A stretch of DNA of 64,000 bases from an uncultured virus (IMG/VR IMGVR_UViG_3300022879_000001) (taxonomy: Duplodnaviria > Heunggongvirae > Uroviricota > Caudoviricetes), in the IMG/VR virus record IMGVR_UViG_3300022879_000001. One strand, written 5' to 3'. The notes beneath the pieces are model-generated. The model saw only the letters and a list, made by a program, of their open reading frames with translations. It searched no databases and had not been told where the DNA came from. Of the stretch, positions 1 through 64,000 are shown in pieces; position 1 is the first letter of the stretch, and each line of letters starts with the position of its first letter. The position numbers were made by a program, and so were the translations under genes.

Positions 1-61
1 CACTGTTAGATACCATTTTTACTGCTGTTTTAATTTCATTGATTAAATGCAGTTTTGACAT
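1..61 (-). CDS. 5' end of a CDS running off the window (MSKLHLINEIKTAVKMVSNS...)
   Basis: ATG at 61-59 preceded by AAAGGAG RBS; frame open to the window edge. Confidence 0.55.
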   Translation of the reverse strand, partial: MSKLHLINEIKTAVKMVSNS

Positions 62-224
62 AATAAAGCACTCCTTTATTTTATAATATTTTATGTATTT
101 ATTTATATAATATTTTGACATAAAAGTCAAATTATACATTTTATATTATTTTTAAAAAAGTGAAGTATTATGTCAAAAATCTGCTAATCATAAAGACTGA
201 AAAATACTGAACAATATGGAACGA

Positions 225-392
225 TTAGTTTGTAGTAGGTGGTTCATAATCTCCTGCTAAATGTTCTTTCTCTTCTGTCTTTAACTTTTCATAGACACCA
301 GGTTTTAACGATGTTGGTACTTTACTAAACTGTAGTGTATCGTTAGTAACCTTTCTCGTTAAAAACGTTAGGATACTATTTACATTTTCCAT
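225..392 (-). CDS. 55-aa small tail-associated protein (CD1375/XkdX-like position), missed by the ORF track
   Basis: Hand translation MENVNSILTFLTRKVTNDTLQFSKVPTSLKPGVYEKLKTEEKEHLAGDYEPPTTN; start overlaps the upstream stop (TAATG); GAGGTG RBS. Confidence 0.65.
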   Translation of the reverse strand: MENVNSILTFLTRKVTNDTLQFSKVPTSLKPGVYEKLKTEEKEHLAGDYEPPTTN

Positions 393-601
393 TACATCAC
401 CTCATTATCTTCACTGAAGACCATTGATACAAGTTCCAATATAGTACTTTCATGCAACAAAATAGCACCTTCAAGAGTAGCATTTTTATTAGCAAGTTCG
501 GTATTTATTTTAGCTAGTTTTTCATTCTGCTTCTTTAGTAGTTCAAGGTCTTGTTCAGTTTTAGTTGGTGGGGTAGGAACAATCATTGTTCGTCTTTTCA
601 T
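392..601 (-). CDS. small coiled-coil protein, probable tail-fibre chaperone
   Basis: 69 aa, translationally coupled to the fibre gene (TAATG), coiled-coil character. Confidence 0.6.
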   Translation of the reverse strand: MKRRTMIVPTPPTKTEQDLELLKKQNEKLAKINTELANKNATLEGAILLHESTILELVSMVFSEDNEVM

Positions 602-3483
602 TATGCTCTACCTCCTAGTATTCGAGTTATTGCATCATTTGATCCGCCACTAGTATCTGCTCTACTCAAATGCAACGTGAGAGTAGCAGGTGCTTCAGAT
701 GTGAGAGTTTTAGAGAGCTCATACTCATTACCTAACAGTTCAGATTTCATAGGGATATTATTTAATGTTGCTGACACTTCTAAATTCCCTATCTTCTCTA
801 CATAAACCCCTACGAAGATAGTGTTAGGTATGTCATACACTAACTCTCCTGACAGTTTTTGGACATTATCTCCAATAACCCAGTTTCCGAAAAACCTAAA
901 ATCAGCAGATGTTAAATAAGCTATTGGTGGCAATTCACTATTAGAGAAGTTAGAAGAAGGCGCAACTAATGGTAAGTTTACACCAGACTGTAATATTTGC
1001 TTGGAAGTCCATGCATCATTACCAACTTTTTTATACAAGTACAATGACTTATCAGCGCGTAATACATATGCATACATGTTACCGAATTTATCTTGAGTGT
1101 AAGTAAATATCCAATCAGCAGGAGTACCTTTATTAGCTGTTATATCAAACGCTGATGACCAAGTGACACCACTATCATCTGTTTTTACATACTTCACACT
1201 ACTTGCAGACTCACCCGTGTCTTTACCCATAAACGCCACATACATAGTGAAACTATAATTAGAAGCTATTAAAATAGGAACCATACCATACTTAGAGGAT
1301 ACTCCTTCACCAAACACTTTTATAGTTCCATACTTAGATGGCAAGTTGTTATCTGAACTAAAATCATTCTTGGTAGAACCTTCTAGGAAACAAACTAAGG
1401 TAGACGCACCTGTAGCGCCTCTAACAGCTACAATTACAACTTTTCCTACCGTAATAGATATAGAAGGTAATGTATACGCTGTCGCAGACGTTGATGATTT
1501 AGTAAGTCTCTCAGGAGTGCCCCAATTAACACCATCGTTTGACCTATTCAGACTTATATTTGTAACTGCAGTACCATCGTAAATGCTACACCAAGCTACT
1601 AAGTATCTTTTAGCGTACTCGTCATATGTTATATCAATCGCACTAAACCCTGTCTCATTCTGTCCTGAAATCTTTTTTAACATAGAAGCAAGATTTGCTC
1701 CAGGAGTTACTGTAGATACATCTATAATTGCTGATAGCACTTGATCTGTATACATGTTAACAACCCACAACTTGCCATCTACTGGTAATATTGAATAATC
1801 ATTATGGTATGCACTAGAAGACCCAGTCATAACAAATAGTAATTCGAAAACGCTATTCTCGGGTTTCTTAACATAAAATTCTAAAGTGTTTGTTGAACTT
1901 TTTCTTGCTGCAGTAATAACCCAGCCATTATCCATCACAGCTACCTTTTTTGACGTTTTACTATTACCTGCTGTAAATACACCAGTTGCGATAGCCATGT
2001 CATCTACTTTTTTAATACTCTCATTAATGCTGACTAGTGTAGCTTTACCATCCTTTATAGTTACGTCCTTTGTCTTATCTTTATTTAACGTAAACCCAAA
2101 ACTAGTGTCATTGAAATCGTCTGCAAAAACAGTTCCGCCATCTATACGTTCAGAAGCTTCTTGTTTTAATTTAAGATATGCTACTTCACGATTTAATCCG
2201 TTTATAATTTCTGCATTAGTAGATCCACCTTCTTCCAATACGGTTACTCTTGCTTCAAGTTGCGTATATTCAGCCAAATGTTCAGTAACTTCGTTTTGTA
2301 GACCATCGACTTTTTGATTGATTTCTGTTAAATCTGGGGTATCGCCTTTTTCACCTTTTAGAGATGCCAACCATTCTTCAGATGTGCCAACAAACCCATT
2401 ATTAACTGCAACCTCATATGCTGATTTACCATTTTCACCAGTTTCTCCTGTATCACCTTTTTCACCCTTGATGTTACCAACGTTTTCCCATGCACCCATG
2501 TTATCTGACCATACATATAACTCTCCATTAACTGTATAAGCATCACCTGCTTGACCAGTAGGAGGGAGTTGTGATGCATCAGTTAGTTTACCTAGAATGC
2601 TCAATGCTGCACCAGTATCACCCTTATCACCTTTTAATCCTTTTTGAGCAAATATTCTCCATGTATTTGTATCAGATACTGGAGTATTTGTATTGTCAAC
2701 TAATGCAATATAACTACTACCTTCAAATTCTACTTGGTTGAATTTTTTATATGTAACATTCGTCTTATATGTACCTGTAAATTTATACTGATTAATAATG
2801 ATATTCATGTCACTTAAACTTTGCTGACGAATCTGCTCATTAGTATTACGTGTTTGTTCATTTTGAATTCGTGCCGTCTCGTTAGATTTACGTGTATCTT
2901 CAGCATTTTTTCTATCTAACTCATTTGTCTTTCGAGTATCTTCATTAACAATTCGTTGTTGTTCATTTGTATTTCTAATTGTTTCAGCTTCATTTGATTC
3001 CTCTAACAAGACATTTAATTCATCTTTAATCTGATTAGCTTCAGTTAAAGTGTTTGTTACTTCTTGATTTAACAATTCTACTTGAGCAATTAAGTCTTGA
3101 AGGATACCTATGTAGCTTAAATCCTTATCTTTTAAGTGGTCAAATATCCACACTGAGAAAGGTTGAATTGAAACCATAGAAGTACCTGAATAAACAGAAA
3201 GAATTGTTTCTAGTTTACCAACTTCAGACATTTCTACTCCAACAAAATGGTAAACAATCATTTTCGTATTTGTATCAAGATAAGGTTCACCAACTATTGT
3301 TTGACCTGATGGTAGCCCGAAAGTAATTTCAGCTCTAGTAAAGTCAGTTAAGTCAAATTCCTTACCATCATCAAAAATTCTAAACTTTAGAGTTGCTGAA
3401 TCACCTTGTTTAAAAGTAGGGACGATACTAGTCATTCTACGTTTAACATCTACATTTAATATGTATTCATTTCTAAATGACAT
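601..3483 (-). CDS. baseplate/tail-fibre receptor-binding protein (BppU-like N-terminus, heptad repeats, collagen-like GXY, BNR/sialidase-like propeller)
   Basis: FKQGDSATLKFRI...G BppU-type start; GEKGDTGETGENGKSAYEVAV motif; Asp-box motifs SNDGVNW and TDDSGVTW. Confidence 0.8.
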   Translation of the reverse strand: MSFRNEYILNVDVKRRMTSIVPTFKQGDSATLKFRIFDDGKEFDLTDFTRAEITFGLPSGQTIVGEPYLDTNTKMIVYHFVGVEMSEVGKLETILSVYSGTSMVSIQPFSVWIFDHLKDKDLSYIGILQDLIAQVELLNQEVTNTLTEANQIKDELNVLLEESNEAETIRNTNEQQRIVNEDTRKTNELDRKNAEDTRKSNETARIQNEQTRNTNEQIRQQSLSDMNIIINQYKFTGTYKTNVTYKKFNQVEFEGSSYIALVDNTNTPVSDTNTWRIFAQKGLKGDKGDTGAALSILGKLTDASQLPPTGQAGDAYTVNGELYVWSDNMGAWENVGNIKGEKGDTGETGENGKSAYEVAVNNGFVGTSEEWLASLKGEKGDTPDLTEINQKVDGLQNEVTEHLAEYTQLEARVTVLEEGGSTNAEIINGLNREVAYLKLKQEASERIDGGTVFADDFNDTSFGFTLNKDKTKDVTIKDGKATLVSINESIKKVDDMAIATGVFTAGNSKTSKKVAVMDNGWVITAARKSSTNTLEFYVKKPENSVFELLFVMTGSSSAYHNDYSILPVDGKLWVVNMYTDQVLSAIIDVSTVTPGANLASMLKKISGQNETGFSAIDITYDEYAKRYLVAWCSIYDGTAVTNISLNRSNDGVNWGTPERLTKSSTSATAYTLPSISITVGKVVIVAVRGATGASTLVCFLEGSTKNDFSSDNNLPSKYGTIKVFGEGVSSKYGMVPILIASNYSFTMYVAFMGKDTGESASSVKYVKTDDSGVTWSSAFDITANKGTPADWIFTYTQDKFGNMYAYVLRADKSLYLYKKVGNDAWTSKQILQSGVNLPLVAPSSNFSNSELPPIAYLTSADFRFFGNWVIGDNVQKLSGELVYDIPNTIFVGVYVEKIGNLEVSATLNNIPMKSELLGNEYELSKTLTSEAPATLTLHLSRADTSGGSNDAITRILGGRA

Positions 3484-3510
3484 TTATAAACTCCTTTCAT
3501 TATGTATTTT

Positions 3511-3984
3511 TTAATTTTGTGATTCATAAAATTGAATTACATTTTCAAATTGCTCACAAACAGAATCATATGTCTCTGCTAATTCTCCTGATACTGTAAT
3601 CAATTCTTCATCTAAGAATAGGTTAGCTACAGTTAATAACATTTCTTTATTTGATTCATTTAAATCAATATGTAATTCTTCATTTAATAATATATCCATT
3701 TCATTTAAATATTCTTGAGTCACTCTAAAGTTACCATTATCATCAATAATAATTTTATTAGATTCATCCTTAATCGCATATTGATTTTTTAGTTCTTCTT
3801 TTTCAGGTTGAATAACATTTTTATAATGATCTTGTAATAGACGATTAAATCTTGAACGCAATCTAGACACTTTACCTTTAAGCTCTAAATCAAAAAGTAT
3901 TTGATATGTATTTGAAACATACTTATTTTTTATCTTCAATAGTAGATTCTCCTTTAAATTAGAATATAAAAAAGGGCTACTCAA
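3511..3984 (-). CDS. hypothetical tail-module protein (true start may be downstream of the track start)
   Basis: Open frame in the tail module; its 5' end overlaps a terminator hairpin at ~3970-3998. Confidence 0.55.
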   Translation of the reverse strand: MSSPFLYSNLKENLLLKIKNKYVSNTYQILFDLELKGKVSRLRSRFNRLLQDHYKNVIQPEKEELKNQYAIKDESNKIIIDDNGNFRVTQEYLNEMDILLNEELHIDLNESNKEMLLTVANLFLDEELITVSGELAETYDSVCEQFENVIQFYESQN

Positions 3985-4014
3985 TTTAGAGTAACCCTAG
4001 TAATTATTTCATGC

Positions 4015-4413
4015 TTATGGTTCTGGAATCTCAATTATCTCAAGGATTCCATTTTCTGATCTATCCTCAACATCATAAACGAACAAATAACGTTTACCAT
4101 CCTTGAATTCAATTGGATGCTCATTGTCTTTCCACATATGACGTTTACGGAAAATCTTCTTACCATTTGTAAATCCTTTTACTTCTCGTACTCCAGAATA
4201 TCCTTCCATCATAATCCAAGGGTCTTTTTCCATCACCATAACCCAGTTGTCTTTAGTGTAACCTTTACCTTTTAATAAATCCGCATAGTCTTCTTGTTTG
4301 TCATAAGTTAGATAAGGAGTCGGCTTCATTTCTGGATACTTTGCATTAGCGTCTACCATTCCTACAAACATTAATCCAAATAACAATGTCATTGTTACTA
4401 AAATCTTTTTCAT
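4015..4413 (-). CDS. secreted hypothetical protein (moron-like)
   Basis: Sec signal peptide MKKILVTMTLLFGLMFVGMVDANA; AAGGGAG RBS; followed by a hairpin terminator. Confidence 0.7.
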   Translation of the reverse strand: MKKILVTMTLLFGLMFVGMVDANAKYPEMKPTPYLTYDKQEDYADLLKGKGYTKDNWVMVMEKDPWIMMEGYSGVREVKGFTNGKKIFRKRHMWKDNEHPIEFKDGKRYLFVYDVEDRSENGILEIIEIPEP

Positions 4414-4585
4414 GATATATCTTCTCCCTTAAATAAGTTTGCTTATTTCTATTGTATACCTTCCTGAAGGTAAAGTTAACAGTTTTATTGAAAATATTTA
4501 ACTATTTTGCTCTCATAGTGGGAGTGTAACCAATATTAACACCATTTAATACTTGATGATTAATTGTTATTATGTATTTTTATTG

Positions 4586-7500
4586 TTACTTCAATTCTAT
4601 ATAACCAATTTCATCATTAAAACCACGTACATATAATCTTCCTCCTGAACCACCTTGTGAAGCACCATTTGAACCATTCCATACGAGACGCATACCTACA
4701 TATGTAGAAGTTACAGCCGTTTCATTTTCAACCCAAAGGGGACCCGTTGTTATTTTCACTCCAGAACTAGCACCTATGCTAATCATATCGGAGTAATATG
4801 ATAGAGTTGATCCACCAGAACCACCTCCAAATCTAATTCCTTTTGGACTGGAGTCATTATGTTTAGTTCCTAAGTTTAACCAGTTACCAACAGTAGCGTC
4901 CTCAGATATATTGATCTCAGCAGAATTAATTGTAGTTCCGTTGATTGTTCCGCCATTGATTATGTTACCGTTAATAGTTGATCCTGTAATGGTTCCTCCA
5001 TTAATCTCGTTACCGTTTATAGTATTACCATTAATGGTACTACCTGTAATTGTAGCCCCGTTTATAGAACTACCATAAATATTATTACCGTTAAGAGTAG
5101 TACCAGTGATAGTTGTTCCTGAGATAGTACCTCCACTGATATTGGAAGCTGAAATATCGCCTTTGAAATAGGCATTACCGTTTGTATCTATTTCGAATGT
5201 TTTATCCCCATAAGAATTGTACCCACGTAAACCATAGTTATCCATTTTAACTCCACGATTGTAAGAAGTGGATGTTTGAATCAAGAAACTTTCTTGAGAT
5301 GTCATTTTACCTGAATTAGCATTTAACTCAAAAGTTACTCCGCCAGATGAATTATATCCAGTGATCCCGTTGGCAGTTATAACTACTCCTCGATATGAAG
5401 AAGGGGAAGACTTTATAGTCAAATCACCAATAATTTCAACTTGTCCAGTAGCTGCATCGACATTGAATGTACGTACACTATTATTGTTAAATGCTCTAAA
5501 ACCATTACCATCTAACTGAGTCCCACGATTAGCATTACTAGATGTACGGATATCAATCGCACCATCGTATACACGCATGCCATATTTATATTGTGAAAGG
5601 GAGTCTGGATTTTGATATCTACCTAATTCAATTTTCTTAACTCCGTTAGCATCATAAATAGTTTGTGTTGAACCATCAATAGTAAAGAGTCCAGAATCAC
5701 TTTGAATTACCAAATTATTTCCAAGTATCGCAGAGCCATAAAGTCTGTTGGCAAAAACTCCATTTTTAGTAATAGCCACTTCAACTGAGTTACCAGAATT
5801 TTTTGTTATGGCAAGAATCCCATTATTAATAACTAAATATGTATTATCATCTTGTAAATCATTACTATAGAATCCACGTTCATTCATAGTATTAGAATTC
5901 GCAGTACCACCAACTAGTACATTCTTTGCAGTATCGAATTCACTATTTATCATATGTGTAACTAGATTATTAGCATTTACAGCTAAATCAAGCTTATATT
6001 TATTCATATCAACACTTGTAGAAGTATTATGTGATGAATAAATCATATCAACTAACTTAGAATCATCATCTTTCAAATCTTTATCATTAGCTATAGTTAA
6101 GGAGATATCATTGTTATCAAAATCATAACTAATTTCAATAATTTTAGATGAGATGCTAACGTCTAGAGTCTCTGAAATTAACTTGACAGTATCACCAAGA
6201 TTAATCTTATCTCTTTCAGCTACATATTCCATATCATTCAAGAAATTAACAACTTTAAATGACATTGCAATAGCAGGCTCATTGACAGTTTTAAAATGCT
6301 TTGTTGCTGCGTCTAATAGATCTTGTTCTTCAACAATCGTATCATCAGAAAAATCTTTACCTATTATGTATTTATTTAATTCTAATAAATTGTCTCTTGT
6401 AAAGTTATTCTTTACATCTAGTAAATTACGTAAAGAAGTAATAGCATCTTCAGTTATTTTAATTTCATTTTCTTTAGTGGTAATCTGACTCTTCTTAGAA
6501 TTAATTTGAGCGTTCTTACTGTTAATCTTACCAATTACAGTTTGCCATTCAGGTTTTGAAGGTGCAGAATCTAAATAAGTAGCATTAATTACGTCTAGTT
6601 CATTGTTTAACATTGTTAATTCAGTATCTAGTACGCTTAATTCCTGATTTAAAGTAATTAACTCTGCGTTCTTAGTGGATAGGGAAGTAGATAAGTCTTT
6701 GAATTTTGTTGAATTTTCACTTAACAATTTATTGTATTTTAATAAAGCAATACACAAACCATCAGTCATATACTCAGAATGTTCTATAACATTATAATTA
6801 TCGTCACATTTGAAAGGGTATATGTACCAACTGAAATCCTCTAAGTAGTTTGATCCAGTAGGGGAGAGTGAACGAAATTCAAGCCCTTCACTTCCATAAC
6901 AGAACATGCGAGTTACTATTTCATCAATGTTAATATCAACATTATATGATTCTAAATATTTTCCCTTTTTTAACCGCCATCCACGATTTAATCCTATTTT
7001 TTCTGGTTTATAAAATGAAACCTTTTGATTTACAGTATCAAAGTTAATAATCGCATTAAATTTTGTAGCTACGTCAAATAGACATTGTAATACAGTTGAA
7101 TTATCTGTTTGATATGAACGTTTTAATGCATTTGAATTGTTAACATCAAAATCTACATCAATATAATCAATTCCCCAATCTGTCTCCTTTAAGAAATCAA
7201 ATACAAGTTGACTTAATGTATATGATGTAGCTTCATATAATTTAATTAATTTGTTATTTAAAAGATAGCCAAAACTTAACAAATTGTAGGAAATAACTTC
7301 TTCACTACTTGACATAGATTTATTTTGACTCATAACAACAAAATATTCAGTTGTATCTTTAAATTGGAATTCAACTAAATAAAATAACTTTATTTCAGAG
7401 ATGAGTGGATTTTTAATTAACTCATGATTTCTATCTACATAAGCAGGGGTAGTAAAAGAAAGTTCATTTATTGCTCCTAACTTCGCATTCATCTTTAAAT

Positions 7501-7615
7501 TATAAATGTCTTTCAATTTTCTAATCCGACTTTTATCAGGCTTGCATAAGTATATGTTTGGTGTGATTTCTTTTTGAGATAATATATCGTCAATGTACAA
7601 TGATAAAATATTCAT
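4586..7615 (-). CDS. tail spike / Tal-type baseplate hub protein (prophage endopeptidase family)
   Basis: Follows Dit; 'IVTRMFCYGSEGL' and 'INLGDTVKLIS...IIEISYDF' motifs; C-terminal beta-helix-like repeats. Confidence 0.8.
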   Translation of the reverse strand: MNILSLYIDDILSQKEITPNIYLCKPDKSRIRKLKDIYNLKMNAKLGAINELSFTTPAYVDRNHELIKNPLISEIKLFYLVEFQFKDTTEYFVVMSQNKSMSSSEEVISYNLLSFGYLLNNKLIKLYEATSYTLSQLVFDFLKETDWGIDYIDVDFDVNNSNALKRSYQTDNSTVLQCLFDVATKFNAIINFDTVNQKVSFYKPEKIGLNRGWRLKKGKYLESYNVDINIDEIVTRMFCYGSEGLEFRSLSPTGSNYLEDFSWYIYPFKCDDNYNVIEHSEYMTDGLCIALLKYNKLLSENSTKFKDLSTSLSTKNAELITLNQELSVLDTELTMLNNELDVINATYLDSAPSKPEWQTVIGKINSKNAQINSKKSQITTKENEIKITEDAITSLRNLLDVKNNFTRDNLLELNKYIIGKDFSDDTIVEEQDLLDAATKHFKTVNEPAIAMSFKVVNFLNDMEYVAERDKINLGDTVKLISETLDVSISSKIIEISYDFDNNDISLTIANDKDLKDDDSKLVDMIYSSHNTSTSVDMNKYKLDLAVNANNLVTHMINSEFDTAKNVLVGGTANSNTMNERGFYSNDLQDDNTYLVINNGILAITKNSGNSVEVAITKNGVFANRLYGSAILGNNLVIQSDSGLFTIDGSTQTIYDANGVKKIELGRYQNPDSLSQYKYGMRVYDGAIDIRTSSNANRGTQLDGNGFRAFNNNSVRTFNVDAATGQVEIIGDLTIKSSPSSYRGVVITANGITGYNSSGGVTFELNANSGKMTSQESFLIQTSTSYNRGVKMDNYGLRGYNSYGDKTFEIDTNGNAYFKGDISASNISGGTISGTTITGTTLNGNNIYGSSINGATITGSTINGNTINGNEINGGTITGSTINGNIINGGTINGTTINSAEINISEDATVGNWLNLGTKHNDSSPKGIRFGGGSGGSTLSYYSDMISIGASSGVKITTGPLWVENETAVTSTYVGMRLVWNGSNGASQGGSGGRLYVRGFNDEIGYIELK

Positions 7616-7631
7616 CTATTTCCTCCTTTCA

Positions 7632-8417
7632 TTAGTAGTATATTGGTCTATCTTCATTTAAATATTTATACTCAAGATAAAATTCACAATCAAAATCACC
7701 TGTAAAAGTAAATGTTGAAGAAGAATTCCTATCAAAATCTAACCAAATATCATTGTGATTATTATGCAAATATCTATTAAGTGATTTTTGAAAACCACTT
7801 ATAATTTCTTCGTTTTCACAATTAACCAAAATAACTTCTTTGTCATATAACCCTGTCAATTTGAATTCTTGCTTATTTTCTTCATTCTTTATTGAAATAT
7901 CACCATCGCCAATTTTTGTGATTTTTAATTGTGGACGAATAGTTGCATCACCTTCATTGTAAAAATACGGTTCTGCTTTTCCTCGCACAGATACATAATG
8001 CGGTATGAGAGGGGAGTAGCTATATGGTGAATCACATCGAACATTTAAAGTTACGTGTCCATCTTGACATCCGTTATGTATAAGCTCACTGTTACCTTCA
8101 ATGATTGCATAAAATACTCGATCTAAGTTTGATTCAAAAATTAGAGGCTTATAGTAATCAGTGAACAACCACCTAGATATGGCTCTCAAATTGTTTCTAT
8201 CTTTCCAATCTTTAATGAAAAAAGACAAAGAAAAAGAGAGTGGATTATTTTCCACTCCCATGAAGTACGGTCTATCTTTTCCATTTATCTTATTTTCTCT
8301 AATTGAACGGTTTGGTAGGAAGGTTTCTTTGTATAATCCACCTCCGTCATTAATCATTACAACGCCCATATCTTCACTAGACTCACCGTTGTATGTGAAG
8401 TTGAGAGATTGATACAT
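7632..8417 (-). CDS. distal tail protein (Dit; YomH-like)
   Basis: 'FTYNGESSEDMGV', 'LNVRCDSPYSYS', 'NEGDATIRPQLKI' Dit motifs; immediately downstream of the tape measure gene. Confidence 0.85.
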   Translation of the reverse strand: MYQSLNFTYNGESSEDMGVVMINDGGGLYKETFLPNRSIRENKINGKDRPYFMGVENNPLSFSLSFFIKDWKDRNNLRAISRWLFTDYYKPLIFESNLDRVFYAIIEGNSELIHNGCQDGHVTLNVRCDSPYSYSPLIPHYVSVRGKAEPYFYNEGDATIRPQLKITKIGDGDISIKNEENKQEFKLTGLYDKEVILVNCENEEIISGFQKSLNRYLHNNHNDIWLDFDRNSSSTFTFTGDFDCEFYLEYKYLNEDRPIYY

Positions 8418-11400
8418 TAAAACTTACCTCCTTTTTTCGTTTTTACATTATTTATAAATGATGTAGCAAATGTCTCAGCTTGATCTTTGGTAGCTTCGAT
8501 AACATCACCAAATTGAATTTGATATGTGTCACCACTTTGTTGCAAGTTGGATAGGGTAGGCTGAGGAGTGAATTTAGCTAACATAGGTTTTAAACTACTC
8601 ATAACTCTATCTATAACATTGATTGAGTTAAAGAATCCTTGGGTATCTACTTTATTTAGCATGATTTCATTAGGATGAGCTATAATAGCTTTACCACCTT
8701 TACCATCGATACCATTACCTGACCAATTCATGAACCCTCCAGTATCTAATGATGCAACAAATCTCAAGAAGTCTTTTTGCATTTTAGAATCTGGAATAAT
8801 ATTAACTTGACTTTGCATAAAGTTCTTCATTTGTCCTTTTTGATTGCCGTCCATTAGACCAACCATAGACATAAATGAAGCATCAGATGCTAAAGTAGAA
8901 CCTGATGCACGACCCTGTTGAGCCATAGTATCTGCTGTAGATTTAAGTTGTTTACGCATATTTGCATCTTTAGTTTGACCTAACATGCTTTCATTGATGT
9001 GTTTAGCCATAAGGACTTGCATTGTTCCATAAGTCAATGGATTGGTTAGTCCATGTTTATTGCTAGACTCAATTGACCCATAATCCGAACTATTATTAGC
9101 AAAATCTCTAATGAAATCAGAATAGTTTCCACCTTCAACTCCAGAGTTTTGTTTGAAGTATTGTTTTAAAGATTCTAATTCAGCAGGTGTTAAACCACTG
9201 ATAGCACTATCAAAGCTAACATTTTTATCAATAGTGCCACCATTTTGTCTTCCAGATTTACCGATTTGGCTACCTGTACTATGAGCTTTATTCTTGGCGT
9301 CACCAGTAAGATGTCTTGTGACATTATCTGTTAAGAATTTGCCTAGCAGTATTTGCATGTCACCTTCATTAAGATTTCCTTTAGATACTCCACCTTGACC
9401 CATTTTACTTTCATCAAAGAAGCTTCCCGGATCAAAATTGTCACCAACTTGAGCCATAGTAGAAGCAACTTGATTAAATTCATGAACCATATTTATAGCT
9501 TCTTGTAAATGGTCTATAACATTTTGTCTAATGGTCATACCAACAGCTTGCATAGTACCATCCATAGTATCAGCTAAATCAGGCATAGTTAATTTCATTC
9601 GTTCAATGTGGTCTTGAAATTCAGCTACTACTTTATCAAGATGTCCATTCATAATGTCTTCTCTGATTCTTGCGAACTCTCGCTCATCATTCATTAAGTC
9701 ATTATAATGTTTCTCCCAATATTGTTTCTCTCTATCGATACGATTCATTACTTCTTCGTATTGCTTATCTTCTAACTCAATCTTGCCATTCATTTCTTCT
9801 TCTTTAGATTCAAGCATATCGCTTAAACCTTGTTTTTGTAATTCAATATCACGATCATGACGTTTTTCAGCAATATCTTTGTCAATTTGGTCAAGTTGTT
9901 CTTGTAGCTTTTTACGTTTAGATTTAGCCTCATTGGAATTATCTAATGATAGGAGGTCAAATTCTGACTGCAATTTATTACGTTCTTTCTCCATATCATC
10001 AATTTCCATATTGTAGTCACGGTCAGCTTCTTGACGGTCAATTAAACGTAATTTTTCTTCAACATTTTTACGGAATAATTCCATTTCATCTTCAAGTTGT
10101 TTCTTACGTTTCTCATGAGCTTCTGTCTCTTTTTTAGACATTTCCTCAATTGACTTCATATGCTCATCACGAAGTTCTTGATAATATTCTTTTAAAGCAG
10201 AAATAAATTTATCAGCAATCTCATTAAGATTACTTTTCTTGCCTTCTTCAAGTTGTTTCTGATAATCTTTGAGTCCTTTTTGGGCATTGAGATAGGCAAG
10301 ATGTTCTTCACGTAACATTTTCTCTACATCTTTTCGACGTTCAAGAGAGATATCATACTGTTTCAGCTCATTTGCTAATGCATCACGAGTTTCTAGATGT
10401 TGTTTAGCAAGTTGTTCTTGATATTTAATTAGATTTTGAGTTTGTTTAATGTATTCTCCAGTACCTTGTTCAAACATATCTCTAATTGCTGTAGCACGAT
10501 TCATTTCAAATTGAATTTCTTCTAATTTGGCATCAGAGTTAGTTTTGATAGTCATGAGAATCTCAAAGTCTTTTTCTTGGATATCAAGTTGAAGTTGTTT
10601 AATTTCTAATCGAAGATCTCTAGCTCTAGCTGTAGCATTTTCTAATGATTCACCACTAAGTTTCCCACTGTAGATTAAATTCTCAAGATAAGTTAATTCT
10701 TGACGATTTAGATTCTGAGAATCCTTTCTCATCTTATTCATTTTTTCTAATGATTGAAGGTATCTTAATGAATTAGAATCCAATTCCTGAAGTTTTAATG
10801 CTTCATAATCTAAAGCTTTGCTGCTAAGAGCTTGTAATTCACTGTATTTATTGATTAATTGATCAACAGTTTTAACATATGATTCTAGAATTTTATTCTG
10901 AATTTCTAGCTTAGAAGAATCTATTTCATGGTTAACTTTAGCTAATTCATTTATTTTTTGATTTAATTCATCAATAGTTTTATCTGTTAACTTACCATTT
11001 TTAATAGTATCTTCTAAGAATTTAATTTCAGCATTATTTTCTGTTTGTTTAGCGGTAAGAGCTTTAGTTTGTGCTTCAAGTTCTTTTCGATATTCCTCAG
11101 ATGTATCGCTTAATCTACTTAATCGTACTTCTGAGTTTTCTAAAGTTTTATCATAGTTACTCTTACGATTTTCATATCCTGCTAAATTAGCATCAATTAA
11201 TTGACGTTTTAAGTCTTCGATATTGTTTTGTTGATTTAAAATTTCTTTATTTAAACCGTTCAAATCAGACATAGCTTGATCAATAGCTTGTTGAGAAGTA
11301 TCAATACCTACTCCAGCGCCGCCATTAGTACCTTTGTATTTATTGTAGTATTGGTCTGCCGCAGATGCTCGTTTCTTATTACCTGAACCACCTGAACGTT

Positions 11401-14400
11401 CGAAATTCTTCTCAAACTCTGTTGCATGTTGTGAAGCTGTAAGATTAGTCTTTTTTAATCCTTCTAGACTTTTCTTTTCTTTTCCTTGCATTTCTTTCCA
11501 AGCGTAGTCTAATTGTACTTCTAAGTCAGTCCATGATTTACCTACTGATTTAGCATAATCTTGTAGTCCAGTTTTACGTCCACCTAACCATTGGAAAATA
11601 CCGCTAGCACCACTTGACTTATTAACTGCTTTAGAATTAAAGTTTGATTCTTGCTTAATATTGCCCATTAATCCAGCTACGGCTTCATCACTTAAACCTT
11701 TATTCTTAAAGTAATTCCATACTACTGTTTCAGGAGTACTAGACACCGTAGTAGCATTAGATTTAGTGGAAGTTGTCGCTGTCTTATTACCACTTCTAAT
11801 AGCATTGACAGTATCTAATGAGCTAACTACTTTGCCATCTGCGGTATTTTGTTCATAGTGTAAATGAGGACCCGTTGATTTACCAGTATTACCTGATTTA
11901 CCGACTTGTTGACCTGCTTCAACTTGATCTCCAACTTTTACAAGGGTATCATCTAAGTGAGCTAGGATATGCTTCATACCTTGATCATCTTGAACAACCA
12001 CCATGTTACCGTATGACCAGTGCATTGCTTTACCATTTTTATCAGAAGTAGCTGCGCCAGATTTTATAACTTTACCACTTACTGGAGAGTCTACACGAGA
12101 ACCAGTCTTCATAGCAATATCAGTACCACGATGATTATCTGCACGTTCGCCAGGTCTAGAAGTTATCTTACCATCATAACCATGAATCTTACCGCCTGAA
12201 CCACTATTAACATTAACGTTTCCAGTTTGTTGAATTTTACCAGACTTAATTTGTTGGTCAATAGACTTAGACTGGTCTTTCATTATCTGAAGCTTTTGTT
12301 GCTCTAATGCTAATTCTTTCTCTAATGATTTGCGATAATCTTTAGAATGCTCAGATTTAGTAGCCTGAATAGCGTTTTGTTCTTCAATAGCAAGAGTAAC
12401 TTCTTCTATCTTCTTTTTATACTTATCAGTAAGATAGATAGATTGTTCTGTTTCTTTGTTGTTTTCTTTCTTAGACTTGGTATTATCTTGAGTAGCTTTG
12501 CTATTTTTACCCGTTTTAGAAGATGAATCTTCTATTGCTGCTGAGAAGCTTTCAATCTTACCAATATTAGTATTCAAACTACTACTAAGAGTATCTAATT
12601 CTGCTTTTGATGCTGCAAGATTACTCTGCATTGCTTTTTGTTGAGCAGCTAGTCCCATTTGTGCAACATCACCAGCAAGACCTGTCAATGGTAGGGAACT
12701 TATTACTGTAGCACTAGCTAATGCCAATTGGTTTGCTCTGACATACTTACTTAGCATATCGATTTCTACTTTTAGATTTTGGATACGAGCTTTAGCTCCA
12801 CTAGCAGATGCTAAAGTAGCTTGTTGTTCAGCATTTAATTTACCATCACGAGCAAGTTTGTAAGCATTTAATAGCACTTCATTTGCATGATTTTCAGCTT
12901 CAATAGCCTTACGTTTTTCATCTGATAGAACAATAGCTTTTCCATCTTTATCTAGCAGGTCAGGGTAGACGCTAGACATTTCTTGCATTGTTGCTACACG
13001 TTGATCTAGAATATTTTTAATATCTTGTTCTTTAGATGTTAAATTTTCTTTAGTGTAAATATCTTGTAATTGTTGTTCAGTGTATCCTGCTAATTGATAG
13101 GAGAGTATATCGTATTTAAGAATAAGGTCGTTTAGCGAGTCAATACCTGCTTGAGATACTCCTGCCATTTGTTCGGCGGCATCTTTATAGTCTTTCATTT
13201 TAGATGCTAATTCTGAAACTGAATCAGAAGCTCCATCTGCACCGTCAGCAAACGACTCTAGAGAGTCACTTTCTTGCAATACAACTCCATTACCACCTTT
13301 TACAGTGTTCAAGAAGTTTTTATAGTTAGTGTCAAACTTATTTACTTCAGAATCAGCTACATTGTATTTAGATGCTAACTCATTGATACCTTTTGCTGAT
13401 TTATTAAATAGTTCTGCATCATCAGTATTTACTGCTTTTTGCATATCCGACATAAGCTTGCCTAATTCTGTTGAGAATGATTTTAATTGAGCTTCATCTA
13501 AATTAGAGAAATCTAAATCATAAAGGAAAGTAGAAATAGCATTAGTTACACCTGAATCAATTTTAATGTTAGAGAATGCATTTGATATTTCTAGAACGTT
13601 ACCAACTATTTCTTGAGTAGATGCAGACATTTGCATTTCTAGCATTTGAACGTCTGTTTGCATCTTAGTTATAAGCTTAGTCTTACTTTCTACATCATAT
13701 AAAGGACTTCCACTATCTCTTTCTTTTTCTAATTGAGCAATGGCATCTTTCTTTGAATCTATTTTACCTTGAGTTTTCTCGTTACTTTTTATATTTTCTT
13801 TAAATACGTCTTCAGCGTTTGCTTTTGTTTCTTCTTTTTTAAGTCTAATTAATTCTTCAGTAGCTGCAATTTCCTTTTCAATAGCAGCACTACTTTTAAT
13901 ATGAGCTTGACCTGTAGAATCAATATGAGATACTAGGGCAGGGAATAGGAATGCTAAGTCTTCTTGAACTTTTAGGTATTCCTTTTCTTTATCGGCACTC
14001 CAATCTCCACTATTTTTAGCATCAGAAAGTGAGTTATACTTTGCAATTAATTCATCAACTCTGTCTTTATTGTCTGTCAATGCAGATGTATTCTTATTAG
14101 CAACTTCCTCATACTTTTCTTGTTGCTGAATGTTTTCTGACATGATGCCAGTTAATTTCTCAATTGCGAAACCTAATCCGACAAATATTAAGCCTACGCC
14201 CGTACTTGCAAGAACGCTCTTGAAGGTTACTCCTAATGCTGCAACAGATGCTCTAAGACTAGTTATTCCAACAGTTAAACTTCGTGTAGCTACAGTAGTA
14301 CTAATTGCACTTCCTACGGCAGTACCCATTCCAATAGTTAAACTTCTGAATCCTGAGTTGAGCAAGAATACAGCAGTATAAGCTGCTCCGAATAGGGGAG

Positions 14401-14875
14401 GGAGTAATCCTATTGTTGATACTACACTATTACCACCGTCAGCCATTCCTTCTAATGCTTTAGTAACGACAACGATTCCATCATATAAAATAGTATCTCC
14501 TACTGTTTTGCTGAAGCTAGTCCATGCTGTATCTAGTCGGTTAATCCGTCCTTCAAGGGATTCGTTATATCGCTCCTGTTCTTTCATTGCTGATCCTTGA
14601 GAATTTAATGCACTTTCATTCGCACTGATGGACATAGTGTAATTATTCATGAGCGCTGCAAGTCTATTCTGTTGATATGTCCCAGCTACATTAATGAGTA
14701 CTGACTGTTGGGCTTCTGAATTCAGGGTTCCCCATTTTTTACCTAAATCATCAATAATATCTCCAACTTCACGCATATTACCAGATGAATCTTTAATGGA
14801 TACTCCTACTCCGGCCAATGCTTCTTCCGCTTTTGGTAGGGTAGCTATACGACTAAAAATTGTTTTTAAACTGTT
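8417..14875 (-). CDS. tape measure protein exon 2 (YomI/CwlP-like; M23 peptidase plus phage tail lysozyme domains)
   Basis: Begins NSLKTIFSRI; M23 motifs HRGTD and GPHLHYE; lysozyme motif GNIKQESNFN...GIFQW; long coiled coils. Confidence 0.9.
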   Translation of the reverse strand, partial: NSLKTIFSRIATLPKAEEALAGVGVSIKDSSGNMREVGDIIDDLGKKWGTLNSEAQQSVLINVAGTYQQNRLAALMNNYTMSISANESALNSQGSAMKEQERYNESLEGRINRLDTAWTSFSKTVGDTILYDGIVVVTKALEGMADGGNSVVSTIGLLPPLFGAAYTAVFLLNSGFRSLTIGMGTAVGSAISTTVATRSLTVGITSLRASVAALGVTFKSVLASTGVGLIFVGLGFAIEKLTGIMSENIQQQEKYEEVANKNTSALTDNKDRVDELIAKYNSLSDAKNSGDWSADKEKEYLKVQEDLAFLFPALVSHIDSTGQAHIKSSAAIEKEIAATEELIRLKKEETKANAEDVFKENIKSNEKTQGKIDSKKDAIAQLEKERDSGSPLYDVESKTKLITKMQTDVQMLEMQMSASTQEIVGNVLEISNAFSNIKIDSGVTNAISTFLYDLDFSNLDEAQLKSFSTELGKLMSDMQKAVNTDDAELFNKSAKGINELASKYNVADSEVNKFDTNYKNFLNTVKGGNGVVLQESDSLESFADGADGASDSVSELASKMKDYKDAAEQMAGVSQAGIDSLNDLILKYDILSYQLAGYTEQQLQDIYTKENLTSKEQDIKNILDQRVATMQEMSSVYPDLLDKDGKAIVLSDEKRKAIEAENHANEVLLNAYKLARDGKLNAEQQATLASASGAKARIQNLKVEIDMLSKYVRANQLALASATVISSLPLTGLAGDVAQMGLAAQQKAMQSNLAASKAELDTLSSSLNTNIGKIESFSAAIEDSSSKTGKNSKATQDNTKSKKENNKETEQSIYLTDKYKKKIEEVTLAIEEQNAIQATKSEHSKDYRKSLEKELALEQQKLQIMKDQSKSIDQQIKSGKIQQTGNVNVNSGSGGKIHGYDGKITSRPGERADNHRGTDIAMKTGSRVDSPVSGKVIKSGAATSDKNGKAMHWSYGNMVVVQDDQGMKHILAHLDDTLVKVGDQVEAGQQVGKSGNTGKSTGPHLHYEQNTADGKVVSSLDTVNAIRSGNKTATTSTKSNATTVSSTPETVVWNYFKNKGLSDEAVAGLMGNIKQESNFNSKAVNKSSGASGIFQWLGGRKTGLQDYAKSVGKSWTDLEVQLDYAWKEMQGKEKKSLEGLKKTNLTASQHATEFEKNFERSGGSGNKKRASAADQYYNKYKGTNGGAGVGIDTSQQAIDQAMSDLNGLNKEILNQQNNIEDLKRQLIDANLAGYENRKSNYDKTLENSEVRLSRLSDTSEEYRKELEAQTKALTAKQTENNAEIKFLEDTIKNGKLTDKTIDELNQKINELAKVNHEIDSSKLEIQNKILESYVKTVDQLINKYSELQALSSKALDYEALKLQELDSNSLRYLQSLEKMNKMRKDSQNLNRQELTYLENLIYSGKLSGESLENATARARDLRLEIKQLQLDIQEKDFEILMTIKTNSDAKLEEIQFEMNRATAIRDMFEQGTGEYIKQTQNLIKYQEQLAKQHLETRDALANELKQYDISLERRKDVEKMLREEHLAYLNAQKGLKDYQKQLEEGKKSNLNEIADKFISALKEYYQELRDEHMKSIEEMSKKETEAHEKRKKQLEDEMELFRKNVEEKLRLIDRQEADRDYNMEIDDMEKERNKLQSEFDLLSLDNSNEAKSKRKKLQEQLDQIDKDIAEKRHDRDIELQKQGLSDMLESKEEEMNGKIELEDKQYEEVMNRIDREKQYWEKHYNDLMNDEREFARIREDIMNGHLDKVVAEFQDHIERMKLTMPDLADTMDGTMQAVGMTIRQNVIDHLQEAINMVHEFNQVASTMAQVGDNFDPGSFFDESKMGQGGVSKGNLNEGDMQILLGKFLTDNVTRHLTGDAKNKAHSTGSQIGKSGRQNGGTIDKNVSFDSAISGLTPAELESLKQYFKQNSGVEGGNYSDFIRDFANNSSDYGSIESSNKHGLTNPLTYGTMQVLMAKHINESMLGQTKDANMRKQLKSTADTMAQQGRASGSTLASDASFMSMVGLMDGNQKGQMKNFMQSQVNIIPDSKMQKDFLRFVASLDTGGFMNWSGNGIDGKGGKAIIAHPNEIMLNKVDTQGFFNSINVIDRVMSSLKPMLAKFTPQPTLSNLQQSGDTYQIQFGDVIEATKDQAETFATSFINNVKTKKGGKF

Positions 14876-15069
14876 CACTCTGTTACTTTCATCCAACAAT
14901 TAAGGATTACTGACTAATCTAATTTAGATTAGCGGAAAAGGTACTTCTTTAAAGTGTCTTTACACTTGACCTTCTCTCTATACCTTTACACATACGTATA
15001 GATCAGACTGTATCATTAACTCATAATCCACCTTTAATCACATTCCACTGTTTAATAAGGTGAAGTAAT

Positions 15070-15097
15070 AAAAAAGAGTAGGGAATTAATCCTACTC
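15070..15097 (-). terminator. intrinsic terminator-like hairpin after the intron ORF, inside the intron
   Basis: GAGTAGG-N8-CCTACTC followed by TTTTTT on the minus strand. Confidence 0.65.
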
Positions 15098-16559
15098 ATG
15101 ATAATTTGCCGTATTTTTGTTCATATTCTTCAAGATACATCCAGTAATATCCTTTAAGTATACTCTCATTACCTTCGCATCTATCCTTAATGTATCTACC
15201 TGTTCCTCTATTATTGTAAACTTCTATCCCAGCTTTACTCATAGAATGGTATACCCTTATAAAACAATAACTTTCGTCCATTTGTACTATCGATTTAGAC
15301 TTTTTATTATTTATCGCAACTCTCTCATTCATTGAATCTTTATTATATGAGCATAGTTTCAAACGTTGTCCGATTTTCAAATACTTAGTTATAGTAGCAG
15401 TACTTAATTTAAACATGTTTGATAATTCCGCATTGCCAAAAGTAGGGTTTTCATCAAAAGCTTTACAGACAAAAATAATCATTGACGATAATGACTTTTT
15501 CTCTATTTCTTTCCAATCAACATTACATAACTTCAACTTTTCTAACAATCCCAATTCTCTTATTCTATTTGATAAAACATCTATATTTCTATCTGAAACT
15601 TCTATGTTATAATAATGTTCAATTCCATTTTCTCTAGCTAGTTGTTCTTTTAATCTGTCGTTCTCTTGTTCTTCGTCTAAGGTTCTGTGGCTTAATGTCT
15701 CAAAAGTCCTTTTGTAATGTTGCTCTCCGTTAATTTCTATAATTGTTGATATTTCATCTAATATAAAATCATAACGTCTTCCTTGAGAATAATTGGTTGT
15801 TGAGTCATATTTAAAATTCACACCATTATCAGATAAAAGATTAAGCATTACTTTTTCACCAAAACTAATCCCATCATTGCATATAGGGCAACATAAACCT
15901 TGTCTTACCACCGTTACCAATTGCTTATTTATACGATTTCCACATCCACATACGAATTCTAATTTCTGCTTTGATCCATGAGAATATATATCTGCATCAG
16001 ACTTATTTAAAAGAATATCTTTTATACGTGGGTGAGTAAATCCTACATTATTATACCCTACTAATACTCTTCTATTACTACAATATGGACATCCATTGCC
16101 ATTTTTCCTATCACCAACCATTGCATCATAATAATGTCCTTTGTCACATACCCACCAAAATTTTTGTTTTTCACTAGAAGGAGTGACATCATAAGGAGTT
16201 AAATGACCATTCAATGTAGGATGCCATTCCTTTATTAATTGTGGGTACAGTATTCCTAGATTGTAATGTTCTGATGCTACTTTTCCTATACACACCTTGC
16301 AACCATGACCATTTACTTTATTTTTAATAAATTGTGGTACAATGTTTCCGCATTCCATACATTTGAAGAACACTTTCTTACCACTTCCATAACTTACTTT
16401 ATATATATCATCATTAACATTCTGAGTAAAATCCCAAACTTCCCATAAATCTGGGCGGTGTTTCAACATAGCGTTGTCTTTCAACTTATCCACCATGCTC
16501 CAATCTAATTCTTTGCCAGTTTGAAAATTTATGTATTTATTCTCTTTAGCTTCACACAT
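15096..16559 (-). CDS. intron-encoded homing endonuclease (Zn-ribbon repeats, Vsr-like PD-(D/E)xK/EDxHD-type nuclease, NUMOD1-like C-terminus)
   Basis: Repeated CxxC units (WWVCDKGHYYDA...GCPYC); RYDFIL...IIEINGEQHY; KSIVQMDE...KGYYWMY; located in the P8 loop. Confidence 0.8.
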   Translation of the reverse strand: MCEAKENKYINFQTGKELDWSMVDKLKDNAMLKHRPDLWEVWDFTQNVNDDIYKVSYGSGKKVFFKCMECGNIVPQFIKNKVNGHGCKVCIGKVASEHYNLGILYPQLIKEWHPTLNGHLTPYDVTPSSEKQKFWWVCDKGHYYDAMVGDRKNGNGCPYCSNRRVLVGYNNVGFTHPRIKDILLNKSDADIYSHGSKQKLEFVCGCGNRINKQLVTVVRQGLCCPICNDGISFGEKVMLNLLSDNGVNFKYDSTTNYSQGRRYDFILDEISTIIEINGEQHYKRTFETLSHRTLDEEQENDRLKEQLARENGIEHYYNIEVSDRNIDVLSNRIRELGLLEKLKLCNVDWKEIEKKSLSSMIIFVCKAFDENPTFGNAELSNMFKLSTATITKYLKIGQRLKLCSYNKDSMNERVAINNKKSKSIVQMDESYCFIRVYHSMSKAGIEVYNNRGTGRYIKDRCEGNESILKGYYWMYLEEYEQKYGKLS

Positions 16560-16677
16560 TATTAATTACCTCCTACAGTAATTTCATATTTCCTAAATAT
16601 AATTAAATAGGGAAGTAAAGTTAGGATGCTTTACTTGTCAATAAGGTTTGCAATTCCTTGTCTATCCCTATATTTAA

Positions 16678-16732
16678 ATATTACCATATTAATAATCTTA
16701 TTACAACTTAATATTATTTATTTTATGTATTT
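16678..16732 (-). promoter_or_regulatory. sigma-A-like promoter for the intron endonuclease, with upstream AAATACATAA box
   Basis: TTGTAA-N17-TAATAT with TG extension; 10-mer box at 16723-16732. Confidence 0.6.
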
Positions 16733-16897
16733 ATTATATTAAATAGTGGAATGTGATTAATTTAAATTATGAGTTACACCTTGTCAGTCGTTCGAGCGTT
16801 TCTTTGATTGACGCTTCGGTGATCGTCCACTTACGTGGATTTCCCCCGATATTCGGTGTTCAATATAATGTCGCCATTATAAGGGGCTATTATGTTA

Positions 16898-18004
16898 ACC
16901 TACAACGTTTCCTGATTCACGAGTTGCTGCACCTATAGCAGTAGTGTAACCAACAAGTTCTTCCATACTTACGCCATACGCCTTGGCGGACTGTGCCGCA
17001 CGACCCATCGATAATGCTAGGTCTTTAGTAGTGATTGAAAAGTTGTTGTCTACCTCATTTAAAGCATCTGCAATTCTAATTGAATCTTCCGCAGCAACGT
17101 TGAATGCCAATTGCCCAGCGACCAAAGTATCTACAGACTCTTTAGCGTTTAAATCTGATATATTAGTAAACATTTGTGCAGTGTTAGTTAAATCTAATGA
17201 GTCAGAAGCATTATATCCCATACGAGCAAACTCATTCAGTATTTCAAGATATTCAGTAGTGACGCCTGATAATTCTCGCACATTTACTAAAGACTTTTCT
17301 ATCATCTCATTGAACTGGTACTCAGGAGCATTCATGACTCTGGCTAAACCTATGAGAGCGCTGTCTAATTCGATTGTACGCTCAGTCATATCTTGAATAC
17401 CACGAATAGGGGCATAAAATGCTGTAGATGCTAACATCCAGATTGGAAATTTTGTAAAAGCAGTAGAGAAGGCGTTGCCTAATTCGTTAGTTGACTTGGA
17501 TGCATCCCTAGCATCAATATTAAGTCGTTTAATACTTTCACGTAATGCATTAATTTCTCTTTGATTTTGCTTCAAAGATGCAGGATTCATTACTTGAATA
17601 TTCTTCAACTTATCAATTTCTGATTTTAATTCAGCAACTTTAGACTTATCCATTGCTCTAGGTAACATTTTTTCTATACGATACAATTCAGTACTTAATT
17701 TACCTAGTGAAGCAACTTGTTTATCGTACATATCAGTGACTTTAGATGTTTCACTAGATGCTGATTTATTACTTCCAGTGCTTGAAAGTTGATTCTTTAG
17801 CTTGGACACTTGCTTCTGTAATTCTTCAATATCCTTACTTGATGCTTTTAATCCACTAGAGTCTATCCCTACTGAAATTAATAATGGATTTTTATCATAA
17901 TACTTTTTCAACGCTTGTACGTATTGATCAATATTTTGTTGTGACCTACCTCTATTGACATCTAAACTCATTAAGAGTTCAATAGGGTTACTTGTCATAG
18001 ACAT
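16898..18004 (-). CDS. tape measure protein exon 1 (369 aa); spliced protein about 2521 aa
   Basis: Phage tape-measure domain (IADALNEVDNNFSITTKDLA...IGAATRESGNVVG) cut off by the intron's first TAA. Confidence 0.9.
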
Positions 18005-18085
18005 TTATTATTCCTCCTTATTATATTTTTAGGGTAAATAAAAAACACCATAAGAAGATGGTGTGAAAATGATTAAACTATGTAT

Positions 18086-18610
18086 TTAATTTAATTTATT
18101 CAACACTTTTTCTTTTAATGCTTTGGTCTGCACTTGTGACTCAATAGTTTGTTTATGTAAATCTAATTCTTTCTTGTATAGCATTGCTAATTCTTTCGTT
18201 TTCTTAAGTTGGTTAAATACTTTTTCTACTTCCTCAAGTGAAAATAAATCTTCAAGGAAAAACTCAAAGTGCCCGTTATCATAGAGTTCATACATATAGT
18301 CAATATTGTTTTCGATTGACAATTTAGATAAAGTGTCAAATAGGGAAGTAAAGTATTTGATAATTAAATAACCAGTATACTGGTCAACATGAGCATCATT
18401 TGTTAAGTATTCCATTTTATTATCTTTACAATATTGAATAGTTTCAATCAATTCCACAACTAATTTATCTTTTTTAATTTGACTAAATTTAGGGAAGTAG
18501 GTGATACTGTGACCTTTTTCTTCGTTGAAGTGATAAACCTCTTCTCTATTAACATTTTCTGCTCGTTGCGTAAAGAATGATGGGTCAACCGTGTTAATTT
18601 TATTAGACAT
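18086..18610 (-). CDS. hypothetical protein, possible tail assembly chaperone
   Basis: 174 aa, AAGGAG RBS, directly upstream of the tape measure gene. Confidence 0.6.
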   Translation of the reverse strand: MSNKINTVDPSFFTQRAENVNREEVYHFNEEKGHSITYFPKFSQIKKDKLVVELIETIQYCKDNKMEYLTNDAHVDQYTGYLIIKYFTSLFDTLSKLSIENNIDYMYELYDNGHFEFFLEDLFSLEEVEKVFNQLKKTKELAMLYKKELDLHKQTIESQVQTKALKEKVLNKLN

Positions 18611-18691
18611 ATTAAAATCTCCTTTTATGTATTTATTTAATTAAAATAAAAAAGTCTAAGTATATAACTTAGACTTAATTGTATTCTATAC

Positions 18692-19219
18692 CTATTTTAT
18701 TAATTCGTATCTTCTCACCACTGCCATATTGCCTTGACCTTGTATATAGCCTTTTTTAGGTATGAACGCTGCTAGTCTCATATTAACATTCGTAGTTAAT
18801 AATGATTTGTACATACTATCAAATGACTCTCTATGGAAATACAAATACCATGAATCAGAATATCCTCTATCAAGAGGAGTTAATTGTACACAAAAATAAG
18901 ATTTTTCATTAGTATAGCCATAATTATAATAATCACATAATTCAGCAGTTCCACTTAAGAAGAAATCCGTGTTTAAATTATTTACTAAATCATACTGAAC
19001 TTCTTTTCCTGTTAAACTAAGATTGTATTTTTCCATAAACTTTTCATCTTCGCTTAATTCTGGTTCGACTGGTTCAACATATTCAGTAGCAGTTTGCTTC
19101 AATGGATCTAATTCTTCTTGATCATTACTAGCAGTTACCTTTTCATCACTTTCTTTTCCACATGCAGACAATAGGAAAGCAAAACAAAATAATACAATCC
19201 ACAATCTGTTAAATTTCAT
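18692..19219 (-). CDS. lipoprotein (moron-like, possible superinfection exclusion)
   Basis: Lipobox LSAC after a hydrophobic signal; own terminator at ~18648-18676. Confidence 0.75.
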   Translation of the reverse strand: MKFNRLWIVLFCFAFLLSACGKESDEKVTASNDQEELDPLKQTATEYVEPVEPELSEDEKFMEKYNLSLTGKEVQYDLVNNLNTDFFLSGTAELCDYYNYGYTNEKSYFCVQLTPLDRGYSDSWYLYFHRESFDSMYKSLLTTNVNMRLAAFIPKKGYIQGQGNMAVVRRYELIK

Positions 19220-19295
19220 AATTAAACCTCCTTAAATACAAAAATATGTAATCTAAGGATAGCATAATTATGAAATTTATGATATATCTAACGTT

Positions 19296-19529
19296 TTACT
19301 CATTTTTAAAGTCAATAAGCTGTGCAATGTCATCTATTTCTAATACTTCCGCAATTCTAGCCAAGTGTACTCTGTTCATTGCTGTTTTATTATTAGTACT
19401 GATTTCACTTATAGTAGCTCTTCTTATGCCTGTCATTTCTGATAATTGTTCCTGTGTTAAATTTTTATCCTTTAGAATTTCTTTAAGTTTAACCTCTATA
19501 GACTTCATAGAACACCATTCTCCATTCAT
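19296..19529 (-). CDS. Cro/XRE helix-turn-helix regulator
   Basis: LKEILKDKNLTQEQLSEMTGIRRATISEI. Confidence 0.85.
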   Translation of the reverse strand: MNGEWCSMKSIEVKLKEILKDKNLTQEQLSEMTGIRRATISEISTNNKTAMNRVHLARIAEVLEIDDIAQLIDFKNE

Positions 19530-19679
19530 GTTTCATTTATTATATTATATCGTTTTTCCGTAAAAACGTACAGAAAAATGTTGACACTAATTTTCATTAC
19601 ATGCTACATTGTTAATGTACTAAAATACGTACAAACGTACAAAATGAATAAATTACACAAAAGAAGAGGAGAATGAAAA

Positions 19680-20120
19680 ATGAACACATTAATCGTATCA
19701 ATCAAACTTATCGCAAAAGGTAATATTCCATCACAAGTTGAGCTAATGGGTAAGCCAATCTATGAGAATGGTAAAATTAAAACGTTTGAAGTAATTTACC
19801 AAGAATACAATTATGATGAAGATAACTGTCTAGATTTCAGCATCGAAAACTTTAACATGTCAGCAAATTGCATCCAAGAATCTACATACAAATTCACCAA
19901 TTATTTCACCTTCAACGTAATAAAGGAGGGGATAGCTGAATTTGATTTATGCGTATTAGTTGAAAATGTGCATGACGATTTAATCAATGACATCGATAAT
20001 TTATTTACTCCTGATAATATTACAATTCCAAACTTCACATTCAAGGATGATTGCTATTTCTTTGAATTGGACATACAAGTTGTTGAAATAGTTAAAGCTG
20101 AAGTAATTGATATTTATTAA
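19680..20120 (+). CDS. acidic hypothetical protein, divergent from the HTH gene
   Basis: GAGGAG RBS; TTGACA at 19581; terminator AAGGTGAGA...TCTCACCTTTTT at ~20132-20160. Confidence 0.7.
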   Translation: MNTLIVSIKLIAKGNIPSQVELMGKPIYENGKIKTFEVIYQEYNYDEDNCLDFSIENFNMSANCIQESTYKFTNYFTFNVIKEGIAEFDLCVLVENVHDDLINDIDNLFTPDNITIPNFTFKDDCYFFELDIQVVEIVKAEVIDIY

Positions 20121-20195
20121 TTTTAATAGGGAAGGTGAGAGTTGATTTTCTCACCTTTTTGTTTATGTATTTAGTTTGCTAATTATGTGTAAGTA

Positions 20196-20984
20196 TTATG
20201 CTATTTCTTTTTGTTCGTCTTGTTCAATCATCGGAAGTACATCATTTTGCTTTAGGATATCATATAAAAATAGTCTTCATTTTTGTGTCCATTTAGTACT
20301 AATTCTTGTTTTATCTTCATCATATGTATAAGTTTCGGTTTTAGTATATCCTTTATCATGATACTTAGAATATAAGAACCATACTTTACCTTGCTTATAC
20401 TGAATACCTAGACCATGTAACAGTTGATTAAATTTATTAGCACTCATACCATAGTCTTTAGAAATCTCGGTAACTGTCATAGCAGAAGGTGACTTCAGTA
20501 CAACATCATAATAAGATACTTTAGGTTTCATTTCACCAATTTGTTGTTTAAAAGTACTGTTTTGAAGTTGTAATTGTTGCTTCTCACGCTGTTCCTCAAT
20601 CCACTTCTCAGCACGTTGAATAGGATCATCAATCATATATGAAGCTATTTGAACTTGAGATTTCAATGCATTCTCCATCTCTTCAAACCTTGTAACATAT
20701 GTAGCAGTAAACAAAATTCCTTTTTCGCCAGTCATCTTATTAGCAACCATGTCACATCCTTTGCGAGTGAGAAGGAAGCAAGGCATTTCTTTGTTTTGGC
20801 TATTATAATACTTATGTTGAATGAAGAAATTAGCACTCCCGAAATCTTGGGAGTCCAAAACACCAGAGTATCTTTTGATATCAGCAAGTAGATGGTCGTG
20901 TCGCTTATTAACCATTTCTGCCACATCTCTACTATCTGTTACTAACTGTCCTTCATGATTAATTACTTGTAATTCCTTTACCAT
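20196..20984 (-). pseudogene. Rha-KilAC(ANT) antirepressor with an in-frame TGA at 20279-20277
   Basis: Rha motif TDSRDVAEMVNKRHDHLLADI; ANT motif KWTQK*RLFLYDILK continues in frame to TAA at 20196. Confidence 0.75.
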
Positions 20985-21175
20985 TAAATCTCTCCTTCAT
21001 ATTATGTATTTTATTAATTAGTAGATGTGTTACATAAATCTTATCTACAATTAAATAATAACAGGAGAGTGAAAATAATTCAAGAGTAAATTATGTATTT
21101 TGTTAAATAAAATTCTGATATCATATAAATAACTCAAGTAAACCCCTAAAAAGAGTAGGGGAGTAGTTCAGTTAT

Positions 21176-22204
21176 TTATGTATTTGCTTCTTCTAATTTC
21201 TTTTTAGCTTTCTCTTCTTTTAACTTAGCGATCTTTTTACGAACATCAGCTTTAGATGCTGGCTTAATATATGATTGTCGAGTGGTCTCTACAGATTTAT
21301 GATTACCCATTTCGGCTGCTAAAGCCAAGTCTCCAGTTGTTTCATAAATTTGATTCAGTGCAGTTTTACGAATGCTATGCGAACGAAAGTCATCGATTCC
21401 AATAATTTCACCAAAACGTTTAATTCTCCATTGAATAGTCTCTTTAACCATTTGTCGATATTCACCATTATGTTTAGTTATAAATAATGCATCTACTTCA
21501 GAGTTATCCATTTCCTTACGCATCTCTAACCATTCTTCAATCAAAGACTTAGTATCTTCTTCGAATATTACTTCAACTTTATATCCACGCTTTTCACGAA
21601 TATCTTCAAATAACATTCCTTCTAAATCTAAAGATGATAAAGTTAACTTTGAAATAGCTCCGACACGATTGCAAGATTGAATCATGATGTTCCAAATCAA
21701 TCTATCTTGAATGTCATATTTTTTATCTTCAATTAAACCTTGTGAAATTTTATCAATTTCTTCTTGTGCTAAGTAATGAGAAGTGATAATACTTTCCTCA
21801 TTTGCACCTTTCATTCGTTCTAACTTGTTAGCAAAGGGATGCTTATCGATAAATTGCCTTTTCTCAGACCAATTGTAGAAGCTGGAAATAACAGAAAGCT
21901 TAGTATTGATTACTTTTTTATTATTACCTAGAGTTTCTTGGCAGAAACTAATGAATCCTTCCATAATATCTACAGCATCATCTAAAAAGTCTTCATCGTA
22001 CAGACTGATGTTATCACATTCTTCCATAAGGTAAACTAAAAACTGATTAAAATAGTTTTGATATACTTTATAAGTTGTATCTTTAACATCTCTGTTTTTC
22101 TGAATATTGCTCTTTAAATATTTTTCATACTGCTTAAAATTATCAGGATTCACTTTTCCTAATTTGTCTTTGGTGAAATACCTAATTTTTGTGATCTTAC
22201 TCAA
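21176..22204 (-). CDS. tyrosine recombinase (YomM-like)
   Basis: Catalytic residues appear intact: CNRVGAI (R), EKRG (K), HSIR (HxxR), GNHKS (H), QSY (Y). Confidence 0.9.
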   Translation of the reverse strand: MSKITKIRYFTKDKLGKVNPDNFKQYEKYLKSNIQKNRDVKDTTYKVYQNYFNQFLVYLMEECDNISLYDEDFLDDAVDIMEGFISFCQETLGNNKKVINTKLSVISSFYNWSEKRQFIDKHPFANKLERMKGANEESIITSHYLAQEEIDKISQGLIEDKKYDIQDRLIWNIMIQSCNRVGAISKLTLSSLDLEGMLFEDIREKRGYKVEVIFEEDTKSLIEEWLEMRKEMDNSEVDALFITKHNGEYRQMVKETIQWRIKRFGEIIGIDDFRSHSIRKTALNQIYETTGDLALAAEMGNHKSVETTRQSYIKPASKADVRKKIAKLKEEKAKKKLEEANT

Positions 22205-22248
22205 TTTAACATTCTCCTTTCAAAAGAATGAAATAAAAAGACTTGAAG

Positions 22249-22767
22249 CTAACGAACTTCAAATCCAAGTTTCTTGTATGCGTTCTTTATAGCTTCAATT
22301 AAATATGTAGGATTAGCTTCAATTCGTCTAATTGTTTCTTGTACAAATGGTCTAGCTTCATTCCACTTACCTTGCCTATACCAATTATCACCATTAAAAT
22401 CTCCATCATTGATTACATCAGTGATAAATTGTCCATTTAGACTATCAATAGGTTGTTCATAAATAGGAGTGTAGTGAGTTTGACCTTTTGTTAAATTTTC
22501 AAATAGAATTCTCACTGTACCGTTTTTAACTTCAACTTTAGTGATTTTCATATTACGAACATCTGACAAACCGCCATCATTCCGTCTACGTTTATATTCA
22601 ACTGGTATGTATTTTCCATAAACTACATCATAAACTGATTGTGACATTGTTTTAGCTAATACTGATTCAATCCTCTTATCACTAAATACCTGTTTAGCAT
22701 TACGTTCTAAATAGCGTTGTATCTGATTTAAGTCTTTAAATTGTATTTTAGACATAATAATCTCCAT
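22249..22767 (-). CDS. tail completion / neck protein (HK97 gp10-like position)
   Basis: YKRRRNDGGLSDVRN and ARPFVQET motifs; located in the structural module. Confidence 0.6.
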   Translation of the reverse strand: MEIIMSKIQFKDLNQIQRYLERNAKQVFSDKRIESVLAKTMSQSVYDVVYGKYIPVEYKRRRNDGGLSDVRNMKITKVEVKNGTVRILFENLTKGQTHYTPIYEQPIDSLNGQFITDVINDGDFNGDNWYRQGKWNEARPFVQETIRRIEANPTYLIEAIKNAYKKLGFEVR

Positions 22768-22824
22768 TGATAATAAAAAGAGAGTAGGGGAGTTAACCCT
22801 ACTCGTTATTATGTATTTATTTAA

Positions 22825-23796
22825 TTAAGCTACTACAACTTCAATAACATCAGTGTAAGTACCGTCAGATACTTTAACATTTGTTTCACCTACAGCTACA
22901 GCAGTAATCTCTCCGTTAACAAAAGTAGCAATTGCTGCATCATCAGTGTCAAAAGTAAGCGTTGTATTGTCCATTAAAACATTACTATAACCACCGCCAC
23001 GAATACCATAAGTGATAACCTTTTGTTTTTCACCAACTGCTAACGTAGCTTCAGAAACATCAGTTGCTAACATTGACACCTTGATACTTGTGCCATTTAC
23101 AGGTAACCATTTGATATAAGCATAATTATCATCATTGTCAACTAAAGTCTTACCATTTAATGTGAATTGAGATACACCATCATGAGTAAGATTAAGTGAT
23201 AATGCGCCATCAAGTTTATAACGAGGAGCTTCAATTTGTTGTTCATATGCTTTGTCACCATCAGAATTGAAGATATCTGAAGTCAATACTAATTTATATG
23301 ATTTAGGGAAATCGTTAGCCGAGATTGTTAATTCGTCAACTTGAGCACTATATTGATATGCTACCTTTAATTCCTTATTAGCATATGCAATATCTGTAAT
23401 GTCTTTACCTGTTGGAGCTTTTGTAACATGATTAGCTGCTAATTCAACATAAACATTACCAATTGGTGTTTGAGAAAGTGATCCTTTGCCAGATGCATCA
23501 AACTTAACTTTTTCTTCTGTGAAATATGAGCTCATTTTATTTTTAATTTCTGAACCAGTTTGTAATGCTAAATATACAGGGGAAAAATCAGCGGCTTCAA
23601 TTTGGAAAGTTAAAACTTTTTGGTAGTTGTATACGAACTGAAGTTTAGAACCTCGTCCTGCAAATAGTTCATTTTCTTGCATAGTTTGTTCCATAGTAGA
23701 ACTTAAAAGTGCAGTACCTTTAACAACTAATGTATCATTAGATGTGTCAATTAATAAGGCGTCTGCTACTGATACTGCAAACAATTTTTCTGTCAT
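22825..23796 (-). CDS. major tail protein with C-terminal Ig-like domain
   Basis: Tail-tube-like N-terminus; Big_2-type end 'TFDTDDAAIATFVNGEITAVAVGETNVKV'; terminator at 22774-22804. Confidence 0.75.
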   Translation of the reverse strand: MTEKLFAVSVADALLIDTSNDTLVVKGTALLSSTMEQTMQENELFAGRGSKLQFVYNYQKVLTFQIEAADFSPVYLALQTGSEIKNKMSSYFTEEKVKFDASGKGSLSQTPIGNVYVELAANHVTKAPTGKDITDIAYANKELKVAYQYSAQVDELTISANDFPKSYKLVLTSDIFNSDGDKAYEQQIEAPRYKLDGALSLNLTHDGVSQFTLNGKTLVDNDDNYAYIKWLPVNGTSIKVSMLATDVSEATLAVGEKQKVITYGIRGGGYSNVLMDNTTLTFDTDDAAIATFVNGEITAVAVGETNVKVSDGTYTDVIEVVVA

Positions 23797-23830
23797 TATA
23801 AAATAACCTCTTTCTTAATTATGTATTTTT

Positions 23831-24589
23831 TTATTTATTTACTAAACCATTCTTTTTACTGATTTGATCTAGTTGTTCCTTAGTTAATACTAAATCATCA
23901 TCAGATGACTTATCTTTAATATGATCCAACCAGTGAGGGATAGTTGTCCCTTCTTTAAATGAAACCATACCGCTGTATTGTGCGTTCTGTAATATATCAG
24001 CGGACTTAATTAAATCAATTCTTTCAATCTCTTTTCTGAATTGATATATTGTTAAATTTCTTATTTCATCATAAGATAGTTTTTGAACACATCTATAAGC
24101 AAAAATTTGCTGTTCTAAATCTGCCATACGTCCATTTTTTTTCGATAGGTGTACCTTAGCATCTGCTTTTGCTTTATCAAAATCACTACCTAATGAATCG
24201 TCTTTAGTTTCTATTAAATTTTGAATACCTATAATCTCACGAAACTTATCAAAATCTCGTTCATGTATTGAATATTTATCATCTATAGAAATAACAATTT
24301 TATTCTTTTCATCTAAGTAGAATCCAATGTCATTTCCTCTTGTTACTAACTCAATCAGCTTGATTAATTTATCAAGTAAATGTTCTGCCTCTGGATTTCG
24401 ACTTACTGCAATTAGAAATGATAAATATGACATCTTAATAATTGCAGGATCACTCATAGAATTCTTTGGTATTATTAAGCAATTTGACGCTTCGTAAAAA
24501 TCAATCATGTTCTCTACTTTTACAGGGTATATTGGTGTGTTTTTTATGTATTTAGGATTTCCCCATACGTTATCAAAATCAATCTTCAT
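23831..24589 (-). CDS. tail assembly protein (YomV-like position)
   Basis: 252 aa; 'IRNLTIYQF...HWL' chaperone-like end; synteny. Confidence 0.55.
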   Translation of the reverse strand: MKIDFDNVWGNPKYIKNTPIYPVKVENMIDFYEASNCLIIPKNSMSDPAIIKMSYLSFLIAVSRNPEAEHLLDKLIKLIELVTRGNDIGFYLDEKNKIVISIDDKYSIHERDFDKFREIIGIQNLIETKDDSLGSDFDKAKADAKVHLSKKNGRMADLEQQIFAYRCVQKLSYDEIRNLTIYQFRKEIERIDLIKSADILQNAQYSGMVSFKEGTTIPHWLDHIKDKSSDDDLVLTKEQLDQISKKNGLVNK

Positions 24590-25131
24590 TTATGTACTCT
24601 CTTAGGTGATTCTTGGAGTGAGGTAGCAGTATAAGCCATTTTGTAACCTATAAAACCTTTAGGAGTATTAGCAATGGGGGAACCAAATGCTAAAATAAAA
24701 TCACCAACATCTGTGATAGGATTGAGAAGTAATAATTCATTTAATCTATCGCAAATCCAAGTCATACGAAAATCTACTATATCAATATCCACATGTACAT
24801 ATACATCAAAATTGTAAACTTGGTCAGATGCATATGGATTATCCTGTAATCTTCCTGCAAATTTATTTTGACTTGTTTGAGGCTTACGAGTTCCTGTATA
24901 AAAACAAATACGAGACATCTTAGAGTCCAAAACTAAATCATAAGTTTTATCTGATGGAAGTAGTATTTTTGAAATAATTGTATACTTATCATCTCTACTC
25001 AATATATCTTTCTTTGATTTATCTAAAGGGTTATCTAATGCGTTCTTAGGAACATAATGAAGAAGTCTTAGTAATTCTTCATCTTTAGATAATTCAATGT
25101 ATATCTTTTCTAACGACTCTTTTAACTTCAT
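24586..25131 (-). CDS. tail terminator-like protein (YomW-like position)
   Basis: Coupled ATGA overlap; synteny. Confidence 0.55.
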   Translation of the reverse strand: MKLKESLEKIYIELSKDEELLRLLHYVPKNALDNPLDKSKKDILSRDDKYTIISKILLPSDKTYDLVLDSKMSRICFYTGTRKPQTSQNKFAGRLQDNPYASDQVYNFDVYVHVDIDIVDFRMTWICDRLNELLLLNPITDVGDFILAFGSPIANTPKGFIGYKMAYTATSLQESPKRVHK

Positions 25132-25808
25132 CCATTATCCTCCTCACCAGAATTACTTCTACCTTCGCGTTCACCTGTAATACGTAGAATACCCACTTTA
25201 TTAATTGAAGATGATGGGTCAATACGAATAATACGATAAGTTTCATTGTATAAATTAAATTGTTCGTTTAATTCAATTGAAGGGGCTTCAGTGTAAGGGA
25301 TAGTTATCATTACTTGGTTTGCTAATAAGTTTACAGGTTCGTTGGTATCTGCAATAGCAGTAGAAGCGTCATTCATTTTTACTACACAAGGTACTTGAAT
25401 TATTTCTCCAGGAATAATGTCGTAAACAGGTCTTCCTAAATTATCTATACCTACTTGAACCTTTTTATCCTCTAATTTAACAGGAAATGATGCACTACAT
25501 AAACGTACTTCTGCTTTTCTATAAATCCTATTGTCTTCTGATTTAGTTACAATTAACCAATACTCACTATCGTATTCAATCAAGTTTCCTCGTTCAATAT
25601 CAACTATGTGACCAATTATTTTCATACCTTCACCATCAGCATCCCATTTTTGATTCATGAGAACTTTAGCTAGTTTGTCATAATTAATTTTTACATCATA
25701 AGATGAATATCCATTTAATGAACGATTCAACAAGAATAATGAGTCGTGTTCAATTTTTTTAGTCACATCAATTCTGTGATAATTACTAAAGTCTTTCAAC
25801 TTCATCAC
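25128..25808 (-). CDS. head closure-like protein (YomX-like position)
   Basis: 'IERGNLIEYDSEYWLIV' beta-barrel motif; synteny; true start probably the GTG near 25799-25808. Confidence 0.55.
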   Translation of the reverse strand: MMKLKDFSNYHRIDVTKKIEHDSLFLLNRSLNGYSSYDVKINYDKLAKVLMNQKWDADGEGMKIIGHIVDIERGNLIEYDSEYWLIVTKSEDNRIYRKAEVRLCSASFPVKLEDKKVQVGIDNLGRPVYDIIPGEIIQVPCVVKMNDASTAIADTNEPVNLLANQVMITIPYTEAPSIELNEQFNLYNETYRIIRIDPSSSINKVGILRITGEREGRSNSGEEDNG

Positions 25809-26043
25809 CTACAATCACTAATTGATAAGGCAATCTACCAAGACTTCCACTTACATCAAGAATATTATTCTTAATTTCTAGTAATTCATCGTTAGTTTCT
25901 AATGATTCTCCTACATACTTTTCAATTAAATGTAAAGTAGCATTATTTTTACGTTTAAGAAACCTCATATACATTTGGATAGGTTCTAATCCATCAATAA
26001 AGAAATCATTATCTATGTCAACTTTTATGTTTTTATGAATCAT
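25786..26043 (-). CDS. small hypothetical virion-module protein
   Basis: 85 aa, overlapping both neighbours. Confidence 0.55.
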   Translation of the reverse strand: MIHKNIKVDIDNDFFIDGLEPIQMYMRFLKRKNNATLHLIEKYVGESLETNDELLEIKNNILDVSGSLGRLPYQLVIVGDEVERL

Positions 26044-26441
26044 AAAAAGTCCTCCATAGCATTTAAAATAATTTCATCTATTAAATCTTCTTGTTCCTTA
26101 ACAGACTTATTGAGAGAATCTAATTGTGTTTTAAAATTTCTAACTCCTACATCAGCAGAAAATGGGTTGTATAATTTTTCATAAAATACTCTTGAGTTTA
26201 TTAACTGAATCAACTTTATATAAGCTGATAGTAGAATCAAATGATCTTCACCTGATAATCCTTCTACAGTCTCAGATGCATTATTACAAACAGCAGTAGT
26301 ACGAAGTCTGTTATTAACTCTAATAACTGCATTTTGTATTACAGATGGTATTTGATCTGGATGAGGTAAGTCTACATCTTCTACCATGTAATTCTCTAAA
26401 AAACTAGTCCATATACAATCGTAAGTAAGCAAATTTAACAC
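26040..26441 (-). CDS. head-tail adaptor-like protein (YomZ-like position)
   Basis: 133 aa helical protein; synteny after the capsid genes. Confidence 0.55.
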   Translation of the reverse strand: MLNLLTYDCIWTSFLENYMVEDVDLPHPDQIPSVIQNAVIRVNNRLRTTAVCNNASETVEGLSGEDHLILLSAYIKLIQLINSRVFYEKLYNPFSADVGVRNFKTQLDSLNKSVKEQEDLIDEIILNAMEDFL

Positions 26442-26909
26442 CTACTTTTCTTCATCTAATTCATTTTTGTACCATTGTTCAATCCATGAAGTTTTAGCAC
26501 CTGATAATTCATCTTTAATATCTTCAGCTACACCTTTGATAAAACTTTTCTCAGATTTAACTGTAACTTTATTAAGTGTTGACTTCATTTTATTAATATT
26601 TCCAGAAAGAATTGCTACGATTTCATCATGACTATGAGAGTTATCTAAAACTTCTTGTACATCTAGAATCTCATCCATTACAGCTTCTTTATTCGGTTGT
26701 TCATCAGCAATAACTAATTCACCATTACGAATACAGTTACCACTCATATTCAACTCATCAAATACTTCACGAGGAACTGCTTGTACATGAGGCTTACGAC
26801 CTTCTATAAATCCATTCCATTTATAAGGAATATTCTTGATACCATTCTTATAATTAACATAGTAATCAGCAGGGCGTTTACGCACTAAATAAATTTTTTC
26901 GTTTTCCAT
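26442..26909 (-). CDS. YonA-like hypothetical protein (start MENEKIY)
   Basis: GGAAAAGAGG RBS before the ATG at 26909; the track's N-terminal extension overlaps a terminator. Confidence 0.6.
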   Translation of the reverse strand: MENEKIYLVRKRPADYYVNYKNGIKNIPYKWNGFIEGRKPHVQAVPREVFDELNMSGNCIRNGELVIADEQPNKEAVMDEILDVQEVLDNSHSHDEIVAILSGNINKMKSTLNKVTVKSEKSFIKGVAEDIKDELSGAKTSWIEQWYKNELDEEK

Positions 26910-26977
26910 TACATCTTCCTCTTTTCCAAATATAATAAAAGAGGAGATATTAAATCTCCTCATATGTATTTATTTTA

Positions 26978-28000
26978 TTAAAGTGTGACAGCATCATCCT
27001 TAACAAATCCTACTGCTTCACCTAAAATGAAATCAACAGCTAAATCGACTTTGATATCCATCTCTACACGCATTAAGTTCTTATTGAACTCAGAGTATTG
27101 ACGTGCTCCACCAAATTCAACAAGTTTAAGAGGTTTGTAACCTACTCCACTAGAGAACATGTAACCTTCGTTAACAGGTAATTGAGTACGTTCATTAGCT
27201 GAACCAATAGAGTTGATAATCCAAGGATTAACAAGGTTCACAGCAGTAGTACGAGCAATTTTAGTAACAGCCATGCTTTCCATTAACTCTTGTTTGTACT
27301 CATTAACTAGTAATGGAGCATATGTAGCACTTTCCGGTAATTGTAAAGCGAAGTGATCAATAAGAGAAGTATCACCAACGAATACAGCTTTACCACCAAG
27401 ACGAGCAAAACGAGAAGCGAATTTAACATATTGATCGATAGTTAGGTTATTACCAGTTAATTGGTTGGTAGTAGGAATACGAGAATCAGCTACAGCAGCT
27501 TGGAATAGCTTAGTGATTAATTCAAATTTTAAAGCTACAATAGCATCTGCTGATTTATTAACTAAGTTGTTGAATGCTTCTATATCTCCACGACCTAATG
27601 CATCCATTTCATAATAAATACCTGTAGAGTATTCTTTAGGAACTAAAGTACGTTGAGCATTTGAAGCAACACGTACATGTTCTACTGACGCACCATTAGC
27701 AGACCATACAAACTTAGCATTGAATTCTTGTGGAATGTCATATAAGAAAGCATTACCACGCTCGGTACGTTCTTGACTAGCTAGGATTTCAAGTAATTCA
27801 TAAGATTTACGTTGAGCGATAATTTCTGCTTCCTTAATTACTACGTTGTTGAATTGTTGCAATTCATGTTGAGAAGGAATAGTTCCTTGTCCAAAAGTCT
27901 CATTCATATAAGCTTTAAATTTAACGTCATCTGAAGCCTCTGTTTTGTTGTTTAGAATACGGTTAAATAAACCTGATAATTTTTCAGTATCGATTGCCAT
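26978..28000 (-). CDS. major capsid protein (YonB-like)
   Basis: 340 aa; 'ELQQFNNVVIKEAE', 'FVWSANGASVEHVRV'; position after scaffold and decoration genes; terminator follows. Confidence 0.75.
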   Translation of the reverse strand: MAIDTEKLSGLFNRILNNKTEASDDVKFKAYMNETFGQGTIPSQHELQQFNNVVIKEAEIIAQRKSYELLEILASQERTERGNAFLYDIPQEFNAKFVWSANGASVEHVRVASNAQRTLVPKEYSTGIYYEMDALGRGDIEAFNNLVNKSADAIVALKFELITKLFQAAVADSRIPTTNQLTGNNLTIDQYVKFASRFARLGGKAVFVGDTSLIDHFALQLPESATYAPLLVNEYKQELMESMAVTKIARTTAVNLVNPWIINSIGSANERTQLPVNEGYMFSSGVGYKPLKLVEFGGARQYSEFNKNLMRVEMDIKVDLAVDFILGEAVGFVKDDAVTL

Positions 28001-28678
28001 AAATAAATTTCCTCTTTTCTAATTGTTTTTATGTATTTGTTTAATTAAACACCTTTTATTACTACTAAACGAATAGTTGGTTGTCCTAATGTGTAAGTAG
28101 CGTCAAGCTCTGTACGACGAACTTCGAAGAATACAGGGTGAGTAGTTGCAGTAGCAGCAGGATCTACTACAAATTTCTTTTTAGTAGCATCGTAAAATGC
28201 TTTGTCCCCAACTTTAATTTCAGTACCTGCAGTAATGTGTTCATAAGCTGAAACGTCAAATAATAAGCCATTAGTTAAGTAAACTACACGTTGTTTTTCT
28301 CCTGCGCCATTATAAAATTGAGCGATGTCATCTTGAGGTAGATATGTACGTTCTACACCTGCTGTTAAGAAGATGTGATTAGCATCAGTTTCATCTGCAA
28401 ATGCTTTAACTTGCAATTCGTTAGCTCCACCAATATTTACTGATTTACCACCAACTGTTACAGTAACGTCATTAGCAGATAGCTTACCTTGCACTAAATG
28501 GAAGTTGTCAATGTCCTCAGTGAAGAATGCGCCATTTGCATAATCTTGAATATATTGTTGTGCAGATACTAAGTTACCAACTGAACGTACATCTAATTTT
28601 GATAAAGTATTAAAAGCTTTAGTTGCCATAAATAAATTTCCTCTTTTCTAATTGTTTTTATGTATTTGTTTAATTAAA
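27994..28678. repeat. perfect 56-bp direct repeat (27994-28049 and 28623-28678)
   Basis: Both copies read ttgccataaataaatttcctcttttctaattgtttttatgtatttgtttaattaaa. Confidence 0.95.
28045..28629 (-). CDS. head decoration/cement-like protein (YonC-like)
   Basis: 194 aa beta-rich protein between scaffold and major capsid genes. Confidence 0.6.
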   Translation of the reverse strand: MATKAFNTLSKLDVRSVGNLVSAQQYIQDYANGAFFTEDIDNFHLVQGKLSANDVTVTVGGKSVNIGGANELQVKAFADETDANHIFLTAGVERTYLPQDDIAQFYNGAGEKQRVVYLTNGLLFDVSAYEHITAGTEIKVGDKAFYDATKKKFVVDPAATATTHPVFFEVRRTELDATYTLGQPTIRLVVIKGV

Positions 28679-30053
28679 TTCTCATGTCACTTAATGGATC
28701 ATCTAGATCTGGACTTAATTTCTCACGTTTAGGAGATGCTAATCCTGCTAACTTGCTAGATACAGTATTGACTTGAGATTTTACTTCTTGCTTAGTATTG
28801 AATTGTTCAAGAATCATTTCATTCAGTGCTAATTTAGCATCAACACCTTCTTCACTGTCTAAAATAGACGTTGCTATTAGAGATTGGACTTCTTCTGATT
28901 CAAAGTCTTTAGAGTTGAATACTTTAGAATACTTAGTCTTAGCTTCATCTAATTTAGCCTCCAATTGAGCATTAAGCATCTGTTCTTGGATAGGCTTCAA
29001 TACGTCTAGTTCAGAGTTTAATTGTGTGATAGTATCAGTAGCAGATTCTAACTTAACCACTAAGTCTGATTTTGTATTTGTTAACTCTTCAATTTTAGAA
29101 TTAAGTTGCGTCACTTGTTCTTGTAGCTCGTTAGTGACAGTTACCCATTCACGTTTTTCATTTACTTCTTGTTTGGATTCTAAATTTACAGTTACTACAT
29201 CATTTTCAACTACATAGTCAAAACGATAATGATTCCATGCTTTTTCTTCTTCAATTTCAATAATTGTATGAGTTTCAAATACTTCAACTACCCAACACCA
29301 ATCATCTTCCTTTAGTGATACATTCACTTGTTCACGAATTTGACCACGAATATCATCATGTGATAATTCATTTAATTGAGTTTTTGCTTTTCCTGTCAAT
29401 GAATTGACCTCCTTATTTTGATTTATTGCTTGTGCTACTAAACGATTAAATTCTTGTAAGTTATTCAAAGACAACATTGTAGCTGATTCATATGCTGGGA
29501 TAATTTTTTCACCTAATATACAATGACCTTCAAAGTAGATAGGGGAAAGGTGGTGTTCTACACCATCAATGAAAGCATGATTGCTATATAAATACTCGCA
29601 TGACATAGGTAAACTGTTACCGTCATTGAATAGCTTAATTAATAATTCAATAGCTTCTTCATACCTAGAACGCCATAATACCGCATCTGCTACAAAAACT
29701 TCTCTATCTTCACCATCAATTTCTACAGTTTTCATATAACCTTCAGATGTAAAAGAACCAATTGCAATAGTATCTCTATTTACAAACTGTTTGCCATTTT
29801 TATCTTCATCTAAAAACTCTTCATGTGTACCAAAATCTTCTTTATCAGAAAGATATTTAGTTACAATTGGCATTCCTAGAATAGATTCTTTAGCTTCTAA
29901 TAGTACATCTTCAGTTACTTTTACATTATTTAATGATTTAGTAGTGTCCATAATAATAAAAGAGGCATGAGTTTTAGTTGGATCATTTAAATCATGCTTC
30001 GCTTCATTTAATATTAATTCGAATTGTTGTTTTTTAGTTTCTCTATTTTTCAA
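28674..30053 (-). CDS. prohead protease/scaffold (YonD-like)
   Basis: N-terminal protease-like domain (FGTHE, MSCEY, IPAYESA) with acidic coiled-coil C-terminus. Confidence 0.75.
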   Translation of the reverse strand: MKNRETKKQQFELILNEAKHDLNDPTKTHASFIIMDTTKSLNNVKVTEDVLLEAKESILGMPIVTKYLSDKEDFGTHEEFLDEDKNGKQFVNRDTIAIGSFTSEGYMKTVEIDGEDREVFVADAVLWRSRYEEAIELLIKLFNDGNSLPMSCEYLYSNHAFIDGVEHHLSPIYFEGHCILGEKIIPAYESATMLSLNNLQEFNRLVAQAINQNKEVNSLTGKAKTQLNELSHDDIRGQIREQVNVSLKEDDWCWVVEVFETHTIIEIEEEKAWNHYRFDYVVENDVVTVNLESKQEVNEKREWVTVTNELQEQVTQLNSKIEELTNTKSDLVVKLESATDTITQLNSELDVLKPIQEQMLNAQLEAKLDEAKTKYSKVFNSKDFESEEVQSLIATSILDSEEGVDAKLALNEMILEQFNTKQEVKSQVNTVSSKLAGLASPKREKLSPDLDDPLSDMRI

Positions 30054-30089
30054 TATTTCACCTCCTTTTAAAGGGGATAAATTGAATTA

Positions 30090-31607
30090 CTAATTGTCAG
30101 ATTCTCTAGAGCGTACAGTATTTTCATTAGTTACTTCTGAATCAGATACTGGAGGTCTACCATTGTTTATGATATCGCTAGAATTAGCTGTGAAAGAGGT
30201 AGCGTAAGGTACTATAATACTTTGCAACTTTAACTGTTCAGTTTCGTACAATGTTTCTGCTAGATACTCATCAAAATTGAATCCTAATTCCTCTATGTAA
30301 TGTCTAATAGACCAACCTTTATCAGTCATTCCTTTTAACGCTGTAACTTTTTCAGCCTTAGTTAAAGGTACTTCTTTCTCGTAAACCATACAGAAATTAT
30401 CTATTTGTGTATTTGGTAACATTAAATTAAACATTTTAGAGTATACTTCATCTTCTACATCCTCTAGCATTACAGCTATCCGTTTATAGAATATTTCTAA
30501 GTTTAATTTCGCAATAGCATAGTTAGTACCTTCACCGTTAGTCATAGCTCCACTAATACCGTATGATGCTTTGATATCAGAGTTTACGGTTTGGAATTTG
30601 TCTCCACCTAAGCCGTCAACATCAACCTTTTCAAAATCAATTTTTGCATACTCTGGTATAGTTACAACTGATACTCCACCCATTTGCTTTTGTTCTAATG
30701 CGGATTTAACACCTAGATGAATCTTTTTCTTTACTGCACTAGGCAACACAGCATTGGCGTATTTCTCAAAGTTTTTCTCAGAACCAACAGTTAATACAGC
30801 TACAGCATTAATGATTTTATTTGCTAATGATTGTTCTAAGTCTTTCAACTTTTTTTTATGCATTACATCAAATAAACCAGTAGTTCCCCAAGAAGTACCT
30901 TGTGCTTGATTACGTTTCAATTTACCAGTACCTAAACAAAAAGTTCGTTCATATGGGAGAGTGTAGTATTGCTTATTCACCATATCTTCCATATACTCAT
31001 CATATTTTTTGCGAATATTTAATACACTTAACATATCAAAATACAATTCTCGTTGTTCTGGTATCATAGTGTTAAACCATGACAAATCTAATACACAAGT
31101 CCATTCACCAAAATAATTACGCCCTATAGGGAATGCGAATTGCGTATTATCAAATACAAAAGGGAAGGGGGAGGATACTTGACCTAACCATAAACCAACT
31201 ACATTACCTGATGACGCATTTTGTTTAATCAAATCACGTGTTAATCGTCTATGTTTGATTTTCTTCAAATGTTTATTTAATTTCTTAACTTGTGCACCAG
31301 TACTATTGTTATGTTTCAATACTTCAATTCTATAATTCATAGAAGGTAATACTTCAACCATTTCGAACAATTGATGTACATCAGCATTAGATATGTAGAA
31401 ATACTGCACTAAATCTTCAATTTCCTTTTGATAGAAGTCTGGATTAGAAAACATTTTATGTAATTTTTCTACATTTATAGAATCGATAATGCCATGCTTA
31501 AACATACCTGATATAAATCCAGTTGAGTATTCCAACATGTAATCTACATAGGAATTAGCCTGTGATTCAAATTCATCCAAGTTTGATTTTTTATTTTCTG
31601 TTGTCAT
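30090..31607 (-). CDS. portal protein (YonE-like)
   Basis: 505 aa directly downstream of the terminase; C-terminal GRPP motif. Confidence 0.8.
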   Translation of the reverse strand: MTTENKKSNLDEFESQANSYVDYMLEYSTGFISGMFKHGIIDSINVEKLHKMFSNPDFYQKEIEDLVQYFYISNADVHQLFEMVEVLPSMNYRIEVLKHNNSTGAQVKKLNKHLKKIKHRRLTRDLIKQNASSGNVVGLWLGQVSSPFPFVFDNTQFAFPIGRNYFGEWTCVLDLSWFNTMIPEQRELYFDMLSVLNIRKKYDEYMEDMVNKQYYTLPYERTFCLGTGKLKRNQAQGTSWGTTGLFDVMHKKKLKDLEQSLANKIINAVAVLTVGSEKNFEKYANAVLPSAVKKKIHLGVKSALEQKQMGGVSVVTIPEYAKIDFEKVDVDGLGGDKFQTVNSDIKASYGISGAMTNGEGTNYAIAKLNLEIFYKRIAVMLEDVEDEVYSKMFNLMLPNTQIDNFCMVYEKEVPLTKAEKVTALKGMTDKGWSIRHYIEELGFNFDEYLAETLYETEQLKLQSIIVPYATSFTANSSDIINNGRPPVSDSEVTNENTVRSRESDN

Positions 31608-31654
31608 TTTTCACCTCCTGTGTACGAAATAAAGCATGAGAGTATTTAGTGATT

Positions 31655-33451
31655 TTAGAAGTATACTAACGCATCATCGTCATCATCAAATGTATTATCC
31701 TCAATCTCTTTCTCTAAAAATAAAAAGATATAATAAAGTCCATATACCAATGCAGAATATTTATCCTTATCTATCTTTTTTAGAGTTTGCTCAACAGTAA
31801 TAGATTTACTTGTAGTTTTTAACTTTAAGTTGGAGATCTCATCTATTAAATGTTGAGTATGTAATCTAGCTCTTTCTTCATCTATTAGGTTATCGTCACC
31901 ATAAACAGAGCTTTTCTTAATATTATCGTTAACTTTTAATAATTTAAGACGTTCAGTTTCTACATAGTCAATGAAAACACGGATAATGTCTCCGTTTATT
32001 CCAGAAGATATTAAGTCGTACACGATTTCTATTGCATTCTCTACATCTGGTTTTTGATCAGTATTAATAGTGTTAAAGCATCCAAGTTCATTATTTGTTT
32101 CGGGATCAGTTACATCTTCTAATAGTCTATCAATAAGTCCCTTACCTAATCCATTACCATCTACAACTACTGCTTTCACTCTAGACTTACTTAAATCTTG
32201 ATTTCCACCATATTTATAGAACAGTTTTTTGATAACTATACTTTGTTCCTTAAATGTTAATCCATTTGGAGGTTCTATAATATTTACTAATTGAATTTGA
32301 CGAATTAACCCTTTTGGATTTCTAATTATCTTTAATACTACAATTGCTGTTTTATTATTACTTTGAGCAGAAGAACGAGCTACATCGACACCTATTACAT
32401 ACTCATTTAATAAGAAGTTCCCTCGACTATCTTTAGGACATTCTAATTCCACTTTAGTAAGTGTACGCAAACTTAACAATTTACTTATATTAACCAAGGC
32501 TCCGTCAGTAGTTCCGACCCAACGGCTTTCATAGTTCATTGCAAAAGCCGTTGCAGAAGTGGTAGGGTCATTCTTCTTAGCTAATAATTGATTTCTAGTT
32601 TCTCCACGTCCGTAATGACAAGGTAATTCCCAACTTGCTCCCAATACAATTTTACCTTTTAGTTCAGCCATTTCTTTAATCATATTTAATATACGATTAA
32701 ACTCATCAGAGCCACGATAACCGGACGTTGTTACGTAATTGATCATTCCATTCAATTCATATGGACTAACTACAGCCTGTTCTCCTATTGTTCTTCTTGG
32801 TACATTTACTACAGGCTCTAAGACATCTTTAAACAATTCGTTATTTAGTAGCGCTGATTCTTCGCAATTCAATCTGTGTCTACGCTGACCCTTTGTACTT
32901 TGTGCATTAGCAAGTATTGAGTAGGTTCCTCCAGACTTGAACATAACCTCTACGCTATCTTTAGAAAAACTCGCTTTAGTTATTTCATTCAGTAACAAAG
33001 GGAATTTTCTAATCAATTCTCGATGTTTATCTTCGCTTATAGACGCAGCATTTTCTTTGGTTTGTGCTGACATTGACAGATTTATATCAGCAAAGAAGCA
33101 AGCAGTATGATAAATAGACATTAACTCGATCATCGTTTTACCGAATCCTCGAGGGAATACTCCATATGTACTTATAAATCTACTCATACATCTTAAGAAT
33201 ACTCGTTGATCTAAATCTAATCTCATTCCGCCTTTTTCGGGCTTTATCAAGTCATACCATAAGTCTGGATACCATCTAGCCCATTGTACGAACTCTACCC
33301 ATGTGCCAAAATTATCATTGAATGAGTCTTTCTTTAATTCATTTACTTTTACTTGTGAATTAAATTCAGGGTTATCGCTTGTACGAGAAGATTCTCTGGA
33401 GTGTTTAAAATTATCACTTTGGAAATTTTTATAACTACTCATCTTTATCAC
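31655..33451 (-). CDS. terminase large subunit (YonF-like)
   Basis: Walker A PRGFGKT; Walker B-like LNCEES; nuclease motifs IGVDVAR, VDGNGLG, KDKYSAL. Confidence 0.92.
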   Translation of the reverse strand: MIKMSSYKNFQSDNFKHSRESSRTSDNPEFNSQVKVNELKKDSFNDNFGTWVEFVQWARWYPDLWYDLIKPEKGGMRLDLDQRVFLRCMSRFISTYGVFPRGFGKTMIELMSIYHTACFFADINLSMSAQTKENAASISEDKHRELIRKFPLLLNEITKASFSKDSVEVMFKSGGTYSILANAQSTKGQRRHRLNCEESALLNNELFKDVLEPVVNVPRRTIGEQAVVSPYELNGMINYVTTSGYRGSDEFNRILNMIKEMAELKGKIVLGASWELPCHYGRGETRNQLLAKKNDPTTSATAFAMNYESRWVGTTDGALVNISKLLSLRTLTKVELECPKDSRGNFLLNEYVIGVDVARSSAQSNNKTAIVVLKIIRNPKGLIRQIQLVNIIEPPNGLTFKEQSIVIKKLFYKYGGNQDLSKSRVKAVVVDGNGLGKGLIDRLLEDVTDPETNNELGCFNTINTDQKPDVENAIEIVYDLISSGINGDIIRVFIDYVETERLKLLKVNDNIKKSSVYGDDNLIDEERARLHTQHLIDEISNLKLKTTSKSITVEQTLKKIDKDKYSALVYGLYYIFLFLEKEIEDNTFDDDDDALVYF

Positions 33452-34358
33452 CAGTATTCAACTGATTATCAAGCTTAGTACTTTCGTAATCCTTTTTACG
33501 ATCTTCATAGAATTGATATATCTCTTCATATTCAGCAGGTGGCATTCCTTGTAAATCTCGAATATAATTTATGTATAACCACAGAGTGACATCTACGTCA
33601 TCTTTTGGCTGTTTTATAAATTTCGGTAGTAATGGTATTATATCTTGATGCTCTTCCACCATGCGAGACAGCTGTCCAAATCCGTCTAACCCTTGAGATA
33701 AATCAGATTTACTCATTTGAGAGGGTTTTAACTTACCTGCTTCAGCAGATTCTTTAGCCATAGCAGACCATTCTTTAGCTTCTTTAAATTCACCCTTAGC
33801 TTTAGCAATGGTTTCTTTAACCTTATTAACGCAATATTCACGTAAATATTCTTCGTGCATTGTGGTAGGGAGTTGAAAACTTGGTTTTAAATTTATAAAT
33901 TTCTTTTCAAAAAGCACATATTCTTCATCAGGATAGCCGTATCCATACTTTTCTTTTAATTCACTTAATAAAGTATCATCAATATTTTCAATTGACAAAG
34001 TGTCACCATGTACTGTTTCATTTTCTTTATCTTCTTTTTCGAAAATACTCTGTTCCCATGTATCATGCCTATAATCTTTAGCATTGATAAGTTTAAAGTA
34101 TTCACCTATAACGTCTGGTTTGGTTAATGCAGATTCAAATAAATGAATATTGAAAGGTTTATCTACCATTCTTAAAATGTTTTTTACGCTTTCGACATCA
34201 TTTATGTTGGACTCTTTCTTCAGACAAGCTTTGCAAACTCTAAGACGCTCATCGATTTTATCTAATGGGCTATATGACTTATAATAGTCAGTTAACCTTT
34301 TACTATCTCCGCACATGGAACAGTTTTTATATTTATCTTTATCTAAAATAGTAGACAA
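33435..34358 (-). CDS. YonG-like Zn-finger protein, candidate terminase small subunit
   Basis: CSMC...CKAC; overlaps the terminase start. Confidence 0.6.
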   Translation of the reverse strand: MSTILDKDKYKNCSMCGDSKRLTDYYKSYSPLDKIDERLRVCKACLKKESNINDVESVKNILRMVDKPFNIHLFESALTKPDVIGEYFKLINAKDYRHDTWEQSIFEKEDKENETVHGDTLSIENIDDTLLSELKEKYGYGYPDEEYVLFEKKFINLKPSFQLPTTMHEEYLREYCVNKVKETIAKAKGEFKEAKEWSAMAKESAEAGKLKPSQMSKSDLSQGLDGFGQLSRMVEEHQDIIPLLPKFIKQPKDDVDVTLWLYINYIRDLQGMPPAEYEEIYQFYEDRKKDYESTKLDNQLNTGDKDE

Positions 34359-34512
34359 ATATAATTCACCTCATTCCAATTATTCACTTAAAAATAAGTG
34401 TAATTGTGTATTATTTTAAATAAAATAACCGTTTTAATAAATTTTTAAATTGTTGTATGTATACAAAAGTAGTGAATTTAATTTCAAATATTAAATTTTT
34501 CATATGCATCAC

Positions 34513-35730
34513 CTATTTAAAACGAATATCATATGTATTAGATTTCCCGTAACCTTCTTCAAAAATGGTAATAAGTGTACCTGCATTAGCTGTCTTTTTA
34601 AGTTTTAGACTGTATGAATTAAATCCACAGATAGCAGGGGATTGTACATGTTCAATATTCTGTAATCCGTCCATACCGATTACTTTATTATGTAAATGAT
34701 GTAGATGTCCTGTCTTCAACATATGTACTTTCACATCATAAATCATCATATAATCTTTAATTGACGACTCTAAATTTTTCTCATCTTGACCATGTGTGCA
34801 AAGTAATTTAGTACCTAAAACGTCAAAGTAGATGATATTATTAGCATCATATATTGTAATTCTTTTATTTTCATGCAGTCTTGTCTTTAAATACCATACA
34901 ACTAAACGTTCCATATTTTCTTGAGGAAGTTCTCCACGAGAACTATTTAAATATCTATTTTCAGAGTGATTTCCTAACACTGAACGATATTCAATTGTCA
35001 CGTATTCAGACAAGGCGTTTAACCATTCGCTCATAAATTCAGCAAAGAACATAACTTGATCTGCTACACCTAATTGTTGATACTGCAATTGATTCATGTG
35101 TATTAATCCGTCAATCGAATCTGATAAGTTTAATACGGTAGCGTGAGTCAATTTTTCTTTATCAATAATTGCAATTGTACGTTCTAACAGTTCCCACATA
35201 CGACGTTTAAATATTTCTATACTGTATTCTGAAATAGCTTCATTATTAAATCCTGTAATCTTCCATTGACTACCTACATGAGCATCGGCAATATCAATAA
35301 TAGCTGTGCGTTTACTGTTGTGTTCTTTGATTTGAATTTCAGGTACTTGAATAGGGGAGAGGTTTGTAATTGCTTGTTCGATTTTCTCATACACGTTCTC
35401 AGCACGAGCCTGTTCACGTATCCATTTATTCAACTCATTCTTTTCAGAAGACAATTTATTACGTTCCTTTTGCAATTCTAGCTTTTTAACAGTAAGTTTA
35501 TCTAATTCTGAATCATCCACATGTTTAGATAAGATATAATCTTTCCATTTTGCATATTGAGCATAATCCTTACGCCATTTAGATTCTGAATAATTTACAC
35601 CATATTCTTTATTAAGTATTTCAGCCAATTCATTTGAATCTAATTCATGTATAGTCATATCCTCAAATAAACGCACATGGTAATCCTCAAGTGTTTCTGT
35701 ATTTTTACGTTTTAAATCATAAGAAGTCAT
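34513..35730 (-). CDS. metallophosphoesterase (YonJ-like)
   Basis: DAHVG, SDSIDG, GNH, THG, GHLHH calcineurin-like motifs. Confidence 0.88.
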   Translation of the reverse strand: MTSYDLKRKNTETLEDYHVRLFEDMTIHELDSNELAEILNKEYGVNYSESKWRKDYAQYAKWKDYILSKHVDDSELDKLTVKKLELQKERNKLSSEKNELNKWIREQARAENVYEKIEQAITNLSPIQVPEIQIKEHNSKRTAIIDIADAHVGSQWKITGFNNEAISEYSIEIFKRRMWELLERTIAIIDKEKLTHATVLNLSDSIDGLIHMNQLQYQQLGVADQVMFFAEFMSEWLNALSEYVTIEYRSVLGNHSENRYLNSSRGELPQENMERLVVWYLKTRLHENKRITIYDANNIIYFDVLGTKLLCTHGQDEKNLESSIKDYMMIYDVKVHMLKTGHLHHLHNKVIGMDGLQNIEHVQSPAICGFNSYSLKLKKTANAGTLITIFEEGYGKSNTYDIRFK

Positions 35731-35741
35731 TCAATCACCCC

Positions 35742-35951
35742 TTAATCTTCAATTGGTTCTAAATCTTTGTCTTCTTTAATAGTAAATGATGCATTTTTAC
35801 CATCAAATTCGCTTAATTTATCAGTAATATTAAATTTTTCCTCAATAGCTGTCTTTGTAACTGTGTCTTTTTTAGATTCAGTAATGAAGATTTGTCCATT
35901 TTCTACACTTACTAATCCTTTATAACTTACTTGTCCTGAATATTTTGCCAT
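35742..35951 (-). CDS. YonK-like small protein
   Basis: 69 aa; 'LSEFDGKNASFTIKE'; synteny between HU and YonJ. Confidence 0.7.
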   Translation of the reverse strand: MAKYSGQVSYKGLVSVENGQIFITESKKDTVTKTAIEEKFNITDKLSEFDGKNASFTIKEDKDLEPIED

Positions 35952-36150
35952 AATTTATCATCCTTTTCTCCATATAATCAAAAGTACAAAAATAATCCTA
36001 TCTGCAAAATTCTAATGAACTAATTGTCCTGTTTTTACAGATAGGATTATTTAATTAAAATTTAATTAATAGAGACGAGTAGGGGAGAACCCTACCACTA
36101 ACTCCATTTTGTATTTAAAATGTCTGTATTAATTTGCTATGTATTAAAAA

Positions 36151-36453
36151 TTAACCTTTTAGTAAATCTTTCAACTTTTTATGAGTTTTTAATCCTACTG
36201 CACGTTGTTCAGCAATTTGAATTTCTTCGCCAGTCTGAGGATTACGACCTTTGCGAGCTGATCGAACTCGTGGTTCTAAGTCTGCATAAGCACCTAATTT
36301 TACAGTTTCGCCATTATTCACTCGTTCAAAAATTGCATCTACAAACTCTTCTACAATTTCTTTACTTTCTTTAACTTTAACTGTAATTCCTTTTGCTTCT
36401 AAAATCCCTTGTAAGTCTTTACCTAATTCTTGAGTGTTAATTTTAATTGTCAT
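36151..36453 (-). CDS. HU-family DNA-binding protein (YonN-like)
   Basis: ARKGRNPQTGEEIQI signature. Confidence 0.95.
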   Translation of the reverse strand: MTIKINTQELGKDLQGILEAKGITVKVKESKEIVEEFVDAIFERVNNGETVKLGAYADLEPRVRSARKGRNPQTGEEIQIAEQRAVGLKTHKKLKDLLKG

Positions 36454-36592
36454 AATTTAATTTCTCCTATTCTCCGTTTAAATTTGTATTATGTATTTAT
36501 TTAATTTGATAGCTTTATTCTCTATCATATATACGATTTGTCATCGAAGCTTGAAGTCGTTGGGAGAGTAAGCTTCAGTGAACTAGTCAGCT

Positions 36593-37408
36593 TTATAACA
36601 TTTTATTTCTGTATCTTTTCATATTAACTTTCACTTGATTGTTAAAAACCTTAGTAGAGCAAGCGTTGCAATATTTCTTATTTCCATTAGTTACTCTAAT
36701 TAACTTTCCACATTCAGAACAATCTTTAACTTTCTTACTTCCATAATAAAATTCATAAGATAATCCAATATTATCGAAATCAATCACTTCTAATACAACA
36801 ACATCATCATCTCCAATTTCTTTTAAAAATAACAATTCCAATGACAAGCGATTTGTAGTGCGAGTTAGTCCATCATCATTAAATTGTTTAATTGTTTTAT
36901 GTATTCCTTTTTCACGATATGTACGAGTTAGTTTTTCATTTAAAGTGTCCATTAATGACTTGTAGCTGTATTCTCCAGAACCACCGAAGTAATTACTTTT
37001 AAAATCATTGCCGCGCATCTTTGTTCTAGTATTATTTAATTTGTTGATTACAATTAACGAAAAAATAATCTTCTTATCTAACTCTTCATATTCTAAAGAC
37101 TCAATAAATTTCATTTCATTCTTAGTAACTTCAATTGATTCAATTTGAATTAATACGCTATCATCCTTAAAAGCATAAGCAACTGCATTATCAATCATCT
37201 TATAGTGTCTTACTTTGTTAAACCAACCTTTACATTTCTTTTCACAAAATTCATACAGTGATTTCTCAACATTTATCTTATCTTGACCGATATGTTTATA
37301 GTATTTAGCTAAAATCTTCAAATCGCTTCTAATTCCACTGTCTAATTTACTCTTTTTTAATAGTTCTTCTATGTACTCTTTTTCTTTAAAGTATTTATTC
37401 ATACTCAT
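36593..37408 (-). CDS. hypothetical protein with C-terminal Zn finger, coupled to the RNA polymerase gene
   Basis: CSEC...CNAC; TAATG overlap with the polymerase stop. Confidence 0.7.
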   Translation of the reverse strand: MSMNKYFKEKEYIEELLKKSKLDSGIRSDLKILAKYYKHIGQDKINVEKSLYEFCEKKCKGWFNKVRHYKMIDNAVAYAFKDDSVLIQIESIEVTKNEMKFIESLEYEELDKKIIFSLIVINKLNNTRTKMRGNDFKSNYFGGSGEYSYKSLMDTLNEKLTRTYREKGIHKTIKQFNDDGLTRTTNRLSLELLFLKEIGDDDVVVLEVIDFDNIGLSYEFYYGSKKVKDCSECGKLIRVTNGNKKYCNACSTKVFNNQVKVNMKRYRNKML

Positions 37409-40191
37409 TAAAAAATCTCCACCTTTTTAACAGTATATTTTTTATTTAAATATTCAATTTCTCCGTCATCATCTTGAATAGGTAGGTATAAGTGACCTTT
37501 TTCATTCACTAAATTTTGTACAATTTCTTCTCCGAATATCGACCACATTACATCTTTGTTAGATGTTTTGTTATCATCGTAAAACATATAAATCACATAG
37601 TTCATTAGCTCTTTCTCATTACTGCACACTTTCAATAGCTCAATTTTTAATTTCTCGCGAAAAACATTTATATCTTGTGCAATATTTTCATCATATGTAG
37701 TTTTAATAATTTCTTGTGAGTTGCTCATTTCATTACGAACCATCGAATTAAATTTCGAATACTCTTTTTTAACTTTTTTATATGTAGTTTGATTGAACTC
37801 AACACCTTTATTCATAAATGATTCATGAATATCTAACTCATCATCGAGTTTCAGCAGTTTTTTTATTTCAAAATCAACCGACTCAATACGTTTACAAATC
37901 CTATTCATTACACAGTCAGACTCGATTACTGGTGATCTACGATAAAATTCATCCATGAAAGATAATTGCTCATCATTCTTACGATTAATACCTTTTAGTT
38001 CTGACAATGATATTCCTAATCGCTGTAAAGAGAGTATTTCGTATTTCTTAACATGTTCTTTGTATTTCTTTTTTGTATTACTGTATAAATGAATAAAGAA
38101 GTATGGGTGTTTATCAAGTAAGATTCTATTATTTAATTCACGTTCATATTTTTCTTGCTCTGTTTCTTCTTTATCTTTAGGAGGAGATTGATAATTAACC
38201 CATTTAGGAACAATTCCTTTAACTTCTTGACCAATCTTAGTTTTATCAATTTGTGCAGATTGAGCCTTTGTAATTGATTTAATTCTTTTTAATGTTATAT
38301 TGTATTCCTCTGATTCAGGAGGCAAGCTAGCTAACAAGGCATATCCAGAAGTTGATTTATTAGTTAACCCACCTATAATACTATTAAAGCTAAATGTATC
38401 AGCTTTATATAAATCATCTTCTACAGGAATTATCTTAGAAGGTTTAGGAGCGTCATATATGACTGGTAACTCTTCACGGTAAACTCCTTTGATTACAGAT
38501 TTATCAGATGTTGTAGCAATAATATCGTAATCAAAGTCACTACCTGCAAATCTATCAGTTTCATTGCCATGAGCATTAAGTATAATTCCACTGTAGCAAT
38601 ACTTATACCATTTTTCAGTAGCTTCATTCTTAATTAAATTTAGCAATACATGTTCACTGCGATAGGTAAGAGGGCTACGACTAGCTACAACTTTTTTAAC
38701 ATTACGTTCATTCCAGTAGTTGCTGTAATGTTCGCCTTCTGCAAGCAATCCTTTAACTTCTTTGCCACAAACAGCTTCCATCATGGCGAATGGATCAGAT
38801 ACAATAACTTGAAAGTTTCCGTCTACAATGATTTGTCCTAATGAAGCGTTTTGAATCTTCTTTCTGAGCATATTGTAGATTTTATTTCTTATGTACTTAT
38901 CTCTAATTAATCTAGGCTCAACAATCAAAGATTTTATCCAACTAGCACTCTTACTATTTAAGAAATTTTTGAACTTTTCTTCATCTGCATTTAATCCAAC
39001 AAGAAATAGCATTGTATAATAAATATTTTCAGAAGTAACACCTTTAATCCATTTAACAAACTTATCTGTGATTTCAGCTACATCATTATCATCTAAATTC
39101 AAGGTTTGTAGAAATTGATAATTTTGATAGAAGAATGTTTTATCGTATTTAGGAGCGTATAAGCTAACTCCCCATGATAAATTGTTCTTTTCACAGCATT
39201 GATTGTAATGTTCTGCTGAATTCCAACTATCCCATAATTTTAACTGTGACTCAGTTATTATTACATCTACATCTCTTAAATCAACCATTATATTGTCTTC
39301 ATTTTCATCTTTATAGATAGACTTAATCATATAATTGCCTTCATTATATTCTTTAACCCATTCATGTATATCAAATACCGTGAGCATCCCTTTTAGAAAA
39401 CTACCTCTAATGCAGAATTGAGAAGGAATGTAATCTATACCTAATTCATTAGACCACTTTTCAGCTTGTTTAGGTGTTATTAATCCTTGACCATCAAAAC
39501 GATTAAACATTTTTGTTATAGACTTATTTTCTTCAATTAAATCATCCTCACTATAATCTGTTTCTGTTACAAAGTTGACATTGAACGTAGTTGGACTTTC
39601 AAAATCTTTCACTACACAGAACTTAGGAGTGGAAACTTTATGTCTAGAGCTTCCATACAACCCCCTGTAAGCATTCAACTTAGCAGGGGAGATAGGGACA
39701 TTTAAATTTCTGCCATTATCTGTACGCTTTCTTAATTCATCAAATACAGTTTCAGCGATAAATAGTACAGTATCTACTCTTGATTGAGATGCACTTGAAT
39801 TAAACCTTTTGTATTTTATACCATTAATTAATACTCCTTTTTTATAAAGACGATTATATTGAGATTTGTTATTCATTTTAATAGTGATATATTCTGGAAC
39901 AAACATTAATTCATTTAGTTCTAACTGCAATGTCTTAAGTTTTTCTCCATTTCCATCATTACTTTCTAGACTTTTTATATTATGTATTTCTTTATTTATA
40001 GAATTAATCTTCTTTACATCAACATGACGATCAGTTATATCTAAAATACAGTCTACTAATTGATTTTCGAATATAGAAACTAACTCTTTATTTCTAATAG
40101 CCTCATCTATATCGATTTGTATATCATAATCAAACTTCTTCAATCTGTCTGACTCGAATTTCATTGTTAAATATTGCATTTGTTTGTGCAA
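37408..40191 (-). CDS. single-subunit two-barrel (RdRP-like) RNA polymerase, YonO family
   Basis: DGQGLI, RGSFLKGML, RSP and GSDFDYD (DxDxD) motifs; upstream of HU-yonK-yonJ as in SPbeta. Confidence 0.85.
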   Translation of the reverse strand: MHKQMQYLTMKFESDRLKKFDYDIQIDIDEAIRNKELVSIFENQLVDCILDITDRHVDVKKINSINKEIHNIKSLESNDGNGEKLKTLQLELNELMFVPEYITIKMNNKSQYNRLYKKGVLINGIKYKRFNSSASQSRVDTVLFIAETVFDELRKRTDNGRNLNVPISPAKLNAYRGLYGSSRHKVSTPKFCVVKDFESPTTFNVNFVTETDYSEDDLIEENKSITKMFNRFDGQGLITPKQAEKWSNELGIDYIPSQFCIRGSFLKGMLTVFDIHEWVKEYNEGNYMIKSIYKDENEDNIMVDLRDVDVIITESQLKLWDSWNSAEHYNQCCEKNNLSWGVSLYAPKYDKTFFYQNYQFLQTLNLDDNDVAEITDKFVKWIKGVTSENIYYTMLFLVGLNADEEKFKNFLNSKSASWIKSLIVEPRLIRDKYIRNKIYNMLRKKIQNASLGQIIVDGNFQVIVSDPFAMMEAVCGKEVKGLLAEGEHYSNYWNERNVKKVVASRSPLTYRSEHVLLNLIKNEATEKWYKYCYSGIILNAHGNETDRFAGSDFDYDIIATTSDKSVIKGVYREELPVIYDAPKPSKIIPVEDDLYKADTFSFNSIIGGLTNKSTSGYALLASLPPESEEYNITLKRIKSITKAQSAQIDKTKIGQEVKGIVPKWVNYQSPPKDKEETEQEKYERELNNRILLDKHPYFFIHLYSNTKKKYKEHVKKYEILSLQRLGISLSELKGINRKNDEQLSFMDEFYRRSPVIESDCVMNRICKRIESVDFEIKKLLKLDDELDIHESFMNKGVEFNQTTYKKVKKEYSKFNSMVRNEMSNSQEIIKTTYDENIAQDINVFREKLKIELLKVCSNEKELMNYVIYMFYDDNKTSNKDVMWSIFGEEIVQNLVNEKGHLYLPIQDDDGEIEYLNKKYTVKKVEIF

Positions 40192-40217
40192 CTAATCAAC
40201 CTCCGTTAAAAAAATGT

Positions 40218-41615
40218 CTATTTATTTTGTTTGCGTTTTTGACGACATGATTTACATCGTTTAGGTAGGTGCAGTCCTTTTGACTTAAAATAATCAAATT
40301 CACTCAATTTAATACTAAATTCATTTGAACATTCATTGCATGTTAAATCCGAAAGTTTAGTATTAAACAAATAATTTTCAGAAATTATTTTAAAAGAAGC
40401 TTCTTTAAGATTACTTCCTTTATAAATTACTTCACGCTCCATGTATCTAGGATATCTTCTAAGGATAATATTGGTTTTAAAATCTATAGTATAATGCTTT
40501 GTTGTTTTATTTGAATATATAGATATATCACAATCATGTTCACCTTTATAACTACTTTGGAATTGGTTATATTCTATAACTATATTATTGACTTCGATTT
40601 TTGAATTCAAATAACATCTTAAATCATTCATGAAATTAAATTTATTATATGCATCTTCTAAGCCCTCTTTTGTCATGTCTATATATTGAGAAATGCGCAA
40701 TTTGTTTAAATTTGAACCAAACGTAATTGCTGGCATGTAATCATATCTAATTTTAACGTTTATTAAATTTAGAAAGTTGTCATCTTCGATTATTGTACTT
40801 ATATATTCTTTAGTTTCATTCAATATTTTACTTCTATATTCAGTTAGAATATTAGTACATTTCTTCTTTTTTAATATTTTTTCAATTATATCCCTCATAT
40901 CTCCGTTTCTTAATATATCTTTCAAATACCTTAAATCATTAATATTTATTTCGCCCGTATTATATTTAATCAAATCTTCCCAAAACCAATCTAACTTCTT
41001 AACTAATTCGATATCATATCTATCATTCTGCTTCATTTCTTCTTTTATCTTACCGATAGTATTATAATATCCACCATCACGCTTATTAAAATTGAAGCAT
41101 TTACTGTCATAATACAAAGCTTTAAATTCTTTAATATTACTTTCATTGGTTAGAGATTGAATATCCACTTCAACAACAATCTTATCTAACTCAATCCAAC
41201 GATCAATGTAGTCTTGTACTTTCTTTTTATTGGTATTAGCCATTTCAAAAACAATTTCATTCCCACATTCCGTTTCAACAACTACGTCTGGTCTATACGT
41301 ACCTGAATCTAATTGATAGGTAACTTCAGTTTTATAATCCTTACATGTAAAAGTGTGCTTATCATCTGAAATGATAGTAAAGGTATCTCCACGTTCAATA
41401 AATCCATGCTTCATCCAAAAGTGTATAAATGATTCACCTGTACATTTATTTCTATCAATATGTGCGAAGTGGGGAGTAATTTGTTTTGATTCTAATGCTT
41501 TTGGAATTACTTCGCTATTACAAATAGGACATGTATATGTATTTTCATTATTTGAATTTATAATTGTTGTAATCTCACCATGATTGTCTCTTGCAAACCA
41601 TAGATTTACATTCAT
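40218..41615 (-). CDS. CoiA-like PD-(D/E)xK nuclease with C-terminal zinc ribbon
   Basis: CPIC...HFAH; RPDVVVE...VFEM; CNEC...FKSKGLHLPKRCKSC. Confidence 0.7.
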   Translation of the reverse strand: MNVNLWFARDNHGEITTIINSNNENTYTCPICNSEVIPKALESKQITPHFAHIDRNKCTGESFIHFWMKHGFIERGDTFTIISDDKHTFTCKDYKTEVTYQLDSGTYRPDVVVETECGNEIVFEMANTNKKKVQDYIDRWIELDKIVVEVDIQSLTNESNIKEFKALYYDSKCFNFNKRDGGYYNTIGKIKEEMKQNDRYDIELVKKLDWFWEDLIKYNTGEININDLRYLKDILRNGDMRDIIEKILKKKKCTNILTEYRSKILNETKEYISTIIEDDNFLNLINVKIRYDYMPAITFGSNLNKLRISQYIDMTKEGLEDAYNKFNFMNDLRCYLNSKIEVNNIVIEYNQFQSSYKGEHDCDISIYSNKTTKHYTIDFKTNIILRRYPRYMEREVIYKGSNLKEASFKIISENYLFNTKLSDLTCNECSNEFSIKLSEFDYFKSKGLHLPKRCKSCRQKRKQNK

Positions 41616-41827
41616 TATGTTTTTCTCCTTATTTATTAAATTAATAATTATGTATTTAATATATTAATTTTAAAACTTAACTTCATAACAATTATGTATG
41701 CATTTTTAATTAATTCCAATTGATTTAACAAGACTTCATTCTTTTCTAATAGTAAGTGTTAAATCCTCTATAAAAGCGCTGTATTAATTCACAGCAATTC
41801 AATTTCCATACTTCATATGTATTCTTA

Positions 41828-42070
41828 TTAAAACTTTTCATTATGTAATTTACACATGTTATGTTTGATCTTCTTCAAAGAACTTTTCTTAACTTTACCA
41901 TACCACTTAATATCCTGATATGCTTCTAATTCATAATCCTCTACCATATCCATACTGATCATTTCTTCCAAGTAATACATGATCTCACTGTTACTAATGT
42001 TATCCTCCTTAGTCTTAGTCATTTCAAATACCACTTCATTAACTGCTTCATAGTTCTTCAATAATACCAA
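41828..42070 (-). CDS. small hypothetical protein
   Basis: AAGGAG RBS; promoter TTGATT...TGATATAAT at ~42097-42124. Confidence 0.6.
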   Translation of the reverse strand: MVLLKNYEAVNEVVFEMTKTKEDNISNSEIMYYLEEMISMDMVEDYELEAYQDIKWYGKVKKSSLKKIKHNMCKLHNEKF

Positions 42071-42457
42071 TCTCCTTTTTTATGTATTTAATTAAATTAT
42101 ATCACAACAGAACAAAAAATCAATCACTTTATGTATTTTGTTATTTAATTTGCGTTCTTAATTATATAATACTGCGAAACTTTCTAATCTACTAGTGAAG
42201 ATACAAAATAAATTTAAATAATAAAATACAAAACAATAATAAACTACACTTTTCTATTAAATGGTAAGAAAATTTGTCGAAAAGTGTAGAAATATAAAGA
42301 ATCAAATGGAATTCATATTTGAATTGTTGTATTATTTATAAATAGAAGATTGTCAGACCTTAAAAGATATTAAATATTTTAAACTTTATGCTTGTAATTT
42401 ATAGAAATGTTTCCAATAATTATTAATATAGTTTGGAAAGGGAAAGGAGCTATTTAT

Positions 42458-42658
42458 ATGAATACTGTAAAGAGGGTATATATAGAAAAAGATGAATCTG
42501 TTGAATCTGCATTACTTTTAGTTATAAGTAAGCTATCTATTAATGAACCTGAAGAATCTTTGAAATTATTAGCAATGTGTGCGAAAGATGATATACCAAA
42601 GAAAAATGTACTTGATTATGCATTGGATGTTGTAGAGAGGAGAAATTATTTAAGTTAG
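42458..42658 (+). CDS. small hypothetical protein (start MNTVKRV)
   Basis: GAAAGGAG RBS before the ATG at 42458. Confidence 0.55.
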   Translation: MNTVKRVYIEKDESVESALLLVISKLSINEPEESLKLLAMCAKDDIPKKNVLDYALDVVERRNYLS

Positions 42659-42914
42659 TCTAAGAACTGATTACATATCAATAATTTATTAAAAATGGTA
42701 AATGAATATTATAAGTTAACAACTATGAATTATTATGTTTAGTTAATTACCAAATAATTTGACTCGAAAAGACGATTTAAACTAAAAACATCATTACTCG
42801 TAAATAGATCTCATTTCAATAGAAGAAATGTAGAGTTTATAAGGTGATTGATGATAAATAGTCGTCTATTTTCGAGTTATTTTTGTGTTGGAGAAAAAGT
42901 GATAAAAACAGCTT

Positions 42915-43320
42915 AATATTCAATGTTTATAAGGGAATTGAGCAGCATGGATGTAGTAGGTAGTAAATAGTCGTACAAGTTTAGTCGTCAATATCCAATG
43001 TTTATAAGGTTTTTAGAGGTGAAAATAGGGTGATATTTGGTCAAAAAGTGTTATTTGTTACTAATTTACTATACAACAATATTCAATGTTTATAAGGATA
43101 TTTGATGAAATTTACGATTACGTTTACGAGTAATGGAAAAAGTGCGAAATAGGTAGGTAGTACTAATTTTAGGTATAATGGATTATAAATAGAGTAGGGA
43201 GAGGAGAGCAAGTTGAAAATTATATCATAGTGTGGAAATAGATGTGGTAGCACTGGATATTGAATTGTCAGACTATTTCAAGATGTAAACATACCGGGGG
43301 TATATCCAGTGTCTATAAGG
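42915..43320 (+). repeat. dispersed 20-bp direct repeats WATATYCARTGTYTATAAGG
   Basis: Copies at 42915, 42990, 43078 and 43301; partial copy near 42827. Confidence 0.85.
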
Positions 43321-43593
43321 ATATAATGTATATTATTTTACCTAAAACTTACAATATATTCCACCTATAATTATCACTCATGCAGCTAAGATCAACTTAC
43401 AAATACGAACAAATGTTTTAATGTATAAGTGTAATTTTACACTACTGTTTACTTTTTATGCTATTTATTAAATTATACGCTTTAATAGAAATATTAATAT
43501 AATTGCGATATTCGTCCTATAACATATACCGAAAAGCCGAAGACTTATAATTGTACTATTGAATTGGTTGCACTATATTTATCATATTATAAC

Positions 43594-43634
43594 TGTGGAT
43601 AATGTTAATAACTTGTGTATAACTTTGTTAATAA
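43594..43634 (-). promoter_or_regulatory. cluster of DnaA-box-like 9-mers
   Basis: TGTGGATAA (43594), TGTTAATAA (43603), TGTGTATAA (43614), TGTTAATAA (43626); two match TTATNCACA exactly. Confidence 0.6.
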
Positions 43635-43987
43635 GTTTATCAGTATTTACACTTGTACTGTTTAACTCAATCTCATACATCTACATAAATATAGAACATT
43701 GATCTTACACAAAAAAGGTAATAGCAAGAATATTTCATCTCACTACTACCAAACTTAACTTTACACTATTATGTATTTATTTAATTAATTAGCGTACGAT
43801 CCTACATCTAATTTCTGCTTACTGAATGTTAATAATACTTTTCCTTCTTCTAACTTCATTTCTTACCACTATTTATTCTAATACTGTCAAATGTTCTTCC
43901 TTCATATTTAAAGTCAATAGGGAAGTAATCAGATACTAATTCAACTTTAGTCATAGTATTATCTCCTTTATATATTTATTTGTTTTA

Positions 43988-44590
43988 TCATGACACCATC
44001 CTTTCTTTAAATTCTTCATATCCTACTTTATTAATTATTGACTCAATTCTTTCATACGCTTCTTGTCGTGAAGTGTGATTACTGGATATGCATTTTCCAT
44101 TTGACTCTAATGTCACTGACCACGATTTATTTTGACTTCTGTGAATGATAATAGAAATATCTTTGATATATACACGATAACGGTTATCATATTTCTGTTT
44201 AGTATTGTTTCCTAGTAAAATAAAGTATGATGTTTTTTCGAATGAAGGTTTAACTTTTACTTCATTATTATTACTTGGATATTTCACCTTGATATCTAAC
44301 TCAGTGAATGAAGACTCTTCTTTATTTATTTTATTAAATGGTGTATTATCACAATCATACTTAGATGATCCAATTTGATTTCCTGTAACGTAATGATATT
44401 TAACTCCTTTGAATAAAGTGTTTACATGTTCTAATTCTACAGTAACCTCTTCAATTTCATATACAATATATTCTTGAATATTATTTTCAATGATTAATGA
44501 TTCCAATTTATCAGCATCTAAATAGTCAATCATTGCCCATCCTTTACCTAATTCTCTTACTTCTAATTTAATAGTTGTTATTGTTTTCAT
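43988..44590 (-). CDS. hypothetical protein
   Basis: 200 aa; GGAGG RBS; promoter at ~44698-44726. Confidence 0.7.
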   Translation of the reverse strand: MKTITTIKLEVRELGKGWAMIDYLDADKLESLIIENNIQEYIVYEIEEVTVELEHVNTLFKGVKYHYVTGNQIGSSKYDCDNTPFNKINKEESSFTELDIKVKYPSNNNEVKVKPSFEKTSYFILLGNNTKQKYDNRYRVYIKDISIIIHRSQNKSWSVTLESNGKCISSNHTSRQEAYERIESIINKVGYEEFKERMVS

Positions 44591-44991
44591 AATAATCCAT
44601 CCTCCAATGTTAGAAGTAGGTGAGGTGTTTCTTGTTCATTTCCTCACAGTCAATTAAATGACTAAGCTACTTCATATCCTTATTTAAGTTATACCTAATT
44701 ATACCATGCGATAAAACTAATTAAAACTATTTTTATGTATTTTATTTTTTTAATTTTATATAAGATAAACGTCTGCATTTTTGCGATCTTTGCAAAAAGC
44801 TAAGCGGTCAAGCAACAATGGTTTTTATTGTTGTGCGACAGTATGTTTTGATCTTATATAGTATGGATAAAGGTTTGTCCGTTTAAAACTCCTAAGTAAG
44901 ATTAAAACTTGGCTATAATATCCTCCATTATATATTAGTATTAAATAGGGATATTATAGCCAAAATATTTATTATGTATTTACCTTTATAA

Positions 44992-46194
44992 TTACATCAA
45001 CTCTGGTAATTCTAAAGTAATCTCTTCAACTTGCTTTGGTTGTACATTAAACATTGAATGGGCTAGTTGTGGTGTTAGGTTGTTGTCAATTAAGAATGTA
45101 TTAAGCAACTCATAGCTATTAACATATGACGTACTTGATCTACTAACTATTTTATCGTTAACATCTTTGTCCTTGTTCAGATATTCAATAAGAATCTTGC
45201 TGGCATCATTAGAACGATTCCTTGCGTTATCCATTATACGTTTCCTTACTTCATAGTTTACTTTGTTATGTATTAATTGCTTTTCAATATCATTCAATAA
45301 GTCTATACGTTCATCTTCTAAATGATCGTTATTAAATATAAGATGATGTGACTTGAAGCTTCTAAGAATATTCTGTTCCTTTAATAATCTGTCATTTACT
45401 ATCTTATTAAATTTAAATGTTAATCCTTCTTTATACAATACGTTATATTTATCATCCTTATTAAATCCTAGCTGCAACATAGTTTCACGTTGTATACGTA
45501 ATATGTTTCTTAATTCATCTGTAGTAGCTTCTCTATATGTTTCCTTAGTTTGTATAGGTGCAGGCTTATATGTAGTACGTTCAATTCCATTATGATCTAT
45601 GTTACTGTTTATGTATAACTTTATATTTCCATATTCATTGTAATTAGTAGAAGCTAACTCAACAACTTTAATCATGATAACTTCTTTATGAAATAGTAAC
45701 TTTTTCTTTTCCAGTCTGTTCATAATAGTTTTTAAATTACCAACTAATGAACTGTTAACATTGTTGTAATAATCATTAACATGTTCTAAATCAATATTTA
45801 AACCATTCGCTAAGAGTGGACGATTATAGCCATAATACTTACTGTAGTTATGATTGACAAGTTTTAATGCTTGCATTAATGCATTGTTAGGTAACATCAA
45901 TTCACCATCACCACATAACATTAGATCTATAAGTAGTAGTTCAGCATCTTTTATGTATGGTGCAGTATTTCCATTTAATAAGCGATTATCTTTCTTTTCT
46001 TTAGGTTCTTCATATATTTCCTTAATGATAAAATTGCGTCCTTGTTTATCATAATCAACATATCTCTCTAGTTCTTTTAATTGTGACGTTTTAGCTGATC
46101 CTGACTTTACTTTTTCACCAAGTGCAAAGCATAACTCTTTATAATTCTTGAATACATCTCCGACTTGTAAACTTTCTAATTTAATATTAATCAT
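44992..46194 (-). CDS. hypothetical DNA-binding protein (replication-initiator-like)
   Basis: N-terminal FKNYKELCFALGEKVKSGSAKTSQLKEL HTH-like segment; followed by a 15-bp inverted repeat. Confidence 0.55.
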   Translation of the reverse strand: MINIKLESLQVGDVFKNYKELCFALGEKVKSGSAKTSQLKELERYVDYDKQGRNFIIKEIYEEPKEKKDNRLLNGNTAPYIKDAELLLIDLMLCGDGELMLPNNALMQALKLVNHNYSKYYGYNRPLLANGLNIDLEHVNDYYNNVNSSLVGNLKTIMNRLEKKKLLFHKEVIMIKVVELASTNYNEYGNIKLYINSNIDHNGIERTTYKPAPIQTKETYREATTDELRNILRIQRETMLQLGFNKDDKYNVLYKEGLTFKFNKIVNDRLLKEQNILRSFKSHHLIFNNDHLEDERIDLLNDIEKQLIHNKVNYEVRKRIMDNARNRSNDASKILIEYLNKDKDVNDKIVSRSSTSYVNSYELLNTFLIDNNLTPQLAHSMFNVQPKQVEEITLELPELM

Positions 46195-46236
46195 TCCTAT
46201 CCTTATGTATTTTTTTAAATATTTTATTCATATAAA

Positions 46237-46503
46237 CTAGTCTTTCCTATAATAAGTATCAGTTATTGATTTATACCTTTCATAAGGGTTTGTTTTCTCA
46301 CATATACAATAGAACTTACCTTTATTATGTGAGTATCTGAATCCAATATCTCTTAATATTTTATACTCTTCATTTTCACTATACCTACCGTCAGTACTAT
46401 TCAGCCATATCCAATCATTATTACTGTTAACGTTAAATCCATGCTTTTTACATAAGTTAATGATGACTCCTAATTTCAACTTCAATACCTTCATCCTTTT
46501 CAA
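46237..46503 (-). CDS. hypothetical protein
   Basis: 88-aa ORF in the early cluster. Confidence 0.5.
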   Translation of the reverse strand: MKRMKVLKLKLGVIINLCKKHGFNVNSNNDWIWLNSTDGRYSENEEYKILRDIGFRYSHNKGKFYCICEKTNPYERYKSITDTYYRKD

Positions 46504-46666
46504 TTTTAATTTACAAGCAGAGTATGGAAGTGGTACAACTACACAATGTATCAGCTCTAATCATATTCAAGCTATATCCAACCCTTTCTTATGTATTTAT
46601 TTATATTATACCGCAATTAAAATAAAGGCGACAGTAACGCAAAAAGAAACCACTGTTTAGGTGGTT

Positions 46667-46972
46667 TTAAAATTCAATTCCTTCTACAATCTTAAAAGTT
46701 GCATTTTCTTCACTATGAAATGATTCGATAATCTTATCTACGATAGAATCGATTGTTTTTAAATTTAAATCATTCCAGTTAACTAAATTTACAATACCTG
46801 CATAGTTACCATATAAATAAATGTGATTATCCACTATCCATTGTTGCTTTATGAAGTTGTAGCATTCGAAGTCTTCACTTGGATTAGATACTTTAATAGT
46901 AATTTCTTCAATTTTTACACCTTCACCATATAAGCGATTTTTTAAAGTTTCGTGTAATTGTTCTTTATTCAT
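46667..46972 (-). CDS. hypothetical protein
   Basis: GGAGG RBS; terminator hairpin downstream. Confidence 0.65.
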   Translation of the reverse strand: MNKEQLHETLKNRLYGEGVKIEEITIKVSNPSEDFECYNFIKQQWIVDNHIYLYGNYAGIVNLVNWNDLNLKTIDSIVDKIIESFHSEENATFKIVEGIEF

Positions 46973-47016
46973 TTTTATTCCTCCAATTAGTTTATATTGT
47001 TTAATCTTACCAAAGA

Positions 47017-47427
47017 CTAATTTACTTTACCAACAAATAAAGCAGGGTCAATTTTAACTTCTGTATTATTGATAGGATTAATACCTATTATTTTATTTCT
47101 GCTAATTCCTTTAAACTTGAATAGCAGTGCATATGATTTACGTTGTTCTAAGATGTAGAAGAATTCACCTTCCTTTAAAGTCTTCCATTCTTCATTTTTA
47201 ATTTCTTCAACTTTTTCAGTAGCCTTTTCTACTAATTTCGAGAACATTCCAACCGGTACATTGTATTGCTTATCATTCATAGAGCCGATAAAATTCTTTT
47301 GCTTTAGACGAACAAATTTCATTATGTCACCATTCACTAACTCGATTTTATCACCTTCAGATAAAGTTTTTAATTCTTTAATTTTACCTTCTACAATCCA
47401 AGATAAGCTAATTGTTTGAGTTGTCAT
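47017..47427 (-). CDS. hypothetical protein with two SH3-like repeats
   Basis: LKTLSEGDKI and WKTLKEGEFF duplicated halves; promoter TTGTAC-N17-TATACT at 47507-47535. Confidence 0.65.
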   Translation of the reverse strand: MTTQTISLSWIVEGKIKELKTLSEGDKIELVNGDIMKFVRLKQKNFIGSMNDKQYNVPVGMFSKLVEKATEKVEEIKNEEWKTLKEGEFFYILEQRKSYALLFKFKGISRNKIIGINPINNTEVKIDPALFVGKVN

Positions 47428-47629
47428 TTTATTTTTCTCCTTTTGGTTTGATGCCTTGTTGCATCTACAACCTTGAATGTTTTATGTAACTTTCTAACTT
47501 AAATATAGTATACCATAGATTTTTAATTTGTACAACTATACTTATGTATTTTATTAAATAAAAAGTTAAAGTAAAAAAAAGAGTAACCAAAATATAAATT
47601 GGCTACTCCAAGTATCCAAGCTTTCATCT

Positions 47630-47815
47630 TTAACTTTCCCTCGATCTGATCACAGCAATTACAATTCTAACTATAAATACAATCACAAGTATTCCGTACA
47701 ATCCAATAATAACCCAATCAAATACATTCAAATTGTTGAAATCAATCCATTGATACATCAAGAACGGCAAGAACAATATAAAGAATAAATTTAGATAACC
47801 GATTTTCTTTAGCAT
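47630..47815 (-). CDS. small two-TM membrane protein, YoyJ-like
   Basis: 61 aa, very hydrophobic; directly downstream of the YonT-like ORF. Confidence 0.6.
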   Translation of the reverse strand: MLKKIGYLNLFFILFLPFLMYQWIDFNNLNVFDWVIIGLYGILVIVFIVRIVIAVIRSRES

Positions 47816-47844
47816 ATTTTAAGTGAGTATGGTAATATTATTAT

Positions 47845-47932
47845 CAATAGGGAAGGGGAATAAATCCCCTCCGACTACTTGCGACTTTTCTTCTTTGACT
47901 TTTGGTAGGGCTTAGAAGAAGGTCGCTTTTTG
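47845..47932 (+). ncRNA. candidate cis-antisense antitoxin RNA (SR6-like); ends approximate
   Basis: Extended -10 TGGTAATAT at 47830-47838; hairpin GCGAC...GTCGC followed by TTTTT; antisense to the 3' end of the toxin ORF. Confidence 0.5.
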
Positions 47933-48030
47933 CTTGTCCTCATATCGTGTATGTCTTTTAAGGAAGAAGTAATTCCTTTAAAGATTGCAACGACTGAGCC
48001 TGTTATCATGATAATGTGCTCAATATCCAT
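47875..48030 (-). CDS. 51-aa type I toxin, YonT-like (missed by the ORF track)
   Basis: MDIEHIIMITGSVVAIFKGITSSLKDIHDMRTSKKRPSSKPYQKSKKKSRK: hydrophobic N-terminus, K/R-rich tail; strong SD; promoter with TGGTATAAT. Confidence 0.65.
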   Translation of the reverse strand: MDIEHIIMITGSVVAIFKGITSSLKDIHDMRTSKKRPSSKPYQKSKKKSRK

Positions 48031-48243
48031 ACTACACTGTGTCATCTCCTTTCCTTTAATATAATTCTATTATACCATTTTATACATAAATTACAATACT
48101 TTTATGTATTTTATTATTTAATTTTTAGATAAAAAGCATATATTATAAAAACTTTAAAATATACAGGACAGTACAAAAGGTGACTATATAGGTTGTTATA
48201 CTGTCTTAATACTTTAAAGTTTAAATTACTATTTTGGATCATC

Positions 48244-48534
48244 TCAGTGGTTAATATTTTGTTGATAATACAAGTAAATGAGGTAACCAATATTTTTCTT
48301 AATTGAGTATTTCATGCAAAGTTTATCTATCGTGTTAAAATATTTATTATACAAATATTCATTCTCGTCTTCATACGCAACTCTAACAGTTTCAACAAAG
48401 AATTCTTCATTTTCATTTGTAGCAGCATCTAAAATTTTGGAAATAGTATCCTTCATTATTTCAATGCGTTTCCCACTTTCTTCTACACTTAAAACTGCAT
48501 TCATAAAAGTTATAAATTCAGTTTTATTATCCAT
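48244..48534 (-). CDS. hypothetical protein
   Basis: GAGGTG RBS, 96 aa. Confidence 0.6.
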   Translation of the reverse strand: MDNKTEFITFMNAVLSVEESGKRIEIMKDTISKILDAATNENEEFFVETVRVAYEDENEYLYNKYFNTIDKLCMKYSIKKNIGYLIYLYYQQNINH

Positions 48535-48543
48535 TATGACACC

Positions 48544-48984
48544 TCACTTATCTAGCTTTTGTAGGATAACCGTTTCATTTTTTAAATAGAATATTTCTCT
48601 AAGCAATGCTTGCTTGATAAATTGTGATACGTTAGGTGAGTGATGGTTATTTAAGTCTAATGAATACGCAACATCATCAAATCTAATTAAATGATCATAA
48701 ACTTTAGATACATTAACTACAAATTCTTTATAGTTACGTACATAAGTCAAAACAGTATTGTAAGTCCAATCCTCATCATAATATACTGTAAAGCTAGACT
48801 GTAGCGAATATTCTTCAAATTTACCAGTATAAGTTACTGAAATTGCATCATCTGATATTTGCAAATCTACGAAATAGTTATCATTTGATAAAGACACTAA
48901 CAACATGATATCAATATCTTCAACTGTCATACCAAGTAAATTAGCTTCTTTTCCTACAAATTCTTTCAATGTTGAAAATTCCAT
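48544..48984 (-). CDS. hypothetical protein
   Basis: GGGAGG RBS; promoter TTGTAA-N17-TACAAT at ~49135-49163. Confidence 0.65.
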   Translation of the reverse strand: MEFSTLKEFVGKEANLLGMTVEDIDIMLLVSLSNDNYFVDLQISDDAISVTYTGKFEEYSLQSSFTVYYDEDWTYNTVLTYVRNYKEFVVNVSKVYDHLIRFDDVAYSLDLNNHHSPNVSQFIKQALLREIFYLKNETVILQKLDK

Positions 48985-49491
48985 TTTTAAATCCTCCCAA
49001 AATTTAGTATCCTTATGTATTAATCATAACTTAAAACCTAATCTAAATAAATAACTGTATCTAATTTACTTACTTAGATTAACCTTCAAGTAGTCAACTT
49101 AATGACTTGTTTATATTTCCTTGTCTTTATACTTATTGTACACTATTTCGTATATGGTTACAACTATTTTTATGTATTTATTTAATTAATTTTACTGATT
49201 ACAAATATGAGCATAAAAATTGCTATAGCGTTGACAGATAGAGCGACTTTATAAAACGATACTTTATCTTCTTGATCATCTTCTGGTGTCCAAAAATAAT
49301 TGTCAATTGCAGCTATACATTTTTGCATCAAGATACAATTCACCTCACTTTATAAGTAGGGGGAGATGCTCATAAATTAGATATTGATTATGATTCAGTA
49401 AGTGTTCAATCAATAAAAGAAATAAACGATTAAATTTCAATGATATAACCACAATAAGGAGTGACCAAAAATGAAAAGATATCTATCTTTA

Positions 49492-49749
49492 TTATTGAAT
49501 TACAGAAGCGTATAATAATCCTTCAAATTTAGCGAAACCGTTTATCATTGTATTATTTTTATTTTCTTCAGAAAGTTCTTTGATAGCGTTAATTTCATAA
49601 GTAATGTCATCTTTCTTAATCCAATCACCATCTTTTAAAGTAGTCATTTTTGGATCAATTTGTCTAATATCAATTTCTTCTTCATACCATGTTTTTCCTT
49701 TGTTTTGACTAACCATTAATTTTTCAATTTGCGTTTTTCTCATTTTCAA
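49492..49749 (-). CDS. hypothetical protein
   Basis: GGAGG RBS. Confidence 0.6.
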   Translation of the reverse strand: MKMRKTQIEKLMVSQNKGKTWYEEEIDIRQIDPKMTTLKDGDWIKKDDITYEINAIKELSEENKNNTMINGFAKFEGLLYASVIQ

Positions 49750-49782
49750 TTCCTCCGATTTTTTATAAAATACTGTTTTTAC

Positions 49783-49932
49783 TTAATCGTTCATTTCACG
49801 GCAATACTCAAATGCTTCTGATTTATTTCTAAATGCTCCATGTAGTATTTCTTCTTGGTGGTCTCGTACTTCCCACATTTCTGATTGATTGTCATAAGTC
49901 ACATAAAAAGTCATTTCTGATAATAAACGCAT
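49783..49932 (-). CDS. 49-aa hypothetical protein (missed by the track)
   Basis: MRLLSEMTFYVTYDNQSEMWEVRDHQEEILHGAFRNKSEAFEYCREMND; GGAGG RBS. Confidence 0.6.
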   Translation of the reverse strand: MRLLSEMTFYVTYDNQSEMWEVRDHQEEILHGAFRNKSEAFEYCREMND

Positions 49933-49971
49933 TTTCTTTTCCTCCAATTTTAAATGATATAGTATTTTTAA

Positions 49972-50454
49972 TTAAACTGTAGCACTAATTTTACGTTCTG
50001 CTATTGATACGATGCATTTAATATTATTGATAGTAAGGTTCCAGTTATGAGCTAGCAGCTTGTTTCGCTTGTCTGTTAACTTACCCTGAAGCTTTGTCAT
50101 TGCATCTGATAATAATTGCTTAACATTACTTAATTGCTGTGTAGCTTGCTGATAGTCTTCTTTAGCTGTGGTTACAGCATTGGAAGCTAATTCTTTGAAG
50201 TATGTAACAAGTTGTACTGTAGTTGAATTTTCAATTTCTAATTCTTCATTTTGTGTATTTTGTTCTTTTACTTCTAATTTAACTAATTCAGTATAGTGAT
50301 CTGTTAACATTACAATGATTTCATCTTTACGCATTTTACGCTTTTTACGCTTTTCTTCACGGTTATACCATGCTAAACCTTCTTTAGTTGCCTCAGTTTG
50401 TAATTCCTTAGCTTTCATAGTAGATAATGCACTGATTTTGTTTTGTAGTTTCAT
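49972..50454 (-). CDS. hypothetical protein with Rho-N/SAP-like N-terminus (start MKLQNK)
   Basis: AAAGGAG RBS before the ATG at 50454; LSTMKAKELQTEATKEGL...MRKDEII; promoter TTGACG...TAATAT. Confidence 0.6.
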   Translation of the reverse strand: MKLQNKISALSTMKAKELQTEATKEGLAWYNREEKRKKRKMRKDEIIVMLTDHYTELVKLEVKEQNTQNEELEIENSTTVQLVTYFKELASNAVTTAKEDYQQATQQLSNVKQLLSDAMTKLQGKLTDKRNKLLAHNWNLTINNIKCIVSIAERKISATV

Positions 50455-51239
50455 TTTTATTTCTCTCCTTTGAGTGATTATGTATTTTTTAACTGTCTTC
50501 ATATTATCATGTAAAGATTATATCCGTCAATATATTTTATGTATTTTGTTATTTAATTTTTATTATTTAATCTGAATCGTTGATATTACTAGGATTATTG
50601 AGATTGTGAGAGAAATAGATTTGAGTTTCTTCCTATTAAATGAATAAAACAAAAACAATATCTAGACAATAAGTGGTCAAATATTAATGAGATCATATTC
50701 AAACCTACAGAGTACAGTTCCAGAAGCTAATAAAGTTTTTTACAAAAAGATTATGTTATTGCTGGATCATTGTCAATTAACGTTAATTGAAAGGTGGTAG
50801 AGGAGTTAGGCAGCAACATCTAGTTTAATCTATTATAAATTCGAATGAATGTATGGATCAATAAGAAGAAAGCCATTAATTCCACACTATTTAAGCTATT
50901 TCACATAAATAAATACATAATAATACCTTAAAAGTTAAAAATATGAATTATTTTAAAAAAACACTTGTATCTTACTGATAAGATATATATAATTTACTTA
51001 TAGCTTACTTATAAGATAAATGGATAGAAAACGTGAAAAGTAGTTGATACTAAGAATGATTAATTAGTGATTAATCGAATAAAACAATTAAAAATTACAT
51101 ATTAACCATTAATTAGAAATTTATTTAATTCTAAATATGAAAAATAATCCAATTTCGTGGTTATACAAGTTAAGTCGTTGTGATATAATGAAGACAACAA
51201 CTATAAAATAATAAAATAAATAAAAGGGAGAATGAGAAC

Positions 51240-51569
51240 ATGATGATTCAATTAAAATTAGTTGTTAATAATGCTGTGGGGTATAATGCTGAGATCCAAT
51301 ACAATAAATATGAGGTTTATAACACTTTATTGCAGATGAATGAATCAGTAAGAGAAGAGTGTATCAATAACATTAATGCAGAATATGGTTTTGAATTAGT
51401 TGATAAATATGATTTAGCTCGATATGAAATTTCAGTTAATAACTCTAATGAAGAATTGGAAATGCATACTTTATTTACTCCAACCTTCACTAAAGATGAA
51501 ACTGATCACTATAAGGAACAAATGAAGGAGCTGCAAAAGGGTTATATGAAGTTGTTAGCTAATCAATAA
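51240..51569 (+). CDS. hypothetical protein, first gene of the rightward array
   Basis: AAAGGGAG RBS; extended -10 TGATATAAT at 51181. Confidence 0.65.
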   Translation: MMIQLKLVVNNAVGYNAEIQYNKYEVYNTLLQMNESVREECINNINAEYGFELVDKYDLARYEISVNNSNEELEMHTLFTPTFTKDETDHYKEQMKELQKGYMKLLANQ

Positions 51570-52345
51570 TAAAAGTTACATAATAATATGTATATAAACA
51601 GGCTTATTTTTTAACCGTTAAATAAACATATACATAACATTTTATAGTAAATGGTATTTGATATCACAAAGAGTGAAAACTCTACTCTATGTTTATGGAA
51701 ACAATTGATAATGCTGCTTACTGTATGTATTTATGTAATATATCAATATTATTAGAAGTCACTTGTGAAAAAGAGTAATTATAATAGAAGTGTTAGCATA
51801 TAAAATATGAAGAAACTAGAACCTTATGAACATATTTCAAAACTATAGAATTAAAAAATCAATTCGTAGAATTTTTGAATGCGAAAATAGAGATAGATAG
51901 AAATCTTGATTTATTAATTGTGTGATTTTGAAATATTAATACAAGAATAATTTTAAGTAGTGAAAGTAGTGATCAACATCATCTTATTGATTGGTTAACT
52001 TTATTCTCCAGTACAATGCAATGGGAATCAGACAAGATAACTACTAATTACAAAGAGTTTGCAGGATCATGGGGGATTAAGAAGGTAAATGTATTAGGAC
52101 GTTTAGAATCGATTACAAAGCATTTAGATGAATACTACGATCAAAAGGTAAAGATTGAAGTGTAAAGAAAATTAAATAACAAAATACACAAAATTGATTG
52201 ACTTGTGTTTTGCAAATATGGTAATCTTAGGTTAAGAAAATGGTGTCTTCGACTAACTAGAAATGCTCATTATAATTTGTAGTTGGAAGTTGTATACCAT
52301 TTCAGCATCAAGTAAAATTAAGACAGTGATCAGGAGGAATTATAG

Positions 52346-52582
52346 ATGGATAAGAAAGATATGTTATTAATGAAACTGGAATCAGAAAGAGATTATTCAA
52401 AACGTCAGGTACTGCAATCGATCAATACTTTGAAAAATATCTTGAATAGTCTTGAGAAGAATATCGATGAAGATAGTATCAAAGCTGATGAAGGTATGCA
52501 AGGTAATGAATGGCGTTTATATAAAGAATTATCTAATTTAGAGCGTTTGAATTCATTTATCAAAGAAGTGAAGAAATTTTAA
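52346..52582 (+). CDS. hypothetical protein
   Basis: AGGAGG RBS; promoter TTGACT...TGGTAATCT at ~52198. Confidence 0.65.
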   Translation: MDKKDMLLMKLESERDYSKRQVLQSINTLKNILNSLEKNIDEDSIKADEGMQGNEWRLYKELSNLERLNSFIKEVKKF

Positions 52583-52630
52583 GTTATTCTGTAAAAGTTA
52601 ATACTAGCTAAAAATAGGAGGAATTGAATA

Positions 52631-52852
52631 ATGAAAGAATTTTTCGAAGTGTATGATAAATGGAAGTTTAAGAAAGGATTTAAATTAGAAATTTATCATT
52701 CAGGTATTATGGATTACTGCTTGATTATAGTTTTAAAATCAAATGAATCTAATCCAATCATAAATATTCAAGATAGTGATTATGAACTGTTGTTTGCAAA
52801 AGGTCAGGTTGCTCTTAAAGAATGGCTACTGGAATATAACGAAGGTTATTAA
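52631..52852 (+). CDS. hypothetical protein
   Basis: AGGAGG RBS. Confidence 0.65.
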   Translation: MKEFFEVYDKWKFKKGFKLEIYHSGIMDYCLIIVLKSNESNPIINIQDSDYELLFAKGQVALKEWLLEYNEGY

Positions 52853-52910
52853 TTAATATCAGCATTTTATGAAATTATTTTAAAACATGTAATTTAAGGA
52901 GTTTATAATA

Positions 52911-53180
52911 ATGTACGACTATGAAGATTTGAAAAGCGAAGAAAAAAACGATAATCCAGAGGAATTTTATATTAATGAGATGGTGGGTAAAATTAGGTCT
53001 TATCGTATTCATCGAGATATATCTCAACGTGAGCTATCTAGGATATCAGGAGTTACACAAAATATTATTTCCCGTATGGAGAATGGAACAAGAACACCTC
53101 AATTTCAAACACTAGTAAAATTAATTGATGCATTAGACTTGGAGCTAACTCTAAGTATAAAACCGAAAAATAAGCAATAA
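52911..53180 (+). CDS. XRE-family HTH regulator
   Basis: RDISQRELSRISGVTQNIISRMENGTRTPQFQTL. Confidence 0.88.
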   Translation: MYDYEDLKSEEKNDNPEEFYINEMVGKIRSYRIHRDISQRELSRISGVTQNIISRMENGTRTPQFQTLVKLIDALDLELTLSIKPKNKQ

Positions 53181-53250
53181 TATGAAAGCTTAAGTTAGTT
53201 TTAGGACAGTTATATCTTGATTTGAATAAGGAAGAAGAGGAGAGTCAACA

Positions 53251-53853
53251 ATGGATAAAACAACATTTGATATGATTAAAAAATTTCATAGTATAGAAAA
53301 TGATATTTATTATAAATTATGCGAAAGAGGTATGGATTCTAGTGAAGTAGAAGGTATACTACATGATTCAGGTGATTATTACTCACAGCTATTAAGATTA
53401 GGGAAATATTCTGTTGAAGAAGAATGCGTAAATAAGGAAACATATATTCAAGAACCATACGAAGATATCGAAAGATATATTAAGTTATATGTGATTTACG
53501 AGTATGATAATGGAATGGCTTTATGTGAGACTACATCTGGTTCAATTTGTTTAGTTCCACAGCGACATTTAGCTTGTTTTAACGAAGAAGAAAATACAGA
53601 TGATGAAGAGTATGATGAATATGAAGATGACGAAGAAAAAGAAGCTGAAATTTTAATTTCAAAATTAGAGGTTGATAGTGAATATGTAGTCAGCTACCTT
53701 GATTTAAAAATTGATAAATTTAAGCATTTATTCTTTGATTCTAAAGAAAAAGCTGTAGCTGTATATAAGGAAGTAAAAGCTAATAAAGACTGTATGTCTG
53801 AAATGATTCAGAGTAAAAAAGAATATGAAAAAGATGAATTAGGAATTGATTAA
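53251..53853 (+). CDS. acidic hypothetical protein
   Basis: GAGGAG RBS, 200 aa. Confidence 0.65.
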   Translation: MDKTTFDMIKKFHSIENDIYYKLCERGMDSSEVEGILHDSGDYYSQLLRLGKYSVEEECVNKETYIQEPYEDIERYIKLYVIYEYDNGMALCETTSGSICLVPQRHLACFNEEENTDDEEYDEYEDDEEKEAEILISKLEVDSEYVVSYLDLKIDKFKHLFFDSKEKAVAVYKEVKANKDCMSEMIQSKKEYEKDELGID

Positions 53854-53892
53854 GATTAAAAGTATTTTATTAAGTGGATAGGGAGATATTTC

Positions 53893-54276
53893 ATGAAAAA
53901 TATCGGATTTGGAGTTAGCGATGATTATCTAAGTCAGTTTCAAAAACATTCAACAGAAGGGTATATTACTTCGTACACTTTAGAGATAGACTTTTTCGAT
54001 GAAGCAGAAGTAATCGGTGTTATTAATGTGATTTTTGACATAATTGGATATGGAATAGAGGGTTTTGATGGGGGTATTGATATTTCATATAAAGTTATGT
54101 ATTTTCAAGATCCAGTAAACAAAAAAGATTATCTAGACGATAACGAGGCTTTCATTTATATTTTCTCAAACTATGGAAACGATATAATGACTGTAGTTGA
54201 CTTAGCTTATGATGCTTTAGACGATTTTTATACAAAAAGTACGCCATTGAGTCAATTCGCAAAGCATTTCAAATAA
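53893..54276 (+). CDS. acidic hypothetical protein
   Basis: GGGAG RBS; D/E-rich. Confidence 0.65.
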   Translation: MKNIGFGVSDDYLSQFQKHSTEGYITSYTLEIDFFDEAEVIGVINVIFDIIGYGIEGFDGGIDISYKVMYFQDPVNKKDYLDDNEAFIYIFSNYGNDIMTVVDLAYDALDDFYTKSTPLSQFAKHFK

Positions 54277-54314
54277 CATAAAACAGCGATTTTACAGAAA
54301 GTAAGGAGATTTGT

Positions 54315-54560
54315 ATGAAAGAAATTATTTCAAAATCAAAAGCACTACAACTAATTCAAAATGGTACAGTTGTTAAATCTACTTTAGAAGACGGTACACT
54401 TGAAATTAAAAGAGTTAAAAAAGGTATTTATGAAGTAAGTATTGTATCAGATGAAGAGATTGATGGTGAAAATAATCATATTTATCTAGGAGATTTTACA
54501 GGCTTAATGAAAAGTATTAATGGTATTTTAGGAAAAAGTGGATTGTATATTGAAAAATAA
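54315..54560 (+). CDS. hypothetical protein
   Basis: AAGGAG RBS. Confidence 0.6.
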   Translation: MKEIISKSKALQLIQNGTVVKSTLEDGTLEIKRVKKGIYEVSIVSDEEIDGENNHIYLGDFTGLMKSINGILGKSGLYIEK

Positions 54561-54578
54561 AATCGAGGTGAAGGCTAT

Positions 54579-55109
54579 ATGAATACAAAAGAAAAGGCAG
54601 CAAAAGAAATTTTCGAATTTATAGAATCTAATAAGGAATGTCTACTTCTAACTGGCACTCATATGTTTAAGAAACATGAATTACTAGTGTCTATATTAAA
54701 TAAGATACCTAATAAAAATATATTGTTTCGTACCAATGCTATGAAAAATTTAGGCACTTTTCTTAAAGCCAATACACAGTTTAAATCAGGCGTAGCCTAC
54801 TCAGTTGTTAATAATATCAATTATTATTTCGATTCAATTGATATTAAGACTTGGAATAGGTCTCCGTATGATATAGATTTTGCTATAGTCTATCCAGTAA
54901 GTTCAATATTAAGTAAAGGTTTATATATTAAGGTACTGAAGGATTTGCAAGAAAGAGGAGCTAAAAAGATATTTTTCGTAAGTTGTCAAGAGACGTATGA
55001 TTTCTCGATTCTAGATAACTATATTGATCAAAAAGTAATTTATGATGTTGAAGAAGAGGATATAGAATATCACAATAGGGTACTTGAAGGTAAAAATAGA
55101 ATAAAATGA
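54579..55109 (+). CDS. hypothetical protein, degenerate P-loop-like fold
   Basis: CLLLTGTHMFKKH resembles a diverged Walker A region. Confidence 0.55.
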   Translation: MNTKEKAAKEIFEFIESNKECLLLTGTHMFKKHELLVSILNKIPNKNILFRTNAMKNLGTFLKANTQFKSGVAYSVVNNINYYFDSIDIKTWNRSPYDIDFAIVYPVSSILSKGLYIKVLKDLQERGAKKIFFVSCQETYDFSILDNYIDQKVIYDVEEEDIEYHNRVLEGKNRIK

Positions 55110-55138
55110 AGTTATTATTGAAAATGGGAGATGATAAT

Positions 55139-55363
55139 ATGAAACTAAAAGTTGGGGATGTGGTAAGAAAACCAACAGGGCTTTTTGTAGTAACTGATAT
55201 ATCGAAAGAGAAAGGAGTTAAATTTGAAGACTTCAAAAATTACATTAACAACAATTATTATATTGAATTTAACGGAGATCGGCTTTCACTGAATGAAATT
55301 AATGAGATATTATGTGAAGAGTATTTGACACTTGGCAAGAAGACAGTTATTGAAATTGACTAA
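55139..55363 (+). CDS. hypothetical protein (start MKLKVGDVV)
   Basis: GGGAG RBS before the ATG at 55139. Confidence 0.6.
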   Translation: MKLKVGDVVRKPTGLFVVTDISKEKGVKFEDFKNYINNNYYIEFNGDRLSLNEINEILCEEYLTLGKKTVIEID

Positions 55364-55415
55364 TGAAAATGATTGATAATATAGAACTATTATTAAATAT
55401 TGGAGGAATGGAATT

Positions 55416-55676
55416 ATGAAAACAGTATCAAGTATTAAATTATTGGAATTTGCAGATTCTTATGTGCAAGATGGAGTGCTAATTAAGTGGAGATGGTTTG
55501 ATGTTGATCCAAATTCAATGGAGTATAAATTAGAAGAGAAACGCTTTAAAAAGTCTGAGCTAACTAGTGACGATATTGAATACATGAAGACAAGAGGTAA
55601 TTTAGTAGTGGAAGTGAATGGTGAAACAGAACTATTTAACTTTGATGAAGAACGTTTAGAGAAATTGAAAATGTGA
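55416..55676 (+). CDS. hypothetical protein
   Basis: GGAGG RBS. Confidence 0.6.
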   Translation: MKTVSSIKLLEFADSYVQDGVLIKWRWFDVDPNSMEYKLEEKRFKKSELTSDDIEYMKTRGNLVVEVNGETELFNFDEERLEKLKM

Positions 55677-55715
55677 CCGTATAAAACACATCTATTATTG
55701 AAAGAGGGAAATCAT

Positions 55716-56075
55716 TTGTTTCATGAACGATTAAAAAAGTTAAGAGAACAAGAAAATATTAGTCGTGAACATTTAGCTGATTTATTGAGCATTACATACT
55801 CTGCATTATCTAAATATGAAACTGGAAAAAGAGAACCTGATTTTAAATTGTTACAAAAAATAGCAAACTATTTCAATGTAACAATCGATTATTTGCTTTG
55901 CAATACAGAAGAGAGTATGAAACCTATACAACAAGATAATGGTATGGTTTGCTTCCAAGTATCTAATAACAATCCTGAATTACAAGAATTTTATAATGAA
56001 TTGGCTGCTTCAGATGAGGAGACAGTCAAACATTTACGAGGTATATGGGAAATTATGAAACAAATTAAGAAATAG
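55716..56075 (+). CDS. XRE/ImmR-like HTH repressor
   Basis: RLKKLREQENISREHLADLLSITYSALSKYETGKREPD; GAGGG RBS before the TTG at 55716. Confidence 0.88.
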   Translation: MFHERLKKLREQENISREHLADLLSITYSALSKYETGKREPDFKLLQKIANYFNVTIDYLLCNTEESMKPIQQDNGMVCFQVSNNNPELQEFYNELAASDEETVKHLRGIWEIMKQIKK

Positions 56076-56121
56076 CTTTATAATTATTAGAATAAAAATG
56101 CTTAACAAGGAGGATTTTTAA

Positions 56122-56472
56122 ATGGAACAAGCAACTAAATTTTTTCAAGATTTTAATACTGGGTTAAAGGAAATAACTAACATTTCTAATGAAATTAAAG
56201 ACTGGTTTTCAAATGTGGATGTTTCAAATTTGGATGAACCAAAAGCAAGGGATTATTTATCAAACCATTTCGCAAAAGAGAATGAAACATTATCTACTAC
56301 AGATTCTAGTTTATGGTATGAATCAAAAGAAAATTTAGGCTTAACGTGGAAATATTATCATGTAAACAATGAGTATGCATTCATTGTGGATGGTTATTAT
56401 TTTGACGATAACGAGAACTTAAAGAGTAAGTTTCACGAAGCAGAAGGTTGGAAAGTGGTACCTTATATCTAA
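56122..56472 (+). CDS. hypothetical protein
   Basis: AGGAGG RBS. Confidence 0.65.
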   Translation: MEQATKFFQDFNTGLKEITNISNEIKDWFSNVDVSNLDEPKARDYLSNHFAKENETLSTTDSSLWYESKENLGLTWKYYHVNNEYAFIVDGYYFDDNENLKSKFHEAEGWKVVPYI

Positions 56473-56570
56473 TTTGCTGACCAATGTGAGGAAGTTGCCA
56501 AAATGTAAGAAAGAGGGCAAAAACGTTGCAGAGAGTAAGCGAAAAAAAATGTACAGTAAGGAGAGAGAAC

Positions 56571-56744
56571 ATGCACTGTAAACAGTGTAACCGAAAATTC
56601 AAAGAGACAGATGAAATTGTACTGTCTACTATAAATGGCGAAGCTTATTTGCACACTGATTGTCATTATGATTGGTTAATCAGATGCGATTCACACGATT
56701 ACGTAACCTATGATGAAATGATGGGCGAAGTTGAAAAAGCGTAA
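56571..56744 (+). CDS. small Zn-binding protein (start MHCKQC)
   Basis: CKQC...HTDC; AGGAG RBS. Confidence 0.55.
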   Translation: MHCKQCNRKFKETDEIVLSTINGEAYLHTDCHYDWLIRCDSHDYVTYDEMMGEVEKA

Positions 56745-56788
56745 CTGCACAATATGAAAGAAAGCTTACACTATGAGGAGGATTATTT

Positions 56789-57319
56789 TTGATTGTATAC
56801 ACTGTTCAACCTGAATTTATTTATAAGAAAATTCGTGAGCAAGGATACTTAGAAGGAGATAAAAAATTTGCTATGTTTCCAGAAGCCTACGATTGGATGG
56901 TAGATCAAATGGAAAAGCGCATAGTTAATTGTAAAATGGAAAATAACCCTATATGGTTATGGCAAAGAAAACCAAGCGGAAATGAAAAAGCACTTGCAAC
57001 AAAAGGAGAAAGATGGGTTATTTTAAAATTAGATGTTCCAGAAGATAAAATTTTATGGACATCATTCGATGATTGGCATTCCATTCTAAATAATAATCCA
57101 ATAACTTATAATGAAAAAGAATGGGATTCTTTTAACGAAAGAGGATTTACAAAGGAAGAAGTTTCAAAAACTTGGGATCGATTATTTGACCATGAGTGGT
57201 TAGCAAGTAGACCAACTGAATGGGCAGGTAATTATAACGAGCATTGGATGCAAGGTGTTACTCAACGAATTACAATGGAACAAGTTAAGAAAGTTACACG
57301 CTTTATAGGCAAAGGATAA
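56789..57319 (+). CDS. DUF3841-like protein
   Basis: AYDWMVDQM...PIWLW...SFDDWHSILNN. Confidence 0.7.
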   Translation: MIVYTVQPEFIYKKIREQGYLEGDKKFAMFPEAYDWMVDQMEKRIVNCKMENNPIWLWQRKPSGNEKALATKGERWVILKLDVPEDKILWTSFDDWHSILNNNPITYNEKEWDSFNERGFTKEEVSKTWDRLFDHEWLASRPTEWAGNYNEHWMQGVTQRITMEQVKKVTRFIGKG

Positions 57320-57423
57320 TGGTTGAAATTCTTAATTCTTATAAAAAGAATTGGTTGTAAGGCAAAATAAGAATGGAGGTATTCTGTGTTTTAATAAACA
57401 ATATACATAAAGGTTGAATTGAA

Positions 57424-58044
57424 ATGAAAGAGAATAATAAAATATGGCTGCAAGTACCAACTGAAATTGTTAGAAATATTGGATTTAAAATTGATGAGAA
57501 GTCTTTTGCTGTTTATGCATTTTTACTTTTTAAGAAGTTTAAAGCATTTAATATTAGTGAAATAGACGTTTTACTTAAAGATATAAAAGTTGTAACAGGA
57601 ATTACTGATAATAGGACTATTAAGAAATGTTTTTTGAATCTACATAATCAAGGGCTAATTATGAATAAAATTGATAAATTACCTATTAATAATCCTCTAC
57701 AAATTACAATGTTAAAACCTTATAAAGATGACTTTTTTACACAAATGCCATTAAATTTAATCAAATCAATTGATAGTATAGGTTTAATTGGATTTAGATT
57801 AATGTACTATTATGAGTCTTATATAAACAGGAACGACATGGCAAAGCTATTTTGTTATCCAAGTTATGAAACTATTCAAATTGATTTAGGAATAAGTAAT
57901 TTCTCTGTAACAAAGTACAATAAAATGTTAGTAAAAGAAAAGCTAATTACTATTACTAAACACAAAGCAGAATATGATCCATTTGGAGATTGCGGATTAG
58001 AGAAGTTTAATAACCATTATAGTGTCAATCTACATAAAATATAG
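57424..58044 (+). CDS. tandem winged-HTH protein (replication-initiator-like)
   Basis: Two wHTH units; CYPSYETIQIDLGIS motif. Confidence 0.65.
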   Translation: MKENNKIWLQVPTEIVRNIGFKIDEKSFAVYAFLLFKKFKAFNISEIDVLLKDIKVVTGITDNRTIKKCFLNLHNQGLIMNKIDKLPINNPLQITMLKPYKDDFFTQMPLNLIKSIDSIGLIGFRLMYYYESYINRNDMAKLFCYPSYETIQIDLGISNFSVTKYNKMLVKEKLITITKHKAEYDPFGDCGLEKFNNHYSVNLHKI

Positions 58045-58410
58045 AAACCTAAAAAGGAAGAAAATAAAGGATAATTAACACGATTAGAATTTTACCTGAA
58101 AAGGTGAAATTATGAATCGTAAATACTGTATATTATGTATCTTATATATTATTCTTTATATACAAAGATTTATGCAACCTTTGCTAGTAATTCGCTTTAT
58201 GAGATATGGTAATTGAACTAGGCAATAGTTGCATTTGGCTTTACTAATGAATTAACGCTTATTTAATTCATAGAGAGCTCCAATTTATTTGATATATAAA
58301 GTGTGCTGAATAGTAATAAAACGTCTAAAATCAATTGGAAATTATATTAAAAGTTAAATAAAAGATAAATATTATCAAACCAATACATAATCAAGAATAG
58401 GTGAATTATT

Positions 58411-58818
58411 ATGAGTGGTAAAATTAAAGTAAATAAAGACATAAAAAATGCATTAGATGGTCTCATCTTTAAAGGTGAAGAAATCATATCTGAGAGAACT
58501 AAAAAGAAACGCATAGAAAACATTATTCAGTGTCATGCAAAATACGGGCATTGGAATGGTTATAAACAATTGAATAATTTAACATTAATAGAATTAACGA
58601 AAATGTTGATTAATGGATATGAAGTTGAGCCGTCACTAGAAGAAAAATTAGTTAAACATTTCTCTGACCATAAAGAAATAGTAAAATTTTATGATGGAAA
58701 GAAAGAGTTAGATAAATGTGAAATTGAACAATATAACTTTTCTAGAGGGTATGTTACTGCATATGAAGATTTACTGTCAGGAAAAGTGGACTTAAATAAG
58801 ATTAAAATCACTAAATAA
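58411..58818 (+). CDS. hypothetical protein (DUF1642-like segment)
   Basis: LTKMLINGYEVE motif; AGGTG RBS. Confidence 0.6.
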   Translation: MSGKIKVNKDIKNALDGLIFKGEEIISERTKKKRIENIIQCHAKYGHWNGYKQLNNLTLIELTKMLINGYEVEPSLEEKLVKHFSDHKEIVKFYDGKKELDKCEIEQYNFSRGYVTAYEDLLSGKVDLNKIKITK

Positions 58819-58863
58819 AAACTGAATATTACGGAATGGACACTAATATAAGGAGTAAGATAT

Positions 58864-59184
58864 ATGACAATAATAGTAAATGTTAATGATTTAAAGAGAT
58901 TATCTGAAAATTTCTATTTAACGGTGGAGTCACAATTAACCGATGAGATATTAGAAAAATGCAAAGAGTATGCTTCAAATGGTCTTTATCGTTATTATCA
59001 TAAATTTGAAGATTCAGTGGAACAAAATGAAATATTAATTGTTAAGAAAAAGCTAGAATCAATGGGTTTTACAGTTGAAAGCAGAATCATGTCTTATCCT
59101 AAAACAAAAGTACGTTGGTATACTCGTATGAAAAATGTAGAATATCATAATGACAAAGTAATGACAGTTACTTGGAGTGATTAA
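58864..59184 (+). CDS. hypothetical protein
   Basis: AAGGAG RBS. Confidence 0.6.
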   Translation: MTIIVNVNDLKRLSENFYLTVESQLTDEILEKCKEYASNGLYRYYHKFEDSVEQNEILIVKKKLESMGFTVESRIMSYPKTKVRWYTRMKNVEYHNDKVMTVTWSD

Positions 59185-59252
59185 ATAAAAGTGATTTTTT
59201 TTATTATAAAAAATACATATAACTAAAAAGATAAAAGGGGTAAGCTATACAT

Positions 59253-59480
59253 ATGATGAAAAAGATTACATTTACAATGTCTGTTATTTATGACGAAGAA
59301 GACATTAACGCCAATAACGCATTGGATGCTATTGAGCATGAAATATTTAATATTGAAGGTGTTAAACAATGGGATGTAGATGATCAGAATGTAGTAATTG
59401 AAAATATAGAGGTTGAATATGACGATGAAGAAGAATATGACTTTCACCAAGAGGACTATGTTATACACAATGAAGATTAA
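59253..59480 (+). CDS. very acidic small protein
   Basis: 75 aa, about one third D/E. Confidence 0.6.
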   Translation: MMKKITFTMSVIYDEEDINANNALDAIEHEIFNIEGVKQWDVDDQNVVIENIEVEYDDEEEYDFHQEDYVIHNED

Positions 59481-59537
59481 TTAATATGTTCATTTTATGA
59501 AATAAAAATATTGTACAGAACTGAAAGGGTGGAGGAA

Positions 59538-59978
59538 ATGGCATTTGAAGTATGGAAATGCGTAGAGAAAGATTGTAAAGGATTTGTTGTATTCGATAAT
59601 GCAGATTTTGATTTTAATAACATCCCAATACTAGATGGCATTTATGCATTTTATGATCCGTCTTGTACTGAATGTGGTAAGGAATATAAAGTTGTTCCAC
59701 ATTACACTGTAGTAACGGCAGAGGACGAATTTAAAGAAGCTACTAGTACATGTATAACTAAATTTGAGAAACGAGAACAAGAGCGTAAATTCGAAAACGA
59801 AACAGTTCCTTATTTCAAGGTGGAGAAATTTATCCAATTACGAGGATATTCTTACTCAGTAGATTCTGTTATGAATGGGTATCGTGCAAAACAACGAGGT
59901 GAATACATCAGTTATACAATGAAAGATTGTGTAAATAATTTGGAAAAGGAATTACAAGAGTTAGTAGGTATTTGCTAA
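59538..59978 (+). CDS. Zn-finger hypothetical protein (start MAFEVWKC)
   Basis: CVEKDC...CTEC; GGTGGAGG upstream. Confidence 0.6.
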   Translation: MAFEVWKCVEKDCKGFVVFDNADFDFNNIPILDGIYAFYDPSCTECGKEYKVVPHYTVVTAEDEFKEATSTCITKFEKREQERKFENETVPYFKVEKFIQLRGYSYSVDSVMNGYRAKQRGEYISYTMKDCVNNLEKELQELVGIC

Positions 59979-60083
59979 ATGGATAAATAAAAGATTCGTA
60001 TTATGAAATGGTTTGTGGAATATTGGAAAAACAAATAGTAGCTTGATATAATTGGTATAAAAATATAGGAAGGTTGTTGTTTT

Positions 60084-61298
60084 TTGTACTATAAAGAGGA
60101 AAACTTATTCTTTAAAGGGGATTTATATAATTTTTTAGAAATGAAAAAGCGAGAGATTAAAAATCACATTGAATCTGAAGAAGAGAACTATATTTTAAAT
60201 ATAGGTCAAGAGCAATTCATAGATTATTTAATAAAAAAATTTAAAATAGATACTATAGAGATACTAGAAGGCGGAATATATGGGGATGAGGTGGAGGAAT
60301 TAGTTACGTCTCTTTATGGAAACAGAACAAACTTAATTAAAAAGCCTGTAATATACTACAATATCCCTTTTAACGGTGATAAAAACCTATTACATTGCGT
60401 ACCATCGACATATTACAGTATCTTTCCAAAAGCTCATGTCGAAGAAGGAAAGATAATAAAGTACTTTGTAGTTTATGAAGATTATCAAACAGTTGAAAAC
60501 AATTTCCAAAAATTCAAAAATGATTTGATGGATTATGTTAGAAATGTTAATGCTGATTTAGAGGTATATAATTCTAATCTCCAAAATTTTATTTCAAATA
60601 TTTTCATAACGAGGAAAACTGAGTTCTTGAGAAGAATGGAATTAAAATCTGGATTATCTATTCCAATAAAAAAGAAATCAGGCGTCCCAAGTACTTTTTC
60701 TATACCTGATGTAAAAGTTAAAAAGAAAATATTTGTTAAACCAATTGAAACTGAAAGTAATTTTGCTCCTGATCCAACATTAGACGACAAAACTTATAAT
60801 GACATATTGAAAATAATAAATGATATGGGTAAAGAGTTTGAACGTAAACCTGCCGTTTATGGAAATAAAGGAGAAGAGGCATTGAGGGATCATTTCTTAG
60901 TGTTGTTAGAACCACACTTTGATGGTAGCGCTACTGGAGAAACATTTAACAAAAGTGGTAAAACAGACATTTTACTAAGATATGAAGGTGAAAATGTATT
61001 TGTTGGCGAGTGTAAATTTTGGACAGGTGAAAAAGGATTCTTACAAACGATTGACCAATTATTAGGATACTTAACTTGGAGAGATTCTAAGACTTCTGTG
61101 ATAATGTTTGTAAGGAATAAAGATATTACAAGCGTCATTGAGACAGCGAAAGAATCAATTCAAAAGCATGAAAACTTTATTAAGTTTGTGGATGAAAAAG
61201 ATGGTAGTTGGTTTAATTATATCTTCCACTTAAATGGAGATAAGAATAAAGAAATAAAAGTTGCAGTTATGCTTTATCATACACCAAAAGATGAGTAA
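60084..61298 (+). CDS. PD-(D/E)xK nuclease-domain protein, candidate defence moron
   Basis: C-terminal EEALRD...GKTDIL...GECKFW...DQLLGY; own promoter with TGATATAAT at 60044-60052. Confidence 0.7.
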   Translation: MYYKEENLFFKGDLYNFLEMKKREIKNHIESEEENYILNIGQEQFIDYLIKKFKIDTIEILEGGIYGDEVEELVTSLYGNRTNLIKKPVIYYNIPFNGDKNLLHCVPSTYYSIFPKAHVEEGKIIKYFVVYEDYQTVENNFQKFKNDLMDYVRNVNADLEVYNSNLQNFISNIFITRKTEFLRRMELKSGLSIPIKKKSGVPSTFSIPDVKVKKKIFVKPIETESNFAPDPTLDDKTYNDILKIINDMGKEFERKPAVYGNKGEEALRDHFLVLLEPHFDGSATGETFNKSGKTDILLRYEGENVFVGECKFWTGEKGFLQTIDQLLGYLTWRDSKTSVIMFVRNKDITSVIETAKESIQKHENFIKFVDEKDGSWFNYIFHLNGDKNKEIKVAVMLYHTPKDE

Positions 61299-61685
61299 TC
61301 AATTTAATACTCGTCTAAATAAGAGTATAGTATTAAGCAGGGTAGATTAATTTCTACTCTGTTTAATTAACAAAATACATAAATTATTATTGAATTAAAT
61401 GGATTGTGGTGTTAATATGACTATAAGAAGTAAACTACTACTAAAATTTAGGAGGTTTTAGAAATACATAATCATTGGACTTTCACACAAGCAGACGATA
61501 TCGAATGGGTACATGAAGCATTTTATAGCAAAATAGACGCTAGAGCAGAAGGAAAGAAAATGTTTAAAGGTAAAGACATTATAATAGGGCAGTTGAAGGA
61601 TCATGGAAATAGGTATGTTGTAGTAAATCAAGAAGTAATTAAAGTTAGTTAAAAGAACCGTTTTATAAAGAATAGGAGGTGTAAA

Positions 61686-61877
61686 ATGAATTATCAAGTG
61701 AAGTTAAAGGAAATCGATTTAAGGGAAGCTGTAAGAATAATGGATCGATTCACAGTGTTTTATAGCTATGAAATTGGCACTGGTGTGTTTTTACTAAACA
61801 AAGAAAACTTATCTACAGCAATTAATGGAGATGCAATCTATTTAACTCCTTATGGATGGTTAGAGTTAGAAGAATGA
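61686..61877 (+). CDS. hypothetical protein
   Basis: AGGAGGTG RBS. Confidence 0.6.
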   Translation: MNYQVKLKEIDLREAVRIMDRFTVFYSYEIGTGVFLLNKENLSTAINGDAIYLTPYGWLELEE

Positions 61878-61923
61878 TGTTTCATTGATAGAGGAGTTTT
61901 ATTGAAACTAAGGAGGATGAAAT

Positions 61924-62223
61924 ATGCGCAGCTCTAGTTTTAAAACAACAGAAGAAGTAATTGAGTATGCTAAGTCATTAGGAATGATGAAAGTCGAGTA
62001 TGATGATGGAATTTATTATGATTTATGTTTTGAATTTCACTCAGGATTAAGATTAGTCAATCATGATCCAGATATAAATTGTTGGATTTTACAATTCAAA
62101 GAAGATATATCTTATGCTCAAATTGTAAATACAAGCTTGGATTTTAAGGAAATCAGTATTGATGAATGTTTAAGCAGTGTGGTAAAAATTAAAGAGATTG
62201 TAGAATTAACTAATCTACAATAA
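61924..62223 (+). CDS. hypothetical protein
   Basis: AGGAGG RBS. Confidence 0.6.
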   Translation: MRSSSFKTTEEVIEYAKSLGMMKVEYDDGIYYDLCFEFHSGLRLVNHDPDINCWILQFKEDISYAQIVNTSLDFKEISIDECLSSVVKIKEIVELTNLQ

Positions 62224-62259
62224 ATTATTTAATTAAATAATAAAAGGAGAAAATACATA

Positions 62260-62532
62260 ATGGAACGAAAATTAGTATTAGTTGGAATGTTAGGATTTAC
62301 AGTTTTATTTGGATGTAGTCAGAGTGATGAGGGGAATGTAAGTGCTAGTGATCAAGGTGAGATGAATGTAATGTCAGTAGATAGAGTACACAATGGAGAA
62401 GCAGTTATACTTAAACATAAAGATACAGGTTGCTACTATACATATGTCAGAGGTACTGGCAGTAGTACATCTTCTGCTCCAACTCAGATGATGCTTGTAA
62501 AAGAAGGTGTAGTTGTTCCGTATTGTGATTAA
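62260..62532 (+). CDS. small lipoprotein (DUF6440-like)
   Basis: Lipobox LFGC; ILKHKDTGCYY motif. Confidence 0.65.
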   Translation: MERKLVLVGMLGFTVLFGCSQSDEGNVSASDQGEMNVMSVDRVHNGEAVILKHKDTGCYYTYVRGTGSSTSSAPTQMMLVKEGVVVPYCD

Positions 62533-62780
62533 TTAAATAAATTGATTCTATTATCTAAAGTAAAAATTACACAAATGAAATGAGGAGTTAAATTTAAACA
62601 TTAATAAACAAGAGATTTTTGAAAAAGCTATGGAAGAAGCATCTAAAGTTTTAGGAGCTGACCCTGCGTATTTCGGTGAAGAAGGAAAAGAAGAAGTTGA
62701 GAAACAATTAATTAAAATGGGGTATACACTAGATGAATTAAGAGAGAATTAAAATAGATAGAAAAAGGGGAGTTGTTTAG

Positions 62781-63059
62781 ATGGAATTTAAATTCGAAGA
62801 AGCAGTTTCACGAGGTAGCGTATTTAAAACATTACAAAAACAATATGTAGAATTAGACTCTACTCAGAAAAAGATAATCGACAAACTGTTGATGAGCTTT
62901 AACTATTCTGAAGAATCTACTGAAATACTTAACTCGATTATTGAGTTAGTTGCTATTACAAATTATCATCTTGGTGCGGATCGTCAGAAAGATGCTTTAA
63001 TTGAAAATGCAAAACGCAAAATAGAGGAACTAGAGCATACTTATATTAATCGAGGTTAA
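62781..63059 (+). CDS. hypothetical protein
   Basis: GGGGAG RBS. Confidence 0.6.
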   Translation: MEFKFEEAVSRGSVFKTLQKQYVELDSTQKKIIDKLLMSFNYSEESTEILNSIIELVAITNYHLGADRQKDALIENAKRKIEELEHTYINRG

Positions 63060-63097
63060 ATAATAGTCACGTTTTATAAAAGGAGGGAGGGGTTAGT

Positions 63098-63265
63098 TTG
63101 GAGAAATGTGAGCATAAATCCATTACTCTTTATAATACTACAGGTAAGAAAATTGAATCAGGAGGATATGAAGTTGATTTTGCAATTAGATGTCATGATT
63201 GCGATGAAGAGTTATTTCGTATAAGCGAATACAAAAGAGAAATTATCAATCTATCTAAACATTAG
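63098..63265 (+). CDS. 55-aa Zn-binding protein (missed by the track)
   Basis: TTG start after AGGAGGGAGG; CEH...CHDC. Confidence 0.55.
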   Translation: MEKCEHKSITLYNTTGKKIESGGYEVDFAIRCHDCDEELFRISEYKREIINLSKH

Positions 63266-63323
63266 AAGATGTTGAAATTTAAGGTTAAAATATTAAATAC
63301 ATAATAAAAGGAGAATTATTTTT

Positions 63324-63662
63324 ATGACAAACAAAGATGTAATTAATAAATGGAGAAAAGTTATTGAGGGTGATTTTATTGCGGTTAAGAATGAGTGGAC
63401 TATTCCGAAGCGTGTTTCAGTTGAACAGATTAAAGCGAAGATAAATGCTTTAAATGATGAGCATGCAGGTATTTTAGTGAGACACAAGGCTACTACAAAC
63501 TTATACAGAATCACACATTTCAGCGTATTAAATGAAAAAGGTGAAGCTGAATATGCGGTAAACTATCATCCTTTTGACGAAAATACATTACGTGATCATG
63601 ATAAGGTTAAATTTACTAGACCTGCTTCTGAATTCTTTGATGGTCGATTTAAGTTTAATTAA
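63324..63662 (+). CDS. DUF1653-like protein
   Basis: VRHKATTNLYRI...AVNY...FTRPASEFFDGRF. Confidence 0.6.
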   Translation: MTNKDVINKWRKVIEGDFIAVKNEWTIPKRVSVEQIKAKINALNDEHAGILVRHKATTNLYRITHFSVLNEKGEAEYAVNYHPFDENTLRDHDKVKFTRPASEFFDGRFKFN

Positions 63663-63711
63663 TATATTTGTATTATAAAGTACATATCAGATACAATAAA
63701 ACAAACAATCA

Positions 63712-63741
63712 GAGTAGGATAAATATTATCTTACTCTTTTT
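63712..63741 (+). terminator. intrinsic terminator
   Basis: GAGTAGGATAA...TTATCTTACTC followed by a T run. Confidence 0.7.
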
Positions 63742-63823
63742 ATATAATAAAATACATAAAATATGTTGCGTTTATGTTTATTATGTGGTAATATTTAGTT
63801 AAATAATAAAAGGAGTGATTGAA

Positions 63824-64000
63824 ATGAACGAACAAGAAAGAATTCAATACATAAAAGGGTTATCAGAAAATGGATTAATGCACGAAATTGATTATCAGGA
63901 TATTAAGTTTTTAATTGATATTGCAGACAGATTAGGACAATTTGCAAATGAATTTGATCCAATGATTAGCGAAGGTCAAATGAATGCTTATGCTGAAGCA
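63824..64000 (+). CDS. 5' part of a CDS running off the window
   Basis: AAGGAG RBS; promoter TTGCGT-N17-TAATAT with an AAATACATAA box upstream. Confidence 0.6.
   Translation, partial: MNEQERIQYIKGLSENGLMHEIDYQDIKFLIDIADRLGQFANEFDPMISEGQMNAYAEA

Follow-up and report, generated by a model that had tools for sequence, protein, structure and literature searches.

Along positions 49,750 to 63,097 of a 64,000-nt stretch of DNA (the window) from an uncultured tailed soil phage of the SPbeta-like kind, unrelated small genes are separated by copies of a palindrome, TAAWA-N6-TWTTA. The locus raises the question of what these copies do. An earlier note on this DNA proposed gene cassettes of an integron- or pdif-like kind, moved by a tyrosine recombinase coded in the same window. 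As set out below, the copies are read here, with moderate confidence, as protein-read, addressed crossover joints for gene exchange between phages.

The motif, its site and its distribution

The occurrence of TAAWA-N6-TWTTA at gene junctions was confirmed on re-scan. All 12 exact positions listed in the earlier note were present, as were all four one-mismatch copies (59186, 61320, 61886, and 62538), but the list was incomplete, as five further exact copies were found at 51089, 51736, 53857, 63660, and 60959, the last inside a 404-aa ORF. In positions 49001–64000, there are 17 exact copies, while each of the other spacings from N0 to N20 gave 0 to 5. In positions 1–49000, N6 gave nine matches and the remaining spacings 0–10, so the motif is not enriched there. 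The entire 64-kb window has 26 matches vs. 5.32 (SD 2.32, largest 10) in 100 dinucleotide shuffles. Within intergenic DNA alone (25 junctions, 2302 nt, 74% AT), N6 was found 12 times and other spacings 0–2 times; none of 5000 within-junction shuffles reached this count (mean 0.385, maximum 4), and with the stop codon held fixed the mean was 0.381 and the maximum 5. The motif is enriched in a spacing-specific way against composition-matched shuffles, and the earlier hand estimate of less than one intergenic chance match was sound (0.39 expected, 12 observed). Of the 25 junctions on the plus strand from 52582 to 63662, 13 carry an exact site, and 16 do so if one mismatch is allowed. The sites contain the stop codon or start 0–13 nt after it and end about 20 nt ahead of the next start codon, which agrees with the described placement between stop codon and RBS. 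The string common to 52850 and 59478 was seen again, as was a downstream T.AAA. All centres in the window are mutually different.

TAAWA-N6-TWTTA is the core of a two-fold symmetric, double-stranded site of about 26 bp. The geometry holds, with inverted arms on either side of a centre fixed at 6 bp, and extends to arms of 10–11 bp, with the consensus TT-aaA-TAAWA-N6-TWTTA-T-n-a-AA in the window's lineage and an 11-6-11 version in SPbeta proper. In Lysinibacillus-type sites (n = 81), T is found at −4 in 60 and at −3 in 68, with the mirror bases A20 in 74 and A21 in 64; in SPbeta-type sites (n = 56), T at −5, Y at −4, and T at −3 are mirrored by A20, R21, and A22 (52/56). About five bases per arm are strongly fixed, plus two to three weaker outer bases. 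A stable hairpin was ruled out by the cost of forced arm folding (+0.7 to +2.1 kcal/mol), by a shuffle-level MFE of the site context (−0.95 vs. −1.02), and by positions 4 and 13, which would pair in just 7 of the 17 sites. Also rejected were a sigma-70-type promoter (99 matches vs. 100.5 expected), an intrinsic terminator (2 vs. 2.9 expected), and the YonO promoter.

The motif is phage-specific, with occurrences in SPbeta (37 copies vs. 5 for a backwards control), BUCT082 (39 vs. 2), SPR (39 sites), Goe14 (34), genome G003 (37; other spacings at most 11 in these last three), an IMG/VR provirus, and a Lysinibacillus prophage. On the contig of this prophage, 64 of 72 sites lie in the last 90 kb and one in 65 kb of host DNA. 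No enrichment was found on host contig C7 (8 sites vs. 2–14 at other spacings) or in Lysinibacillus phage LC76P1, with 10 sites vs. 8 for the backwards control and a flat spacing profile (N6 10, others 2–15).

Private centres and gene turnover

Comparison of 33 sites in the extended window with 72 on the prophage contig gave 18 identical centres, all collinear, where about 0.6–1.0 would be expected by chance (maximum 5 in 2000 shuffles). At 10 of the 18, both 40-nt flanks are at most 45% identical. SPbeta and G003 have 24 centres in common, seven with neither flank homologous. Five SPbeta-family genomes together carry 64 addresses, 49 of them in at least two genomes, and the contexts are unrelated on at least one side in 31 and on both sides in 19. 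Since no centre recurs within a genome and relatives keep the centres at corresponding places, each joint has an address; since these private centres keep their order while the surrounding genes are replaced, the copies look like built-in points of gene swapping.

The same is seen site by site. Outside the range named above, the site adjoining an HU-like gene (36116..36131) has a prophage copy with one centre mismatch and both flanks homologous, and the prophage 16-mer is identical for 41657..41672, upstream of the late-gene block, and for 48057..48072 and 48130..48145. Exact site 49766..49781 (centre TACTGT) lies between minus-strand ORFs, and no same-centre partner was found for it in the prophage. 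In the divergent control region, 51089..51104 (ATTACA, exact) has an identical 16-mer in the prophage (c107rc 134257). The prophage copy of exact site 51736..51751 (TATCAA) has one centre base and one arm base changed. Exact sites 53857..53872 (GTATTT) and 54279..54294 (CAGCGA) form the left and right edges of a shared 127-aa gene; the blastn block 53857–54276 begins at the former, whose prophage counterpart has a different centre (three mismatches), and prophage homology stops at 54276. Another block spans from 55377..55392 (TAGAAC, exact; same prophage centre, an A/T change in the arm) to 55682..55697 (CACATC, exact; identical prophage 16-mer), with homology stopping at the right edge of the latter. 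At exact site 58359..58374 (GATAAA), the prophage copy is one centre base off and homology stops 16 nt past the site.

Other exact sites are islands of identity. Sites 52854..52869 (TCAGCA) and 55102..55117 (TGAAGT) match the prophage copy over 21 and 25 nt, respectively, between unrelated flanks; so does 58816..58831 (ACTGAA) over 21 nt, its TAA being the stop of ORF 58411–58818. At 59988..60003 (GATTCG), the prophage centre is the same and the flanks are unrelated. The centre of island 63061..63076 (GTCACG) recurs in the prophage and in genome L069, and the cargo is unrelated in each of the three. Centres GAACCG, GAGGAG, and GTCACG have one common order in the window and L069, where the cargo lacks tblastx similarity: the first belongs to exact site 61650..61665, whose left flank in the prophage runs directly into the centre of 63061, and the second to one-mismatch copy 61886..61901, which in L069 is an exact site at 2191. 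One-mismatch copy 61320..61335, past the 404-aa gene, corresponds in position to exact GGATAG-centre sites of the prophage and L069. The match inside this gene (60959..60974) is conserved along with it (flank identity 0.85 and 0.82) and is probably just carried along by the coding sequence. The scans also gave 59482..59497 (TGTTCA, exact), 59186..59201 and 62538..62553 (TGATTC), the last two with one mismatch, and exact site 63660..63675 (TATTTG), whose TAA is the stop of ORF 63324–63662 and which is followed by a terminator-like hairpin (63711–63737), the only strong one on the plus strand.

Alignment with relatives placed gene replacement, gain, and loss at the sites, as the earlier note had anticipated, and blastn homology blocks start or stop there. 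Between the window and the prophage, 13 of 20 junction sites were retained vs. 7 of 39 ORFs (p = 0.0005); in the close pair SPbeta/G003, sites were retained no more than genes (15/24 vs. 71/110). In the SPbeta early cluster, breakpoints, counted if present against at least one of four relatives, fell at 10/12 junctions with the motif vs. 19/57 without it (p = 0.0026), and in gaps of at least 25 nt at 10/12 vs. 11/30 (p = 0.015). Single-pair tests of this cluster were not significant (7/13 vs. 10/39, p = 0.089; 7/18 vs. 9/47, p = 0.12; 4/8 vs. 1/10, p = 0.12; 4/11 vs. 2/6, p = 1.0). The gene calls and the ungapped flank thresholds (60–65%) behind these comparisons are crude. Phage mosaics have their boundaries between genes in any case, and a site takes up most of each short gap, so that "at the site" and "between genes" are inseparable by nucleotide breakpoints. 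Some one-sided boundaries carry unlike centres (mismatch counts 5; 3, 3, 4; 3), and exchange is thus not always between equal centres. For crosses of phi3Ts with SPbeta in the laboratory, the available part of a preprint reports 15 of 16 junctions in ordinary homology.

Explanations for the sites

The reading as addressed crossover joints builds on the motif, its symmetry and phage specificity, the conservation and order of addresses, and their coincidence with mosaic boundaries, all demonstrated above; protein binding to the site, crossovers within it, and a requirement for matching centres would be added to these by inference from sequence comparison. SPbeta-like phages keep the sites at joints of small accessory genes of the early region. 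A putative dimeric protein most likely reads the arms, and the six central bases, unique per genome, would be free to vary between sites. At the joints, related phages could exchange, gain, and lose gene blocks, for the most part between copies that share an address, and a crossover there would give viable mosaics, as a gene would keep both its stop codon, inside the left arm or immediately ahead of it, and its RBS, immediately beyond the right arm.

Rather unlikely, yet worth weighing, is that these are regulatory or architectural binding sites, for stoperator-like silencing at points throughout the early genes or for the phage HU-like protein, and that boundaries fall there since a conserved site is the sole short homology for general or phage-annealase recombination between diverged phages. 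Two-fold symmetry and fixed spacing suit any dimeric DNA binder, an HU-family gene is present (36151–36453, Pfam 6.7e-18), and the SPbeta annotation lists an annealing protein, a RecJ-like nuclease, and a resolvase. The available parts of the sources also suggest that the sites lie in a gene cluster silent in lysogens, judging from SPbeta, and that laboratory recombinants arise mostly in homology. However, a protein that binds only the arms would not account for centres that stay identical at matching positions, beside unrelated genes, across two host genera; motif-less LC76P1 has the HU-like gene as well; and 16 to 25 nt is little sequence for an exchange driven by homology. The MrpR operator, SPBRE, the master-repressor site of SPbeta, was rejected as a candidate. 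Like the joint site, it recurs between genes in this phage family, but as far as described in the available part of the source (PMC10516654), its ten copies lie at promoters, its motif is 15 bp, and all ten MrpR ChAP-seq peaks lie at SPBRE. A search upstream of the ten named genes gave roughly CAAAWAATATGTATAWAAT, unrelated to the joint site, and the window holds a separate SPBRE-like repeat family at 42–52 kb. Because of this different sequence and the window's own family, it is unlikely that the sites are only a repressor operator.

The integron/pdif-like model of the earlier note, in which a YomM-like tyrosine recombinase (21176..22204, minus strand; Pfam Phage_integrase, 1.4e-21) moves single genes out of and into these sites as circular cassettes, is improbable. 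Its motif, geometry, and gene turnover at the sites stood up; single-gene excision and insertion and the link to the recombinase did not. The arm-6-arm geometry with 10–11 bp arms resembles tyrosine-recombinase core sites such as dif, lox, and FRT, and single-gene differences fall between neighbouring sites. In agreement with the claim of an apparently intact enzyme, its catalytic residues look intact, and R, HxxR, H, and Y align with those of XerD and XerA. Against the model, a 59–60% identical recombinase occupies the same late-operon position in LC76P1 with its flat spacing profile, and a Lys replaces the second Arg in SPbeta YomM, SPbeta YopP, and a YopP-like protein of the prophage. With the 21176..22204 protein as tblastn query, SPbeta YomM was not found and yopP was the best SPbeta match (25%). 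Membership of the recombinase in the system is not supported. Insertion of a one-site circle would leave a duplicate centre, so the lack of any duplicated centre flanking a gene among 72, 37, and 37 sites counts against cassettes. Neither circles nor excision joints were seen, an integrase-attI-promoter platform and attC-like hairpins are both absent, and the sites are duplexes of 16–26 bp.

Still less probable is an expression insulator read on mRNA or by ribosomes, either an AU-rich all-frame stop keeping the next RBS open or a processing site. The position between stop codon and RBS, stop codons in all three frames within −6..+22 (9 of 14 sites vs. 3.0 in shuffles), and a downstream asymmetry (T17 and A19–21) are consistent with it, but two-fold symmetry of inner and outer arms is useless on a single strand, no stable fold exists, and strict N6 spacing and conserved addresses are left unexplained. 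A by-product of AT-rich junctions opening with TAA stop codons is refuted by the spacing control, the shuffles, and the lack of enrichment in host DNA and LC76P1.

Comparison with known systems

Xer/dif, lox, and FRT sites have inverted arms of about 10–13 bp bound by protein around a centre of 6–8 bp, which must be equal in both partners; heterospecific lox and FRT pairs, engineered for cassette exchange, are arrayed sites that exchange only like with like. The joint sites likewise have inverted arms around a short centre that differs between sites, but they are tied to no recombinase, have about five strongly fixed bases per arm, and are known from sequence comparison. To our knowledge, no natural array of 35–70 such sites has been described. 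In the pdif modules of Acinetobacter plasmids, the XerC arm differs from the XerD arm and the orientation of sites alternates, and integron attC sites (57–141 nt) fold as a single strand and need IntI beside attI. In both, small accessory genes are bounded by short recombination sites, and small accessory genes are bounded by short sites here too; the arms of the joint sites, however, are alike, unlike in pdif, and the single-strand fold and IntI-attI arrangement of attC were not seen at them. Stoperators of cluster A mycobacteriophages are asymmetric, oriented with transcription, mutually identical, and bound by the immunity repressor. Both families comprise tens of short copies near stop codons in short gene gaps of temperate phages, but the joint sites are symmetric with private centres, and the known SPbeta repressor, as far as the available part of its description goes, binds another sequence.

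Promoter-early stem-loops (PeSLs) of T4-type phages, as described in the available part of Arbiol et al. 2010 (PMC2839356), combine a sigma-70-type promoter with a stem-loop terminator and recombine together through sequence likeness, giving mini-circles. Joint sites differ in having two-fold symmetry and private centres and neither a promoter or terminator signal nor a stable stem. Both are repeated short elements among small non-essential genes in plastic regions, with insertions, deletions, and replacements between relatives at the element.

The window and its gene run

The window covers one half of a large siphovirus genome of SPbeta type, derived from a soil metagenome, and has a G+C content of about 30%. 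Late genes are coded on the minus strand at 0.6-41.6 kb; their products are tail fibre, minor tail, split tape-measure, tyrosine recombinase, virion, portal, and terminase proteins, an SbcD-like exonuclease, an HU-like protein, and a YonO-type RNA polymerase. Small units on both strands lie at 42-52 kb, and from about 52 kb small plus-strand genes, mostly not assignable to a family, follow one another in a long run that is closed by the sole good plus-strand terminator (63711-63737). The metagenome contig L064 is 100% identical to the window across 13,917 bases and extends 7.3 kb past its end. The related record G001 is a 26-kb fragment from which the motif-bearing region is absent.

Several genes deserve a separate remark. 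The tape-measure gene is present as two minus-strand ORFs (16895-18004 and 8417-14899, within 8417-18004), and between them lies a 487-aa HNH/homing-endonuclease ORF (15096-16559) that looks like a homing element or intron. The single-chain YonO-type RNA polymerase (927 aa, 37408-40191, minus strand) is 52% identical to the protein of phage BUCT082 and 79% identical to the copy of the closest relative, a prophage in Lysinibacillus zambalensis; phages of Clostridium, Enterocloster, and Thomasclavelia encode distant homologues, and Clostridium phage c-st also has a YonO homologue. The DUF3841 gene (56789-57319, plus strand, Pfam 4.9e-20) has variants about 10% diverged in soil runs, one of them deeper (71.9 in run X15). 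Their loose ends fall at 56777/56780 and 57319/57321, so the variants represent the same gene in other contexts of co-occurring genomes. The gene is not flanked by an exact joint site. A 404-aa protein (60084-61298, plus strand) has no Pfam family; its homologues, at 30-60% identity, are found both in Bacillaceae prophages and in MAGs bearing the labels Planctomycetes, Acidobacteria, Verrucomicrobia, and Alphaproteobacteria, and the gene has travelled widely.

Occurrence and form of the joint site

The joint site TAAWA-N6-TWTTA has 26 matches in the whole window versus 5.3 in shuffles. Comparison of spacings is the better test because composition affects all spacings equally. At 49-64 kb, N6 gave 17 sites and each other spacing from 0 to 20 gave 0-5, while the excess was absent from the late-gene part (9 for N6 versus 0-10). 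When only the 25 plus-strand junctions were counted (2302 nt, 74% AT), N6 gave 12 and the other spacings 0-2; the maximum in 5000 junction shuffles was 4, or 5 with the stop codon fixed. The exact site was present in 13 of the 25 junctions, and a site with at most one mismatch in 16. The enrichment which the earlier note had estimated by hand was thereby borne out; all the positions listed there were correct, and five further exact copies had been overlooked. A bump at N9 in the Lysinibacillus-type phages is due to N6 sites followed by TTA.

On the prophage contig (210 kb), 64 of the 72 sites are in the last 90 kb and one is in the first 65 kb, which is host DNA. Another host contig of 164 kb gave a flat profile, with 8 for N6 versus 2-14 for other spacings. 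The joint site is the phage's, not the host's. SPbeta has 37 sites versus 5 in the backwards control and 1-11 at other spacings, and enrichment was likewise found in BUCT082 (39), SPR (39), Goe14 (34), and an IMG/VR provirus (37); these phages of the SPbeta group have mostly the form TAAAA-N6-TTTTA. SPbeta sites are located at gene ends, and genes such as yoqG, yoqS, yoqY, yorT, mtbP, yorZ, yosC, yosF, and yosR have the TAA of a site as their stop codon. No enrichment was found in Lysinibacillus phage LC76P1 (10 versus 8, flat spacing profile), Sundance (1 versus 7), KKP_3916 (2 versus 3), and LIBA2945 (23 versus 21). It was weak in phage 6ec (19 versus 11) and doubtful in Clostridium phage c-st (AP008983.1), the genome of which is very AT-rich (51 versus 20 in the backwards control, 2.5-fold). 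Loci sharing only the 404-aa gene with the window (L004-L009, L066-L068, and L070) were without enrichment of the motif.

The arms are longer than the earlier note had seen, and they are mirror images of each other, as a pooled set of 81 sites from the lineage of the window and 56 from that of SPbeta revealed. In the former, T-4 (60/81) and T-3 (68/81) are mirrored by A20 (74/81) and A21 (64/81). In the latter, T-Y-T at -5 to -3 is mirrored by A-R-A at 20 to 22, with A22 in 52 of 56 sites. The joint site is a 10-6-10 or 11-6-11 duplex, the shape expected of a site for a dimeric DNA-binding protein. The two W positions (4 and 13) are complementary in 7 of 17 sites only, with covariation absent, and a forced arm hairpin has +0.7 to +2.1 kcal/mol, while the surroundings fold no better than shuffles; a folded structure of RNA or DNA, hairpin and cruciform included, was thereby ruled out. 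A sigma-70-type promoter (99 hits versus 100.5 expected) and an intrinsic terminator (2 versus 2.9) were rejected as well, their hits being at chance and untied to the sites. Between -6 and +22, 9 of 14 sites have stops in every frame versus 3.0 in shuffles, which is regarded as a side benefit for a joint within a densely packed operon.

Centres and mosaic boundaries

The remark of the earlier note that the 6-bp centre differs from copy to copy was confirmed on larger sets: no centre is duplicated among the 72 sites of the prophage contig, the 37 of SPbeta, or the 37 of the IMG/VR provirus, and the single duplicate among the 33 of the extended window (the window with its continuation) involves a copy internal to an ORF. 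None of 179 centres is palindromic. Between the extended window and the prophage, 18 centres are identical and all of these collinear, with about one expected by chance, and at 10 of the 18 the sequence is unrelated on both sides; their alignments reveal islands of 16-25 identical bases that start at the first base of the site. SPbeta and the provirus have 24 centres in common, with neither flank homologous in seven and one flank only in nine. In five SPbeta-family genomes, 49 of 64 such addresses recur; for 19, the neighbouring sequence is unrelated on either side when a flank threshold of 60% ungapped identity is used, which may over-split. Pairs defined by one homologous flank, without regard to the centre, have the same centre in 8 of 10 cases (SPbeta and provirus) and in 6 of 11 (window and prophage), and in the remaining pairs the centres differ at 1-5 bases. 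The window and the prophage have retained 13 of 20 junction sites but only 7 of 39 ORFs (p = 0.0005); in the closer pair SPbeta and provirus, retention is no different (15/24 sites versus 71/110 ORFs).

The end of the window has the centres GAACCG (61650), GAGGAG (61886), TGATTC (62538), and GTCACG (63061) in this order, with one arm mismatch each at 61886 and 62538. Contig L069, with a 404-aa gene 83% identical at the DNA level, has GAACCG, GAGGAG, and GTCACG in the window's order, and its cargo gave zero tblastx hits at E<=1e-3 to the cargo of the window or of the prophage. In the prophage, the GTCACG centre directly follows the left arm, with its adjoining left flank, of the GAACCG site. 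An exact search of viral contigs for the 22-nt joint of 55102 gave zero matches.

Blastn blocks between window and prophage begin or end at sites: block 53857-54276 starts at a site and stops just short of the next, block 55377-55697 reaches from a site to the end of the next, and two others end just past sites (58390 and 61669). Blocks between SPbeta and the provirus start or stop at sites likewise. As gene boundaries are expected seams in any phage, junctions with the motif were compared to those without it. Breakpoints were more frequent with the motif when all junctions were counted (13/28 versus 40/197, p = 0.004; 9/19 versus 11/70, p = 0.01). In single pairs within the early cluster the direction was mostly the same, with weak tests (p = 0.089, 0.12, and 0.12), and the prophage-side test there gave no difference (p = 1.0). 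For SPbeta against four relatives, 10 of 12 junctions with the motif were breakpoints versus 19 of 57 without it (p = 0.0026), or 10/12 versus 11/30 for gaps of at least 25 nt (p = 0.015). The location of gene gain and loss at the motif, as anticipated in the earlier note, is in agreement with these data. An identity-step test across sites was set aside as unreliable, since values of 1.0 arose from very short overlaps in its end-gap-free alignments.

Contigs of four soil runs contain joints 58376>58811, 61666>62530 (two runs), 62554>63059, and 55703>56744. With short sides of 21-25 nt, these joints would fit co-occurring variants that have joints in common and are not evidence. The runs are public and were available as assembled contigs without readable starts, ends, or circles, and coverage in RNA-labelled libraries was not taken as transcription. 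In the preprint of Dragos et al. on phi3Ts-SPbeta crosses, one "non-homologous" junction is placed "following yosA"; SPbeta has a joint site at 116415.

Candidate readers and comparison with known systems

The tyrosine recombinase of the window (21176-22204) has its catalytic residues complete, as the earlier note had supposed, and is 95% identical to the prophage copy. Its proposed action at the sites is unlikely in view of LC76P1, which has a 59-60% identical homologue at the same place of the late operon and no enrichment of the motif. A module yopP-yopQ-mrpR, encoding a Phage_integrase protein, an unknown protein, and MrpR, is common to SPbeta and the Lysinibacillus prophage and absent from LC76P1. 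The family's HxxR is HxxK (second catalytic Arg to Lys) in yomM and yopP of SPbeta and in the yopP-like gene of the prophage (contig c107rc, 165351-166082); HxxR is kept in the late-operon recombinase of the window and its LC76P1 homologue. A host Xer-type enzyme may be the reader. A YonR-like HTH protein is unlikely, because the IMG/VR provirus is without that stretch and still has 37 sites, and an HU-like protein is unlikely as a specific reader because it is also found in LC76P1. A YonO promoter was rejected: in the available text on YonO (PMC5467207), one late operon is transcribed from a single start site, and the joint sites are mostly elsewhere.

The MrpR family is absent from the genomes of L004, L005, L006, and L009, loci sharing only the 404-aa gene, and present in the B. 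subtilis control and in the Lysinibacillus genome that bears the motif, a correlation by lineage and no more. A second MrpR-family gene of L. zambalensis (genome G002, contig C20:69588-69818) possibly belongs to a second SPbeta-like element. According to the accessible part of PMC10516654, MrpR binds SPBRE, a 15-bp element at ten ChAP-seq peaks, and peaks occur at SPBRE only. SPBRE is unlike the joint site, as is the word common upstream of the ten MrpR-bound SPbeta genes, and the alternative named in the earlier note, that the motif is only a repressor operator, does not hold for MrpR. A further family of repeats, each about 25-28 nt long (TTTTATGTATTTTGTTATTTAATT and variants) has at least nine copies in the small divergent units at 42077-52202, for example at 42127-42154, 44731-44758, 48100-48127, 49168-49195, and 50535-50562, with inverted copies at 42210, 50900, 51203, 51565, and 52168; it matches also locus L003 and G001. 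It is probably the SPBRE-type operator/promoter element of this phage, since it resembles the word upstream of the ten genes.

The strict dyad suggests that a protein reads the sites, the centres, free between sites and conserved between phages, suggest a step in which two sites are compared, and the islands together with the seams suggest exchange at the sites. Because of the dyad, conserved centres, islands, and seams, the first-ranked reading is that the joint sites are addressed crossover joints, which is somewhat favoured by the sequences. A specific form of it, tentative and on balance doubtful, is a natural recombinase-mediated cassette exchange in SPbeta-like phages: a dimer of tyrosine-recombinase type from phage or host would sit on the 10-11 bp arms, with strand exchange only between equal centres. 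A purely regulatory binder, the sites of which merely offer the last short homology, is second in rank and rather unlikely; the mirrored arms would suit it, but binding of the arms alone would not explain the conserved centres. Excision of integron- or pdif-like cassettes by the window recombinase is very unlikely in view of LC76P1, even though gene differences between relatives do fall at the sites.

If cassette exchange is true, each of the 35-70 joints per genome would be a private address, and co-infecting relatives could swap any accessory block in register, with gene order kept and homology of the cargo unneeded. Why mosaic seams of tailed phages fall exactly between genes is an old question, with linker sequences on the one side and random illegitimate joining followed by selection on the other. 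A defined, countable linker is now available in the tractable model phage SPbeta (Bacillus subtilis 168) and in relatives whose hosts belong to another genus, and its private, conserved centres give clear bench-testable predictions. Should a dedicated enzyme read the sites, a new tool of natural origin would be at hand for exchanging cassettes at multiple sites in order.

At a tyrosine-recombinase core site (Xer/dif, lox, FRT), the cognate recombinase binds inverted arms and cleaves at the edges of a 6-8 bp centre. The likeness drawn in the earlier note is matched by the strict N6 and symmetric arms of 10-11 bp. An integron has intI next to attI and a cassette promoter, and its attC sites are long imperfect palindromes folding single-stranded. 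The only recombinase of the window, however, is in the late operon 28 kb away, and the joint sites are 16-26 bp long, with an unfavourable hairpin and without covariation at positions 4 and 13. Sites of pdif type have 28 bp, distinct XerC and XerD arms, and alternating orientation around the module, whereas arms of the joint site mirror each other. Of the cassette system proposed in the earlier note, the gene differences at the sites were borne out; an intI/attI platform, attC folding, and pdif arms were not found. A stoperator is asymmetric, has a single orientation relative to transcription, and is bound by the immunity repressor. The joint site is symmetric, and in the accessible MrpR data the peaks are at SPBRE only. 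Full-text searches and term look-ups in SPbeta papers, a coverage outside which the genome paper of Lazarevic et al. 1999 lies, found no description of the motif. PeSL of T4-type phages, according to the part of PMC2839356 available, is a strong sigma-70-type promoter with a terminator stem-loop, whereas the joint sites have neither signal. Like PeSL, the joint site is where related phages differ, and on that partial account PeSL is the closest described thing, wholly unlike in structure and alike in its part in genome evolution.
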